Shown: positions 1-64,000 of the stretch, piece by piece
Position numbering within the stretch: position 1 is the stretch's first letter
Layout: each line of letters begins with the position of its first letter
Source: Nemertoderma westbladi
Lineage: Eukaryota; Animalia; Xenacoelomorpha
Direction: 5' to 3'
DNA length: 64,000 nt
NCBI GenBank assembly: GCA_032718475.1
Contig: JAUCBJ010006656.1
Coordinates: 1-64,000, forward strand
Notes under the pieces: generated by a model
The model's database searches: none
What the model was told of the DNA's origin: nothing
What the model saw: the letters and a program-made list of their open reading frames with translations, nothing else
Made by a program: the position numbers and the translations under genes

Positions 1-1059
1 GTCACCGTAACACAATATGTCCTAGAAGGGATACAGGCCTGAACTGTACAGCGGCCAAACCACTAGACTGCATCGCCGGTCACTTGGATTTGGCAATGAT
101 TTTGCTCACAATCCACAATTTCCATGTATTATAAAGTTCTACAGTACTGTATAATAATAACAATATACAGTACAGGCCACCAGAAAACGCAGATTTGTTC
201 AAATGTAAACACGTTTGATCAAATGTGTACCAGTGTAATGTAATGTGTTCAACGGGACCTTTGAACATAATTGAACATATTTGAAATGGCAACAACCAAA
301 ATTTTTTCGCCAAAGGATACAATTGAATACTTTTGAAACGATTAGTAATCTGGAAACTCTCTGTAGTTTGCCTCGAACTGTCACTCACTGCAGCTGGAAA
401 TGCAATAAGGATATTGTTTACCTTTATAGTGTGCGGTTAATAGTGTCTAGTAGGCAGGCCTATAGTTAGTGATGTTAAGGCATCTTCTGGTCTTTCTCTG
501 CGCCCTCTCTGTGTCAGACTAATGGCGCGACATCTCCCTGCACTAAATTAATTTATTCAATGGTCTAGTCTCCTCCATCCATATACCCATCCACTCCCAT
601 ACACGCCATGAATCTCCATGTGGTTTTGTAGTTCTCTCTCTATCAATACACATCCGTTTGCACGTGCTTTGTCTGCAATACATTGGGGGATAACCGCCCA
701 CTGACGAGACCACTTTGCCTCTTAGAAAGAGCACCAGCCTACATTCCTGTATTCATTTAAGCCCCGTACACATCCAACGGTGCGTGAGCGGTAACGATTC
801 TGGTGGTATTAATTGATGCGGTAAGCCAACGGTACACTACCCGGAGCCCGTTCACACCCAACGGTACCGTTACGGTAACTTATTGTCTATCTGTCGACTG
901 TGAATTCAACAGGAAATTACATTAATTGTTTTAACATTTTTTTAAATGGGCTGCGGTAAACCGCGCGGTTTAGCGCACAACTACCTGATGGGTCGTTCAC
1001 AGTCAGCGGTGATCAATAATCACTTATCCTACAGTCTACTATTTAGGTTTTAGCCCATT

Positions 1060-1318
1060 ACACTGTCGGCACAACGTAACGCCGACGCTGTCGGCACAAA
1101 GTAACGCCGACACTGTCGGCACAACGTAACGCCGACACTGTCGGTAAAACGTAACGCCAACAATGTCGGCACAACGTAACGCCGACACTGTCGGCACAAC
1201 GTAATGCCGACACTGTCGACACAACGTAACGCCGACACTGTCGGCACAACGTAATGCCAACACTGTCGGCACAACGTAACGCCGACACTCAGCACATTAT
1301 TTGCACACTGTCGGCACA
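1060..1318. repeat. 25-bp minisatellite (ACACTGTCGGCACAACGTAACGCCG)n, about 9 copies
   Basis: Directly visible tandem unit. It explains the three overlapping repetitive minus-strand ORFs at 1039-1328. Confidence 0.95.
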
Positions 1319-1359
1319 GCGTTTGCACCCAGTACGGTTATGATAGCACATTGCCAATA

Positions 1360-1582
1360 GGGTTGTCGTTTCAACCTTCTCATTAAATTAATATTGAAAA
1401 ATTTGTGCCTAAAATTAAAAATTTTACTGTAAACTGTGTTCCTAAATTTAGTTTATTGTTTTGGTTAGAAAAGCTTGCCATTATAACCTGCTACTTTCAT
1501 TTAAAAGTGCCTTAAATGGTGAATATCGAAATTAAATATTCCCGAATTTAAGTTATGTTAAAATAGGCTGAAACGACGCCCC
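1360..1582. mobile_element. Putative MITE (non-autonomous DNA transposon)
   Basis: Imperfect terminal inverted repeats GGGTTGTCGTTTCAACCT ... AGGCTGAAACGACGCCCC. A truncated paralog lies at ~34383-34545. Confidence 0.5.
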
Positions 1583-2913
1583 ACTTTGTAGAATGCGTAT
1601 AGGTAAGGTTCACCGTTGGTTAAATTTTTTTTTTCAACATTACAGTAAATTTAGGGTTGGCCAATTTTATCAAATGTAACTTGACTCGAGTTCGATCCCG
1701 GCCGTATCTGTTAATATTTTGCATTTTAATTTGATTATTTAATATTATTTAGAAATAATCACTTAAAATCGTCAATAACTTAAACAATAGTTTTATACAG
1801 AGATGAAGAAGTGGATACGTTTAATACCGCAAGGAACGACATAGACTGTCAAAACCACAGCAAACTCATAATCTAGGCAATCTTAGTTCCCGATCAACTT
1901 AGATCTTAAGCTACGGCTGTATGGGGTTGCTAAAATTTAGTTAGGTCCTATGTATGTCGGTCGGTCATTCTGCTATCCGACAATCTGACCGTCATAAATA
2001 TAAGAAAGAACACACCATTTAGCTAAAAGTATAGTTATAGGGGTTTTCGTAGCCGCAGAATTTATTTCTAGTGTCAGTTGTAACATTTGATGACTTCCCC
2101 ATTATCTGTTTGGTTCTCAAGCTGTCTGTTATATTATGTCTGTCTGTTTTTGACGGCCAGATTGACAGTCATACAACTGTACAAACAAAAACCACGACGC
2201 CAAATTTTAATATTGACATCAGAAATGAAGTCACGGATCAAGATAACGCCGATATAGGAAATGTTTTCAGACAGAAATGCTTTCTATTGTTTTGGAGACT
2301 CACAGAATGACTGACGGACAGTCACACGGACAGACAGCTATATCTCAAGAAATAAGAGAGATCTTGCTAAACTGTTTTCAAATTTGGAATCTTGATCAAA
2401 ATCTGCTCTAGGTGAAATAGAAAAAAAATCTTTGAAAAAAATTTGAATTCCCACTATCCCCCCCCCCCCCCCCCCCCCCCCCCTTAAACCACACCTACAG
2501 TATAACATACAGGGCAGGGGGACAGGGTGCGCCACGCGTACGTCGGGTACGCCACGCCAACGCCGGGTACGGTTCTGCTACAGTGCTACACGCGGCCACC
2601 CACCCCAATACAGACTGCGCAATGTTGTTTACTGACAATACACTGTGTGTTTAACACGCACTTTCGTTGATGCAAGTTCAGAAGTTGTCTGTCCAATACC
2701 TAGGACTCGGACATACCATTTAACATACAGTAGTAGTCCTAAGTTAAAGTGTGGTTGGCACCGGGACAGAGAACCCTACCGGTACCTGCCAGGGTAGGTA
2801 CCTAACCAGGACCCAGCTCTTTATATTTCAGTGCTGCAGTACGCAGGTAGGTACCGGTACCTATGTTGTACCGACGTGTTGTACCGTACGTCATGTACAG
2901 TACGTACGGTAAT

Positions 2914-4127
2914 TGTAAAAGCTTTTGCGGAATTGCCCGGTTATTTTTCCTTATTTTTCCCGTAAAATACTCTGTAGTTGGTTTAGTAGGCGTAAGAGGC
3001 CGTATTATTGCTGTATCGGTGTTTTTTAGAGGACCTAAGAGCTATTTCTTCCGTATGTGTACTTTGGGGGACATGGTTGGTGATTCTATGGCAATTCTAT
3101 GACGCAAAATAGCTAGATCCTCTTGAAACAGTAGTTACTATGACGACGGTTAACAGCTGAGCTGTATACGTGTCGATTTTCTTTGTTCTACGGTGCCTCT
3201 CAGTTCAGTCAACCAATCAGAGCGTTTTTACTGTTCTTGTACAGAAATTTCCTAGAAATCACGCAATGCTTTATGGGCAGTGTTATCATTCAGTCCTGAG
3301 CCAAGAAAGAACGGCTTTTGGAATATTTGTGCTTTTCTGCTTTTAGCCTAACACTAGTAGGCTTAATTATAAGGACATATATCCGTTATCCTGGGTAACT
3401 CAATGGTTAACAACTTACTCAATGCTTGGCTGGTCTTGTCGTGCATACTTTTATAACGTTATACTGCTATTTACTGTCGGTTATTCATTATATGGTTGAT
3501 GAAATATTATATTTGGAATAACGAGAAATAACCCCGAAAACCCAATATTCTTGATATACCGAAGGTAAGAGAGACAGGTTACATATAACGATTGTGACTT
3601 ATGTTAAAGTGGTTTGAAGTGAATCTAATGTTATCTGATAGACCCTACATGAGTCGGTCTGTGTTCCTTTTATATGTGACTAAAATCAGTGAAGATCGGC
3701 AGATCAGTGTGCAGTATTGTGCAGCATTGTGTATGAGTGAGACTGATAACGAAGCATTTCCTAAAGAATGCGCCATATATGTGAATTGTAACTAAGCCAT
3801 ATCGTTGCATGTAGTTTAAGTCATAGCTCTGTTTATATAGATAGAGCGCCACGTCCAAAAGGAACTGTTAATATTCCCCGAAGGTGAATAATATTGTCAG
3901 AGATTATATAATACTGTCAGTCGAATAATACATTAGGCTTACATAGCAATAAGATTAAGCCGTCGAAGTCAATCTCCCGGGTATATCCAGCGGGTGAATG
4001 ATCGCGCACAGATTGGTTTCAACTAGTGTAGTGAATCAAATACTTGTCAGAGGCTAAAAGCGATTTATTATCTAGAAGACATCCTAATTTGGCGGGTTAA
4101 ACTGCCAAAGGTCTGAAAGCGCGAACA
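2914..4127 (+). repeat. 5' LTR of BEL element
   Basis: TGTAAAAGCTTTTG...GCGCGAACA, direct repeat of 14507-15719. Confidence 0.97.
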
Positions 4128-4139
4128 ATAACGGATATA
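4128..4139 (+). promoter_or_regulatory. Non-tRNA primer-binding site complementary to the element's own LTR (candidate self-priming site)
   Basis: ATAACGGATATA abuts the LTR end and is the exact reverse complement of TATATCCGTTAT at 3378-3389 (and 14971-14982). There is no TGG-initiated tRNA PBS. Confidence 0.75.
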
Positions 4140-4496
4140 GCTTCTTTATTGCAGTAAGCAATAAAGTTGAAAGTACCGGTCAACCGGTAAACCTGAACCG
4201 GTACTGCGGTACGTCTGTAGGCCCAACTGCCTGAACCGGTACTGCTGTAGGTCTGTAGGCCCAACTGCCTGAACCGGTACTGCTGTAGGCCCGTAGGCTC
4301 AACTGTCCTAACCGGTACTTCCAGTACAGGTATAGCAGTATTATTCGATTTTGATTATTATATACCAGTAGGCCTTAATAATTAATCAGGGAGGGCCCGC
4401 CCTGGTTTTTTATTGAGATTTTACTTATTTCTGTCAGTTTTATTTATTTGTAGGCCAATATTGAGCAGAAGGCGTGTAAGCCTGCTCAGATTGTAC

Positions 4497-5085
4497 AGAT
4501 AATTTGTAGGCTTGACTGTTGGCTAACTGTTGATTAGGTCTGAACGGATTGCAGTGCATGTAGAGTGTATGTCCGATAAAGAACGGTTAGGAAGTAGGGG
4601 CAGCCATAGCTGTAAGGTAAACCCCCATCTAAAGAATAAGTCGTACTACTGGGTTAGAACGCATACTACTTAACCATTTCGGAGTCTGCATGTCCTGTGG
4701 TTTATTTAGGCCTGATAGGAGTCCGCCAGCGTTTGGTCTGTACTTTGTTTGTGTAGTCTGTACGGGTAGCGTATAATTTTATTTAGATAATTTGTAGGCT
4801 GGATAGTTGTCTGGCTGTTGTTGGGTTTGAGGAAATTTCGGTGTGTGTAGAGCATCTGTCCGATAAAGTGCTAAGTTAGGAAAGTAGGGGCTTCAAGTGC
4901 TGTGAGGTAAACCCCCTGTGAAAGAATAAGTCGTACTACTGGGTTAGAACGCATACTAACTAATCATTTTGGAGTCTGCATATACCGTAGTTTGTTTAGG
5001 CTTGATAGTAGTCTGTCAGTATTTGGTCTGCATTTTGTTTGAGTAGTTTGTACGCGTAGCGTAATATTTATTATTCAGAGTTTAT
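4497..5085 (+). ncRNA. Tandem ~290-bp duplication in the BEL leader carrying a conserved structured RNA motif
   Basis: Core AAAGAATAAGTCGTACTAC at 4631 and 4921, also at 63349 and 63637 in the second element. Nested stems show a compensatory change (TCCGA/TCGGA vs TCTGA/TCAGA). Confidence 0.6.
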
Positions 5086-6407
5086 GCGATTATTCGCAAC
5101 ATTCATTCCCCAAGTTTGTTCCTACAGTAATTGTGTTTGTTATACATACCGTTATAGTTAAACTAACCCCGGTACTACATCAGGGCTGCTCGGCGTAGGT
5201 AAAGACTGGAGATTTTATGCTTTGGTCACTCCGGCAGATACCGTGGTTCTTTTGGCTGTTCAAGTATTTTTAACTACTGATTATTTGTTGTACAAGTACT
5301 TGTACCTAATTTAGGGTTTAGTGTACAGTACTTTCCGAAGGTGATTAGTGTGTAGGCAGTATATTTGTGTTGTAAAGTGGTTAATAGGCACGTTGGTTCT
5401 GGTAGACCGCGGTAATTAATCTCTAGGTAGGAACACTCCGTGATACATAACGTAGTACCTATAGCGATACGGCTATAGGTCGTCAGGCAGTGGTATTTTC
5501 CTATCTGGACAGCGCAATATATTTACTACTACTTATTATTTTCAAATACCGTAGTAACCTGTCCGTTGTAATAACCAGATATTCTAACCCTTTGTTAGGC
5601 TGGTTAGTAGACTTCTTGTAAAATTACCCTAAAAATTTGTATTTGTGTATTTGTAATTAAATTTTTGTGTTTATTTAGAGATTGTAATCTCAACCCGAAT
5701 TGTACGTAATTTGTAGTATTAAGTAACTTAGGTAAATTATAATTATTTGTTTTAGTGTCTAACAAGTAGCACTCCACTGAGAGCGCACAGCTTATGTGTA
5801 GTGACTCCCCCAGAAATAATAACATTTATTTCAAACATTGACAAAACCCATTAAACGGGTATATATATATTATAAATCAACTCAAACGATTTATAAATAG
5901 TAGGCCTGCCATACAACAATTAGGTCTCAATATCAGTTGGACTACTGCTTAAATAACGGCAATAAAGTAAGTTAAAGTAACCAAGTAACCCTTAAAATTC
6001 AGAAATTCAATTATTTAAAATAATTGATATACCGGTATTTACAATAGGCTTATTATCTTTATTTTCATAAACTTAGCCTGAAATCATACCGGTATTCTGT
6101 AATTAATTTTAGTTAATAATTATACTTATATATACTATAAGTGTAAACTGCATACCGGTATCCACGATAGGCCTATTATATATTTATATATATTTGTGCT
6201 AAAATTATATACCGGTATTCTGTAAAAAACCTAGTCTGTAATAATACTTATATATACCATAAGCATACCGGTATTCTAATATTATATATATTACGCTACA
6301 CTGAGTAGCAGTATCGGTAATTAATTACTAGGCTAGCAGTTAATACTGAATTACTAGACTTGCTTGGACTGTAATATAGCAGTAGGCATTCAACTGTGCA
6401 AACAAAC

Positions 6408-9400
6408 ATGTCTGATACTAAGCAGAACATGTCAGACAGTTTATTAGATGTAACTATCTGCGACTCAGATAAGGGTGTAGAACCGTCTACACCTAAGTTC
6501 AGTTCACCTCCCACTGTGAGGAAGGTCATCCCTCCAGTAGTAATAACAGAACCGAGGCTGGTCCAACATCGTAGGTCTATCATAGGCACTCGAGCTCAGG
6601 TCAAGCGGGACCAAGAAGCAGCGGAACAGCAACAACCCGCGAGCCAAGAACTTATTTCTCAGCGGCCCGACAGCTCCAGTAGTGAGGATACTGTAGAGCT
6701 AACACCCGAGCGCGGAGCAAGGATGACGGATGCGGTTTATTCGGATCCCCTTCTCATCCTTCCTGCATCCGTACTCACTAGGTTATTGATCGCGGTGGAA
6801 GAACACCAGATTGATTGGGCGAGAAGTAAGCGATCCACTAAAGATAGTTATGAGGGATACACAAAGGAAGAACTGAAATCTATTGTCGAGTCGCAATGGA
6901 ACTTCCCCGGACCCGGACTCCCGTTTGATTTATCAGAAGCTGCCTGGGAAGACATACACCAGATGGGAGTAGCCAAGGAAACCATCGATCCAGCTGTGTG
7001 GAAGAGGTCCGCAGCCGGATACGCACAGGGATTCTTCAGCTCTATGGAGCGAGTAAAAGAACAACTGTTTCAACAACCGCAAGGACCTCAAGAGCAGGGA
7101 CAACTGCTTTATCAAGTTAGAGAAAGAATTCTGCGAATTAGGCTAATCTTATCGGCCTTTGAGGAGGCTTCTAAAAGAAGACAAGACACGTCATTGCAAG
7201 TTGCCGTAAAGACTTGGTTTCAACGGGTGAGTCGCCAGGTTCAAGGAACAGCGCAGTGGAAAGCTCAGCTGGAGGAGCGCTCAACCCATGGAGAATCAAC
7301 AGACGCTACATTTTCCCAAGTGGAGAGTGAAGCGACAGCAGAGAAACCGCATAAGAGGGATGCCATTGACATCTATCTGTCAGACTATCAGCGTTTTTTA
7401 GGAGATGAAGAGTTTAGGAGAAGGTTAGATGGACTTAGCCCTAATAGCGAAGGAACTCAGCGTGTGTTGGATGCCATCGATGTGGACATGAGGGCTGCGA
7501 ACCAGGCTAAATTTGATGAACGCCTCCGCATCACTAGAGTCCAAGAAGAACAAGTAAAGAAAAAACGTATAGAAGACAGAAAGGCAGCGGCAGTAGCAGC
7601 AGCAGTGGCATCGGCAGAAGCTGAAAGAAAGGCGGCCGAAGCGGAAAGAAAGGCGGCAGCGGCAGAGGCAGAAGCGGAGAGAAAAGCGGCCGAAGCGGAA
7701 AGAAAGGCGGCAGCGGCAGAAGCGGGGAGAAAAGCGGCCGAAGCGGAAAGAAAGGCGGCAGCGGCAGAGGCAGAAGCGGGGAGAAAAGCGGCCGAAGCGG
7801 AAAGAAAGGCGGCAGAGGCAGTAGCAGAAGCAGAACGGAGAGCGGCTGAAGAAACCACCCAACTAGAATTGGAAAACATTCAGGAGAATCAAGACTGCAT
7901 AAATAAACAGTTAACAGCTAGTAATATGCAGATGATGAATCGATCTACTCCCAAAAGACAGGGATATACATCATCTGAGGAAGGCGATACCACCGATACT
8001 GAAGGCAAAGGAAATAGATCTCACCTAAGCAGACGTAAAAGAACATCCCACCGTCAGAAATTGCCTGATTTGCCTCCAGCTGTTCGAAGGCAACTAAATA
8101 ACACCAACTTAGGTAGTACAGAACCCACAGACCAAATAATTACAATAGAGAGACTCCCTACTATAGTAGATGAGCCTGAAATAATTAGGCCTGTTCCCGA
8201 AGCCACCCTTTCGGTCGTAGAGACACCTGTACTCCCTGAACCTACCTCTCAATTCCCTTTGCACAGCACTAAGCTACCTGTGCCCAGCAGAACAGCCCAT
8301 GAGACAGTTCATGCCCTGGACTCCGAGCGAAATATTCACGATTTGTCGCCCGTTGTCCCTCGTCCGCCCGCTACAACGTTGGCGAATCCCGCTTCGGCGG
8401 TTGAATGGGTGGATGAGAGACGACGGGGGATGGATCTCCTGCTCAGACAGATGCAGGAGACCGTTCAGCAATTCAAGGGCACAGTAAGGGAAAGTAGGCT
8501 AGAGTTGCAAGAAGTGCAGCAAAGTATCGCGTTAGAACGCGATAAATTAGTAAATACACAAAAGGGTATACCACCACCCCCTGTAACAATGTGTCAACCT
8601 GTTAGGTCTGAATGCGTATCTCATGCGCAAGGTGTGGAGCCTACACGCATCTATACTGCTAGCGAAGTAGAAACTCCTATAGTGAACCCTATTAAGAGTA
8701 ATTATAGACCTGTTGATAATGATATTCCCTATAGACCTGATCATAATCCGAGAAATTTATATACCGATAACTCGATATTAAATAACACGATGGCCCAAGA
8801 AAGTTTTACGCGTCAAATGGCTAGAACTGAAGCCCGGCAAGCGGTAAAGGTGGGAGAGATAGTCAAGTTCAATGGAGATGAGATGAAATGGTTACCTTTT
8901 AATGAATATTATAAAGATAACATACAGAACTCTGTACTATCTAATGGAGAGAAACTTAGATTCCTCATCGAGTGTTTGGAAGGATCTCCCAAGTTAATGG
9001 CGTTAAAGTTTATTGGACATCCAGACGGATTAAGACAAGTTTGGGATACACTAAACATCAGGTATGGTAATAGGAATAACATAGCTGGGTATTTGTATGC
9101 AAAGTTGGTAGCGCCCCGAAAGTTTATTAGCAGCGGGATTATAGAGTTTTCCGATGAAATTCAGGAGATCTGCAGACAATTAGATTGGCTAGGTAAGTCT
9201 CATGAGTATCAGAGTGCTATGGTTATTAGAGCAGTGGCTTCTACTTTACCGAAGGGTGGAGTAGGTACACGCTGGGACAAGAAAGTGTTATATATGATGG
9301 AACAACAACGACGAGACCCTACCATGGCTGATCTCATGTCATTCTTAGATGGAGAAGTGAAATTACAGCTCCTAAGGCAGTCCAGAGAGAAGACACTGGA

Positions 9401-11438
9401 AAACAAGGTAAGTGAGAAACCCGTTTCTAGGAGAAGGGTAACACCAGTGTGTTATACAGACGACGGCGAAAGCCAGACTTCTCAAGGAGAGGATAGCGGG
9501 AAAGACACTGAAAGATCTTATTATGTCAATAAAACGCCTAAAGACCAGGTAAGTAAATTCAAGTCTCGAACCAATGACAGGAGAGAACAGGTAAGAAAAA
9601 CTCCTCCTACGTCTCCCAAGAGAATTCAGGTGAGAAAGCCCGAGGAAAGAACGAACGTGCACCACACAGCACATGTTAAAGTAAGTAACATCAAGCCCAA
9701 ATGTGTGCTGTGCGATGGGCCCCACCGTTTAAGTGCGTGTGATGAATTCCTGAGGAAATCTCTAAAGGACAGACGTGAAGTCATGTGGGATAAGCGGTTG
9801 TGTTATAATTGCCTCAGACGAGGACACCAACGGCGAACCTGTTACTCCGACGCAAGGTGTGCAAAGTGCGGTGCGAAACATCATATCTTGTTGCACACTG
9901 AATTCGAGCGAAATAGTCCAAGTCAGGTGAGTGATTCCGAACTACATGTCCAATTCAGTGATGTGAACGACACTGATCAATCTGAGATGGAAGGATTCTA
10001 TACGGACGAGTTCTCCGACGAAAACGAATCCTGTTACATGATAAATACCGCAGTGTATCGAGCACTCACTTATGAAAAAGATACAGAAAGTGACCTCACT
10101 CTAACTACTTCTGATCGACAACCATACTGGAAAGCGCCACCTTCCAATGTAGGAATCCGAGAATTTCCTGTAGTCCAGTTACGGGTCCACGGACCTCAGA
10201 AGAGCTATATAGTGAACGCCCTCCTGGACTCCGGCAGCACAGGAACATTCATCGATAAAGAACTAGCCGAAGACATCTTTGCTGGACAACCCAAGTTCCG
10301 AACCAAGCTAAACATGTCAGGGATCATGCAGGTTTGGAAATCTGCTGTGGCTGCCGACTATTATATAGGTGAGTTGTCCACTCCACAGGATAAACTAGGA
10401 GAACACAGTATAAGGTCAGTCAAAATGGTGGCAATAAAGAACTTCGCTACCACCCAAGTGGAACCTTATAATTGGGACGAAGATGATCATGCCCAACGAC
10501 TTAACATTCCTAGATTCGACACCGATTATCCTGGAGTACAAATATTAATCGGTCAAAACGCGCATGAGGCGCTGGAGACATTGGAGAAACGACCTGCTCA
10601 ACCGCAACCACTTCAGACCCATGCGGTAAGAACTAGAGTAGGTTGGTACCTTACTGGACCTTCCCGAAGAACGCTCAGAGAAAGACTGCTTCAAGATCGC
10701 GTCTGCCAGGTGAGTGAATGGGAAGATGATACTAGTGAGGGAGACGACCCAACTGAGGGAACACCATACTCCTCAGATAATGACGATATTAGCTCCAATG
10801 TAGATCAATGGAGATATTGCCCCAAGAAGTTTAATCCAACTGACATCGCTTCCAGAGGAGCAACTCCTCAAGAACTGACAGATACTACAGACCGGTTAGG
10901 TGAACCCGACTTCCTGAGTAAGGAGGATGAATGGCCTCCCCATCTTACTCCGACTGAGATTAGACCAGCCAAGGGAGCGGAGAAAGTCAAACCTAAAACC
11001 CAGACGGGTGGATCGGAGTTATTTGAACCCGGGATAGATCTGTCGGTATTACATATTGCCAGGGACGACGCCGTGGATCTGGACCTCCCCACCGCGAGTG
11101 GATCCTTCATGAAGATCAGAGAGAGCGATTGGAGCTCTGGAACATCAGACGTCTCGCAGGGACTCTCACCTCTCCTGCAGGGAGCGACGGACCACTATAG
11201 CTCCTGGATTCGGCTTTGTAAGGCCGTCGTGTACCTAGAGCGATGTTTCTATCGTCACTATTCCAGGACGAAGAGGAAACCTGGAATTGTATTCGGGATG
11301 CAGCGACTCAATCACCCAGTCGGTCGTTTGTGTTTACCGGAAGGGAATGGAGGACTCTCCGGAAACTGTGGAAGGCAAGATTCTCTTCCCATGACCACCT
11401 CCCTAATCCTTCAAACATCTAGGGACTCCATAACGTAA
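6408..11438 (+). CDS. BEL/Pao Gag-aspartic protease polyprotein with RT and most of RNase H deleted in frame and integrase absent
   Basis: First ATG at 6408. DUF1759-like Gag core (KFNGDEMKWLPF...EKLRFLIECLEG...VWDTLNIRYG). Three Cys/His knuckles (CVLCDGPHRLSAC, CYNCLRRGHQRRTC, CAKCGAKHHILLH). Protease ALLDSGS and BEL motif TRVGWYLTG, followed directly by the late-RNase H motif QWRYCPKKFNPTDIASRG. No YxDD or DDE motif. Confidence 0.9.
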   Translation: MSDTKQNMSDSLLDVTICDSDKGVEPSTPKFSSPPTVRKVIPPVVITEPRLVQHRRSIIGTRAQVKRDQEAAEQQQPASQELISQRPDSSSSEDTVELTPERGARMTDAVYSDPLLILPASVLTRLLIAVEEHQIDWARSKRSTKDSYEGYTKEELKSIVESQWNFPGPGLPFDLSEAAWEDIHQMGVAKETIDPAVWKRSAAGYAQGFFSSMERVKEQLFQQPQGPQEQGQLLYQVRERILRIRLILSAFEEASKRRQDTSLQVAVKTWFQRVSRQVQGTAQWKAQLEERSTHGESTDATFSQVESEATAEKPHKRDAIDIYLSDYQRFLGDEEFRRRLDGLSPNSEGTQRVLDAIDVDMRAANQAKFDERLRITRVQEEQVKKKRIEDRKAAAVAAAVASAEAERKAAEAERKAAAAEAEAERKAAEAERKAAAAEAGRKAAEAERKAAAAEAEAGRKAAEAERKAAEAVAEAERRAAEETTQLELENIQENQDCINKQLTASNMQMMNRSTPKRQGYTSSEEGDTTDTEGKGNRSHLSRRKRTSHRQKLPDLPPAVRRQLNNTNLGSTEPTDQIITIERLPTIVDEPEIIRPVPEATLSVVETPVLPEPTSQFPLHSTKLPVPSRTAHETVHALDSERNIHDLSPVVPRPPATTLANPASAVEWVDERRRGMDLLLRQMQETVQQFKGTVRESRLELQEVQQSIALERDKLVNTQKGIPPPPVTMCQPVRSECVSHAQGVEPTRIYTASEVETPIVNPIKSNYRPVDNDIPYRPDHNPRNLYTDNSILNNTMAQESFTRQMARTEARQAVKVGEIVKFNGDEMKWLPFNEYYKDNIQNSVLSNGEKLRFLIECLEGSPKLMALKFIGHPDGLRQVWDTLNIRYGNRNNIAGYLYAKLVAPRKFISSGIIEFSDEIQEICRQLDWLGKSHEYQSAMVIRAVASTLPKGGVGTRWDKKVLYMMEQQRRDPTMADLMSFLDGEVKLQLLRQSREKTLENKVSEKPVSRRRVTPVCYTDDGESQTSQGEDSGKDTERSYYVNKTPKDQVSKFKSRTNDRREQVRKTPPTSPKRIQVRKPEERTNVHHTAHVKVSNIKPKCVLCDGPHRLSACDEFLRKSLKDRREVMWDKRLCYNCLRRGHQRRTCYSDARCAKCGAKHHILLHTEFERNSPSQVSDSELHVQFSDVNDTDQSEMEGFYTDEFSDENESCYMINTAVYRALTYEKDTESDLTLTTSDRQPYWKAPPSNVGIREFPVVQLRVHGPQKSYIVNALLDSGSTGTFIDKELAEDIFAGQPKFRTKLNMSGIMQVWKSAVAADYYIGELSTPQDKLGEHSIRSVKMVAIKNFATTQVEPYNWDEDDHAQRLNIPRFDTDYPGVQILIGQNAHEALETLEKRPAQPQPLQTHAVRTRVGWYLTGPSRRTLRERLLQDRVCQVSEWEDDTSEGDDPTEGTPYSSDNDDISSNVDQWRYCPKKFNPTDIASRGATPQELTDTTDRLGEPDFLSKEDEWPPHLTPTEIRPAKGAEKVKPKTQTGGSELFEPGIDLSVLHIARDDAVDLDLPTASGSFMKIRESDWSSGTSDVSQGLSPLLQGATDHYSSWIRLCKAVVYLERCFYRHYSRTKRKPGIVFGMQRLNHPVGRLCLPEGNGGLSGNCGRQDSLPMTTSLILQTSRDSIT

Positions 11439-12931
11439 CAACATATGGAGTGGGTGTGTGACTCTATTATTTTGTATTTGTTTTAATTTTATATTTATGT
11501 ATGTATTATTATGTAATTTTATTTTAATCGTTTTATTTAATTTTATTTAGTAGTATGGTATTTTAGAGATTATTTAGTAGATTAGTGCAATATATATTCG
11601 CGTTTATTATTTAATTACGTATATTATATATTTAGTGCGACGGCGAGAAATAATTCTTTTTCTCTTTCCTTACTGCCCGTATCATATTATAAATACGTGA
11701 CTACAGTAAGATGAAATATCCGTACTTATTAAAGTACAATAAAGCCACTACTATATTTAAGTATTATTGGTAGGCAGAGTATTAGGAATGCAAAGTTCAG
11801 ATCCTCGTGTCTCGGCTAAACCAAGCTCTGGGTAGACCTTGGAAACGACTTGCCTCTTCACACTGACATTGCTTCGTGCGATATTGCTCTCATACCGTAT
11901 ATTAAATAATACATATAGTAGCGTGATGTCCCTCTAACAGTAGCGTGAAACGCAAATAAATCTGTTAAACCTTTTGACCATCTGTAATTCTAGTCGATTA
12001 AGATATCGCGGCACCCACCGATATACTTGAAAGACAAATTCTAGAATCAGTGGTTAATGTCCCCAGACATGTTCTAGAATCAAAACATGTCAATTTAATT
12101 ATCAAATAATAAAATTTCAGGGAATAAATTTAAATTCATGCCTTTTAATGAATTTAATAAATTGCCATTTTTACGCAATTTATAACATTCCCAAAATTCC
12201 ATTAATTAATAGATCAAGGGAGCGGAGATTTATCTTCTTATGCGTATGAGTGTGCGAAAGTCTCCCAAACATAGTCAATAGCCGATAAAATTCATAAAGC
12301 CATGTATAAAACAGGACATTGACCATTAAAGAATTACTATTAAATAACATCCCAGATCTGTATGCATTGGAATTACCCTAATTCTACCGCTAGCTTTGCA
12401 TAATGTCACCATAGCAACAACCACGCTAGAATTAGAATTGAGTTAAAAGAACAATAGAAAGCTTGTCCCATTGAATAGCATAGGGAATAAATAGCGCACT
12501 GCTAGTATCCAAGGATACATGATAATAACGTGACATTCTGGAAGGCACTGACTAACGGACAAGTGACCCGAGTGTGTGTAATTTGTGACAAGTTGTGTGT
12601 GTGGTATTTGTGAGTTTATAGGCGAATGTTACTACTAAGGTGTGTTTACAGTAGCGAGTCGCAATTGTGAAAGTAACCCTAACTCTCCAGTAAGAACCTG
12701 AGGTGTATCTAAGCCTTTGGGACGGACAGTCGAGTGACTTGTGCCGGTTGTCGTTGTCGTTGTGCGGCTACGTCGTTGGCGAAAGTACAGCGGCGACGAC
12801 ACATCGGCGCTGAGGATCTCGCACTGTCCGGGGGCTGATTGGGGTAGGCAGCGACGCTCGCTAGCCTAAATATAAACTCATTATAATATTAATAAACTCA
12901 TATATAGCAGATATGACGGAGTTGATAGAAG

Positions 12932-14011
12932 ATGGTCTTGGTATCAGGGAGCGATATACTCTACTTTCAAGCATTTGTTGATAGCTTGATACGCGGTGAT
13001 ACTAGTCCAACTACTACGGAGGATGATGGTCGTTATATCGAACCTACGATTTCCTGGAAGTAACTTACGCGTGAATTGGACTATGGAAAATTCACCGCTC
13101 GCTATACGCATCGTAATGGTACGTATATGGACTTCTTGACTACTGGTCATCCTATTGATTTACACGACACCGACGATATAGACACCGAAAGGGAAATGGT
13201 TTTATTTAAATATCATACCCAGCGGAGTCGAAACGATAAATCGAGAATAGAACACGAGAACTCTATTCGAAACAGACTCGAGAGGGAAGACGTTGAAGAA
13301 CCTGATAAACGTCGCGACTTCAACGACTATCTAGAATTCCTAAGAGAGACCTATCTCAATATTGCCAGTCAACAAAACCTCGAAACTCGATATCCTCAAG
13401 GTATACATCCAGACCCTATGATGGAACTCAAACGGCTCTATTTTACGATGATGTATCTTACCGCCGATCGACCGCTACCTGTCGTTCCAGATAGCTTCGA
13501 ACAGATGGAGGAATATTGTAAAACTGGAGAGCGATCACCCGCGTTTCCCCTTCAAGACGTGCGTCTTTGGTATTATTACGATAAATGCCCTAGACCCAGC
13601 CAATAAACAGAAAGACATAAACATCCACGGAAACGTTGTGTTAAACACAGTTGTGCTCGTTATATTTACTGGAGTTTCGAGCGAAACTTGTTTGACGTAT
13701 CACCTATGCTCACTCGGCTCGAACGATCCTGGAGTAAACCTACGATCAGAGTCCCGGAATACTCGGTCAAACCTCCTCATTCCTTAGTTGGACCTCAGAC
13801 CTGCGATCCTGGTGGTGTCGCGGATCCTCGCGGACTGTATTCACTGTTCAAAGATCTAGTGCTACCCTAACAATTAATTGGTAACACTCCGACAGAGATT
13901 TCTAGCTAGCCGCTCATCTTACCTAGCCGGATTGTGACGCGGACACCTAATATCACTATCCAACCGTATGGTCGTCCCCGTTTAACGCGATACAACCCTT
14001 CATCAAGGTGA
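12932..14011 (+). pseudogene. Decayed accessory ORF of unknown function in the 3' internal region of the BEL element
   Basis: One frame from ATG 12932 links ORFs 13076-13606 and 13688-13870 through in-frame stops at 13061, 13604, 13868 and 13907. No recognisable domain. Confidence 0.5.
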
Positions 14012-14506
14012 AGGAGAGCATTGTACGAAACGAGTTAAACGCTATTCTATAAAGATCAAAAAAGAAACCTGCGTTTGTTCAGATAAACGTAAGTTATAAC
14101 AGTAAGTCCAATCGATAAACGAATTGGCCTTATCTCAGTTCGATTGGGAAATCTCGAAACTCTAAGAAGATATCAAGCTTAGAAAATCCTATTCTCTGCG
14201 AGAGTTTTGGACGAACGTATCCCATGACAAGCGGAGGAAAATCAGCTCGAGGAGAAGCATATCGAAATGGACGAGACACCGACCGTAAACCCAAACCTTC
14301 TAATGCAATTGTATTGCACCCTTTACCCAGAGTTATAGCCTTTCTAGTAAAGTGGCTCGCCCCAAAGAGAAAAGGACTCTTGCTGGCCTCGGGAAACTGC
14401 GTGAACGCCGTCCGCGCAAGAAAACTAACTGTTTAGAGTATCTTTATGTTTTAGAAACTGTGATTTTTATATTTTATAGACTGAAAATCCCATTTTCTGG
14501 GAGCGG

Positions 14507-15719
14507 TGTAAAAGCTTTTGCGGAATTGCCCGGTTATTTTTCCTTATTTTTCCCGTAAAATACTCTGTAGTTGGTTTAGTAGGCGTAAGAGGCCGTATTA
14601 TTGCTGTATCGGTGTTTTTTAGAGGACCTAAGAGCTATTTCTTCCGTATGTGTAATTTGGGGGACATGGTTGGTGATTCTATGGCAATTCTATGACGCAA
14701 AATAGCTAGATCCTCTTGAAACAGTAGTTACTATGACGACGGTTAACAGCTGAGCTGTATACGTGTCGATTTTCTTTGTTCTACGGTGCCTCTCAGTTCA
14801 GTCAACCAATCAGAGCGTTTTTACTGTTCTTGTACAGAAATTTCCTAGAAATCACGCAATGCTTTATGGGCAGTGTTATCATTCAGTCCTGAGCCAAGAA
14901 AGAACGGCTTTTGGAATATTTGTGCTTTTCTGCTTTTAGCCTAACACTAGTAGGCTTAATTATAAGGACATATATCCGTTATCTGGGTAACTCAATGGTT
15001 AACAACTTACTCAATGCTTGGCTGGTCTTGTCGTGCATACTTTTATAACGTTATACTGCTATTTACTGTCGGTTATTCATTATATGGTTGATGAAATATT
15101 ATATTTGGAATAACGAGAAATAACCCCGAAAACCCAATATTCTTGATATACCGAAGGTAAGAGAGACAGGTTACATATAACGATTGTGACTTATGTTAAA
15201 GTGGTTTGAAGTGAATCTAATGTTATTTGATAGACCCTACATGAGTCGGTCTGTGTTCCTTTTATATGTGACTAAAATCAGTGAAGATCGGCAGATCAGT
15301 GTGCAGTATTGTGCAGCATTGTGTATGAGTGAGACTGATAACGAAGCATTTCCTAAAGAATGCGCCATATATGTGAATTGTAACTAAGCCATATCGTTGC
15401 ATGTAGTTTAAGTCATAGCTCTGTTTATATAGATAGAGCGCCACGTCCAAAAGGAACTGTTAATATTCCCCGAAGGTGAATAATATTGTCAGAGATTATA
15501 TAATACTGTCAGTCGAATAATACATTAGGCTTACATAGCAATAAAATTAAGCCGTCGAAGTCAATCTCCCGGGTATATCCAGCGGGTGAATGATCGCGCA
15601 CAGATTGGTTTCAACTAGTGTAGTGAATCAAATACTTGTCAGAGGCTAAAAGCGATTTATTATCTAGAAGACATCCTAATTTGGCGGGTTAAACTGCCAA
15701 AGGTCTGAAAGCGCGAACA
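14507..15719 (+). repeat. 3' LTR of BEL element
   Basis: Near-identical to 2914-4127 and followed by TSD GTAAT. Confidence 0.97.
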
Positions 15720-16434
15720 GTAATGGGCCTAACTTCCTAATTCATATCCTCAACAATCAGTCCCAGACCAATAGACCAAGCTATTCCAGTACACAGGCAA
15801 ATAGGCCTATTAACTAACCCGCTATTACTATATATGTGACAGGTACGGTACCCGGTAGGCTTCCCTACATAATTTATTATACAGTATACAGCAGTACACA
15901 ACAAATAATAGGCATACCTGATAAGAAATTAATATTTAATTTGGCGACAATTTTATTCAATAATTTCGTGAATTGTCTTATAGAAAAGCAACGCGCGCCT
16001 TATTTTATCTAAAAGTTGATACCCGGGGTTATTTTTTTGTGCTCTTTCTATTTTCGACTGTATTCGATTGTGTTCGGCAGTTTTTGGAGTGTGTTGGGGT
16101 GTATCTGCAAATCCTGCAAATCATTGTAAACAAATACACATATTACTGCAATTAGTAATCCTGTTACCGTTAGGGCCGACCGGTAAACTGGTATGAGCAT
16201 TGTTATGTTATGGGTAAAATAAATATTAATTTAGCGATGTTATATGCACCAAAATTTTCATTTTATTAAAATACTTAATCAAATACAATATTTATTTTCA
16301 CCTGGGTGGTAGTACAATATTTAACTATAATATCCATCTGGGATTCCCCGAAAAAAACAATTCCTCTACATAAGATAAACATTAGTCTAAATGATCAACT
16401 TTGTGGGTGTCTATAAAGAACTAAAGGAACTTAC

Positions 16435-16492
16435 CCGGAATCTCAGCTAAAAGTACAATCAATAACGCAACAAAATAGTATAACTTGGTCAT
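16435..16492 (-). CDS. Signal-peptide exon (MTKLYYFVALLIVLLAEIP) of small secreted peptide gene, copy A; terminal exon expected left of the window
   Basis: Acceptor TTTTGTCAG, ATG, hydrophobic stretch and phase-1 donor G|GTAAGT. Identical to 35974-36031. Confidence 0.7.
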
Positions 16493-16659
16493 ATTGACTG
16501 ACAAAATAATATATGGCTTGTTGCTCTAAAATTATATTGTTTTAACTCTCAGATAATATTTTACTGGTTTTGCTCCAAGTACAGTAAAAATAAGTTCAAA
16601 TGTACTACATAAAGTATAAATACTAAGGTAGTTCCAGACAGAGATAATGAAACGACTAA

Positions 16660-16950
16660 ATGGTTCACATCTGCTCCCATGCACTCATTACCTTCCTATA
16701 TGTGGATGTCTAAAAGGACACGTCGTCACTATCCTGCACTCATTAAATATCTTCCTTCCTATATGTTTGATGACTAAAAGGTTGTCACCATCCTGCACTG
16801 ATTATCTTCCTATGTGTTTGATGTCTAAAAGGACACCGTCACTATCCTACACTCCTTATCTTCCTGTGTTTGATGACTAAAAGGATGACACTATCCTACA
16901 CTCATTATCTTCCTATATGGTTCATGACTAAAGGATGACACCATTCTGCC
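16660..16950. repeat. ~46-bp degenerate minisatellite (CCATCCTGCACTCATTATCTTCCTATATGTGGATGACTAAAAGG...)
   Basis: Tandem units visible. A paralogous array lies at 36180-36670. Confidence 0.85.
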
Positions 16951-17614
16951 AGTTTATGTCGTTTCCTAAAAATCTATTGTCTTCCTAATAGTGAAAACGG
17001 TTTTAAAAAATATTGTGAAGTTTTCTAGTTATAGCACCATATTTTAATCCTACTTTTGGCACTTTTTTGAGGCGGTTTTTTGAAAATTAAATTTCATGAA
17101 CTAAGATTTGTAACATCCTATAATTTTGATTTACACCGGTTTTTGGAGTTTGCAATTATAAGGAATTCATATAAATTAATTTACAATTTTTTGGCCGGGT
17201 GCCAAATATTGGTGCCAATACCAAATTTCGAAATATGTTGTAATTTTGTTCAATTTTGTAAATTGATTGTTTGATCCTGTTTTTTGGGCAATAGGGGTAT
17301 TTTGGGGTTCTGGTTTCTATGGAATATATAATAGTTGCACCAGGCGTATCAAACTTCTGTTTTTCGGTGCTGTATTCAAAATTTCGTGCCAGCACGAAAT
17401 TTTGAAAATCCATTCAATAGTTCCATTGTTTATGAAACTTATTTCTCGCGTTTTAGAGGTTTGTGGCGGTTCTGAATTCAATGGAATAAATAATTTTCTA
17501 ACTAAACATCCCAAACTTGTATTTTTCTGAAGTGGGTGCAAAATTTGGTGCTAGCACCTAATTTAAAAACCATCAAATATATCAATTGATTGTGTCACCT
17601 TGTTTCTTGCGTTA

Positions 17615-19122
17615 TATAGTATTGAGAAGGCAATGATATATATATAATACTGATCATTCATACCGGTAGGTCCCATACCATACTACACTACTTTCCTTCT
17701 CAACAAAATAATCTCTCAATCAATCTAATACACACATATACTAAAATTTCTAGCAACGGAAAATAGTCAATAAACAACATTATGAATCCATGAGTGTTTA
17801 CATTTATACCATACATGACTCAGTGAAATGAGTATATAGTCTAGGAGTATGTTCTAGGCGAACCCATAGTACTGCAGGGGCATATGGATACGAATTGGAT
17901 ATGATCGTACGTTGTTGTCTAGGGCGCATGGTTGTTGCTGAGGTGAGACCTGTGGCAGATTATCACCGCCGCCTCCGATTAGTGGAGCCCCGGATTCGAC
18001 AGCTGGGAGGTGAGTGTCAATAGGAGGGGTCCCAGATCCAGTTGAGTTGGTACCGTGGAATGTGCCCACAGGTTCATCATATAAATGGGCGTGTTGTGGG
18101 TCTACAGGTTGGACCATCCGACGGTTTCTACTAATGGTGGCACGGTGTCGACCTTCAAGGAGGACTTTATCACCCATTATGTCTTTAACACGATGACCCG
18201 AGTATGAGTAGCCACGCCGATCAAAGTTCTTCACCATAACAGGTTGATTAATTTCCAGGGATGGGAGAGCTCGAGCATTATGCCTGGAGTTGAAATCTTC
18301 TGCAATCTTCTCACGTCGTGACATACATGCACTACATGGCTGAAGTGGTGGCAGTGGCAATTGTGGCAATCGACCTTGGCGGTGCTGGCCAATATGACTG
18401 TAGAGAACTTTAGCAGGTATATCCCCAGTGATACGATGTTTTGTGTTACGTAGTGTGAAGAGTACTGTAGAGAGACGTGATGAGAATGAAGATTTCTGAA
18501 GAATTCTGAAAAATGAAGATTTGTACATCATTTTCTTAATTTCCCTATGGATTCTCTCCACCATACCATTAGACTGAGGATAGCGAGAAGATATTTCTAC
18601 TAAGTTACACCCAATTGTGGTTAGGTATTTCTTAAATTCATGGGATCGAAATTCTTCAGCATTGTCTGAGACTAATGAACGTGGTAGACCAAACCTGGCA
18701 AAGATTTAATCTAGCTTCATAATAACTGTTGTGGTTTTGGAATTGTGGACAGGGATTGCCTCAATGTATCGTGAACCATAATCAACTAATGTTAAACACT
18801 TTACACCTTCCATAAAGGCACAGTCTATAGCAATTCGTTCCCAGGGATGATAATCGGATTGTTTAAGACTCTGAGGTGGTAAAGGGTCATGGGCTAGTTG
18901 GCAGTTATAACAGGATGAAACAAACAAGTGAACCGATTTAGCCATTCCAGGCCACCAAACATTAGCAACTAGTAATTCCGTCATTTTAGTTATCCCAGGA
19001 TGCCTGTCATGGGCCAGTTTTAGAACCAAGGGTCGCAGGGATTGTGGTACAACCAACTGTACAACCAAGCTGTCTACTCCCTTGGTTCCTCGAGCTTGGG
19101 TACTGCCCAATAGTACTATCCC
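17615..19122 (-). mobile_element. Gypsy element 1, 3' half (integrase, PPT, 73-bp 3' LTR)
   Basis: HHCC motif (AHDRHPG...CYNC) and DDE core (IAID, SDNA, NGMVER) broken by a stop at 18706. PPT GAGAAGGAAAGTAG. LTR 17615-17687 is the reverse complement of 20311-20381 and is followed on the minus strand by TSD TAACG. Confidence 0.9.
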
Positions 19123-19800
19123 GATCCACCCCAGCTCCTTCAAGGCCGTGTCGATTTCCGTTAGCGATAGACATAGATTGTCTTTCACCTCCATTAGTAG
19201 AAATAGGCCTAGTTGATACGTTGTTTCTTCGAACAGGTTTAGAACTCAGTGCCTCTGTTTGCCCTCATTCCCATTGGTCCCTCTGATTATTTACCACCTC
19301 GGTCCATTCTCTCGCATCTTCGGATTGTCTCCGCTGACCTTGAGCCAACTGCCTACTAGTACTACTGTTTCTCGAAGACGCACTGCACTGGTAGGCAGCA
19401 TACGTGGATGAGCTCCTGGTGGTATTCGCGAAGATTGCGGCAGGTCTTTGTTCGATTCCGATTGGATTGGATGCTTGGCCTTCCAATAGTGATAGGGTCC
19501 CTTGATTCTGCTTGGAGTATCAGCATATCCTTGCAAAATATGACTTCATTCTTGGCAGCAAGAGTTTATAATGTCGCGTCAGATAAACGTCCGAGCGCCT
19601 TAACATACAGGGCGTTCATGTTGGTAAGATTCTCTATCATTGTGCGTTCATCCTCACTTGACCTGCCTCGCTTTTCTTTGGTAACCTTTATCGTTGAAAC
19701 AATGTTCTGCAGGAAGGCCGCGAACGCACTCCCCTCTGATTATGTCGCCATTACTATAATTGAAGTTCACTATCATATATTCCTCAATTAAAATCAATAA
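19123..19800 (-). mobile_element. Probable 5' part (decayed ORF1) of the LINE whose ORF2 lies at 23896-26316
   Basis: Broken coding frame with ORF1-like STYAA and EWTEVV motifs. It becomes co-oriented with and adjacent to the LINE ORF2 when 19123-23895 is re-inverted. Confidence 0.5.
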
Positions 19801-20310
19801 AGTAATAAAATAAAGTCGTAAAATTGTAAAAGCAGTACAGCAGTACTGGAGTATTTATGCTGTTATTAAGTAGGCAGGTAGGCTATCCTAATGGCAAATA
19901 AACATGTGACTAAGTGTTACAGCTGTAACACTACTTAGTCCTTAAGGAAGAATGTGAAATGATATCAACGAAGTCGAATCGCATTTCAATGAGTGAAGGG
20001 AAAAAAAGCGCAGCTAGACTACATCCTTAACCCTATTAAGTAATTTGGCAAATTTCGTACCCATCACCAAAAAGTACAAGTTTGCAATGTCCAGTGCTGT
20101 TTTTATGGATTCCATCGGATTCAGGACCCTCATAAACCCGTATAACGCAAGAAACAAGATGATACTATCTTCTGATCAATTTACTCATTTTCCAAAATTT
20201 GGTGCTGGCACAACAATTTTCACCCAAGGCCGAAAAATACAAGTTTGAAAACTCTTATGCAATTTTTACTATTCCATTGAATTCAGAAACCCTCACAAAC
20301 CCGTATAACG

Positions 20311-23300
20311 TGTAGTATGGTATGGGACCTACCGGTATGAATGATCAGTATTATATATATCATTGCCTTCTCAATACTATACTGGCGCAGTGTGTAGTTC
20401 AGTAGTTACCGGTACTGCGGTATTTAGGCTGGTCTGGCATCTGGTGTTCAGTACCGGGTTGCAGTACCTACCGTGTGGATAATATTGGCAAACATATTTA
20501 TTTGCTCGAACTGTGAACTGGCTGGTCGGTATGATTATAATTTTGATTATCAGTTTATTGTTGGCCTAACTGCCTGACTTAACACTTTCGCGGTGTAACT
20601 CTGAACTCTTTGGCTTAATCGGAACTGGCTGGCAGGCTGGCAAACCTCCTGGACTGCTGGACGGATTGTTGCTGTATTTCTGTATTTGATAGGCCTACCG
20701 CTACTACTGCTGTACGGTGGATGAACGAACATACTGGTACTTACAAACAACAAACATACCAGTACTCACAAACTGACAGCGTATTGGTACAACACTATAT
20801 CTGGACATAACTTACCGGTACAGCCCTATGGCGATGGCGAAGTACCCAGTACCCCCGGCATTGGATGTCAATGCTGAAGATATGGCTTTAGAATTTGGAG
20901 AATGGCGTCAAACATTTGATTTCTGGGCAGATGCAACCGACCTACGTAATACAGATAATGTAGAATCCCGAAAGGTTGGTGCACTGATGACATGTATTGG
21001 TAAAGCAGGTCAGAAAATTGCCATCCAAAATTTTACCTATACTGCAGATCGTCCATGCACTCTCACTAATCTGTTGGATGATTTTGCAACCTATTTTGAA
21101 CCCCTGCGCAATTTGTTGGTTATGCGCCACCTTTTTATGTCTCGTAAGCAGCGAGATGGGGAAACAGTTTCTGATTTTTTAACTTCACTGAAACAGTTAG
21201 CTAATTATTGTGAATTACAAAATGAAACACCTGACACTAAAGTTCGAGATATGTTTATTGTAGGGATTCAAAATGAAGAATTGCGTAAACAGTTGTTGCA
21301 GCTTCCTGCAGATGCAACTCTACCTCAGGTGCGCAATTTAGCAGGGGCATTTGAAGCAGCTCAGTGGTCATAAGGAACTTAAATTCTCGGGAGAGGAGAA
21401 GGGTACCACATCTGATGTACTGGCAGTTAGACGCTGCCCTGTTCAATGGCGCGAATCTGGTACTGGTGCCAGTAATAGTAGCCTAGGTAGGCCTACTGGA
21501 AAACCTCTGACTACTTATATACCCAACCAGCGAAATCGTATGTCAGGGTGGGATGTTTTTCGGTTTTGCTGTCAGTCTCATCGAAAAGGTTCATGCCCTG
21601 CCTATGGTCTGTTTTGTCAGCAATGTGGGTTGCGTAATCACTTCAGGGGCTCCCCACTCTGCAGACAGGGTCAGGGAATAGGGAAATCCACGCCCAACTC
21701 ATTGCAAGCAGTACCACCTTCTGGTGTTTCCCGGCGGAATCTTCCATCTCATAATGTTAGATATGTTGAGGATGAATTTTGTGCAGTTGATGCTATAGTT
21801 CAGGACTCGTTTTCTCAGCTTGACATTGATGCTGACCATGAGGTTGAGGTATATGGCTCAGACCATGATGATGTGTCATCATATGACATTCAGACAATTA
21901 AGCATGTCATTTCGCAAATTGGTGTTGATACATCTAAGTGGATGGTTTCCTTGTATGTATTAGGTCCATCACAAGGTATGTATATTGTATATACCATTTT
22001 TAGTGGATACTGGTACTAAGCACAGTATAATTCCCAGTAAATTCATATCTCCTATGATTATTCAATCTGCACCTGCAGAACAACTGCGTGGCTATATGTC
22101 CCAATGTTCATTACCATTGTTAGGGACGGCAACTGTTACTCTAACCTATTCCGGAGTTACAATTAGCACCAACATATATGTTGTCCGTGATGCACCCCTT
22201 TCCCTTCTTGGCCAGGACGATATAGAAAAGTTAGGCCTCATCAGCTGTCATTTTAAGCCACACCACTCAAATGTTGTCCATTCAGTGAATTCTTCTTATT
22301 CAAACATGTATTCGTCTGGAGAGAATAGAGAATTGCCTCCAATGAAAATACCCTGTGTTGATATTAAGATTAAGCCAGATGCCCTTCCAGTCCAACAGCC
22401 TATTACGTCGCATCCCATTTGGTTTATTGCCTGAGCTAAAGGAGGAAATCCTTCTTTCTTAGTGGGAATTGTTTAGAGGGAATTATTATACGTGTGGAAT
22501 CAAAAGAGGAAAGAGAAAATCCCAGTGAATGGGTAAGCCCAGTGGTATTAGCCCGAAAACCTAGTGGGAAACTTAGGCTATGTTTAGATCTTCGGGTATT
22601 AAATAAAGCAGTAGTCCATTCACGGATTCTTATCCCAACTCCAGAGGAGCTCTTTGCCAAGGTTGAAGGATGTTGCAATTTTTCGAAATTGGATGCATAC
22701 TCTGGATTCCATCAAGTGTGACTTTCTCCCTCAGCCTCACAGCTAACAACTTTTGTTCTTCCATTCGGTACCTTTAGATATGTTTGCCTCCCATTCGGTA
22801 TTACTAATGCACCCGAATTATATCATCAGTTAATGGCTGAAAGCTTGGAAGATATCAAGGGTGCTGATGTTCTGGAAGACAATGTTCTTATTTATGCAAA
22901 GACCTTAGATGAGCATGATGCAATATTAGCAATGGTAATGCAGCGCTGTAAGAATATGTCTATCTACTTAAATCCAGCGAAGTGTGAATATAGGAAGTCT
23001 GAGTTGAGGTACCTGGGCCATATCATTCCAGCTGAAGCTTGCTTTGCTTTTTTTGCTGCAAAGATTCAGGCAGTGACTTAAATGTCCTCACCAACCTCAG
23101 TGGCAGAGTGCCGTCGATTTCTAGGGATGGCAACATATTTGGCCAAATTTGTGCCAAGGTTTAGTGAGATTTCCACTCCCATCCGTAATCTGCTGAAGGG
23201 AAATATTGTCTTTTATTGGTCTTCTGATTGCGAAAAAGCCTTTAGTGACATCAAGAACCTGCTTACTAAATTTCCTACATTAAAGTTTTATAATCCCGAC

Positions 23301-23895
23301 CTTGACTCATATATCCAATGCGATGCTTCGCCTTCAGGCTTGGGTGTTGTTTTGCTACAATCTGACCCTAGTACTTGTACTATACGACCTGTTGCATTTG
23401 CCAGTCGGTCTCTGTCACCCACAGAGCAGCGATATTCCCAAATAGAACGGGAGACCTTAGCTATTTCATTTGGTGTCCATAGGTTCCGCCAGTATGTTCT
23501 TGGATTGAAGTTCACAGTCCTCTCTGACCATAAACCATTGAAAGCAATATTTGACAAACCCCTTGATAAATGTCCTGCTCGGATAATGAAGTTCTTGGTT
23601 AACCTACAACAGTATTCGTTTGTTCTCCAGTTCATTCCTGGTAAGACTAATATAATTGCGGACACCCTATCCAGAGCTCCCCTTCCTAATGCACAGGATG
23701 ACATAGGTTATGATTCGTACATCAATGTAATCCTCCCGTCTCACTTTGTGGATATAGAACAATTAGCTCAGGAGACATCCAAATGTTCTGAGGTGTCTAG
23801 TATTATCCGACGACTTCAGCTAGGTGATTGGACATTGTTAACAGAAGTGGAAGCGAGATATAAAGGTATCTTAAATGAACTGTCTGTGATAGATG
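20311..23895 (+). mobile_element. Gypsy element 1, 5' half (71-bp LTR, tRNA-Ser-type PBS, gag, protease, RT, RNase H), Mag-like, pseudogenised
   Basis: TAACG TSD at 20306-20310. PBS TGGCGCAGT at 20383. Gag 20828-22019 with CCHC knuckles, protease FLVDTG, RT (WVSPVV, LCLDLR, KLDAYSGFHQ), RNase H (CDAS, YSQIERE, DHKPL, ADTLSR). Multiple stops and frameshifts. Confidence 0.92.
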
Positions 23896-26316
23896 CTCGG
23901 GATTCAGCTGTATTGATCTGATGGAACAGGATGCAGTTAATAAAGTAAAAAGTCTATGTAAGGGGACCATATTTACAGCTGGAGACTTCAATTGCCGCAT
24001 TGACGACCCATGTAATCGTGGTGACCAGCTCAGTGGAGGTCTAATTGGCGCTGTACTACACTGTTTAAACAATCCCACTGAACCGACATATCATTGCTGG
24101 AATGAGCAAAGCACGATCGATTTGATCTTTGTTGAAGAACCTTTAATAGAAAACACAGTTATAGAAACCCTACCAACCTTTAACACTAAACACGTATGGG
24201 TTAAGGCGGAGGTGGCCCTTAATCAGATAAACCGAAGACAGCGGCGAGCTGTTAAGATAAAATACTTGGATGTCAATAAACTAGAAGAAATACTAAACAT
24301 TAGTGATTTTGAGGCTGAACTAAACAATGGTGCAATGGCAGCATGCAGTTGCATTACAACAGCACTATCGCAGGCATCTAAAGAGCAGAGCCCAAGACAA
24401 TCCAAACCGTGGTTTGATAGCAAGTGCCATGAGGAAAGAAGAAGGGTTGCAATCAAGTACAAAGAAATGATAGCTTCACCCACAGCTCAACTGCGAGAAG
24501 AACACAACGCAATAAAGCGCTCATATAGGTGGCTATTGTTGAATAAGAAGAAAGTGTTTGAACTGAGAAAGGAATACAAACTAGTTGAGGATTGCGAGTC
24601 AAACAAAGCAAAGTTTTGGGATATTATCAAACCACGACAGGTCAAACCCGCTTCTCAGCAAGTTTCCCAAGAAGACTGTACTGCCCACTTGAGGGGACTG
24701 CTGAAGGCGAAAGAAGCACCCAACATGCCCGATCTGCCGGAAAACCCGGTGATGGATGACCTGGACCGCTCATTCAGATGTTGAAATATCTGAGGCTATC
24801 TTAAAACAAAGAATAATAAGGCTACGGGGCCAGATGGAATTACAAATGAGGCATTAAAAATAGGGCTGCGACATCTACTTCCATTTCTTCTCGCACTGTT
24901 TAGCATATGCTTCTCTGCTGCTACTAGCCCCCTCCAATGGCTATTATCATATCTTATCCCACTTTATAAAGGTAAAGGGCCAGAAGTCATCACCAGATAA
25001 CTACCGTGGTGTCGCTCTTTTATCGTGTCTGTACAAGGCCTACTCTGGAATGTTGGCCACTACACTCTACCTTTGGGCAGAATTAAATAATAATCTTCGT
25101 GATGCGTAGTTTGGTTTCCGCAGAGGATGCTCGACTCTTCTAGCTGTGAAACTCTGGTACAACCGTCTTCAAACAGCAATTAACCCATCCGGGGGACACA
25201 TTTATTGTGTATTCGTTGACTTTAATAAAGCTTTCGACTCTGTAAACCGGGAAAAACTTGTCCGCAAGCTATCAGCGATTGGAATCAGCAGGAAATTTAT
25301 CACTGCAATTTGGGTATTTCTTGCAATTAATTTTGTTTGTATAAGTATTGCAGGTTACATTCTAGATGCAATAGAACAGACCATCGGGCTAGTGCAGGGA
25401 GACAAATTGTCTCCGCTACTGTTTAGTTTGTTCATCTCAGACCTTCCTGCGGTACTGACAGCGGTCTGCTGCTGGGTAATTATGTTTGCCGACGATCTTG
25501 TGATCATAGGAAACTCAATTGAGGATGTTCAAACGAGTCTCGATAGATTGGCTGAATACTGTAATTCGAACGATCTCGTTGTTAATTTAAAAAAGACAAA
25601 GGCTGTGAAATTTCGAAAAGGTGGTCCACTGTCAAGAAGTGATGTTTTAACTTACATGGGGAATCCAGTTGAGTTTCAGAACTCCTACTTATACCTCGGT
25701 GTACTGCTATCAATGAAAAATGGCCCATCAAAACACTACGACCATTTGTACAACAAAGGCCTCGTTTGCTGTGTTCGCCTAGCAACCACGATTTGCTTAA
25801 CAACCATCGGCATGAACTCAGCACAACACCTATGGAAATCTATTGTTATCCCATCGATTACATATGGTTGCAAAACATTTACTCCTGATAGTGAACAGCT
25901 AAATGAAAATGAATAAGAACATGTCAGAAAAATCCGAGGCCTATTCTGGAAAATGTGGTGCGGGATCAGTAAATACGCCTCTACAACCACAATCTTATCT
26001 GCAATCGATCAGGCAACTACATTGGAACCCCACCTTCAACCCCTGACGGGGTATCGACGACGGACAGCTGCGCAATTAATATCAAACAGGTACCACCATA
26101 AGATGTGTTCAAACGAGCGATGTTGGCGACAGACTGACACTTGCATCTGTAGACTGTGTCTCGCGCCTGTGACGAACAGCCTCCACTACGAACTATGCAA
26201 ATATATCCCGAAACTGACATCCAAGCTACGTTGTGCCATCTTTCTAGATAAATTACAATTACCTTCCACTGAGAATGATCTGTGACCGAATAACTTATTT
26301 ATTTTATTATTACTTT
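23896..26316 (+). mobile_element. Non-LTR retrotransposon (LINE) ORF2: endonuclease C-part and RT, degenerate
   Basis: AGDFNC and STIDL (AP endonuclease), KPWFD, GPDG, FVDFNKAFD, QGDKLSPLLF, FADD, YLG, a Cys/His-rich C-terminus and an AT-rich tail. Clade not determined. Confidence 0.9.
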
Positions 26317-26419
26317 TAAATGGCCTTTTATCCAATATGTATATCTATATTTTCCTTCGAAATTTTTGTTGGTGCTAATTTTAACTCGATTATGAATCAA
26401 TTAAATACTGATACATTCA

Positions 26420-26900
26420 ATTCGGTATTCAGGACTCCCTCCAGTCCAATTCGGTATTCAGGACTCCCTCCAGAAATAAGTTTGACTTTGTGTTTCGTAA
26501 TGTCCTTTATAAGTCCAGTCAGATCTTCATAAAACTTAACTGTTTGTTCTGGCTCTGAGGCATTGGTTGGACTGTAGCAACATATTACTGTTGTCTTGGG
26601 ATTCCTATCAAATGTTGCAATCATGACCCTGGAATTTATAGATTCGATGTTGTTTAGGGTCTGAAGTGCAAATGGGCTTAGCAGAATTCCTACTCCACCA
26701 ATTGATGCTTTGCTCAAATTTCTGCTTTCTGCTGAGTTTGTTACTAACGTCCATCCATTTCCAATGTCATTATACTTGATGCATCCATCATCTTCATGAC
26801 AAATACAACGTACTTGAATACAGATTATGTTGATGTAATATTCCATAGTCAAATAATGTTATCCAATTGTTGACACTTTTAACTTGTATAATTATTGTTA
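26420..26900 (-). mobile_element. Old RTE-type LINE endonuclease fragment
   Basis: IICIQ, GGVGILLS, CYSPTN and FYEDL motifs in ORF 26397-26852. Paralogous pieces at 37088-37350 and 39445-39600. Confidence 0.8.
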
Positions 26901-27142
26901 ACTACACTTTTACCATATGAATGGCAACCATCTTTTTGTAATTCTGATTTTGATTAATTGATAAGGCTGACCCTAAATAGGTCTATATTTCCTCTGTATT
27001 TCATTCGGATCCATGATTTTTATGTAACTATAATTATTCTCTGTTGTCAACTTTTGTTTGGGCATACTACTTTACTAATGAAATGACTGTCGATGAACAC
27101 CGTGGTACTTAATTTATTACATTTTATTATTATCGATTTTAC

Positions 27143-30100
27143 TGTGATAGACCAATATAATTAGGTCATACTTAAGCTGGTGGAGGGTAACTGTTTTGGT
27201 TACATATAATATTAATATATGACATACCGTGCTCCAGTATTCAGTGTACTGGTTTAAGGGTAATAGCGGTTACCGGTACTGATTAACATGTGAGGATTGA
27301 CAATTATATATAGACATGTATGGCGTTGTTATATTATATTCCTCTCTCTGAGTGTCCAGTGATCCACAGAAGGACGGAGACATAAAATGGCGCAGTGGTT
27401 ATAGACTCGTTCCTACAGCCACAACTGGATAACCGAAAACAAGCGGCGGGTTGAGGGATGAACGGACTGAAAAGTAACTGAGTTACGGGTAGGCCTACTG
27501 GACTTCTCACCGTCAGAGTGTTGTACCGGTACTGTAAAATTTACCTATCCCCTACCGCCCTAATATGTCACAGATGATCGGAGATGACGATTATCTCGAT
27601 TTATCATTGGAAGATGTCGACAAACTGGATCGACCACAACTTATCACCCACTGTAAAAATGGTGGTATTCCCTTCGAACCAAGAACATCATCTGTCACGC
27701 TACGGAAACGTCTCACGAAATTCCTTTCAACCGAAGACGAACCTAAACCTAAAGTGATGACAGCTCCGCCGACTGATCTCACTACTCTCATTGTACAAAT
27801 AGAACAACAGCGGAGGGATGACGAACTTCAACGGGAAGATCAATGCCGGGAGGATGAACAACGATGTGCAGACGAACGAGCCGAGATGGTTCAACTTTTA
27901 GCTCGATTAAATATACCTGGCTCAGCGCCGGTACCCGCCGGCAATGTGCCACACACAATGCACCTGCACGACCAACCTGGGGCAAGACTCCAACTCCGAC
28001 AACCGGATATACTCGATGTCGGTATGCGTTTTCGGCAGTTTAAACACTGGGAAACATCCTGAAACAATTACGTCCAGGTAATGAAACTATCGGATAAACC
28101 GAGGAGGGACCAGGTCGCTGCCCTATTCTCTTACTGTCACCCGGATTTACTTAACCGCATTCATTACACAATGGGTATCGCCCAGGATACGGATAAAACT
28201 ATGGATGAAATCCTCACGGACATTCGGGTTTATCTTCGAGAAGAACAAAATATCACCGTGTATCGATACGAGTTGTTGAGACAAAAACAACTCGACGGTC
28301 AAACCTTCGAGGAGTTTCATGTTCACCTCCAAGAGATGGCAGATGATGCCATGATTGAACAGATGACTCCAGATGTTGGATTACAACTCTCCTGGTTTGC
28401 GGAATTTGCGATGACGAAACTCACCGGGAAATTTTCAGGAAAAAACCGCCACTCGATTTACCTCAGACTATCGATTTATGCCACCACCGGGAGCTGGCAA
28501 CGAAGGAGGGAAACCGTCTAAAAAACAGCTCAGTCGGGGCTGTAAAACACAGCGATGGGGTTCATTCGGGACGTCCTCAATTTAAAAGTCGTTACAAAAA
28601 ATCAAAGGAGAATCGAATCGCAGACAGATCCCCATCTTCCTCGCGCTCGCACTTGCGCGCAGCTAAACTCGGACAATGCTCGCGATGCGGCGACCCCTGG
28701 CCACATAGTGGAGGGAAACTATGCCGCACTAAAGGAAAAGTATGTTCAAAATGTGGTAAAATGAATCACTTACTTAAGATGTGCCGCACACCTACAGATA
28801 CCAAGGTATCGGGTTCCATTCATATAGCACACATAGGGGAGGAGCGTAATAAACCCATAATTCCTATTAATTTTTACAAAATTGGGGGAGAATTTTTGGG
28901 TAATAAACTGTGTGTAGCAGATACTGGTGCTCAAATAATAGCTGCTGGTCCCGAGGTTCTCTATGACTGGCATATGGACCGATATAGACTAAAAAATTCA
29001 GATTCCCCACTCACTGCGGTCAATGGTAAACAAATGAAATTTAAGGGAGGGCCGCATGGAGATGGTGCTAAAGCTCAGAAACAAAGAAGTCCGGGAATGG
29101 GTATACTCTATACATTTGTCCTGAAATTGCCCATGGGTCGGTTTTTCTATCCCTATCTGCCTGTCTAGGGTTGGGAATCGTACATCCAGACTTTCCTCGC
29201 CCCATTTACCAAATGAACTCATTAGAGTGCAATGAGACACCTACCTACATTGACGCGTCACCCACTGACATTGATTCCACTGTTACCAACAGGTCACCCA
29301 CTGTCACTATTGAGACACTCACTGGTAACACAAATAGCACTGTAACAGAGAATGTAGAAGATATTAAGAGTAAACTTCTCCACGAGTTCAGTGACGTATT
29401 TGGGAATGGCCAAAGTTTAAAAACAATGGTGGGCCAGCCAATGAAAATAAAGTTGAAGGATAATGCAATTCCTTTCAAACTCTATACACACCGAGCTGTG
29501 CCTTTCCATTATCGGGCCAAAACAAAGGAGACCATAGACCAGATGGTCACCAATGGTGTCATAGAACGTGTTGGGGATAGGTCAACCGAGTGGTGTCATC
29601 CAATGGTTGTTTGTCCCAAACCCAATTCCCCTGGTGAAGTACCAATAACCGTAGATTTGACCAGACTGAATAACCAAGTAAAACGGACAGTACATAACTC
29701 ACTTTCTCCACGTGACATAGTCTCCGACAGAACACTTGGATCTTGTCTCTTCACCACCTTGGATGCAAAAACAGGTTACTGGCAAGTCGACCTTGAAGAG
29801 GACTCCCGTGACCTCACTACATTTATTACACCTTGGGGGTGTTTTAGATACTGTAGGGCACCCATGGGGTACTGGGGACGCCTACAATTATAGGGGGGAC
29901 TTGGCCTTACAGGGCTTACATCCACAAGATCGTGGACGACGTACTTCTTGAGAGTACAAACATCAGTGATCACATTGAGTTGGTACGCAATGTACTTCAG
30001 TGTTGTCGTGACAACTCAATCACCCTAAATCCAAAAAAATTTAATTTCGCACAAAAGCGAGTTAAATTTGCTGGTTTTATAATATCAGCAGACGGGACCG

Positions 30101-32442
30101 AGGCAGACCCTGAGAAGGTTAGAGCAATCCAGGCGAAACCCACGAAACTCCACGAAACTCCACAGACCATAACAGATCTGCGAAGTTTTATGGGATTAAC
30201 TAACCAACTTGGTTGTTTCTCCTCGGAAGTAAGCGTGGCTGCATCGCCATTGTGGGACCTTCTCCGAATGCGTAATGAATTGGTATGGACGGCAATGCAT
30301 GACGAGGCATTTCAAAAACGTCAAACTTGCATTAATAAAACCACCTGTCCTTGCACCATTCGATCCAGATCGTGAAACCCATCTGGAAACAGATGCCAGC
30401 CGTAAACACGGATTAGATTACGATTTACTCCAGCGCCACGGCAATATCTACAAACTAATTGCATGTGGCAGTCACTTCCTCACCGATCGCGAGTCAAGGT
30501 GGGCCACAATTGAGCTGGAGTGTGCAGCTATTAAATATGGCATTACCAAGTGTAGACTATACCTTGAAGGATTACCTGGATTTACAGTAGTTACGGACCA
30601 CTGGCCCTTACTCACCATGTTTAATTGCTACACGCTGGATCAAATCGATAATCATAAAATCCAAAGAATTAAAGCAGACTTGCAATCTGCCTACCAATTC
30701 CACCTAGAGTGGAAACCTGGTAGTAAACACCTAATAGCGGATGGATTCAGCCGCCATCCAGTAGATGATCCACAGGTCGACGAAAAAGATGAATCCATGT
30801 CACTAGGGATTCATCAAATGATATGGCAATAGGGGCCAATGAACCGAATGAGGGGACCACAAAGGAGCCATACGACCCTATTGTGGATGAACTTCGCCAT
30901 ATCGCATTGGCGGACCCTGAATACACTGAGTTAATCGATCAGATCCTTGTGGGATTTCAAACAATCCATAAGGCATCAGACTCAGTCAAACTTTTTAAAT
31001 CAATAAGGGACTCCCTGTCGGTAAACTACAACCTCGTCCTATTCGGTGATCGCTTAGTCATACCAAAGGCTGCTCGAAGCGATATTCTAGAATGCCTACA
31101 TAGCCCTCATCAAGGAATGACGAGGACAAAACAATGTGCGCGCCAAACGGTATACTGGCTCGGAATTGGCCGGGACATTGAGGCAATGACACGGGAATGC
31201 GAAGACTGTAAGCAGCGATTGCCAAGTCTACCGAAAAAAACTCTCAAGGCGTATGACCCACCTACCCGACCATTTCAGCCCGCATCTGCAGACCTATTCG
31301 AATTGAGGAGACGTCATTTCTTGGTATATACCGACTGTTGTCTGGTTACCCAAGCATCACGGAGTGGTAAAGAACACCATGTGCCAGACTAGTAACCTCT
31401 GCATTACGCAAACACTTTGTAGACTTGGGGGTTCCCACGGTATTAAGAACCGATGGGGGACCACAATTTTCAGCCCGTTTCACCAGGGATTTCCTGAAAC
31501 GTTGGGGCGTTGCCTGGAAACCTAGCACACCCTACTACCCAACCAGTAATGGTCACGCTGAGGCGTCAGTAAAACGTCTCAAGTCATTACTGGCAAAGTG
31601 TTCTCAACCCGACATTCACTTGGAGGAATTCCTCCAAGGACTTGTGGAACTCAGAAATTGTCCTCGCAGTGACGGAGCATCCCCAAGTGAACGCGTGTTT
31701 GGTAGATTATTACGAACACGCTTACCTGCCCACCATACGCGGTACGCACAGAGATGACGAGATGAGGCTGATGAAACAGACACAGCTGCTGCCTCTCACC
31801 TTGAGAAAATGGAGGAATTATTCAACCGCACCGATACTGATCTACCCAGCTTCAAATGCGGGTCTAATGTTCGTATACAAGACTCAAATACCAATCGCTG
31901 GACATATATTGGTTGGTACGATCGTTGGTGTGGGTAGAAACCGGGATTATATGGTTAAACTACCATCGGGATGCACCTGGTGGTGAAACCGACGCTTTCC
32001 TAGACCATATTGCATACCACTGAAGAAAGATTTAGATATTACACCAGATGAGTACGTAAATGAAAGTAATACTGAAACCGAAAGTAAACCTAACCTCGGC
32101 GAAGCGAACGGCTTCAAAGCAAAAAAGTTCACTGGTGAATTTACTTCACCAACGATTTAGACTGTCAAAATCGAAAGAAAAAAAAGGAAAGGGCGTTGTG
32201 ATAGACCAATATAATTAGGTCATACTTAAGCTGGTGGAGGGTTACTGTTTTGGTTACATATAATATTAATATATGACATACCGTGCTCCAGTATTCAGTG
32301 TACTGGTTTAAGGGTAATGGTGGTTACCGGTACTGATTAACATGTGAGGATTGACAATTATATATAGACATGTATGGCGTTGTTATATTGTTATTCCTCT
32401 CTCTGAGTGTCCAGTGATCCACAGAAGGACGGAGACACAACA
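27143..32442 (+). mobile_element. Gypsy element 2, full-length, pseudogenised (Mag-like)
   Basis: ~245-bp LTRs at 27143-27387 and 32197-32442. PBS TGGCGCAGTGG at 27388 and a long purine PPT before 32197. Gag with CCHC knuckles, protease ADTGA, RT (LDAKTGYWQ, VDD), RNase H (TDAS), integrase (HSPH..CEDC, TDGGPQF, NGHAE). Many frameshifts. Confidence 0.93.
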
Positions 32443-32924
32443 CATACCTTATTTCTCCTAAAACTCGTAGGATAATAAATTCTCTGGGGACTATTTTTAC
32501 AGAGTCTCTTTCCAACTCCGCTACAGGGGTCTGCCAAAAGTTACAAAATTTAGGATATAGTAGGCCTATATATATATAAAATATATAGGATTTACAGAAT
32601 ACAGAAAATTATGTGGAATATTAAAGAACGATTGTTTTTATCCAACAATTTGTATCATGTTCATCACAAATCTTGCTTCAGCGCTGCTACGAGTTGCAAT
32701 TACTCTATACTTTATCTTCCTCGGCGATGACATGGTGATTTATTTAACAAAACGTAAAAAAAAGAGAAAAAGTTAAAAGGAAAGAAAAAAGTCTAAATCA
32801 ACTACACAATTGGCTTCAAGCAAATAATGTGCGGCTAATCTTTAAATAACTGAAAAATAAAATTTCGCCGCGGCAGAAAGATTTCCAGCAACGCATATGA
32901 TGGCATATTATCTTGGGACTCGAG

Positions 32925-33140
32925 AATAGATCTATTGGAGCTCAGTATGGCGTGTTGGCTCGGCTCGAGGCGCAAAAATAGATCAAATGGAGCACTGTAG
33001 GCCGTGTTAGCTCGCCTTGGGGCGCGAGGATAGATCTAATGGAACGCAGTTAGGGCGTGTTGGCTCGGCTCGGGGCGCGAGGATAGATCTAATGGAGCGC
33101 AGTTAGGGCGTGTTGGCTCGGCTTGTAATGTGAGAATAGA
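32925..33140. repeat. ~53-bp tandem repeat (GATAGATCTAATGGAGCGCAGTTAGGGCGTGTTGGCTCGGCTCGGGGCGCGAG), about 4 copies
   Basis: Directly visible. Confidence 0.85.
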
Positions 33141-33878
33141 TCATATAGAATAGGCCTACAGTAGATTCATATAAATGAATAAAAATAAGAATGAAAAAAA
33201 ATTAATACAAATGTACAAAAAAACGTATCAAATTTAGGCCTACAGTAGTCTGTTAGTGGTTATTAAGTTGAGTTTCTAAGTTCTGAGTCTGAATTGTTCT
33301 GAGACAATACTTTTTATCTTTGATATTTTATAAAAATATTTTGGATTTTCTGGGTTGGGAAATACTGTATAATGATATTATAGATTAGGGGCTATAAATG
33401 GCCCGATTCCTTACCGGTTATTGTAAGATTGAATTTATTTGGAAAATTACTACTGTAGTCATAACGTTATTCTTTCATCCTTTGACGAAAAATTTATATC
33501 CTTGAATACCTCTTTGCGGCCAATGCAAGAATTTATAATCTTGATTTGAAATGCTGCTTCTGTTGGAATCGGTATGGAGGATTATGTAATAAAAGAAGGT
33601 GAGCAAATTTTTGTTTCTCTTATTTTTAAAGGGGAAAACCGCTATTTATATTACATATACTGTACATATACATATATTTAAATGCACAAGCGCTCAGAAA
33701 TATTTTTATAATAAATAAATATAACTTTAGCAGAAAAGTCCCATAACCTTATGTTTAATTCATAGTGTTACATTACTGTTCAGTATATCCTAATACTGAA
33801 ACATAGAGCACTAATTCAACAGCGACGTACAGTAAAAAGTTTAGGGAATTTTTTTTTACTTTTAATAAGAGAGTTCAG

Positions 33879-36031
33879 TTAACTTTCTTTCAAGATGTCC
33901 GAAACAATCATTGGTGCAATAATTTCCTTTAACGCCTCTTTCTCATCGGCGGCACGCTTCTGCACATCCACACTCGCTTCCCCGCCGTCACGGGCCTTCA
34001 ACTCCATCTCGGGGCAAAGTGGATGATAGCAACCTGATCTAGCATCTGAAATTGACCAAATATATTTTTATATATTATATAAAATTATTTACAGGGAAAA
34101 TAGCAAGGGGAGGGGGGGTTGTCCTCGTTTCGATAATTTCTGCTCACAATCCACAATTTCCATGTATTATAAAGTTCTACAGTACTGTATAATAACAATA
34201 TAAATCATAACAGCACCAACTGCAGGAATGCAATATATTACATATGCCTTAGGCATCCTCTTCAGGCAGTCTGTCGTACAGATTAAGAAAGCTAATAGTG
34301 TAACAATCTACAAATTACAAAAACACATATTACCGGTATTTACTGTTTTGTACAGTACGGTTAGGTTAGCAAATTGCCAATTGGGTTGTCGTTTCAACCT
34401 TCTTATAGGGTTAATGTTAAATTAATATTGAAAAATTTCTACCTAAAAGTAAAAATTTTACTGTAAACTGTGTTCCTAAATTTAGTTTATTGTTTTTGTT
34501 AGAAAAGTTTGCCATTATAACCTGCTACTGTACTTTCATTTAAAATAAAGTACAGGAGAAGAAATAACGCAGCTCGTTCCTCATTGTGCCCATGTTTCCT
34601 AGGAGACGTTAAACACAGCTCGTTCCTCATTGTGCCCATGTTTCCATTCTTGCCGATTAGTGGAATGGTTACATCGCTATTACTTACTAAACATAGACTC
34701 GAGTTCGATCCCGGCCGTATCTGTTAATTTTTTAATATTATTTAGCAATCATCACTTAAAATCGTCAATAACTTAAACAATAGTTTTATACAGAGATGAA
34801 GAAGTGGGTACGTTTAATACCGCAAGGAACGACATAGACTGTCAAAACCACAGCAAACTCATAATCTAGACAATCTTAGTTCCCAATCAACTTAGATCTT
34901 AAGCTATGGCTGTATGGGGTCGCTGAAATTTAGTTAGGTCCTGTATGTCGGTCGGTCTTTCTGACTATCCGACAATCTGTCCGTCATAAATATAAGAAAG
35001 AACACACCATTTAGCTAATAGTATAGTTATTGGGGTTTTCGTGGCCGCAGAACTTATTTCTAGTGTCAGTTGTAACATTTGATGACTTCCCCATTATCTG
35101 TTTGGCTCTCAGGCTGTCGGTTATATTTTGACGGGCAGACTGACAGTCATACAACTGTACAAACAAAAACAACAATGCCAAATTTGAATACTGACATCAG
35201 AAATGAAGTCACGGATCAAGATAACGCCGATATAGGAAATTTTTCCAGACAGATATGCTTTCTATTGTTTTGGAGACACATACTGACTGACCGACGGACA
35301 GACCGACAGTCAAACGGACAGACAGCTATATCTCGAGAAATAAGAGAGATCTTGCTAAACAGTTTTCAAATTTGGAATCTTGATCAAAATCTGTTATAGA
35401 GGAAATAGAAAAAAACAATTTGATATTTGATATTGTTGCTATTTCTCATATCAAATGATTATCATATCATTTAGGCAGTCTGGTACCAGTACCAGTATTG
35501 CTGTACTGCAGTAGTGTTGAACCTCCTAGGCCTACAGGCACAGGAATAATTTAAAATGGAAACATGGGCACAATGAGTAACGTGCTGTGTGTAACGTCTC
35601 CTACTGTATGAAGTACAAGCCTACAAGCATGCCTACAACTGCAATACTTGTAGGCCATGCCTGCAAATCATTGTATACAAATACACAAGATACTGCAATT
35701 AGTAATCCTGTTACCGGTAACGGTAAACTGGTATGAGCATTGTTATGTTATGAGTGAAATAAACATTCATTTTGCGATGTTTTATGCCCCAAATTAACAT
35801 TTTATTAAAATACTTAATCAAATTCAATATTTATTTTCCCCTGGCTCGTAGTACAATATTTAACTATAATATTCATCTGGGATTCCCCGAAAAAAACAAT
35901 TCCTCTACATAAGATAAACATCAGTCTAAATGATCAACTTTGTGGGTGTCTATAAAGAACTGAAGGAACTTACCCGGAATCTCAGCTAAAAGTACAATCA
36001 ATAACGCAACAAAATAGTATAACTTGGTCAT
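33879..36031 (-). CDS. Small secreted peptide precursor, copy B; predicted exons 36031-35974 and 34045-33879 (74 aa)
   Basis: Phase-1 GTAAGT donor joins the TTTCAG acceptor, giving MTKLYYFVALLIVLLAEIPDARSGCYHPLCPEMELKARDGGEASVDVQKRAADEKEALKEIIAPMIVSDILKES*. The terminal exon is a GC-rich island that ends at its stop codon. Intervening micro-exons cannot be excluded. Confidence 0.65.
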
Positions 36032-36179
36032 ATTGACTGACAAAATAATATATGGCTTGTTGCTCTAAAATTATATTGTTTTAACTCTCAGATAATATTT
36101 TACTGGTTTTGCTCCAAGTACAGTAAAAATAAGTTCAAATGTACTTCATATAAATACTAGTAGTTCCAGATAGAGATAA

Positions 36180-36670
36180 TGAAACGACTAAATAGTTCAC
36201 ATCTGCTCCGCACTCATTACCTTCCTATATGTGGATGACTAAAAGGTTGTCACCATCCTGCACTGATTATCTTCCTATATGTGGATGACTAAAAGGTTGC
36301 CACCAACCTGCACTCACTATCTTTCTATATGTTTGATGACTAAAACGATAACACCATCCTGCACTCATTACCTTCCTATATGTGGCTGTGGATGACTAAA
36401 AGGTTGCCACCATCCTGCACTCATTACCGTCCTATATGTGGATGACTAAAAGGTTGTGACCAACCTGCACGTGAGTGCATGGTTGATGACTAAAAGGATA
36501 ACACCATCCTGCATTCATTACCTTCCTATATGTGGATGACTAAAAGGTTGGCACCAACCTGCACTCACTATCTTCCAATATTTTTTATGACTAAAAGGTT
36601 GTCCCCATCATGCACTGATTATTTTCCTATATGGTTGACGACTAAAAGGATGACACCATCCTGCACTTAT
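36180..36670. repeat. ~46-bp minisatellite, paralog of 16660-16950, longer array
   Basis: Tandem GATGACTAAAAGG units. Confidence 0.85.
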
Positions 36671-36816
36671 TAAGTTCCGATAGAGGGGTGGAGGGGGGGG
36701 GGGGGGGGGGGGGGCAACTCAAATCCTATCTAGGCGACTTTATATCTCGTCTCAATGTTAAATTATCTGTTTTAAGGAAAATATGCTGGTTACAGAGGCA
36801 CGTTATTCGTTAATCG

Positions 36817-37008
36817 TTATTCTCGATTGCTGCAAAGCTTGCTGGATCTTAAGAGGAGTCTGACCTCTGCAGGCAAGATACTGTGGTCTGAGAAAATTAG
36901 CTGGAGTGAGTTGTATGCCTTGCAGTTGATCATTCTATTCCTCCACTTTTTTTTATTAAGGATGTAGCTAGCTGCGCTTTTGTTCCTTTCACGTATTGAA
37001 AGTTCCAC
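36817..37008 (-). mobile_element. RTE-type endonuclease C-terminal fragment
   Basis: YILNKKKWRN...AYNS...SDH motif. Confidence 0.6.
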
Positions 37009-37385
37009 AGCATCGACTTCGTTGACATCATTTCACATTCTTCCTTAAGGACTAACTAGTGTTACAGCTGTACTGTAACACTTAGTCCAATTCGGTATTC
37101 AGGACTACCTCCAGAAATAAGTTTGACTTTGTGTTTCGTAATGTCCCTTATAAGTCCGACAGATCTTCAAAATCTTGACTGCTTGTTCTGGCATTGATGC
37201 ATATTTATGCAACATATTTATTCTGTTGTCTTGGGATTCCCATCAAATGTTGCAAATATGAAATTGTAATTTGTAGATTCGATGTTGTTAAAGGTCTGAA
37301 GTGCAAAGGTGCCAATTGATGCTTTGGTCGAATTTCTTTCTGCTGAGTTTGTGGGGCAAGCGTCGAAAGTAAGCGAGCTTAGCAT

Positions 37386-38553
37386 ACAGGTACCACTAAC
37401 TCAATCGGTGTGTCTGTTGTTCTGTTGTGTCCAATTTTAAACGTTAATAACTCAGCCAAATGTTAATGAAATTTAAACAAACTTGGTACACATGTAGTCT
37501 GGCCAAAGTTTAGAAATTTTCCAAGTTCAATTTGCGTGTGGTCTTCGTGCAGCATCTGTGTAACTGTCCTACAGTTATAATAAATTTATCTACCCAAAAA
37601 TTATTAGGCTTGGCATCAGCTGGTTGCTAGGAGACTAAATCAGCTTGGTTTCTGGCAAATTATGAAATTACAGTAACATTGTTGGCCTGTCTGCCTGTAC
37701 CTGTACTATACTCAATCCCTGAATCTGGAATCAGACAATACTATCATACCGTATTCAGTGTTTTATGGTACTGACTGACTGTTACCGTGGTACCGGTGCA
37801 GTGATTTTAGATCACGTCTACTAGTACAGGACAGGCCTAATTCTGTAATTCCTGAATTCTGTAGGCCCTAATTAGCCATGCACTGCAGTGCGGACTGCGG
37901 TCCTGAATTAGTTTAGAGGGTCCGTTGGCGCCGTACCGCCCTACTACTGTCAGACTGTACAACCGGCTGACCGGACCGGTAGCAACTGCCAACTACATAA
38001 CTACCGGTACGGTACTGAACTACGACAGCACTATCGCATTTCCACGCTCCTGTCAGCAATGAAAGAAAATTAATTTCTTCGTTTACGGTTTCTGCTCTTG
38101 TTAACGGTTTAATATGTTAATTAAAGACTATGTATTGGTACGACCGACGGCACCGGCAACTGGTATAATCAGATGTAGATGTACATACCAATCTGCCAAT
38201 ACAACAATAGCAATAGGGCTACCCCTACCAACCATCCATCGACTCGGCAACTGCAACCATGGAAGGTATGCGGACTAACCAGCTGACCGGCATGCGGCAA
38301 CCAACTGACAGGTATCACTAACTCAATCGGTGTGTCTGTTGTTCTGTTGTGTCCAAATTTTAAACGTTAATAACTCAGCCAAATGTTAATGAAATTTAAC
38401 CAAACTTGGTACACATGTAGTCTGGCCAAAGTTTAGAAATTTTCCAAGTTGAATTTGCGTGGGGTCTTTATGCAGCATCTATGTAAATGTCTTACAGTTA
38501 TAATAAATTTATCTATCCAAAAATTATTAGGCTTGGCATCAGCTGGTTACTAG
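37386..38553 (+). repeat. Two direct copies (~245 bp) of an interspersed repeat at 37386-37632 and 38308-38553
   Basis: ACAGGTA(C/T)CACTAACTCAATCGGTGTGTCTG...CATCAGCTGGTT(G/A)CTAG occurs twice at high identity. Confidence 0.8.
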
Positions 38554-40509
38554 TCAGGTGGGTTTGAAATTCAGCAATACCAGTACAATGCAGCAATAAT
38601 GTGGCCTTGGGTTAGTTTTTGACCATTGTGGTAGGCCTATTTCACTTACAGCCATTTCAACATTTCCAGGTTGCTGCAGAGTTCAGAGTACGACACCGGT
38701 GCCATGAGATGCCTGTACTGCTCACTGATCACTGCTCATTATGTGGTAGGCCTAGCTTTCTAGACTGGTTGTCAGTCTGTCAGTGTGGTACTGCTACTGC
38801 ATTATCTGAGTATGGGTATGTGCGGTAGTGTAGAAGGAGTCCTGCAATTGCCTGAGTGATGTCTGAATTGCGATATCGCGACTATTCAGCCATATCATGT
38901 AATGACGGCATGGTACTTTAATCTGGTTAAACATATGTGGCGCCACCCACCAATCGGCTCTGCAACGGCAACCATGCAGCCATGGAAGTTTTGAAATTAT
39001 GCGGACTTAAGACAGACTGACATATTGTCAGGTTGTACCAGCTGACCTTTATTTCATGTTCCGGTATCCACTACTGCACTAGGTGCCCCAACAGCCCAAT
39101 AGGGCAATACCAAGCAACGTTTTGGAATTGTAACGGTACTCAAACATATCGCCATCAAGGCCACCGCCTCTGTCTGTGGCAGTGTCGTTGACGACCTCGA
39201 CTTTTGTTGGACTAACCGATGAGCGAGACCCGAGGACAGAAGAATGCATTGAATTTTTTGACTGTGGACTTCTATGACATCGATGCCAAGCTGCCAATGC
39301 GAAAGTTTTTTTCTAAGGTTAAATTTTCTTAATTATTTATTTAAATTTCTTAAGTACCGATTTTGGGATAGAATTGCTCACTTTTAATCTGTATCTAATA
39401 ACTGCACCTCGTCCTGCACGATGGCCCCAAGAACGTGTTACAAACGTCCATCCATTTCCAATATCATTATACTTGAAGCATCGTCTTCATGACAAATTCC
39501 AAGTACTTGAATACAGATGATGTCGATGTAATATTCCATAGTCAAATAATATTTCCCAATTGTTGACACGTTTAACTTATATAATTATTGTTAACTACAC
39601 TTTTACCATATGAATGTCAGCCATCTTTTTGTAATTCATCAGCCTAAATATATTTCCTATGTATTTCCTTCGGATCCATGATTTTTATGTAACTAATTAT
39701 TCTCTGTTGTGTCAACATTTGTTTGTGCGCACTATTTTACTAATGCAATGACTGTCGAGGCAAATCGCCGCACTGAATTATTACATCGCATTATAATCGA
39801 ATCTATTTCTGCTCTTACTACAACTAATTATTTTCGGTTGTTAACTTTTGTTTTTGCGCACTATGTTACTAATGCAAGTGTCTGTCCAGGCAAATCTTGG
39901 TACTGAATTTATTACATTTCATTATTATCGATTTTATTGGTGCTCCTACTACAATACTTCCCGTGTCTGACTGTTCACCATACCTTAATTCTCCTAAAAC
40001 TCATACGATAAGAAATACTCTTGGGACTATTTTTACAGAGTCTCTTTCCAACTCCGCATATATAGGATTTACAGAATAGGCCTACAGAGAATTACGTGGA
40101 ATAGTTAAGAACGATTGTTTTTATCCAACAATTTGTATCATGTTTATCACAAATCTTGCTTTTGCGCTGCTACGAGTTGCAATTACTCTATACTTTATCT
40201 TCCTCGGCGATGACATGGTGATTTATTTAACAAAACGTAAAAAAAAGTGAAAAAGTTAAAAGAAAAGAAAAAAGAAAGACCCACATACAAGTCTAAATCA
40301 ACTACACAATTGGCGTCAAGCAAATAATGTGCGGCTAATCTTGAAATAACTGGAAAATAAAATTTCACCGTGGCAGAAAGATTTCCAGCAACGGATATTA
40401 TGGCGGACTACCTTTTGCGGTTTATATTACATCTAATTAATTTGATATCACACTCCAACCTACAATATATTATCAGAGGTCAAACAACGTCAACTAAAAT
40501 AATAAGTAT

Positions 40510-40880
40510 AGTGGTAACAAGGACAATGGACTACAGTGGTAACAAGGACAATGGACTACAGTGGTAACATGGACAATGGACTACAATGGTAACAAGGCCG
40601 TTGACAACAGTGATAACAAGGACAATGGACTACAGTGGTAACAAGGACAATGGACTACAGTGGTAACAAGGACAATGGACTACAATGGTAACAAGGACAA
40701 TGGACTACATTGGTAACAATAACAAGGACAATGGACTACAGTGGTAACAAGGACAATGGACTACAATGGTAACAAGGACAATGGACTACAGTGGTAACAA
40801 GGACAGTGGGCAACAGTGATAACAAGGACAATGAACTACAATGGTAACAAGGCAGTGGACAACAGTGATAACAAGGACTG
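40510..40880. repeat. 25-bp minisatellite (GTGGTAACAAGGACAATGGACTACA)n
   Basis: About 14 copies visible. One further partial unit lies at ~42923-42941. Confidence 0.95.
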
Positions 40881-41267
40881 TGGACCTCAGAAGGGGTTGC
40901 AGCAGTCTTATTAACAATTTAACATAGATAGAGAGAAACCCATCACCAATTGCAACATGTTGAAATGCTACAAATATTGGAGGGAAATTAAAAACGTATT
41001 TACCTGTATTAATTAATAATGGCAGTGATTTTTTATGTCCTATTATTTGACTTTTTTTTGTCCTTTTTTTTACGAATTATGCATAATGACTTTTGTTGTC
41101 CTTTTAATGACTTTTATTGTCCTTTTAATGACTTTTTATGTATGTATTTCTTCAAACTGTCAGACTGCTGATTTCTGGACTGTCAGACAGTTGATTTCAC
41201 TATGCCTGTGCCAAAACATTCCATGATTCCATGATTTATAGACTATGAGATAGATTTCCATATGCGC

Positions 41268-41526
41268 AGTGTCGCAGTGTCCGAGTGGATACGGCGCCTG
41301 AACTGTTTACACAATAGTGTTTGGTGGCGCAGACTAAAGGCTGTAGAAATTTCGCACTGTTGTGTCCCTAGGCAAGACACTTTAGACATTAGTGCCTACG
41401 TCAACCCAGCGGTATAATGGGAACCTGGCTTTGCTGGGGTAATGCTAATACTGTAAAAGCGCTTTGAGTATGCTGAGCGTAGAAAAGCGCTATATAAATA
41501 ACCAATATTATTAATATTATTATTAT
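41268..41526 (+). mobile_element. tRNA-derived SINE with LINE-like 3' tail
   Basis: A-box-like TGTCCGAGTGG, core TGTTGTGTCCCTAGGCAAGACACTT, 3' stem AGCGCTTTGAG...AAAAGCGCTATATAAAT, (TAT)n tail, and TSD TATGCGC (41261-41267 / 41527-41533). Confidence 0.85.
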
Positions 41527-41644
41527 TATGCGCCTGTGGTAAAAAGACTCTATATTTAATAGTTTGTGGTTGTTGTCGATAATCTATTACCACATGACGT
41601 AGCAAAACACTCATTTTATAGCCAAAAACAATTACCAATTGATG

Positions 41645-42275
41645 GAAAGGAGCAGGTTAAGGCCGAGTTTTCTAACCAAAACAATAAACAGTCACTTTAC
41701 CAAATCAGGGAAAGGAGCAGGTTACAGAGACGAGATTTTCTAACCAAAACAATAAACGATCACTTAACTAATTGAGGGAAAGGAGCAGGTTGCAGAGGCG
41801 GGATTTTCTAACCAAAACAATAAACGATCACTTAACTTATTGAGGGAAAGGAGCAGGTTACAGAGGCGGGATTTTCTAACCAAAACAGTAAACGATCATT
41901 TAACTAATTGAGGGAAAGGGACAGGTTACAGAGGCGGAATTTTCTAACCAAAACAATAAACGATCACTTAACTAATTGAGGGAAAGGAGCAGGTTACAGA
42001 GGCGGGATTTTCTAACCAAAACAATAAACGATCATTTAACTAATTGAGGGAAAGGGGCAGGTTACAGAGGCGGGCCTTTCTAACCAAAACAATAAACGGT
42101 CACTTTACCAATTCAGGGAAAGGATCAGGTTACAGAGGCGGGATTTTCTAACCAAAACAATAAACGATCATTTAACTAATTGAGGGAAAGGGGCAGGTTA
42201 CAGAAGCGGGATTTTCTAACCAAAACAATAAACGATAATTTAACTAATTGAGGGAAAGGAGCAGGTTACAGAGAC
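41645..42275. repeat. 68-bp tandem repeat, about 9 copies
   Basis: ATTTTCTAACCAAAAC recurs at 41735, 41803, 41871 and onward (period 68). Confidence 0.95.
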
Positions 42276-43059
42276 GATAAAACTAATACAGTAATAGGCC
42301 TAAATTATGTGAAAGGTATATCCACATTTTCCACAATCCTGCAATCCAGTTTGGCCTATCAATTATTTAAAATTTATTAGCACAACCGGTAGGCCTACCA
42401 TTACCGTATTTAAATGGTAGGCTACACAGTAGGCCTATAGCAGTACCGGTGCCGGTACCGGTACTAAATTACAGAAATACCTGCTTTATACCTACATCTG
42501 TACATACAATACAGCAAAATAGTGCTACTATATACTAATACCGGTACTGATAGCCTGAGAGAACAGCAGTAGAGAAACCGGTAGCATGGAACCTAACATT
42601 AGACTTTTGGAGGACATAAAAAATAAAAAAAAAGGACAAAAAAAGGATTTAAACGGACAATAAAAATTATTGCGATTAATAATTGTTATGGCCTAGACTA
42701 ACTGACCTACCTACTTGCTACTACTGTTCTGAAACGCCATGGAGGGGAGACCAGCGCCTTCCTCTAGCCCCAGGCCACTGCGCCACCGCGTGCGGGATCC
42801 ACGCACACAGTGGGATGTGCCACGGACGATGGCGAATAATATTCGCGTCCGGACCCATTCCATGACTGTCGCGTAGGGTTTCCCCCAGGATCCATGGAGT
42901 CTGGTGGCTATAGTGGTAGGTCTAGTGGTAACAAGGACAACTGCTCATGATGTACATATTATGTATGAAGCAACTTTTACCATTCCACCAACACCCCTCT
43001 GATTGTATTGTATATAGGCCTTTCTAAATTTTGGACCAGCCCATTCTTTACGAGGATTA

Positions 43060-44214
43060 GTCAAATTTAATGACGCATCTTTTGCAAAAAACGGCGTTGC
43101 AATTAGATTTCAACTTTTCGATGTGGGTGCCACCTCAAAATTAGGTCCCCAGCACAAATTTTTTTGAAATTTTCGAATTTTACAAGGTCAATTAATTGTG
43201 AGGTAGTAATTCTTTATGTTGGGGCTTTTTTTATTGATTCTGATTCGTATGGAGCACTATACTACTCTATATAAGTACGTAAGGGAAGTGGTACGTCATT
43301 TTTGTTGCACTAAAATTAGGGCGTGGCACTTCAAATTTTCAAAATTGCAATATTCGTTAAATACTCCGAAGTTTTGATTTCAACGCATTTTTATGGGTTT
43401 TCTGGCCCGCTTAATCGATTGAAAGTAATATAGAAGACTCAATTCTTAGTGGTACATCATTTTTGGTACACCACAATTAGGGCGTGGTACTTTTTCAAAA
43501 TTTGAAAAAGTGCCACTTCCTAATTTTGGTGCACCAAAAATGCCGAACCACTAAGTCTTCAGGCTTCTATAATACTTTCAATTGATTCAGCGGTCCAGAA
43601 AACCTATAAATGTGCGTTGAAATCTCAACTTTGGTTTATTTTCCGAATCTCGTATTTTTCAATATTTGAAGTGCCACACCCTAATTTTGGTGCTCCAAAA
43701 AGGACGATCCACTAAGTCTTCAGGCTTCGAATGAATAATATTTTCATTCGATTCAGCGGTTCAGAAAACCTATAAAAACGAGTTGAAATCAAAAGATGGG
43801 GGTATCTTCTGAATATCGTATTTTTCAAAATTTGAAGTGCCACTTCTTAGGTGCACGAAAAATAGCATCCAGTTCAATTTTCGGAAATGGAATATAATCA
43901 CATTCGATTCAGCGTATAGTGAAAAACCTACTAATGCTAGCCAACAATGCCAATGCCACACTATCAGTTTTTAGAATATCAAAAAAAATGTATATTTTGT
44001 CCTGGGACTACTTCTATTTTTCATGAAAATTATTATACCCACGTTATGAAATTTTCATTTTTTTGGATTTGAAAATGTTCTTCGATAACTTTTTCACCTA
44101 CAGTCCAAATTTCGTAGGATTTTATTGGATGATTACAAAAATACAGCGGGGGGGCCGAATCGACCCCCCGCAAGTGGTGCTAATGGTCTAAACACCCCAG
44201 TGGTAATAGGGTTA
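43060..44214. mobile_element. Non-coding DNA-transposon remnant, piggyBac-like end
   Basis: Ends ...TAATAGGGTTAA (TTAA + CCC terminus) with a subterminal GGGGGG-CCGAATCGA-CCCCCC palindrome and internal direct and inverted subrepeats. A similar end TTAACCCTATTA is at ~20027. Left boundary uncertain. Confidence 0.45.
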
Positions 44215-45899
44215 ACACACGTAACACATGACGTATCGATGAATCAATTTCCAGTTTAGGTTGAATCACCTTAATTTAGGGTTCATTATAAAGGCATTCC
44301 GAATTCTCGTTGAACTGATGTTGGAGCTGCAGTATGAAGCTGGTTTTTTACGTTTCAATGGAACCGCGATGGTATGGAGTGGAGAAAATGCTTTGGGACG
44401 AAATTCATAGATCTTTGAAATTATTTTCCATTTTCACACTGAGTGCTTTGCATTCTTATTAATACAGTATATTCGCGATGCAAATTGGCAATACAAATTT
44501 TTCGCGTGCCAATACCACTATTATCTTTAAAAAGATCTCCACTCCAACTGTATTGACCATTGCTGAAGCCATAAATTAACTTTATAGTTCAACCAAAATG
44601 ATCCAACTAGAATAGGGTTCATCGTATAGTTCTTTGTAATTGCGCAGCTACTGTATAAGTGAAATACAGTATGATACTGAAATAATAGTGAGCTTAATAA
44701 ATATTAAATATAATATTAAAATATTGTTTATGACGGTTGTATTCCATATATTATTTGTTATCAGTCTCTCCAGTCTAATTATCTAGCCATCCTCGTAGAT
44801 AATTTGATCATTCCAGATCAAAATAAAGGGTAAACACAAACGTCTTCTCCTATTCCCCTCCTGGCGGGAATGAATTGGAGACAGCCGACCAAGAGATTTG
44901 TCGACGCCAGCACTGGATATCCGGGTTCTCAATTAGGCCTACTTGTTATTTTGTATTTGTTGGGTGAAACATATCAATTTATTAAAACATGTAAGGCATT
45001 TTGGAATTATTCATTAGTCCTACTTGTAGTTTGTTGGTAGTGATAGTGATAAATAAAAATATGTTACAGGGTGTTAATAAAATCAATGACAGACGACAAG
45101 ATAGAGGTCCTGAATGTCATGGAATTAGCTGTTTCCATATTTAACATTGTTAAATTTATCCAGCATTATTAATATGGTAAACCAATATTGTAATGCAATG
45201 ACTTTTATATGCTTCTGTGCTTTAGGGAATGTGACACATGTAATCTTTATTTGACAACTGACTCATTGGCCAATTGACACAATGTGAATTTGACAGATAA
45301 CCTCAGCGCGGACCTGCCTCCAGTAAATAGCAAATGAATTTGGCTTTCAATATATTATTGGAGGCAAATTATTATTGTCAGACAAAATATAATCTCCTTT
45401 TATCTTTAATATTTGACTGGCATTCCTGCAAGTCCTATTCCTGTAAATCCCTCCGCCACCCCTGTCTTAGTATAGTAGACAACGGAATTTCCCAGGGGGG
45501 AGTGTTTTAGTAAAGATAGGCAAAAACATGTATTGAAACTACATGATATCTTTTCGAAAGGTGCACTCTGAATAATTACTTTTAAAATACATATTAACAC
45601 TCCGTATTTTGCATTAATTTTAAATTCATTGATAATAAAATATAGATCACAGTAGATGACCATAATTAACCTACCACATACACATTTAATACATTTTGGT
45701 CTTTGCAATTTTAAAATGCTACTCAATTTGTTTCCTATTTAGGAAACTTTTCCGGTTTAACAGTCAGGTTTAATCTCGGAGTGACAATAATCTAGGGAAG
45801 ATAAGATTAAATTCTTCCAAACAAATCTAAAGTAAACTTAGTGAAAAGTCACATTTCTGTATAAGTGGTGACATTCCCGCTGGAGTGAGGTCCCATTCC

Positions 45900-45958
45900 A
45901 TGCAATTTTTGGCAGGATGGGGGGGGGGGGGGGGGGCCCATCCTGCCAAAAATTGCAT
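45900..45958. repeat. Perfect 22-bp inverted repeat with poly-G loop
   Basis: ATGCAATTTTTGGCAGGATGGG-G15-CCCATCCTGCCAAAAATTGCAT. Confidence 0.95.
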
Positions 45959-47405
45959 AACTCAGAATCGTTGCCCTATGGCACTACTGTGGTGAGATTG
46001 CAGGTGATTCCAACATACATCATCATCGTCCATGTCCATGCCTTACCCTGTATCACACTCGGACCTTTGTTATCTTGAATCCATGCTGGGGCAAGAGGGG
46101 CGCAAACAAACCTTTGCGAACTATCTTCACTTTGGTGGCATCATTGTCAATGTCAATACTGGGCATCATGGTTACAGTTTATTTTAGGTCGAATAAGGCT
46201 GTTGATCGCATGGGAATGTGGATGTCCACTTGCGGCATGCATTAATTTGCCAGTACTCTTGCTATGGATAGTGAAGTCTCAAAGTGAGGGGAAGGTGAAA
46301 TCCATGTCGAAGCCAATCCTCTCTATATTGTGTATATAAATGGTTTAGTGTTTGATATCATCGTTCCAACCAAATTCGGAATGGCTGTCTGGCTCAGCGA
46401 GCAAAGTGGTAATTTCAAATTATTGTTTCAATATCAAAAATTTGAATTGGTTTGGTTTTTCTATTTTTTTCCTCCTTTCTCCGTTATTTTAATATAATTA
46501 TTATTAATATTAAAATAATAATTTCAATATTTTTGGGGACCCGCCCCAAATCTACGTGGGGCTTGGTACTGCAGTCCAAAACTGCCGTCATTAATACGGC
46601 CCTGAATCAGTTCTTTCTTCCGGAATCGACCTCACTTTGACATATTCACTCTAAACTCCCATCCTGATATTTTGGTTTGGATTGATGATAATATCAGAAA
46701 GGAAAATGACAATTGGCTATACATTCACCGCCAATTAACTGCCATCGCATCGCAATATGTGGGAGTTGTCTTTCTGCCTAAAATATCTCAAGTGTGTATG
46801 TAGAGCTTCAAGATGTGTTACCGAATGCATGCACAGTTGAATACAAAACTAATAATCAGGAAATTAATTGGAAGTTTCTTCTGAGGATTTTCTAGACCTT
46901 GGCTAAGCAACTATATTTCATTTATTTCGTATTTGATGTTTTAAAATGAATGGGAACTGTCTGGCTGTCTCGTTTCTAACAATCAATTTATACAATAATG
47001 TTGATATTATCATGTATATAATATATATATATAATGTATGTATTAGGTTTTATGATTATCTATTATTTACTAATTCAGTTTTATACATATCCAAACAGCT
47101 TGACTTTTTAACACCATATTAATGTTTATTGAATAGTTTGGGTAGGGGATTTTTGGATTCATTTATAGTAATACTCTCATTATTTTATAAATACAATACT
47201 TGATATTTTTGTTATGAATTTACGTTCAACACTCACATTATATTTGTATAATAATGTACTAATATTATTGTTCATATAACTTTTAAAAAAGTAAACTTGG
47301 AGAAGGAACTTAAATTTAATGGTTAAAGATCATACGCATATTCCTATGATTTAGTTACTTTTCACACAATTTCATCAGGAGACAGAGAAGTTATAATACT
47401 TCACA

Positions 47406-48734
47406 ATGAGAGCAATATCAATTATAATTGTAATGGGTATATTTGAGAGAGTCTATAACAACAGCCATCAAGTTAATAGAACTATAATGAAAGCAAGTAC
47501 TGAACTAAATAATAAACTGTTTACTGATTATTTTTCTCATACACGACCAATTAACAACCAGAGTAATGTTATAAATGTCGGAGTTTTATTTCAGCTTACG
47601 CATCTTCTTGACATTGACATGATCCACTCTACACTGACATTTTCTGCCTGTGTCACTATTTTCTGGAAGGATGAAATGCTTCAATGGGACCCTGATGAGT
47701 ACCTTGGTATTACCGAGATTATTGTTGATCCAAACAAGGTATGGACTCCTCACATTGTATTGGAAGGCATGTTAGATGTTTGGATAGGTGATGAAGTAAA
47801 CTATGTTGCCATAGAGTCTACCGGTGAGATGAGATGGTATCAGAGTTGGAAAATGCATTCAATTCAGAATTTGGTGGCAACCTATTTCCCATATGATATT
47901 CAACCTCTCATGTTCAACATTTCTTCATGGACCTACAATGATAGTTTTGTCAATCTGACTTGGAGTGAAACTCTTATGCTTCCAATAATGATGTCTGTTG
48001 ACTTATCATCAAATGAATGGCTTTGGGATCACAGTATAATAACTTCTCAGCTACATGAACGCCTCACAAAGCCTGGAAAAGGACCAGATCTGTACACAAC
48101 CCTTGTTTATGCTATAACTTTACACAGAGCCCCACAATTCCACTTCCAGACCACAATATTTCCGTCCATCATTATAAGTTGCATCATCCCCTTCATATAT
48201 GTCATACCACATGAACAAGGTGATCGCATCAGTCTTGTTTCGGCAGTTTTCTTTGCCCAACTTCTCAATATGGTTGTAGTGCAGGATTACCTCCCGCCTT
48301 CAGGAAAGACACTACCTATTCTTTGTCAATTGTATTACTTTAATGTTTTGTTTACTCTAATCTGTGTCATTTTGTGTGTGATTATATCAAAAGCACGTTC
48401 TTTTGTTGACAAAGTGGTATTAAAGAGTGACAGTTCATCTACTGTTGTAATTGAAAATGTGGTACATGAATCAAATGGTTTTGTATGTCCCCCTCAGAAC
48501 AATATTAGATGGTATAAGCGCCAAAACGTTTGGCAAAAGGTTCTTAATTTTACTGACGTCTGCCTGTTCATGACGATGGCCATCGTTGCAACCACCGTCA
48601 ACCTTTACATTGCGCAAAAATACTACAGTGGGAAAACTAGTGAGCAGATTGTGAACGACTTAATGGCGGCTTATGGCGGAGGACATGTGGTTCTGGAGGC
48701 ATCACTATATTCATCCAGAGAAACTGTTGATTGA
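47406..48734 (+). CDS. Intronless pentameric ligand-gated ion channel subunit, divergent nAChR-like, lacking Cys-loop cysteines
   Basis: LFTDY...RP, WKDEMLQWDP, VWTPHIVL (loop A), YFPYDIQ (Pro-loop), SWTY (loop B), LHR pre-M1, four hydrophobic TM helices, GDRISL (cation-type M1-M2 linker), LPPSGKTLP (M2-M3). A TTTCATCAG acceptor just upstream suggests a 5' UTR intron. Confidence 0.92.
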   Translation: MRAISIIIVMGIFERVYNNSHQVNRTIMKASTELNNKLFTDYFSHTRPINNQSNVINVGVLFQLTHLLDIDMIHSTLTFSACVTIFWKDEMLQWDPDEYLGITEIIVDPNKVWTPHIVLEGMLDVWIGDEVNYVAIESTGEMRWYQSWKMHSIQNLVATYFPYDIQPLMFNISSWTYNDSFVNLTWSETLMLPIMMSVDLSSNEWLWDHSIITSQLHERLTKPGKGPDLYTTLVYAITLHRAPQFHFQTTIFPSIIISCIIPFIYVIPHEQGDRISLVSAVFFAQLLNMVVVQDYLPPSGKTLPILCQLYYFNVLFTLICVILCVIISKARSFVDKVVLKSDSSSTVVIENVVHESNGFVCPPQNNIRWYKRQNVWQKVLNFTDVCLFMTMAIVATTVNLYIAQKYYSGKTSEQIVNDLMAAYGGGHVVLEASLYSSRETVD

Positions 48735-48997
48735 CATAATTTATTATAAGTGAAGATATTACACTGCATATTAATCATAAATACAACATTGCAATATTCT
48801 ACTGTTATGGAGTGTGCAACAAAGTAAGCGAGTCTGGCATCTGTTTCAACCATTATTGTCTGTTTGTCTGTCGAAGGCAGTGGTGGTACGGCTACACTGT
48901 CACTACTCAACAAGTCGTGATATGGCTAATTTTCGCGTTACGACTAATCTATTGTTTTGGTTCTTGGTTTTACATATGGAATCATTATTGGTATTAT

Positions 48998-49740
48998 TAT
49001 ATGGTGTTTATATACAGATGAGGTCCGAAAAATGTAGTAATGTATTACAGCACGGGAGTATCCGGGGGGGGGGGGGGGGGGGGGTACCATCTTTCCTATG
49101 TTCTTCGACAACCTCACATTCAATATATTGTATATATTCCATCAGCAATATGTGAATTTGTTATAAATAATTTATTATTTACCTGTTAGAAGATGTAGTT
49201 TTCCTCATTAATGGTTGGGTTATTAGCAGAAGCATAAGTACAGCGAAGATTTTACGATGAGATGAGATGTTGCGGTCATCCTCCTTAAGTCCTGATTTGC
49301 CCAAAGAGAGAACATTTAGCGTTTCACCAAAATTGTTCATAGTTATCCAGTAAGTATATATTGTTGGATTTTAATAATTAAAGTCTTCAATTGCTCTGCA
49401 TGGGGGCGTAAATTAAAAAAATATATATATTGTAGGACCAGTAAAAATATAAAGTGTGGGAATGCGTGGCAAGGAGAATTGCGAAGTAATTATATATAAT
49501 ACAGTTGGGGAATGACAAAATGAAAGTAAATTCAAATCTGAATGGAATCCGTACCTGTGCTTGAGACAGTAACTAAGGATGTGCTGGTACCTCATAGAAT
49601 ACAATATATTGAATGTCAGGTTGTTGAAGAACATAGGGAAGATGGTAAATGCACCCCCCCCCATACTGGATACTCCCATGCTGTAAAACATTATTACATT
49701 ACAATTTTAGGACGTCGTCTGTACGTAAACACCATAGAAT
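48998..49740. mobile_element. Foldback/MITE-like element with ~150-bp imperfect terminal inverted repeats
   Basis: 48998-49148 is the imperfect reverse complement of 49573-49740, for example ACCATCTTTCCTATGTTCTTCGACAACC / GGTTGTTGAAGAACATAGGGAAGATGGT. Confidence 0.75.
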
Positions 49741-49959
49741 AAAATTGATAATGATTCCCTATGTATAACCAAGACAATAAATTAGCCGTAACGCGACAAT
49801 AATATATAAATAATTAATAATAACGCAACCCACGGCTAGACATGCTGACAAGGTCGGCGGAAGGTAATCAACCAACGGCGACCTACTGCGAAGACGCTTG
49901 TAGGAGTTGCAACCACAAGCGGTTTACTCTCGCATCTAAAAGATATGAGTATGAGAACA

Positions 49960-52505
49960 GTCAATGGATGAAAACCAGTCCACCGATTCAATATACCAGA
50001 ATATAATAATAGCCCACAAGGAATCAGCTAAGAGGCATATCCCCCAGAAACCCAAACGAAAACAGTATGTCCCATGGCAAAACTCTGAGGTTACTTGTAA
50101 GAGAGAAGATCTTAAGATAGCCTACAAAGTAAAAACTGAACAACTGACAACCGAAAACATTAACAAGGTTGAGAAAGCTAAGGACAATCTTAAATTGGCC
50201 TACAACATCAGCCAGGAAAAGTACATACGGGATAAAATTGAAGCAATTACAACTGCTCACATACAGCAACAATCAAGACTTACCTGGCAAACTGTGAATG
50301 AGGTATCTGGTCGGAAAAGTTGTGCAAAGGGGCGCCTCAAAGCTGATAGTCCCGAAGAACGTGTGGGGAAGTGGAAAAATCACTTCAGCAACTTGCTTGG
50401 GCAGCCACCAAACATCGAGGTCAGCCCTACAAGGAAAATATATGACAAGACACTACCTATAGAGACAGGGGACTTCACACATGCAGAACTCCAAAGAAGC
50501 ATTAAAAGCATGTCCAATAATAAAGCGAGTGGATTAGATGAAATCACAGCGGAGGTATGGAAAACGGGAGTGCTAAACAGACCATTATTGAATGTTTGCA
50601 CTACTACTACTACTACTAGGATCGGCATGCTGCATTGCAGCTGCATTTTTAAGAATGCTGTGCCGGCTTGTCAACAAAATTGCACCGCCACAACTCCCTA
50701 TCACCCATGACATTTGCTAGATCATCCGCATCTTTAAGGCCAGTGTCCTTTAAGATGCGTCTCAAGAAAGTCATGGGCTGTCCACCATGCTTATTCACTC
50801 CATGAGGCTGCCAAAGTACAAGATTATGCACTGGCTGGTCCTCACGGCGAAAGCAATGTCCTGCAAAGCGGAGGCGATTTTGTTCTAGTGTCAAGCTTGG
50901 GGGAACCAATGAGACACCTCCAATGTTATATAGTGTCTGGTTGGAGATGTGTGCATTGTACTTGACACAATGTACCCGGCGTAGCATTCTTGTGAATGTG
51001 CCATCCAGAGATTTGGTGTCCTCAGCAGTTAGAGCCCAGCATGGACTCCCGTAGAGGAGTACTGGAGCTACTGCTGCTCTAAATAATCGGACCTTAAGTT
51101 TCCGATTAATTCTAGGTGACTTCCAAATCCTGGAAAGCCTATTCAAGGCTGCCCATGCCTTTCCCTTACGTATTTGAAGGTCCTCACCTGACTTCCGGAT
51201 CCATGATCCCAGGTAACAGAAGTCGTCCACATGCTCAAGCATACCATCCTTTGAGCTTATGCTCATCCGATCAGAGACTTGCTGAGGACTTTCAAAGTTA
51301 ACTGTCAGAATTTTGGTCTTTCTGGAGTTAATAAAAAGACCAACACTAGAAGCAGCATGTTCTAATGAGCTGAGGAGCCTGAGCTGATGAGCTGAATGTT
51401 TGCAACCGCATGTTAAAAGGGGAAAAGCCTCCACCAATTTGGACTAAAGGTCAAAACTAAAGCCTCTCCTCAAGAAAGGAGACCTCGGTATACCAACAAA
51501 CTATCAAGGGATCTGTCTGCTTGTGGTAGCTGCTAAAATATACAATAAAATGATTCTATATAGGATTAGGCCTCACATAGAGAAACTACTGTGTAAGAGC
51601 CAAAACGGATTTCGACCAAGTAGATCAACAATTGCTCAGATACTTGCACTATGGAGACTGATTGAAGGAATTAAGTCAAAGAATCTCACTGCAGTCATGA
51701 CTTTTGTGGACTTCAAGAAGGCATTCGACTCCATCCTTAGAGGTAAAATGCTTGAAATCCTAAGAGCTTATGGAATACCAGAAGTAATCGTTGCTGGTAT
51801 TGGATTGTTATATTGTGACACAGAAGCACAGGTACTCTCACCAGATTCTGAAACTGAGTGTTTCTCAAACCTGGTTGGCGGACTGCAAGGTGACACATTA
51901 GCACCATTACTATTTGTAATTGTACTGAATTACGCAATGAGGATGGCCACAAAGGGTGAAGATCTGGGATTCATACTTCAAGAACGCAGAAGTAGTAGAT
52001 ATCCGGCAACTACAGTCACAGACACCTACTTCACAGATGACATCACCCTGCTCTCTAATACGCTAGCAGATGCAAAGCTTCTACTAAATAAAGTGGAGAG
52101 GGCTGCTAAGGAGGTTGGATTGCATATAAATGCTTCCAAGACCGAATTCATGACTTTTAATGTTGAAGGAAACTTGACAACCATTGATAATAATCAACTA
52201 AGGAAGGTTGACGACTTCCAGTACCTAGGATCATGGATAGAGAGTAGCAAAAAAGACATAGAAGTTAGGAAAGCAAAGGCTTGGGTAGCTCTATCAAAAA
52301 TGGATACCATCTGGAAATCAAATCTCTCCAGGCACCTGAAGACTGATTTCTTTCGAGCCACAGTGGAAAGTGTATTTTTATACAGGGGTGAGACCTGGAC
52401 ACTGACTAAATCACTTGAACAACGAATTGATGGTTACTACACAAGACTACTAAGGGCAGCCCTAAACATCCGCTGGAGACAACACATGACAAATGCCGAG
52501 CTTTA
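49960..52505 (+). mobile_element. RTE-type LINE family A, ORF2 fragment, interrupted at 50601-51392
   Basis: KASGLDEITAEVWK, QNGFR, FVDFKKAFDS, QGDTLAPLLF, FTDD and YLGSWI in ORFs 49964-50600 and 51405-52505. Confidence 0.9.
50601..51392 (-). mobile_element. RTE-type LINE family B, 5'-truncated copy inserted into family A
   Basis: (TAG)n tail and 12-bp TSD TGAATGTTTGCA (50589-50600 / 51393-51404). Near-identical to the 3' end of 52506-54065. Confidence 0.93.
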
Positions 52506-54065
52506 TACTACTTCTAGGATCGGCATGCTGCATTGCAGCTGCATTTTTAAGAATGCTGTGCCGGCTTGTCAACAAAATTGCACCGCCACAACTCCCTATC
52601 ACCCATGACATTTGCTAGATCATCCGCATCTTCAAGGCCAGTGTCCTTTAAGATGCGTCTCAAGAAAGTCATGGGCTGTCCACCATGCTTATTCACTCCA
52701 TGAGGCTGCCAAAGTACAAGATTATGCACTGGCTGGTCCTCACGGCGAAAGCAATGTCCTGCAAAGCAGAGGCGATTTTGTTCTAGTGTCAAGCTTGGGG
52801 GAACCAATGAGACACCTCCAATGTTATATAATGTCTGGTTGGAGATGTGTGCATTGTACTTGACACAATGAACCCGGCGTAGCATTCTTGTGAATGTGCC
52901 ATCCAGAGATTTGGTGTCCTCAGCAGTTAGAGCCCAGCATGGACTCCCGTAGAGGAGTACTGGAACTACTGCTGCTCTAAATAATCGGACCTTAAGTTTC
53001 CGATTAATTCTCGGTGACTTCCAAATCCTGGAAAGCCTATTCAAGGCTGCCCATGCCTTTCCCTTACGTATTCGAAGGTCCTCACCTGACTTCCGGATCC
53101 ATGATCCCAGGTAACAGAAGTCGTCCACATGCTCAAGCATACCATCCTTTGAGGTTATGCTCATCCGATCAGAGACTTGCTGAGGACTTTCAAAGTTAAC
53201 TGTCAAAATTTTGGTCTTTCTGGAGTTAGTAAAAAGACCAACACTAGAAGCAGCATGTTCTAATGAGCTGAGGAGCCGTTGGGCTCGCTCTAATGATTCT
53301 GAGAGTACTCCTAAGTCATCAGCAAAGTCTAGATCAGTTAGGTACTTGGCAAGATTTCCTCGACTTCTGGAGCCAGTAGGTGGAGTTATCATCACCCCAT
53401 CATCATTATGATGATCTAAGGACATGCATAGAACATAGTCAACCACAATAATGAACAAGAATGGTGCAAGTGTGTCTCCTTGGAGGATGCCCCATAACAC
53501 TTCAAATGGTTCTGTTTCACCGTCAACAGTAGACACAAATGTTGTCGAACCATCGTATACTGATCTGATTACTGCAATAATTTCATCAGCCATCCCATAT
53601 AATGAAAGTATGGTGAACATACGTGAGCGAAAGACTTGAAAAGGCCTTGAAGAAGTCAACAAAGATAACAGCCAGATACCTATCTTTCTTTTTTGATAAC
53701 TCTTCAATTATCCTTCTAAAAGCCAAAATGGGCTCCAAGGTCCCACGACCTTTTTGGAACCCATTCTGATTTCCACCGAGCAGTCTCTGAATGGGATCTC
53801 TGATGCGATTTAATAGAATTCTATTGTAAAGCTTTGCAGCAATCGAGATCAATGAGATTCCCCGAAAAGAACCATAGAGTGATAGATGCCCTTCTTGGGA
53901 ACTGGCACCAACATATTTGTTTTCATTTCTTGTGGGACTCTTGTTGTTCGGTACATGTCTACTATGATAGGATAAATGAGCTCCAAACATTCAGGTGTTT
54001 TAAAGACCTCAGGGGGGACACCATCTACTCCACTGGCACGATTGGTCTTAATGCTCTTTGCAGCA
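52506..54065 (-). mobile_element. RTE-type LINE family B, longer 5'-truncated copy
   Basis: RASGVDG, QNGFQ, FVDFFKAF, QGDTLAPFLF, FADD and YLGSWI motifs, with frameshifts and a short TAG-type tail. Confidence 0.92.
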
Positions 54066-55867
54066 GCTAGCAGCAGAAAGAATAACTTGAATATAACTGA
54101 CACTGACAATCAATCAATCAATCAATCAATGGAGCTCAACCGGGAAATGAAGTAGTTTTTCGTGGTAACAGATCTAGTTTTGTATGTGTGAACCGTAGAT
54201 GTCTGTCTGAAAAGAGACGTAATGAATAGTTGTTTTTTATTATTATTAATGTGTATAATAAAATAATTCTGTATAATTGCCGTGGCCGCAGCCAGAGGTA
54301 AATATTTTATCTTAAATTTCTAAATGATACGGTAGAAATGATTATTGATAAAAATTATTAGTACATAAACTCTATTACACCATTGAAATATTATGTTTAT
54401 TATTAATTAGAACTTATTGAAATACTTATTAACAGCATTTGAATTCACTGGTTTAATATTCGTGTTCTAATACTACAGTGAGATTTCATTTTTATTTCAA
54501 CCTTTTTAGTATTTTAAGCATATTAGTTGATCATTTTGTAGTTTTTGTGTTTAAGAAATAATGCAGAATTATAATAATATGTAATTTATGTTAATGTTTC
54601 GGCTTTTGAGTTATTGATAATAGGCGACTGGAATCCACCAACGCATTGTACACTGAGCTTCCAACTGGATCTAAGGGAAATTCCAACCAGGGAATGTCCA
54701 ATTTCTACTTTTTTCAATTTTCTTGTCCTTGTTGAACAGCCGCCAATCAAAACGAATTTTTCACTGTTGATTCTTGCCTTTCGATCAAACAAAGGTAAAT
54801 GTTTAAAAGGCTGATGATTTCTGAACTGAAAGGACTAATGCGGTTAAAGGACTACCGGCACCCCCTACGGGCGTAATTGTCAGTGCTAAAGTAAAGAAGT
54901 ATAGTAAATCTTCCAACTACAATCTACTAAACTCTGCTAAACAAAACCCCGCGAACTAATAAATCTTCTTATTCCTACGGGTGAATGATTAATATTATAT
55001 TTAAAGATACCCAGTGTGTGGTAGAATCTGAAACCACTCAGTTCAATAGAAACCAGGTTTATATCTACAATTTGTCCAAAAGATACAAAATCTTACTTGA
55101 AGATTACTACACACTGTGAAAGAAATTGTAATTACGATTGACGAAATCAATAAATGCAATTAATTGCCGCCTATTATACCGTTGTTCCCATACAGTAGTC
55201 TATGATTCGTTGACAATATCTGGAGTTGGAGTCAAATAATTATTACTTTTTCGGCCGAATATAGCACAAAATCGGGAACAAAGAGAGTACTTTTTATAAT
55301 ATATCCAATATTGGTTTATGTAGTTAAGCGGCTCTCGAATTACGTAACAAATATTCGAAATCATTAAATTACTTAACATTGAGTAAGTCTGTATCGAGAG
55401 TTGAAGAGTACACTAATTTGGATTGCTGTAACTATGGAAGCAATTTAGTAAAATACTGCTTACAATTTATTTTAACACTTTTTCGTTTTATTTCGGTATT
55501 AATAAAAATTAATTTTAACCATAAAACTTACATATTAATAATTATAAATTCAAATATTTAATACATGGCAGTACTAATAATTAACAATACATATAATAGA
55601 ATATAAAACAAGAGACAAACTATAATAACAATAATAGTAAGTATTACACACTCCTAGCATACAAACTAGTTTAATATGTATAATAAATGTTTAAATTTAT
55701 TATAGAAAATACTAGTAAAGCTAGCAAGCATTATACTTAATACTTACATAATTAATGTAGGTACAATAAAAATAAAATAAAAACAGTTGGTTTTTTATAT
55801 TTTTAAGTCCAACACCTAAATGAACTTATCTTTATAAAGGCCTAATATATAAAAAGTATTAATTTTT

Positions 55868-56048
55868 TTAATTGTAATATTCTTCATCACAGCAGCCAAT
55901 GGCGCATTCTATTGATTGTGTCGCATTCGGTGTCAGGTGGGTTGGCTGCTACGTATTCAGGTAGACACATCGGTATTAATGACGTTGGAAGTGTGAATAC
56001 TGAGGCCAAGTCGTGGGTTTTTGGAACTGGAATATGACGCAGCGTCAT
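55868..56048 (-). pseudogene. Frameshifted paralog of the small Cys-rich ORF at 60285-60467
   Basis: ...LIPMCLPEYVAANPPDTECDTI / shift / IECAIGCCDEEYYN* aligns with PMCLPKD...DTECDTI...SCSATCCDEDLYN*. Confidence 0.6.
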
Positions 56049-56380
56049 CGTGTATTGTTACCAAGCTAGCAATTTGGCGAAAGTAATTCAGTTTTTGATT
56101 GGCTGGCTACAGCCGTGTCAGGGAGTCCGCCGCCGTAGTCTAAGGTCGAAGTGATAAATTGTTATAGATTATCAACATTCGAATACAATAAATTATAAAT
56201 TAATGTGTAAATTTACACAGTGTCGTGCGGGCGCACAGTGATGAATTATTTCACTATAAGGTAGCATTTGTAGTTTAACTTTAGCGTAAAAACTTTTGAA
56301 AATCCGACGTATTTTGATTAAATTACAGTAATGTAATATGCCGATTTATATTTGTACACATAAAACCCTTAGGTACTCTC

Positions 56381-56450
56381 GTGGCGTAGTGGTCAGATGG
56401 TTAAGGCGTTGGTTACATTACGTAGGTTACGAGTTCGAATCCCAGTCGGG
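56381..56450 (+). other. tRNA-like Pol III promoter head (SINE relic)
   Basis: A box TGGCGTAGTGG and B box GAGTTCGAATCC, but no convincing cloverleaf. Confidence 0.5.
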
Positions 56451-56499
56451 AAATTTGTATTTTGGGGCCATTTATTTTCGTTTAGGTGCTAATTGGTAG

Positions 56500-56935
56500 G
56501 CCAATGAGAAGCGTACAACGTAGCGGATAATGAGCCAGGCCAATCATAGGGCATAAATTACCTTATTGCTCAAATGTGAGGCAGTGGAAAATTCTGTTAG
56601 GATTCCATGTCCCTGATTAGTGTAAGGGCCGGACTGCGTTGAACGATGAGCTGGGCCAATCATAGGGCACGACGTACTTCATTGCTCAATTGTAAAGCTG
56701 TGGAAAATTTTGTTTAGTTTCCATGTGCAATTTCTAGTATAAAAGGCCGGTTTGCCTTCGGTTATCACCTCTTACTGTCGTTATACACTTCTACCCCTTC
56801 GTTACTCTCACTATTAGTTAAATTGTTATTTAGTTTATTCGGTTTCTTGTTGAAACTTACTTTGATAAATCCTTTGTTAAAACTGTAAATATACTGCAAT
56901 TTCCTGACATGTTTTCTTTTGGTCCGACTTCGGGA
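56500..56935 (+). mobile_element. LTR-like promoter segment followed by a possible PBS
   Basis: Duplicated ~116-bp unit with CCAAT boxes, TATAAAA at ~56738, CA end near 56909, then TGGTCCGACTTCGG. No partner LTR or coding region found. Confidence 0.3.
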
Positions 56936-59029
56936 CAGCCGAACACCAGGGAGATGGCAGCCTAGACCGTTAGGCCGTAAGCAACGCAGGGAAGGGATGT
57001 CCACAACACGCTAGCGCCCACATTGGATTGACCGCGCACCCCCTTTGCCCCTTCGAAATGCTCAATTTGCCATGCAGCGCCCGCTTTGTGAGAAAGGTAA
57101 GACTTTGTTCGACGCCCTTGCCCGCCGTAAGACCTATAGATCAGGGTAAGCGTGACACCGCACTGGACGCCGCAAATTTAGGATCAAATAATTATATCCA
57201 GACAACCCCACCCCTCTTGTCAGTCCTACGAATCCCTGGGTTAACCTGTACTTCCTACAGGTGCGAACTATTGCCATTCGTCAGTACGCGAGTACACATT
57301 AGGCACGGACAGCATACGTTCCATAATTTAGTGATTCATAGCACTGACTGTTTGGTACCGGTTCGCTTTGTAGAACGTACATTAGTACCCCCCCCCCCCT
57401 TTGTCTGGAGTTAGCTATTTGATCAGGCAAGGAGCATTTCTGCTACCGGCACACTGCTTGGCCTAGGGAGGTTTATTAATATCCTACCGCGCCTTGCCAC
57501 GTACTGATAGGTATTGCTGCTAACTACCGCAGCAACAAAATTCTAGAATTAAATTAGTATACCAGATCAGCTAACGTACGGTAGCGATTAACCCCTATTC
57601 TTATCTTACAACCAGAATCTGGTATTAGTGCCGATCACGGGTGTAGTTACTAACACTGTGGTTGCCCATTGGGTTGTGGATAGGAAGGAGAGAGCTTTGA
57701 CGTCATTCGTGAGTATAAAGTTCTACAAACGCGACTAGTTTATTTTAGTAGCTAGCGCACGGTATCATTTAGTCAGAAAATCACTAAAACCTAGTAAAAG
57801 GAATTACTCGAAATTGTTTTATTTGTAACACACCCACACACACACGCCCTAAAACATATTGCCCTTAAAGTTCTACTAGCTATAGCGTACTATACATTAC
57901 GTTAGGAGGAAATTATTTGTATTCGTACAATTAGGATCTGATTTGATTGCGGCAAGATAAGGAGTATTTCACTTTCGTTATTAAACTGTTGTTTGTCTGG
58001 ACAACGGTATTGTTACATTTAGGCCTGACCCTTTAGACTGATTTCGTACAGGGGTATCAGTTATTGTTACATTTAGGCACGACCGTTAGGCTGATTTCGA
58101 CAGGGATGATCAGCATTGTTACACTAGGTCTGTTAACCACCTAGTTCGTATATAAACCATATAAATCACACCGCGGCAAGTTACTGTATTTAGGACTGTC
58201 AGTGATAGTTAGGATTCGCTGCGCGGGGATTGTTTTCCCGTGAGTTTGGTCTGTTACGGTAACTGTACATCTGCCTCACCGGTTAGAGGACAGGTATCCT
58301 TCTGTCTAGTACGTAGGCATTCGACCCGCTCACGTACATAGAATAGATACAAGGCTCTGTTCCTCGCCAGTAGTCGTTTGTGTACTATATCTGTTTGTTT
58401 AGATATCCTGGACTGGGATTTGTTGTCAGATACTGTACAAGCCCGTATACATTACTAGAGTCTCATAGTAAGATACATCTGCTGACGCGAGGGCGAGTCG
58501 CCAACCGCCCCCCATGTCCTTAATCAGAACCTCATCAGTCTGTCCAGTCTGCATTCGGTGCTCTTGAACACCCACTGCGCATAAACTGTTCAGTAGGTCC
58601 AATAATCATAAAAAAATACCTTCTGAATTAAAATTTTGTGCTTTTTCTCGTGGAGACATCCAATTAGCACCACTGAGCACAGAAATTTGCAGAAATTGAA
58701 TGCAAACCCCAAACTTCATCTCCTTTACCGATATCGCGATATATCGGAGCCAGTATCTTCTATCCCAAATATCTCGAAAACTAAGCAAGATATGGGAAAA
58801 CGGTTTCCACATTTGGATTCAGCAGGAAATTCTGCATCAGATAGGATATGTTTCAAAAATTCAACTTTTTTGTCAGAAAATGCGCTACCCCCCCCCCCCC
58901 CCCCTTAAAACAAAGGTTTTGGAAAATCGTAATAAACGATGCAGCTTCACGGTATTGTATAAAGGTGCAGCTTCACGCTATTGGAACTTGGCGATAGTGC
59001 AGAACAACAGGTTATTGGTTACATTATAT

Positions 59030-59256
59030 TCGCCGTGAGGACCTGAGCCAGTGCATAATCTGTTACTTTGGCAGCCTCATGGAGTGAATAAGCATGGTCG
59101 ACAGCCCATGACTTTCTTGAGACGCATCTTAAAGGACACTGGCCTTTAACATGGGGAATATCTAGCAAATGTCATGGGTGATAGGGAGTTGTGGAGGCGC
59201 AATTTTGTTGACAAGCCGGCAAAGCATTCTTAAAAATGCAGCTGCAATGCAGCATT
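59030..59256 (+). mobile_element. RTE family B 3' fragment
   Basis: Reverse complement of the 3' region of 50601-51392. Confidence 0.85.
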
Positions 59257-59555
59257 GTATAACATTGGACGATTCAATGGCAAATGCCAATGAATATTTA
59301 ATGCCGATTTTTAAATTTTAATGGCAAAATTGAGCAACACAAACATTGAATATAAACACTTGCTTTGATATGTTGTGGCACATAGACGCAGTGTTCAATC
59401 ACTAACCTTGTAGTAAAGGACATATCTTCCATGCTGCAATCCCGCTTTGTTGCATATATTGACCCACCGAAACTTCCAAGAAAAACAAAGGATCCCCACC
59501 AAAAATTAGGAAAATGAAATATGGAATGAGAAACGCGCCTGAAAATATAAACTAT

Positions 59556-59845
59556 TAACATTGGAGGTGTCTCATTGGTTCTCCCGAACTATTAACATTG
59601 GAGGTGTCTCATTGGTTCTCCCGAGCTATTAACATTGGAGGTGTCTCATTGGTTCTCCCGAGCTATTAACATTGGAGGGTCTCATTGGTTCTCCCGAGCT
59701 ATTAACATTGGAGGTGTCTCATTGGTTCTTTCAAGCTTGACACTTGAGCAAAGCCGCCTCCGCTTTGCAGGATATCACGTTCTCCATGAGGACAAACCTA
59801 AGCACAATCTTGTGATTTGGCTACCCCATGGGGAAGTAAACCACC
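59556..59845 (+). repeat. 37-bp tandem repeat derived from RTE family B, running into an RTE fragment
   Basis: AACATTGGAGGTGTCTCATTGGTTCTCCCGAGCTATT occurs about 4.5 times, then TCAAGCTTGACACTTGAGCAAAGCCGCCTCCGC (SSLTLEQSRLRFAG). Confidence 0.85.
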
Positions 59846-60284
59846 TATTCTAAAATATTTGTAATGACATAACAATGATAAACACATTACTTCGAATTAT
59901 TATTTCGGTTATAATAACACTTCAATTTAACAAATAAATTACTTAATTAATGTACAATAAATATATTAATTTATTGTCCTTCCCATCTCTAGATATAGTT
60001 TATCGACGTCACAGGTAGCATTCACCCGTTAAATAAGTGATTTTGGAACGAGCGATAGATACCTGTAAGGCATACTTTATTAATTGCCAAATAAAATAAT
60101 ATATTTAAGAGAAAATATATTTGAATTATTGTTTTTTTACGAAGATATATATAATTTAGTTGTATATACTTTACACAGGCAAATAGTTAGTTGTTTTTTA
60201 GAGACCTTTTTATTATTTTTAAATTCCATCACCTCACATTCAAAAAGAAAGTAGATAGTTCTAGTCTATTTGAAGTATTAATTT

Positions 60285-60467
60285 TTAGTTGTAAAGGTCT
60301 TCATCACAGCAAGTTGCGCTACAAGAAGTGTCTTGGGGTACATTAAAGGCGCTTATTGCTGCAGCACAAATGTAGGTCTCTATTGTGTCGCATTCAGTGT
60401 CAGATAGGTGATCTTCTGAGTCTTTAGGTAAACACATCGGCATTGTGGTTGGAATTGATTCCGCCAT
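60285..60467 (-). CDS. Small Cys-rich protein or terminal exon with Ly6/three-finger-like C-terminus (CCDEDLYN)
   Basis: 60 aa with 6 Cys. ACCACCATGG Kozak context downstream of a TTTCAG acceptor. A paralog is at 55868-56048. Confidence 0.45.
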   Translation of the reverse strand: MAESIPTTMPMCLPKDSEDHLSDTECDTIETYICAAAISAFNVPQDTSCSATCCDEDLYN

Positions 60468-60891
60468 GGTGGTCTATGGTCATAGTCTGAAATAATAACA
60501 TTGTCGGGAAATAAACCAACAGAGCAATACATTTCAAACACAAGAAATAAAATAAAAATAAACTAGAAAGCCATCAAGATGGCTTTAAAAGAAACTGCCT
60601 TTTGGGACTCAGAATAAGCGCTAACTTTCCCGAGTGCCAAACTCTTATAATAATAGATACGCATCCACTCGATCCGTGCATTCGAGGGAGCATGTTTATC
60701 TTTAAGTGAAACCAATTTTTGTGACAATTCTGGTGATAATTAATTGTCATTTATAATGGTTGCGAGATAAAAACATTCTAACAAGAACTAAAATATTAAA
60801 ACGTTGTTCCTTTTTGTTGTTTCAGTTGGTTTTTATCGGAAGTGTATTGATTATAAAACAATAATATTAATTAATCTATATCTTTCATATT

Positions 60892-61222
60892 TACTACTAC
60901 TACTACTACTACTACTACTAGGATCGGCATGCTGCATTGCAACTGCATTTTTAAGAATGCTGTGCCTGCTTGTCGACAAAATTGCGCCGCCACAACTCCC
61001 TAATCACCCATGACATTTGATCGATCATCCGCATCTTTAAGGCCAGTGTCCTTTAAGATGCGTCTCAAGAAAGTCATGGGCTGTCAACCATGCTTATTCA
61101 CTCCATGAGGCTGCCAAAGTACAAGATTATGCACTGGCTGGTCCTCACGGCGAAAGCAATGTCCTGCAAAGCGGAGGCGATTTTGTTCTAGTGTCAAGCT
61201 TGGGGGAACCAATGAGACACCT
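60892..61222 (-). mobile_element. RTE family B short 3' copy with (TAG)n tail
   Basis: Matches 50601-50920. Confidence 0.9.
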
Positions 61223-61719
61223 ATGTTATTGGATAAATAATGTCATATTTATTAAGACAACAACAAACACAGATACAGAACACAGACAGACAGACACAGA
61301 ACACAGACAGGCTATAGAAAAAATTTATTATGATCTTTTCTTTGGATCTGATTGGATACTGATTATTAAATCTTGCAACGTAACAGTAACGAGAAACAAT
61401 TCAAATAAATATAAATACTGCTGTATGTATAGAATACCAAGTTATTGATACACATTAATAATTACATTAATAATAATTACTGCCGCCAACTACCAAATTA
61501 ATTAAAACTGAAATTAAAACATTACAGAGAAGGATTAAATCAACAAATCACATTAATTTATCTTTAATTTATCTTTATCACAATTTTTGTACATTATTTA
61601 TAATCAGTTGAGATACACGTTCGTGGGGCCTTCGCGCAGCATGAGAGCTTATATTAGAAAGTACATTATACTAATCTCTATCATATATACGAAAAAAATA
61701 TGAGCAAAGGCGAAGCCTC

Positions 61720-64000
61720 TGTAAAAGCTTTTGTGGGATAACTGATACGTTTGCCTTTGCTGGCCAGTTCCCCCCCAGTCGCTAGAATACTCTCAAAGGG
61801 ATTTATAACTAAAATAGTGCAAGCTACCAGCTTATTGGCTGATGTGCTGTACGGAGATATCTGGGCTCAGTTTAATCGGCCAACTAGCTTAGAGAGGTTG
61901 CCTTAGCCTTGCTGTTCGTGTCGGCCAATAGAATTTGCGTAGGCGTTGATTTCGACCTATCCCAGCGCTACTGAACTGAATTTCCTATCTCACTGCTCAT
62001 CCTCTGTGTTGGACGGGAGCTTCGGGGAATAAGAGTTTTTGGTATACTCGTATAGTGGTAGTAGTCATATGATTTTATATGATTCTGTTGTTGTGTTCCC
62101 ATTTTCGCCATAACATCGGCTTTTTGGGAAGAACTCTAGTAAAACTGCTTAAATTATCTTTAAGTATAAACTGTTACCTAACCGAACTACCGATCAATCT
62201 AATCAATCAACCTACCTATTAATCATATTGTTTGTACTGTTATTTACTGTCAGTTATTAATTGTACCTATTTGTTGATGGAAATATTGCTCTTTGGATAA
62301 TACGGATAAATCACCCAAATTTCCCAATTTTCTTGATACACTACAGGTTAGAGAGACCGGCTATACATAACAATTGCGATTTATATCAATGTGGTGTGTA
62401 TTGAATCTAATGTTATTTAGCAGACACTACATGAGTCAATTACTGCTCTCTTTATGTGTGATCAAATATACTGACGGTCGGCAGAATAGTGTGTATGATT
62501 GTGATTGGTAACAAAGTATTTCCTAAAGAATACGCTTTATACTTTAATCATAAGCGGTATCGTTGCGTTTTAGTATAAGTCTTAGTTCTGTTTAAATAGA
62601 TAAAGCGCCACGTCCTAAAGGAACTGTTAATATTTCCCGAAAGCCAATAATATCTGTCAGAGATTAATTATTAACGATCTATCGAATAATACAGTAGGTA
62701 TACACTGCAACCTTACACTGCAATAATACAATTTAAGCATCCGAATTCAGCCTCCCGGGTGTAGATCCATCGGGTGAATGATCGCGCATGGGCTGCCTTC
62801 GGCTAATGTTTTGCGTATTAGCATAAAATATTGTCGTATGCTAAAGGTGTTTTAATTAACTAAAAGACATATAAATTTTGGCAGGTTAAACTGCTAAAGG
62901 TCTTCAAAAGCGCGAACAGTAACAGTTTAGAATCTTATTGCAGTAGGCAATAAGGTTGAAAAAATACCGTAGTGACTGGTAAAACTGAACCGGTGCTTCT
63001 GTAGGTCAGTAGGCCTAACTGTCATCACCGGTACCGGTACTGCTGTACAAGTACATTAGCATTATTCGATTTTGATTATTGTATACCGGTAGGTCTTGGT
63101 ACTTAATCAGGGAACGGCCGCCCTGATTTTTATTTGAGATTCTACTTATTTCTGTCGGTTTTATTTACTAGTAGGCTAATATTGAGCAGAAGGCGTGTAA
63201 CCCTGCTCAGATTGTTCAGATAATTGTAGGCTGAGCTGCTGTCTGACTGTTGTTGAGTTTGGAGAGATTACGGCGTGTGTAGAGTTTGTCTGATAAAGTG
63301 CCGTTAGTAAGTTGGGGCAGCCATATGCTGTAAGGTCAATCCCCTCTTAAAGAATAAGTCGTACTACCGTGTTAGAACGCATACTAACTAACAGTTTCAG
63401 AGTCTGCATATACTGTAGTTTATTTAGGCTTGATCATAGTCTGCCAGTGTTTTAGCCTGTGTTTGTTTGTGTGGTCTGTTCAGGTACCGTAATAGTTATT
63501 ACTCAGATATTTTGTAGGCTAGATTGTTGTCTAGCTATTCTTAGGCCTGAAGGGATTGCTGCGTGTGTAGAGTTGGTCTGATAAAGTGCCGTTAGTAAGT
63601 TGGGGCAGCCATATGCGGTAAGGTCAATCCCCTCTTAAAGAATAAGTCGTACTACCGTGCTAGAACGCATACTAACTAACAGTTTCAGAATCTGCACATA
63701 CTGTAGTTTGTTTAGGCTTGATAGTAGTCTGCCAGCGTTTGGTTTGTATTTTTGTTTGAGTATTCTGTACGGGTAGCGTAATATTTATTATTCAGAGTTT
63801 ATGCGATTATTCGCAACATTCATGTCCCCAAGTTTATTCCTACAGTAATTGTGCTTGTTATACATACCGTTATAGTTAAATTAACTCCGGTACTACACGG
63901 GCTGCTTGGCGTAGGACAAGACTGGTGACTTTGTGCTCTAGTCACTCCAGCAGATGCCGTGGTTCTTTTAACTGTTCAAGTATATTTAACTACTGATTAT
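61720..64000 (+). mobile_element. Second, diverged BEL-family element: 5' LTR (61720-62918) and leader, continuing beyond the window
   Basis: Same termini TGTAAAAGCTTTTG...GCGCGAACA, homologous 3' LTR half, homologous leader with the ~290-bp duplication. The PBS-position sequence GTAACAGTTTA (62919-62929) is complementary to 62167-62177. Confidence 0.9.

Follow-up and report, generated by a model that had tools for sequence, protein, structure and literature searches.

In the LTR retrotransposon Tf1 the first 11 nt of the transcript pair with the PBS and RNase H makes the cut, as described in the available sections of PMC7175516, and about half of the Tf1 cDNA is reported to carry PBS DNA at its 3' end (available part of PMC11042837). 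According to the accessible portions of PMC6317226 and PMC4600332, self-priming has been shown for Tf1 and proposed for Tj1, Tcn1 and the sushi elements of vertebrates. In the same portion of PMC6317226 it is also predicted for the plant Copia elements TAR, Houba and Osr-1, from a complement of at least 10 nt to the sequence located 0-5 nt after the LTR. An earlier note on the DNA described here named the Tf1/sushi group as self-priming; in view of the plant predictions, self-priming extends beyond that group. For BEL/Pao elements, the ICTV account of the Belpaoviridae gives an 18-nt PBS for tRNA-Arg or tRNA-Gly and priming by host tRNA, while stating that replication is poorly understood (PMC8742986). 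The standard description thus assigns tRNA priming to the whole family, and the self-complementary PBS of the two elements described below departs from it. A full-text literature search found no report of self-priming in BEL/Pao; subscription papers, Repbase and GyDB were outside its scope, so remarks on single elements may exist. In PMC3118150 a look-up of the terms PBS, tRNA and priming gave nothing, and BEL/Pao self-priming is not mentioned in the available sections of PMC5445492, PMC3601003, PMC13524379, PMC9094657 and PMC3212995.

The window, by which we mean the whole 64-kb stretch of DNA analysed, contains a BEL/Pao element with two LTRs (element 1, 2914-15719; LTRs 2914-4127 and 14507-15719, diverging directly after ..GAACA) and the 5' part of a related one (element 2). 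The features of element 1 are the following.

2909..2913, + strand: left target-site duplication, GTAAT (5 bp), identical to 15720-15724
2914..4127, + strand: 5' LTR, 1214 nt, TG...CA, 4 differences from the 3' LTR
3948..3953, + strand: candidate polyadenylation signal position, AATAAG in the 5' LTR and AATAAA in the 3' LTR
4496..5079, + strand: two tandem units of ~290 nt, located in the leader (2.3 kb) and shared by element 2 (63216-63796)
6408..11438, + strand: single ORF encoding Gag (DUF1759, PF03564 E 1.9e-10; three Cys-His knuckles), aspartic protease and a short RNase H C-terminal remnant (tblastn)
13064..13606, + strand: 180-aa open frame in the 3' non-coding part, no Pfam match and no informative Atlas match
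14497..14506, + strand: G-rich tract at the PPT position; in related loci the 3' LTR is preceded by a tract of this kind as well
14507..15719, + strand: 3' LTR, with a copy of the partner (see below) at 14971-14982

The 5' and 3' LTRs differ at only 4 places in 1214 nt (3 substitutions and 1 indel), which indicates that element 1 was inserted recently. The assignment to BEL/Pao made in the earlier note was borne out: Gag and protease are BEL-type, and the LTRs have the TG...CA ends and the short target-site duplication of this superfamily. Homologues of the ORF are BEL/Pao polyproteins at 21-43% identity, eight matches all carry PF03564, PF05380 and PF18701, and five of the six relatives scanned for domains are full BEL polyproteins. 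In tblastn searches, full-length relatives aligned to Gag and protease and then jumped to the RNase H C-terminal remnant, and no match to RT or integrase was found inside element 1. The RT-RNase H-integrase part of a BEL/Pao element is therefore missing from element 1, apart from that remnant; the coding part of element 2 lies beyond the window. Element 1 is a young, non-autonomous BEL/Pao derivative without RT and integrase. The named clades of BEL/Pao are Pao, BEL, Tas, Suzu, Sinbad, Dan, Flow and Sailor.

Some further properties of element 1 can be added. At position 3953, the last letter of the candidate polyadenylation signal, ~64% of the read depth is A in read run X1. Gag has a long N-terminal extension with an alanine/glutamate-rich tandem repeat (7586-7851), and the 180-aa open frame listed above is in the 3-kb region that follows the main ORF (11440-14500).

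Element 2 runs off the window and its 3' LTR is not included, so the end of its 5' LTR was placed by comparison with the homologous element 1.

61720..62918, + strand: 5' LTR of element 2, 1199 nt
3474..4127, + strand: conserved part of the LTR (coordinates of element 1), likely R and U5, predicted to be structured RNA on the basis of identity and a two-sequence RNAalifold prediction

The leaders of the two elements are 82% identical over 1028 nt. The LTRs show mostly 60-88% identity downstream of 3474 and are at about noise level up to ~3470. AATAAA is absent from the LTR of element 2. In an Rfam search the conserved LTR part was assigned to no family, the single match being at chance level. 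The family to which elements 1 and 2 belong is abundant in three DNA runs labelled as one organism; scanning metagenome contigs with an LTR motif gave 0 matches.

Other parts of the window carry remains of different elements. Broken frames resembling Ty3/gypsy-type Gag-Pol, a class assigned by eye, were seen at 17854-24000 and 27143-32440, the second set lying between 244-nt direct repeats at 27143 and 32197. Fragments resembling non-LTR reverse transcriptases, partly duplicated, occur at 23879-26285 and 49955-53990, and 47397-48734 is an uninterrupted frame of 445 aa whose product is a subunit of a ligand-gated ion channel of the Cys-loop type (PF02931 E 5.3e-33). This channel gene and the range of hosts known for BEL/Pao are the grounds for speaking of a metazoan lineage.

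The feature of main interest is at the 3' border of the two 5' LTRs, where the PBS position is complementary to a stretch of the element's own LTR, called here the partner.

3378..3389, + strand: candidate self-primer (partner) of element 1, 12 nt, exact reverse complement of 4128-4139
4128..4139, + strand: PBS position of element 1, self-complementary, no tRNA-type TGG
62167..62177, + strand: candidate self-primer (partner) of element 2, 11 nt, exact reverse complement of 62919-62929
62919..62929, + strand: PBS position of element 2, self-complementary, no tRNA-type TGG

These complementarities had been pointed out in the earlier note, and all coordinates hold. As it also claimed, neither element has a TGG-type tRNA site, TGG being missing from the 30 nt that follow each LTR, and the helix has the geometry of a primer, its register being set on the first base after the LTR (offset 0 in both). 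The two PBSs differ at 5 of 11 positions when aligned ungapped; a gapped alignment reduces this to 3 substitutions and 1 indel, each of which is mirrored in the partner. Each element thus has, with 12 and 11 nt, the perfect PBS complement of at least 10 nt in its own LTR, ending at the LTR border, that characterizes Tf1-type elements. No tRNA gene was found in the 64-kb window.

The likelihood of such matches arising by chance was estimated in several ways. No LTR has more than one copy of its partner, and neither PBS recurs elsewhere in the window. When the LTR was shuffled by dinucleotides, the match turned up in 4 of 20,000 cases for element 1 and in 11 of 20,000 for element 2. Of the leader start positions compared, 999 in each element, none but the first base after the LTR reached the observed match length, and among unrelated window positions 7 in 45,000 reached it for each LTR.

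The partners are 738 (element 1) and 741 nt (element 2) before the LTR end. In this region, between 2954 and 3473, local 40-nt windows compared between the two elements give mostly shuffle-level scores, and as alignment here is at about noise level, the letter-level homology of the two partner stretches can only be inferred from their position and from the global alignment. The partner of element 2 overlaps a TATAAA at 62165; upstream of the partner no TATA box is shared by the two elements, and element 1 has no TATAAA there. TAAG is present 4 and 2 nt ahead of the partners, which suggested that splicing might extend the primer; this was rejected, as splicing yields no longer match and element 2 has no GTRAG donor.

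The differences between the two elements offer a further test of the pairing. In the PBS/partner duplex all four inter-element differences are two-sided Watson-Crick changes or a paired indel, whereas in other predicted helices one-sided changes via G-U account for 25 of the 35 differing pairs, or for 7 of 13 when only pair probabilities of at least 0.8 are taken, a contrast to be read with only 4 events on the side of the PBS duplex and covariation resting on two sequences. Strictly two-sided changes would be expected if the PBS were copied from the primer in each cycle. With 4 changes in 12 nt adjoining 12 identical LTR-terminal letters, the PBS resembles the fast-changing region of the partner.

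In the two-sequence fold (RNAalifold) the PBS-partner helix was predicted with a probability of 0.94-0.96. All 6 element 1 folds and 3 of the 6 element 2 folds that started at most 30 nt from the partner had it in the MFE structure, as against 0 of 8 folds starting at least 100 nt upstream of it. This last result sits uneasily with a primer located internally in the transcript; folding favours a transcript start close to the partner. Stems conserved between elements 1 and 2 were predicted on both sides of the PBS.

4003..4123, + strand: predicted helix 4003-4007/4119-4123 by the initiation site, in both elements
4144..4166, + strand: predicted hairpin immediately downstream of the PBS; element 2 retains it, with a paired indel

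The first of these would enclose a U5 hairpin (4088-4095/4102-4109), whose two differing pairs are changes of the G-U type, and would leave AACA before the PBS unpaired. Since the LTR downstream of 3474 is in any case conserved and predicted to fold, the closing helix alone is no proof of priming and could be under selection purely as a structure.

If the partner were used as primer, a cut would be predicted after 3389, and variation in the family begins at this point.

3390..3473, + strand: hypervariable stretch, its first base directly after the partner (contig joints, read depth, LTR-LTR indel)

Three contig joints leave the reference at 3390, the sole indel between the LTRs of element 1 is at 3390/3391, and read depth in run X1 decreases about forty-fold past the partner, from ~275,000 at 3355-3382 to 6,600 at 3411-3438. 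The coincidence of this boundary with the predicted cut is a hint in favour of priming. In run X1 all 24 variant rows (at least 12% share) are located at 3479-4084, none in the partner or the PBS; this is weak support, because read mapping favours reference-like copies, and the same applies to the finding of no third partner/PBS variant in the read runs.

Related elements were sought in metagenomes. A profile of 20 BEL polyproteins identified 80 loci, 46 of which, those with Gag-side flanks, were examined; in six loci the LTR end could be fixed independently by the divergence of the 5' and 3' copies. Four of these six have a self-complementary PBS at offset 0-3, and the two others (L031 and L039, probably one family) have a TGG-type tRNA site instead. 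In L076 the match is direct (11 nt), and in L013 (12 nt), L021 (12 nt) and L023 (15 nt) it exists only across a GTAAG...YAG intron in the LTR. None of 1000 control leader positions reached the match length for L013, L021 and L023 each, and 2 of 1000 did so for L076. A fifth case, L043 (10 nt, spliced; control 0/1000), was kept out of the count of four in six because its LTR end coincides with the contig end and it was picked after viewing. The GT-AG introns splitting the partner in L013, L021, L023 and L043 are 71-149 nt long and lie inside the LTR; elements 1 and 2 have no such intron in the partner, the best match being direct in both. In all five self-complementary relatives the partner is upstream of AATAAA/ATTAAA, and in the three that have a TATA box the partner or its splice donor is 120-140 nt downstream of it. 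By these landmarks, the partner of the relatives appears to lie inside R, away from the transcript start.

Several observations on these loci were not used in the counts. In L076 (100-326, 6694-7103) the partner of the 3' LTR is uninterrupted, and at the corresponding point of the 5' LTR there is a pyrimidine-rich sequence with CAG that resembles a splice acceptor; intron loss or an assembly chimera of two copies is possible. A de novo scan for self-complementary sites after any CA yielded 18 of 45 loci and was disregarded, having no null and including clear chance matches (L037; top match of L042/L043). L015/L016, with a spliced partner, and L025, with a direct one, both brought up by that scan, are sisters at 100/100 whose candidate PBSs share their first seven letters, an observation that can serve as a lead only. 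L016 contains tandem copies sharing one LTR.

In phylogenetic trees, from which L013 was omitted on account of its broken frame, the self-complementary loci (L021, L023, L076, and L042 for L043) form one clade (100/100), to which the tRNA-type pair does not belong. In three trees element 1, on a long branch, is also placed outside this clade (85/83). Joining it to the clade was not rejected by the AU test (p 0.9; likelihood 37 units higher in the 39-row set used), and self-complementarity in elements 1 and 2 and in the other BEL loci may have had one origin or two.

Taken together, the sequence signature is real and well supported, and self-priming is its likely mechanism. We think it probable that elements 1 and 2 start minus-strand DNA synthesis from a piece of their own RNA, a segment of R that would be cut by a helper RT/RNase H acting in trans. 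A Pol II transcript would start in the LTR at or upstream of the partner, the partner would pair with the PBS, and the helper RT/RNase H would cut after 3389 and extend the primer. The 3' base of the partner pairs with the first base after the CA of the LTR, so that the minus strand, on extension, would begin at the LTR end, and as element 1 lacks RT, priming must use a helper enzyme. Strong-stop DNA would end at 3390 and be transferred to the 3' R, which should reach as far as a poly(A) signal near 3948, a signal that element 1 has in its 3' LTR; plus-strand synthesis would then copy the primer into the PBS. Each enzymatic step of this scheme is modelled on Tf1 as described in the available sections of PMC7175516 and PMC5341516. 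Self-priming, proposed in the earlier note, thus appears to be the best explanation here too, given the covariation, the geometry and the lack of a 3'-end tRNA site. Its Tf1-style component, a transcription start at the partner itself (~3378 and ~62167), is not upheld: the relatives, with the partner inside R and, where there is a TATA box, well past it, argue against it, by analogy only.

The same analogy bears on the alternative offered in the earlier note, according to which the partner is in U3 and pairs with the PBS from the 3' LTR, circularising the RNA. With only the 3' LTR copy transcribed, priming might also take place from the 3' end, or a second RNA molecule might supply the primer. 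The overlap of the element 2 partner with TATAAA at 62165 was confirmed, and the noise-level identity between the LTRs of elements 1 and 2 up to ~3470 is usual for U3. However, element 1 has no TATAAA at the partner, the relatives have it between the TATA box (where there is one) and AATAAA/ATTAAA, and a cut in the 3' copy would presumably remove the R needed for strand transfer in cis; we consider a U3 location quite improbable. A coincidence, or a functionless relic of an inverted duplication, is hardly credible with nulls of 2e-4 and 5.5e-4, four mirrored changes and the same signature in unrelated loci, even allowing for the AT-richness of the 11-12-mers and for the relatedness of elements 1 and 2, which makes their two matches not independent.

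The duplex might also be a structural helix, serving packaging, dimerisation or a translation switch, that closes the leader domain, with an external RNA such as an internal tRNA fragment displacing the partner and acting as primer. Half-tRNA primers do exist in Copia lineages (available portion of PMC6317226). Of the three PBS substitutions, two are transitions, which an outside primer with a U at the position could accommodate, and downstream of 3474 the LTR shows conservation and a predicted structure whose helices covary. This explanation is nevertheless unlikely in our view: in elements 1 and 2 the duplex reaches exactly to the first base past the LTR, and in four unrelated loci its end is 0-3 nt away from that point, its changes are strictly Watson-Crick, and the PBS letters differ so freely between families that no single tRNA fits.

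Self-priming by an R segment, if it takes place, predicts cleavage after 3389 and strong-stop cDNA that carries 12 nt of the element's own RNA at its end. tRNA-independent initiation would then be a feature of all three LTR superfamilies and would extend widely in animals. BEL/Pao elements using it would be freed from the host tRNA supply and, by extension, could escape silencing by PBS-targeting tRNA fragments, and the failure of annotation tools to find a PBS in some BEL elements would be accounted for. We lean slightly towards the broader view that self-priming in BEL/Pao is widespread and unreported, the primer being cut from inside the element's own R and copied into each new PBS, so that the pair drifts freely, with lineages switching between an intron-split primer, spliced by the host, and an intronless one. 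An origin of BEL/Pao self-priming independent of Tf1 is plausible.

Among described systems, Tf1 and Tf2 of Schizosaccharomyces pombe, Tj1, Tf1/sushi and Tcn1, all Ty3/gypsy, are alike in having a PBS of ~11 nt after the LTR, a complement in the own LTR and no tRNA site (available sections of PMC7175516 and PMC4600332). The first five letters of the Tf1 PBS, ATAAC in the accessible part of PMC11042837, are also those of element 1 (4128-4132), element 2 having GTAAC; the identity may be due to chance or to enzyme preference. Elements 1 and 2 differ from Tf1 in belonging to another superfamily, in the loop of ~740 nt, in a primer that, judging from the relatives, is probably internal to R and not the first bases of the RNA, and, for element 1, in the need for RT in trans. 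They are not members of Tf1/sushi, as Ty3/gypsy chromovirus-type Gag-Pol is absent and Gag and protease are BEL-type. With the Belpaoviridae (PMC8742986) they share TG...CA LTRs, a DUF1759 Gag with Cys-His knuckles and the protease, and the nearest full-length relatives carry PF05380 and PF18701, but they have no PBS of the tRNA-Arg or tRNA-Gly type, and RT and integrase are missing from element 1. Both elements conform to the rule of at least 10 nt within 0-5 nt given for the plant Ty1/copia elements TAR (Houba, Osr-1) in the available portion of PMC6317226, although these belong to the Copia superfamily, occur in plants and are self-priming by prediction only. L013, L021, L023 and L043 have, like elements 1 and 2, a self-complementary PBS of 10-15 nt at the LTR end, the difference being that elements 1 and 2 carry the partner uninterrupted.

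Follow-up and report, generated by a model that had tools for sequence, protein, structure and literature searches.

A predicted two-exon gene for a small disulfide-ring peptide precursor, with a tandem copy, in Nemertoderma westbladi

The question raised by this locus was whether two short exons missed by the open reading frame (ORF) track form a gene for a secreted peptide, and what kind of peptide a six-residue cysteine ring next to a signal sequence would then represent. The stretch analysed, called the window hereafter, comprised 64,000 nt of Nemertoderma westbladi contig JAUCBJ010006656.1; it contained retroelement ORFs, a GC content near 40% and a CpG observed/expected ratio of 0.79, as would suit an invertebrate. 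Judged from its sequence, a two-exon, unannotated gene for a small secreted precursor, with predicted splicing, is likely real. Of the overall reading in a preliminary description of the locus, the likely two-exon secreted precursor outside the vasopressin/oxytocin family was retained, and neither the alternative acceptor with its vasopressin-like register nor any special kinship with that family was supported.

Exon model and coding signal

The transcript of copy A was predicted to run on the minus strand from an ATG at 36031 through a donor at 35973 (CGG/GTAAGT) and an acceptor before 34045 (tttcag/) to a stop codon ending at 33879. Coding exon 1 (35974..36031, minus strand; 58 nt) ran for 19 codons and one further base (phase 1) and encoded Met, a basic n-region and a hydrophobic core. 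The predicted intron (34046..35973, minus strand; 1928 nt) was of the GT...AG type, with a 78-nt AG-free zone upstream of the acceptor. Coding exon 2 (33879..34045, minus strand) contained the end of the signal region, a C-x4-C ring, a Lys-Arg site, a 24-residue acidic tail and a TAA stop. Candidate polyadenylation signals (33754..33866, minus strand) consisted of two ATTAAA (33866 and 33759), and an AATAAA was present further on, at 33439. Coordinates, motifs and frame of the in-phase join thus agreed with the preliminary claim of two exons missed by the ORF track, the splicing being predicted.

The exon 1 donor ranked first among the 136 GT sites in 36031-33879, scored against a consensus, and the acceptor before 34045 ranked fifth among 118 AG sites by an ad hoc score. 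Exon 2 was a GC-rich island (49% GC vs. 33% and 31% in its flanks). It was open for 54 codons in phase 1, 15 codons in phase 0 and one codon in phase 2; the phase-1 frame was the sole stop-free frame among the six, and ended where GC dropped. A stop-free outcome was obtained in 3.9% of exon 2 shuffles, and the amino-acid score of exon 2 was reached by 17 of 2000 stop-free shuffles. Among the stop-free non-ORF stretches of the window, 13 of 245 scored as high as exon 2, on a coding score blunt enough to place five of eight pieces of the neighbouring real channel gene below zero.

A strict scan of the whole window returned two signal-like exons, both of them copies of exon 1, and one ring motif. 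With 40 shuffled windows, the signal-exon scan at its original threshold fired 0.75 times per window and the C-[YF]-x3-C-P ring occurred 0.225 times per window, so that neither the signal exon nor the ring motif was significant alone. At a threshold chosen afterwards, signal-like exons occurred 0.025 times per shuffled window; a relaxed scan of the window listed 40 candidates. In both copies an acceptor-like ttttgtcag (36047-36032, minus strand) lay 5 nt ahead of the ATG, so that trans-splicing, or a first exon that is non-coding, is possible.

The duplicated unit

Self-comparison of the window placed the locus in a head-to-tail duplicate, which was absent from the preliminary description. The unit of copy A occupied approximately 32910..40410 (minus strand; about 7.5 kb), and copy B spanned from 32904 to beyond the left end of the window, enlarged by retroelements. 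Coding exon 1 of copy B (16435..16492, minus strand) was identical to that of copy A (58/58 nt) and had the same donor. The copy B intron (1..16434, minus strand) was swollen by insertions and retained homologous blocks at 16434-16113, 2435-1683, 1506-1330 and 167-96. Upstream, copy B (16950..32904, minus strand) was interrupted by retroelements and had colinear blocks (32904-32443 and 27144-26443) matching 40404-37084 of copy A. No second exon 2 was found within the window by self-comparison, and positions 1-95 of copy B did not align with exon 2 of copy A, scoring 17 against a mean of 17.7 for shuffles; exon 2 of copy B would lie beyond the left end.

Non-coding divergence between the copies was about 5-10%, and ranged from 1.4% to 10.5% by block: 73 of 1172 positions differed in the deep intron blocks (6.2%), and the upstream blocks diverged by 5.5-10.5%. 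One run of 183 nt (35963..36145, minus strand) was identical in both copies and covered 114 nt of 5' flank with no ATG, exon 1, and 11 nt of intron; the next-longest identical run was 84. A perfect run of 183 nt was reached in 4 of 10000 random scatterings of 178 difference events over 2596 aligned columns, a figure weakened by the uneven divergence between blocks. For the identity of exon 1 alone, P was 0.024. The tandem copy is the strongest independent evidence that the predicted exon 1 is functional; instead of selection, gene conversion could also have produced the identical block, or the copies could be alleles that the assembly joined.

A 50-bp minisatellite (36210..36672, minus strand; 9.2 units) was located just upstream of the conserved block in copy A, where it contained 5 GGAAG and 8 TTAGTCA words, and also upstream of copy B exon 1 (16654-16949); it is possibly a regulatory array. 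Inside the copy B intron there was a young Bel/Pao-type LTR element (2914-15742), with LTRs 0.9% apart (1225 matches, 11 mismatches), a 1687-codon ORF at 6375-11438, DUF1759 in the element's ORF, and an unexplained 180-codon ORF at 13064-13606 without a Pfam match. A more diverged relative started near 62232. A second LTR element (27143-32440), with LTRs 2.1% apart, occupied part of the copy B upstream region.

The predicted precursor and its possible functions

The predicted precursor had 74 residues and consisted of a signal, a C-x4-C ring, one Lys-Arg pair and an acidic tail. The six-residue ring Cys-Tyr-His-Pro-Leu-Cys (34014..34031, minus strand; predicted disulfide) was formed by Cys25 and Cys30, the sole cysteines of the predicted product. 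The signal region had a basic n-region, a hydropathy of 3.45 over 10 residues, and a -3,-1 site; it was called by hydropathy and the -3,-1 rule (as given in a passage of PMC7259759). The best signal cut was after Ser23, with Ala at -3 and Ser at -1; a cut after Ala16 fitted too, and cuts after Ala21 and Gly24 were disfavoured by Pro or Arg at -3. Lys49-Arg50 was the only dibasic site, and an amidation glycine was absent from the predicted product.

Signal cleavage after Ser23 would leave a peptide starting Gly-Cys, in which a disulfide between Cys25 and Cys30 would close the ring. A convertase cut at Lys49-Arg50 followed by carboxypeptidase trimming would release a ring part of 25 residues and net charge -3, and a possible further cut at Arg38 would shorten it to 15 residues with a net charge of 0, so that the released ring peptide would have 15-25 residues and a non-amidated end. 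Arg38 lies outside the classical monobasic context. The 24-residue acidic tail (net charge -3) may be a spacer or a second peptide. The predicted net charge of 0 to -3 argues against a cationic antimicrobial peptide.

The reading preferred, tentatively, is an orphan prohormone: a precursor cut behind the signal and at Lys-Arg to give a disulfide-ringed, lineage-specific neuropeptide or hormone. Two features of the prohormone/neuropeptide class, a signal peptide at the N-terminus and a dibasic convertase site, were predicted, and the order of signal, single peptide, dibasic site and acidic tail could be read directly in the sequence; the coding signal of exon 2, the ranks of donor and acceptor, the 183-nt identical run, the net charge of 0 to -3 and the existence of similar orphan precursors in crinoids and spiralians also favoured it. 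The missing amidation signal, the lack of homologues and the non-classical context of Arg38 spoke against it, and tandem duplication with an identical signal exon is equally typical of hormones and of exocrine peptide families. By analogy with other ring neuropeptides, the target would be a G-protein-coupled receptor.

The same precursor could instead be exocrine, which is the main rival but a less probable reading and would make the product a defence, prey-directed or pheromone peptide of a small duplicated family in which the signal exon is constant and the mature exon varies. The head-to-tail duplication, in which 5' flank and signal exon were identical, fits such a family, although only two copies were present in the window and the second mature exon would lie outside it. 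Signal and mature regions on separate exons with a phase-1 join are found in nearly all scorpion venom genes, according to a passage of PMC5308243, although that paper describes phase-1 introns as universal among secreted proteins. In cone snails, toxin families are defined by conserved signals while their mature peptides change fast (PMC9048919, in part), and a Tyr-His-Pro flanked by two cysteines is similar to loop 1 of alpha-conotoxin EI (PMC6832962, in part); alpha-conotoxins, however, pair four cysteines I-III and II-IV in the same source, so that their similar loop does not form a closed ring. The peptide predicted here is, in addition, neutral to acidic.

It is improbable that the exons belong to another chain or to a silent locus, through a frame-shifting extra exon, another splice partner, uncollapsed alleles or a decaying duplicate. 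The splice of exon 1 to exon 2 is predicted only, and four of the 118 AG sites scored higher than the proposed acceptor. Two candidate micro-exons, named in the preliminary description as frame-breakers, were identical in copy B together with their splice motifs, and for that reason comparison of the copies did not discriminate against them. The 29-nt candidate (34179-34151) would indeed shift exon 2 into the 15-codon frame, but it had another AG 5 nt upstream and would leave only 15 codons of the GC-rich island coding; the other candidate, of 18 nt (34838-34821), would be frame-neutral and would not have the effect attributed to it. Further against another chain, the phase-1 frame was the only open one and closed at the fall in GC. 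The divergence and the different retroelement insertions of the two copies might reflect allelic variation if the animal is very polymorphic, but even an allelic copy B would leave a single real gene whose exon 1 is conserved.

Quite improbable, too, is an uncut small secreted protein in which ring and helical tail form one unit of 51 residues. Helical hydrophobic moments behind the ring were moderate (up to 0.47), and Tail DREP peptides are single units made of a C-x4-C loop and then a helix (bioRxiv 10.1101/2022.08.05.502922 and PMC10501145, both in part). The Tail DREP C-terminal motif was absent, however, and a canonical Lys-Arg pair separated the ring portion of exon 2 from the acidic tail.

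Vasopressin/oxytocin resemblance, neighbourhood and known systems

Descent from the vasopressin/oxytocin family, with loss of neurophysin and amide, is very unlikely. The reference set was the 39 peptides in Table 1 of PMC7181382, counted by eye. Like vasopressin/oxytocin precursors, the predicted product had a six-residue Cys1-Cys6 ring (disulfide predicted) near the signal, an aromatic residue 2 and Pro7, the last present in 37 of the 39 peptides; Cys-Pro-Glu occurred in two of the 39 (starfish and brittle star). According to part of the same source, C-terminal extensions are found in tunicate and nematode members, and the peptide of Ciona is non-amidated. The ring interior was unlike the family: it was His-Pro-Leu here, and His3, Pro4 and Leu5 each occurred in none of the 39 (PMC7181382). 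Family rings have a hydrophobic residue at position 3 and a small polar one at position 5 (PMC7181382); both were lacking here. Family peptides end in Pro-x-Gly-amide, and 35 of the 39 listed end in Gly9-amide while four do not (PMC7181382), whereas here the ring was followed by Pro-Glu-Met, with no Gly-Lys-Arg. The bare motif also arises by chance at the rate given above for shuffled windows.

The register of the ring depended on the acceptor. A second in-frame AG 12 nt downstream (34033), also named in the preliminary description, was present; it was weak, with an ad hoc score of 2.0 vs. 9.0 for the main acceptor and another AG 5 nt before it. The stronger acceptor leaves at least one residue (Gly) before Cys, and Cys as residue 1 requires the weak one.

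No neurophysin was found within the unit: exon 2 stopped after 54 codons and gave no Pfam match. As to a further exon, the best donor inside exon 2 matched six of nine consensus letters, and none of the 13 cysteine-rich stop-free stretches of the window lay between the stop and the end of the unit. Neurophysin is retained even by the most divergent nemertean paralogues, which lost both cysteines (PMC8557429, in part), and by xenacoelomorph precursors (PMC6188537, in part). Two coding exons were predicted here, with an intron between signal and ring, vs. three coding exons in family genes (part of PMC2656470); the octopus family gene reportedly has one, vs. three in other taxa, in the portion of its source that covers it. 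Platytocin was considered as a precedent for a vasotocin precursor without neurophysin and rejected, as no statement to that effect was found in the portion of PMC8896804 covered. The preliminary description had placed the peptide outside the canonical family, and the absence of both amide signal and neurophysin bore this out; any special kinship with the family failed on the interior of the ring, the amide signal, the neurophysin and the number of exons. The likeness to vasopressin is superficial, and the predicted precursor is not a member of the family.

A nicotinic-receptor-like pentameric channel was encoded by an intronless ORF of 442 aa at 47406-48734 (plus strand; Pfam PF02931, E 5e-33), head to head with the peptide gene, 11.4 kb away and outside the duplicated unit. 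By the usual motifs, neither the cysteines of the Cys-loop nor the cysteine pair of loop C is present in this divergent channel. No relatives sharing words with it were found at E up to 1e-20, and its Atlas neighbours were generic. Intronless receptor expansions are reportedly the topic of a published study. That the ring peptide acts as ligand or modulator of this linked Cys-loop-less channel, as an endogenous equivalent of the alpha-conotoxin loop with a single disulfide, is scarcely credible, as the idea rests only on proximity and motif resemblance. A predicted complex between the ring part and two ectodomains of the channel scored 0.02, which speaks neither for nor against it. Two Ly6-like exons lie in the same neighbourhood.

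Two homologous cysteine-rich stretches resembling last exons (60467-60285 and about 56010-55860, both minus strand) ended in Cys-Cys-x4-Tyr-Asn-stop, which we take to resemble a Ly6/three-finger C-terminus with Tyr in place of the final Cys. The copy at 56 kb was shorter and changed frame; neither stretch had a Pfam match or a signal exon upstream. LINE fragments at 50600-53707 comprised two near-identical minus-strand fragments (98.6% over 772 nt) interleaved with plus-strand fragments of another LINE. The palindromes TAGGCCTA and TACCGGTA were about 14-fold over-represented in the window, and long G/C runs were common.

Searches with the exon 2 product gave no candidate in a 90%-clustered protein collection (lengths 29-95 only), no match among PDB sequences at E up to 10, two sub-threshold matches in Pfam (E 0.12 and 0.13), and no usable match in the Atlas. 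From 1.84 billion representatives, a single match was obtained at E up to 0.001; this one, P0003, was discarded as spurious, being a five-fold tandem-repeat ORF with 25% identity. A 25-nt exon-1/donor pattern had no exact match in metagenome contigs, where none of 594 candidate stretches was confirmed, and Rfam had no match in 32900-41000. In full-text literature, the ring and its flanks were matched in their own motifs only by radiochemistry and antibody papers (by title), and otherwise only by a conotoxin variant; the supplements of three neuropeptidome papers gave no match beyond receptor sequences. The lack of homologues is weak evidence of novelty because the lineage is poorly covered in databases, in which the best relative of a LINE ORF was 52% identical and the channel had no word-sharing relative.

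If the product is a neuropeptide, it represents an orphan ring-peptide family from a lineage that protein databases miss, and its synthetic form could be used at once as a ligand in the search for a receptor; if it is exocrine, the duplicated signal exon offers a means to pull out the whole peptide family. Since orphan secreted peptides of similar build occur commonly among invertebrates, neither outcome would be surprising; only a vasotocin that lacks neurophysin, or a peptide that acts on the channel nearby, would be.

Among known systems, the Tail DREP peptides, which occur in molluscs and annelids and are mimicked by cone snails, have one C-x4-C loop before a helix (bioRxiv 10.1101/2022.08.05.502922 and PMC10501145, in part); the loop spacing matches that of the predicted product, in which a helix may follow, and Pro stood at ring position 4 in two of four precursors compared by eye, as here (part of PMC10501145). 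In those precursors the ring lies at the C-terminus of a long pro-region, whereas here it follows the signal and is preceded by an intron; the Tail DREP end motif Trp...Gly-Tyr...Arg-(Trp/Tyr)-Gly, also compared by eye in four precursors, had no counterpart. Loop 1 of alpha-conotoxin EI, Cys-Tyr-His-Pro-x-Cys, matched five of the six ring residues, yet the alpha-conotoxin framework is CC-Xm-C-Xn-C with four cysteines (part of PMC6832962), compared with two cysteines and a C-terminal pro-region in the predicted product; given the chance rate of the motif, this match is a lead only. The crinoid orphans PCNP3 and PCNP19 share a signal, a two-cysteine peptide, a dibasic site and the lack of a known family (PMC9793003, in part); they are predicted to be amidated, unlike the peptide predicted here, and did not match it in sequence (supplement of PMC9793003). 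Orphan precursors of similar build, some with two cysteines, are described in parts of the crinoid (PMC9793003) and spiralian (PMC8557429) reports, and the predicted precursor, assignable to no family, would be a new orphan of this known kind.

Follow-up and report, generated by a model that had tools for sequence, protein, structure and literature searches.

We describe P0001, a pentameric ligand-gated ion channel subunit encoded in the window (the whole 64-kb stretch of DNA that was analyzed), which is best explained as an intact nicotinic-branch member with a likely secondary loss of the Cys-loop disulfide, belonging to a small family of collinear paralogs. We favor the view, at somewhat better than an even chance, that it is a functional non-acetylcholine cation channel. 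What is rare about P0001 is the loss of the Cys-loop cysteine pair and not the erosion of its acetylcholine pocket. Taken singly, Cys-less pLGICs of animals, nAChR expansions without introns, and erosion of the acetylcholine pocket have been described before; new here are the diverged, collinear paralogs of P0001 in the same species and a second Cys-less clade within the cation branch.

Architecture of the P0001 gene

The reading frame of P0001 is unbroken over 442 residues and has an in-frame stop a short way upstream, in agreement with an earlier note on this DNA that described an intact, intronless ORF. Pfam places PF02931 at residues 32 to 242 (E 5e-33), and the membrane region gives PF02932 at E 0.008, too weak to reach the cut-off of that model. 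The superfamily layout, in which a PF02931 beta-sandwich precedes four membrane helices, is present. Cys residues are found at positions 82, 259, 307, 320, 324, 361, and 386, and Cys82 is the only one in the extracellular domain, as the earlier note had it. The coupling set of Jaiteh et al. (their Table 1), whose residues they give as the most conserved, is fully retained and consists of F161-P162-x-D164, W205 in beta9, R241, P253, and P297 in the M2-M3 loop. A sequencing or assembly artefact was considered and ruled out, because DNA contigs in three sets, drawn from two studies, cover the coding stretch in 30 of 30 bins and window-identical pieces extend over part of the Cys-less loop. The features of the gene, with the basis of each, are as follows.

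47406..48734, + strand: single-exon ORF for the 442-residue pentameric ligand-gated channel subunit P0001 (ORF translation, Pfam, fold)
47406..47456, + strand: short hydrophobic N-terminus, about residues 1-17, a likely signal peptide without a predicted cleavage site (hydropathy)
47499..48131, + strand: extracellular beta-sandwich domain, residues 32-242, whose one Cys leaves no intrachain disulfide (Pfam, model)
47649..47651, + strand: Cys82 in place of the loop D Trp, at a site that is Trp in 90 of 150 matches and also in one paralog piece (alignment)
47742..47768, + strand: loop A, WTPHIVLEG from residue 113, with His for the usual Asp and Glu120 for TyrA (alignment)
47865..47909, + strand: Cys-less beta6-beta7 (Pro) loop, Q154-L168, with F-P-x-D intact (alignment; pLDDT about 90-92)
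47922..47933, + strand: loop B, SWTY from residue 174, with Trp175 retained (motif, alignment)
48057..48098, + strand: loop C, without CC, with Lys222 for the first Tyr and Y230 retained; low model confidence (alignment, model)
48132..48203, + strand: M1 with Pro253, downstream of the pre-M1 Arg241 (motif alignment, model)
48219..48287, + strand: pore helix M2, with D-1', R0', S2', A6', F9', L13', N14', V16', and D20' (alignment)
48318..48389, + strand: M3, after the cation-branch-type M2-M3 loop LPPSGKTLP (model, loop pattern)
48390..48548, + strand: short M3-M4 cytoplasmic loop, about 56 residues (match comparison)
48549..48617, + strand: M4 (model)
48618..48731, + strand: unusually long post-M4 tail, about 39 residues (match comparison)

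Affinity of P0001 to the cation branch

A HMMER search with P0001 over 1.84 billion representative sequences returned 5324 matches at E<=0.001. The 150 best of these are 22 to 31% identical to P0001, and therefore no close relative is on record; even the best match is only about 30% identical, so that all known subunits differ from P0001 by about 70%. Most of the top matches, P0002 to P0023, are proteins of 700 to 1200 residues with at least two channel modules (from scallop, clam, and sea urchin), which are probably fused gene models of tandem arrays with scores inflated thereby.

The best 60 of 105 PDB sequence matches are all nAChR, 5-HT3A, or Alpo4. The nearest Atlas clusters are ZAC-like and nAChR-like, and the NCBIfam model TIGR00860 scores 99 bits; the prokaryotic LGIC_1 model of the same collection gave no match at E<=1. 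When the membrane part is scored against the PDB, muscle delta ranks first and CRT1 fifth. P0001 carries the motifs of the cation branch (nAChR/5-HT3/ZAC), namely G-E/D-K/R before M2 and a second Pro in the M2-M3 loop. This second-Pro pattern occurs in 113 of the 148 matches that cover the segment, and SY..D before M3 occurs in none of them. An AlphaFold model built on a 115-row alignment has a mean pLDDT of 85 and a pTM of 0.77, with confidence near 90 over the Cys-less loop and low in loops F and C and in the tail. The alignment consists mostly of cysteine-bearing relatives, so that the good shape of the loop cannot count as separate evidence that it folds; from the single sequence, the pLDDT is 36. 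With the model as query, 36 of 36 rows among the Foldseek matches listed are nAChRs. By its motifs, best sequence matches, and predicted fold, P0001 is assigned to the cation branch, and the loss of its Cys-loop pair is likely secondary because all of its best sequence and fold matches are of that branch (nAChR/5-HT3). The secondarily Cys-less cation channel that the earlier note proposed is supported, as a cation-branch subunit, by the same three kinds of evidence, which also set P0001 apart from the Cys-less clade already described.

Further searches added little to this set. Word-index protein searches with whole P0001 and with residues 30 to 185 returned nothing, and a search with a five-row alignment returned only P0081 and P0176. 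Metagenome scans gave no relative; the motif pattern was found at four metagenomic loci, none of which is homologous by tblastn, and a plasmid search gave no match.

The Cys-less loop and a second Cys-less clade

Both Cys-loop cysteines had been reported as absent, and the alignment bears this out. P0001 reads Q154-NLVATYFPYDIQP-L168 with the exact 13-residue spacing, aligned to C128 and C142 of muscle alpha1, and so has Gln154 and Leu168 instead of the C-x13-C that strictly defines a Cys-loop receptor. Among its 150 best matches, 141 carry both cysteines, three carry one, and six carry none. The residues at the cysteine sites of bacterial Cys-less channels are polar at the first and hydrophobic at the second (PMC4795631). 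The polar/hydrophobic pair Gln154/Leu168 would likewise allow the loop to pack without a disulfide, matching the pattern of prokaryotic Cys-less channels but presumably arrived at independently. An isolated one-cysteine case from a mollusc is P0129 (Haliotis XP_071115318.1), in which the first Cys-loop cysteine is present and the second is Phe.

All trees were built from cation-branch matches only and hold no anion-branch, primary Cys-less, or chemotactile receptor (CR) sequences. In a FastTree of 151 domains, P0001 groups with two Symsagittifera proteins and one marine protein, and a Convolutriloba protein and two gastropod proteins adjoin this group. All six neighbors carry both Cys-loop cysteines, and five of the six share with P0001 an Asn at M2 14' that occurs in just 5 of the 150 matches overall. 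A mixture-model tree (LG+C20, two cysteine columns dropped) was computed for 45 rows, comprising 43 of the 150 matches chosen by us (one swapped for a longer isoform), P0176, and P0001. Here P0001 has the longest branch (2.58) and is a member of no starred set; together with the acoel group, named after the FastTree result, it lies on one side of a branch with support of 65/82. These trees weakly suggest that P0001 is nearest to cysteine-bearing acoel subunits, a grouping that long-branch attraction could explain, and they offer no more than a lead toward an acoel or related animal as the host.

A second Cys-less clade of the cation branch consists of P0030, P0036, P0043, P0052, P0076, P0089, P0101, and P0106, that is, the six Cys-less matches and two one-cysteine rows. 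It has support of 100/99 and is nested under Nematostella and Montipora sequences. The residues at its cysteine sites are Phe/Phe or Ile/Phe, and the two one-cysteine members have the second cysteine only. Placement of P0001 in one clade with the P0030-type proteins was rejected (AU p=0.0088, cysteine columns dropped), which indicates that the cation branch lost the Cys pair at least twice.

The acetylcholine pocket and the pore

The sequences of loops A and B, the Cys in place of the loop D Trp, and the missing CC of loop C (see the feature list) are each present as the earlier note had quoted them. Its broader statement that most acetylcholine-binding residues are gone stands, in that three of the five aromatic-box residues are lost, with one refinement: the second loop C Tyr persists. 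The two residues that are left are Trp175 (TrpB) and Y230 (TyrC2, equivalent to alpha1 Y198), and His116 occupies a site that is Asp in 125 of 150 matches. Of the set that marks alpha-type nAChR subunits (CC with TyrA, TrpB, TyrC1, and TyrC2), P0001 has just TrpB and TyrC2. Alpha-subunit status was considered and can be ruled out by the missing vicinal CC, Glu120 for TyrA, and Lys222 for TyrC1. Such losses are ordinary among the relatives of P0001 as judged from the aligned sequences, since CC is found in 71 of the 150 best matches, TyrA in 63, TrpD in 90, and CC with TyrA and TrpB in 45. Genes without introns are common in invertebrate nAChR expansions, and so are lost acetylcholine residues.

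The M2 numbering confirms the acidic -1' residue (GDR) and the Phe at 9' that had been pointed out before. With E-4' just upstream and Gly at -2', acidic residues stand at -4', -1', and 20'. Phe at 9' is rare among the best matches of P0001 (2/150) and is given for 13% of pLGICs (PMC4795631). Acidic rings are established as determinants of cation selectivity in the pLGIC family (PMC9874803); the rings at -4', -1', and 20' would select cations in the P0001 pore, and Phe9' would act as its gate. The M3-M4 loop, also described as short in the earlier note, is shorter than in all 88 matches with a detectable M4 (out of 114 aligned), for which the median is 127 residues. The post-M4 tail is longer than in all of these 88 (median 7). 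In the model, part of this tail prolongs the M4 helix, and the tail could lie against the Cys-less loop.

Paralogs and selection

DNA runs from the same species contain at least three diverged paralog types of P0001 at 78 to 90% nucleotide identity, one type at 86 to 90% and two at 78 to 85%, and these pieces were found in two or more studies. The earlier note had proposed that paralogs be counted; the multi-copy family itself is absent from it. Several paralog joints have the same length and are diverged, which makes the paralogs collinear and intronless over the parts covered, and the indels among those listed either cancel out or, in one contig, add up to 12 nt. At the second-cysteine site, one paralog piece reads Val, so that Cys is lost there too, and another retains the loop D Trp. 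Run X5, which bears the same species label, contains two paralog contigs whose listed differences are as in the other runs. Neither P0001 nor its 90% paralog is among the contigs of this run; copy number may vary, and contigs cannot show absence.

Partial dN/dS values for P0001 against the paralogs are 0.14 and 0.25, on 17 and 21 codons for which the list of differences seems complete. These 38 codons take in 31 of 40 listed differences (186 more are unlisted), with contigs assigned to paralogs by depth; five differences near an indel artefact and four from other contigs were omitted. Pooled, the changes comprise 14 synonymous and 17 non-synonymous (p=0.004). The neutral dN/dS that the earlier note had named, along with a lack of transcription, as grounds against its reading is not what this partial comparison gives. 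Under neutrality, the chance that a 442-codon frame stays free of stops is about p = 0.05 to 0.003 at 5 to 10% lineage divergence. P0001 and its paralogs look like a small species-level family under constraint, as these suggestive figures indicate.

Comparison with known receptors

P0001 resembles the muscle alpha1 and neuronal alpha4 subunits of nAChRs (PDB 9dmg, 5kxi) in fold, domain order, and coupling residues, as well as in the loop B Trp, the second loop C Tyr, and the acidic -1' and 20' positions. It differs from them in having no Cys-loop disulfide, vicinal CC, TyrA, TyrC1, or TrpD, and in its Phe9', short M3-M4 loop, long post-M4 tail, and single exon. The acoel subunits Symsagittifera XP_063710188.1 and XP_063710528.1 and Convolutriloba XP_075260703.1 are its tree neighbors and have Asn at M2 14'; unlike P0001, they keep both Cys-loop cysteines, and their identity to it is 20 to 27%.

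Cephalopod chemotactile receptors keep the Cys-loop. Like P0001, they are nAChR-derived, intronless, and expanded, with a remodelled pocket (PMC13174522, PMC11526382). CRT1 (PDB 8eis/9e6b) is outside the best 60 of 105 full-length PDB matches of P0001, which therefore give no sign of a common origin, although it ranks fifth for the membrane part; no special link to the cephalopod receptors was found in the PDB matches. Bivalve nAChR expansions share with P0001 their intronless genes, lineage specificity, and divergent pockets (Jiao et al. 2019, PMC6896357), but no mollusc sequence is close to P0001 among the HMMER matches. In that study, 8 of 141 oyster ligand-binding domains are reported to have no Cys-loop; they could be fragmentary or could come from genes of the primary Cys-less type.

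Primary Cys-less Pro-loop receptors (Jaiteh et al. 2016; PMC9874803; PMC13174522) and secondary Cys-less anion-branch genes such as lgc-34 of C. elegans are like P0001 in having no Cys-loop cysteines and in keeping F/Y-P-x-D, but by motifs and best matches P0001 is of another branch. It shares the absence of loop cysteines with the primary eukaryotic clade and has none of the marks that were read from members of that clade, namely SY..D, no WTY, and no M1 Pro. Three Cys-less metazoan rows in the alignment of Jaiteh et al. (one partial, read by eye) show SY..D and no M1 Pro. The secondary Cys-less metazoan genes that Jaiteh et al. list fall in the anionic clade only, with two ciliate sequences given for the cationic clade (PMC4795631). 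Johnson 2023 regards schistosome Cys-less channels as probably primary (PMC9874803), and MolluscaGenes, whose wording mixes the Cys-loop with YXCC, describes a Cys-less clade with anion-type motifs (PMC13174522). Faltine-Gonzalez and Layden 2019 excluded 5 of 31 Nematostella candidates as lacking 'the cysteine loop', a phrase that is ambiguous as to the cysteines meant (PMC6825365). Cys-less genes of this kind have been noticed before and set aside. The literature searched, which leaves out most subscription papers and whose supplements may list some cases, gave no account of a Cys-less family of the cation branch in metazoans.

Proposed function and alternatives

P0001 is predicted to form a cation-selective pentamer, by itself or with its paralogs. 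Its remodelled pocket, in which Trp175 and Tyr230 are kept and Glu120, Lys222, and Cys82 replace aromatics, would bind a ligand other than acetylcholine, and the pocket differences among the paralogs would yield different ligands. A peripheral chemosensory role for P0001 is plausible by analogy. Cephalopod chemotactile receptors are sensory and offer a precedent for nAChR-derived sensors (PMC11526382), and in the acoel Isodiametra, AChR genes are expressed by cells that are chemosensory (PMC8097308). A bolder proposal, to which we give a limited chance, makes P0001 the first of an undescribed group of ionotropic chemoreceptors that derive from nicotinic receptors and have no disulfide. Such a group, in an acoel or another early-branching bilaterian related to acoels, would have converged with the chemotactile receptors of octopus; taken with the cnidarian-like clade, the cation branch would then have dropped the disulfide at least twice, with one clade preserving one-cysteine intermediates.

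A subunit that has no alpha-type residues fits an accessory role just as well. P0001 would in that case be a non-alpha subunit that co-assembles with ordinary alpha subunits, as part of a receptor for acetylcholine whose pore it tunes and whose ligand binds at other interfaces. P0001 is without CC and TyrA, as any non-alpha subunit is, the combination of CC, TyrA, and TrpB is present in a minority of its matches (45/150), and its membrane part scores highest against muscle delta. However, the Trp of the complementary face is also gone (C82), P0001 is far from all known subunits (about 70% divergent), and a collinear species-level family with varying pocket residues resembles a receptor repertoire more, so that we consider an accessory role rather unlikely. 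GLIC is proton-gated, and its short cytoplasmic loop and Cys-less loop are paralleled in P0001, which also has titratable residues in the pocket loops (His116, at the site that is Asp in 125/150, and Glu120). Gating of P0001 by protons or another physical cue, or a constitutive leak, instead of gating by an organic ligand, is nonetheless improbable given that the aromatic-box residues Trp175 and Tyr230 are retained and that P0001 has no specific sequence likeness to prokaryotic channels.

P0001 could also be a decaying duplicate in a transposon-rich region, with motifs that eroded after release from selection. The remaining Pfam matches of the window are all retroelement domains, the branch of P0001 is long, and run X5 shows two paralog contigs and not P0001, an absence that in contigs proves nothing. 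Against decay, the frame is intact, every coupling residue is retained, with changes confined to the cysteines and the pocket, there is a synonymous excess against the paralogs, and the loss of the second cysteine is common to a paralog about 20% diverged; we regard decay as very improbable. It is more improbable still, to the point of being hardly credible, that P0001 was without the cysteines from the start, as a member of the ancient clade of primary Cys-less eukaryotic channels (Jaiteh et al. 2016). Its polar-first, hydrophobic-second replacement fits the Cys-less channel pattern (PMC4795631) and the sequences of that clade are outside the tree built here, but SY..D is found in 0 of 148 best matches, and the oyster and lancelet ectodomains, in the rows read by eye, have neither the loop B WTY nor the M1 Pro, both of which P0001 has. 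The reading that we prefer, a nicotinic-branch channel for a ligand other than acetylcholine, bears on a question that Jaiteh et al. 2016 left open, the reason for the gain and retention of the Cys-loop disulfide; the same authors postulated that there could be Cys-loop receptors that work in a Cys-less form (PMC4795631). A nicotinic-branch family without the disulfide beside cysteine-bearing relatives is a natural test of what substitutes for the disulfide when the channel folds and gates. Should the paralogs be sensory, nicotinic receptors would have been converted into environmental sensors a second, independent time.

Genomic setting

No intron-bearing parent of P0001 was found, and tblastn found no paralog elsewhere in the window. 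The 666 nt downstream of the gene contain neither an A-run of at least 8 nor an AATAAA, just an ATTAAA at 49377. As neither an intron-bearing parent nor a poly(A) relic was found, the P0001 copy more likely arose by DNA duplication from an ancestor that had no introns to begin with than as a fresh retrogene.

Outside P0001, the Pfam matches in the window (frames of at least 85 residues) are all to retroelement domains. A 1676-residue open frame with DUF1759 at 6408-11438 (+) likely represents the Gag-protease portion of a retrotransposon of the BEL/Pao type and contains an Ala/Glu/Arg/Lys tandem repeat at 7602-7831. Transposon-like inverted repeat pairs of about 81% identity lie at 48962-49133 / 49599-49774 and also at 43287-43843, the one at 48962 beginning about 230 nt 3' of the channel gene. 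A LINE reverse-transcriptase fragment is present in two copies that are 98.6% identical (50608-51379 and 52506-53277), interleaved with a second LINE family on the opposite strand.
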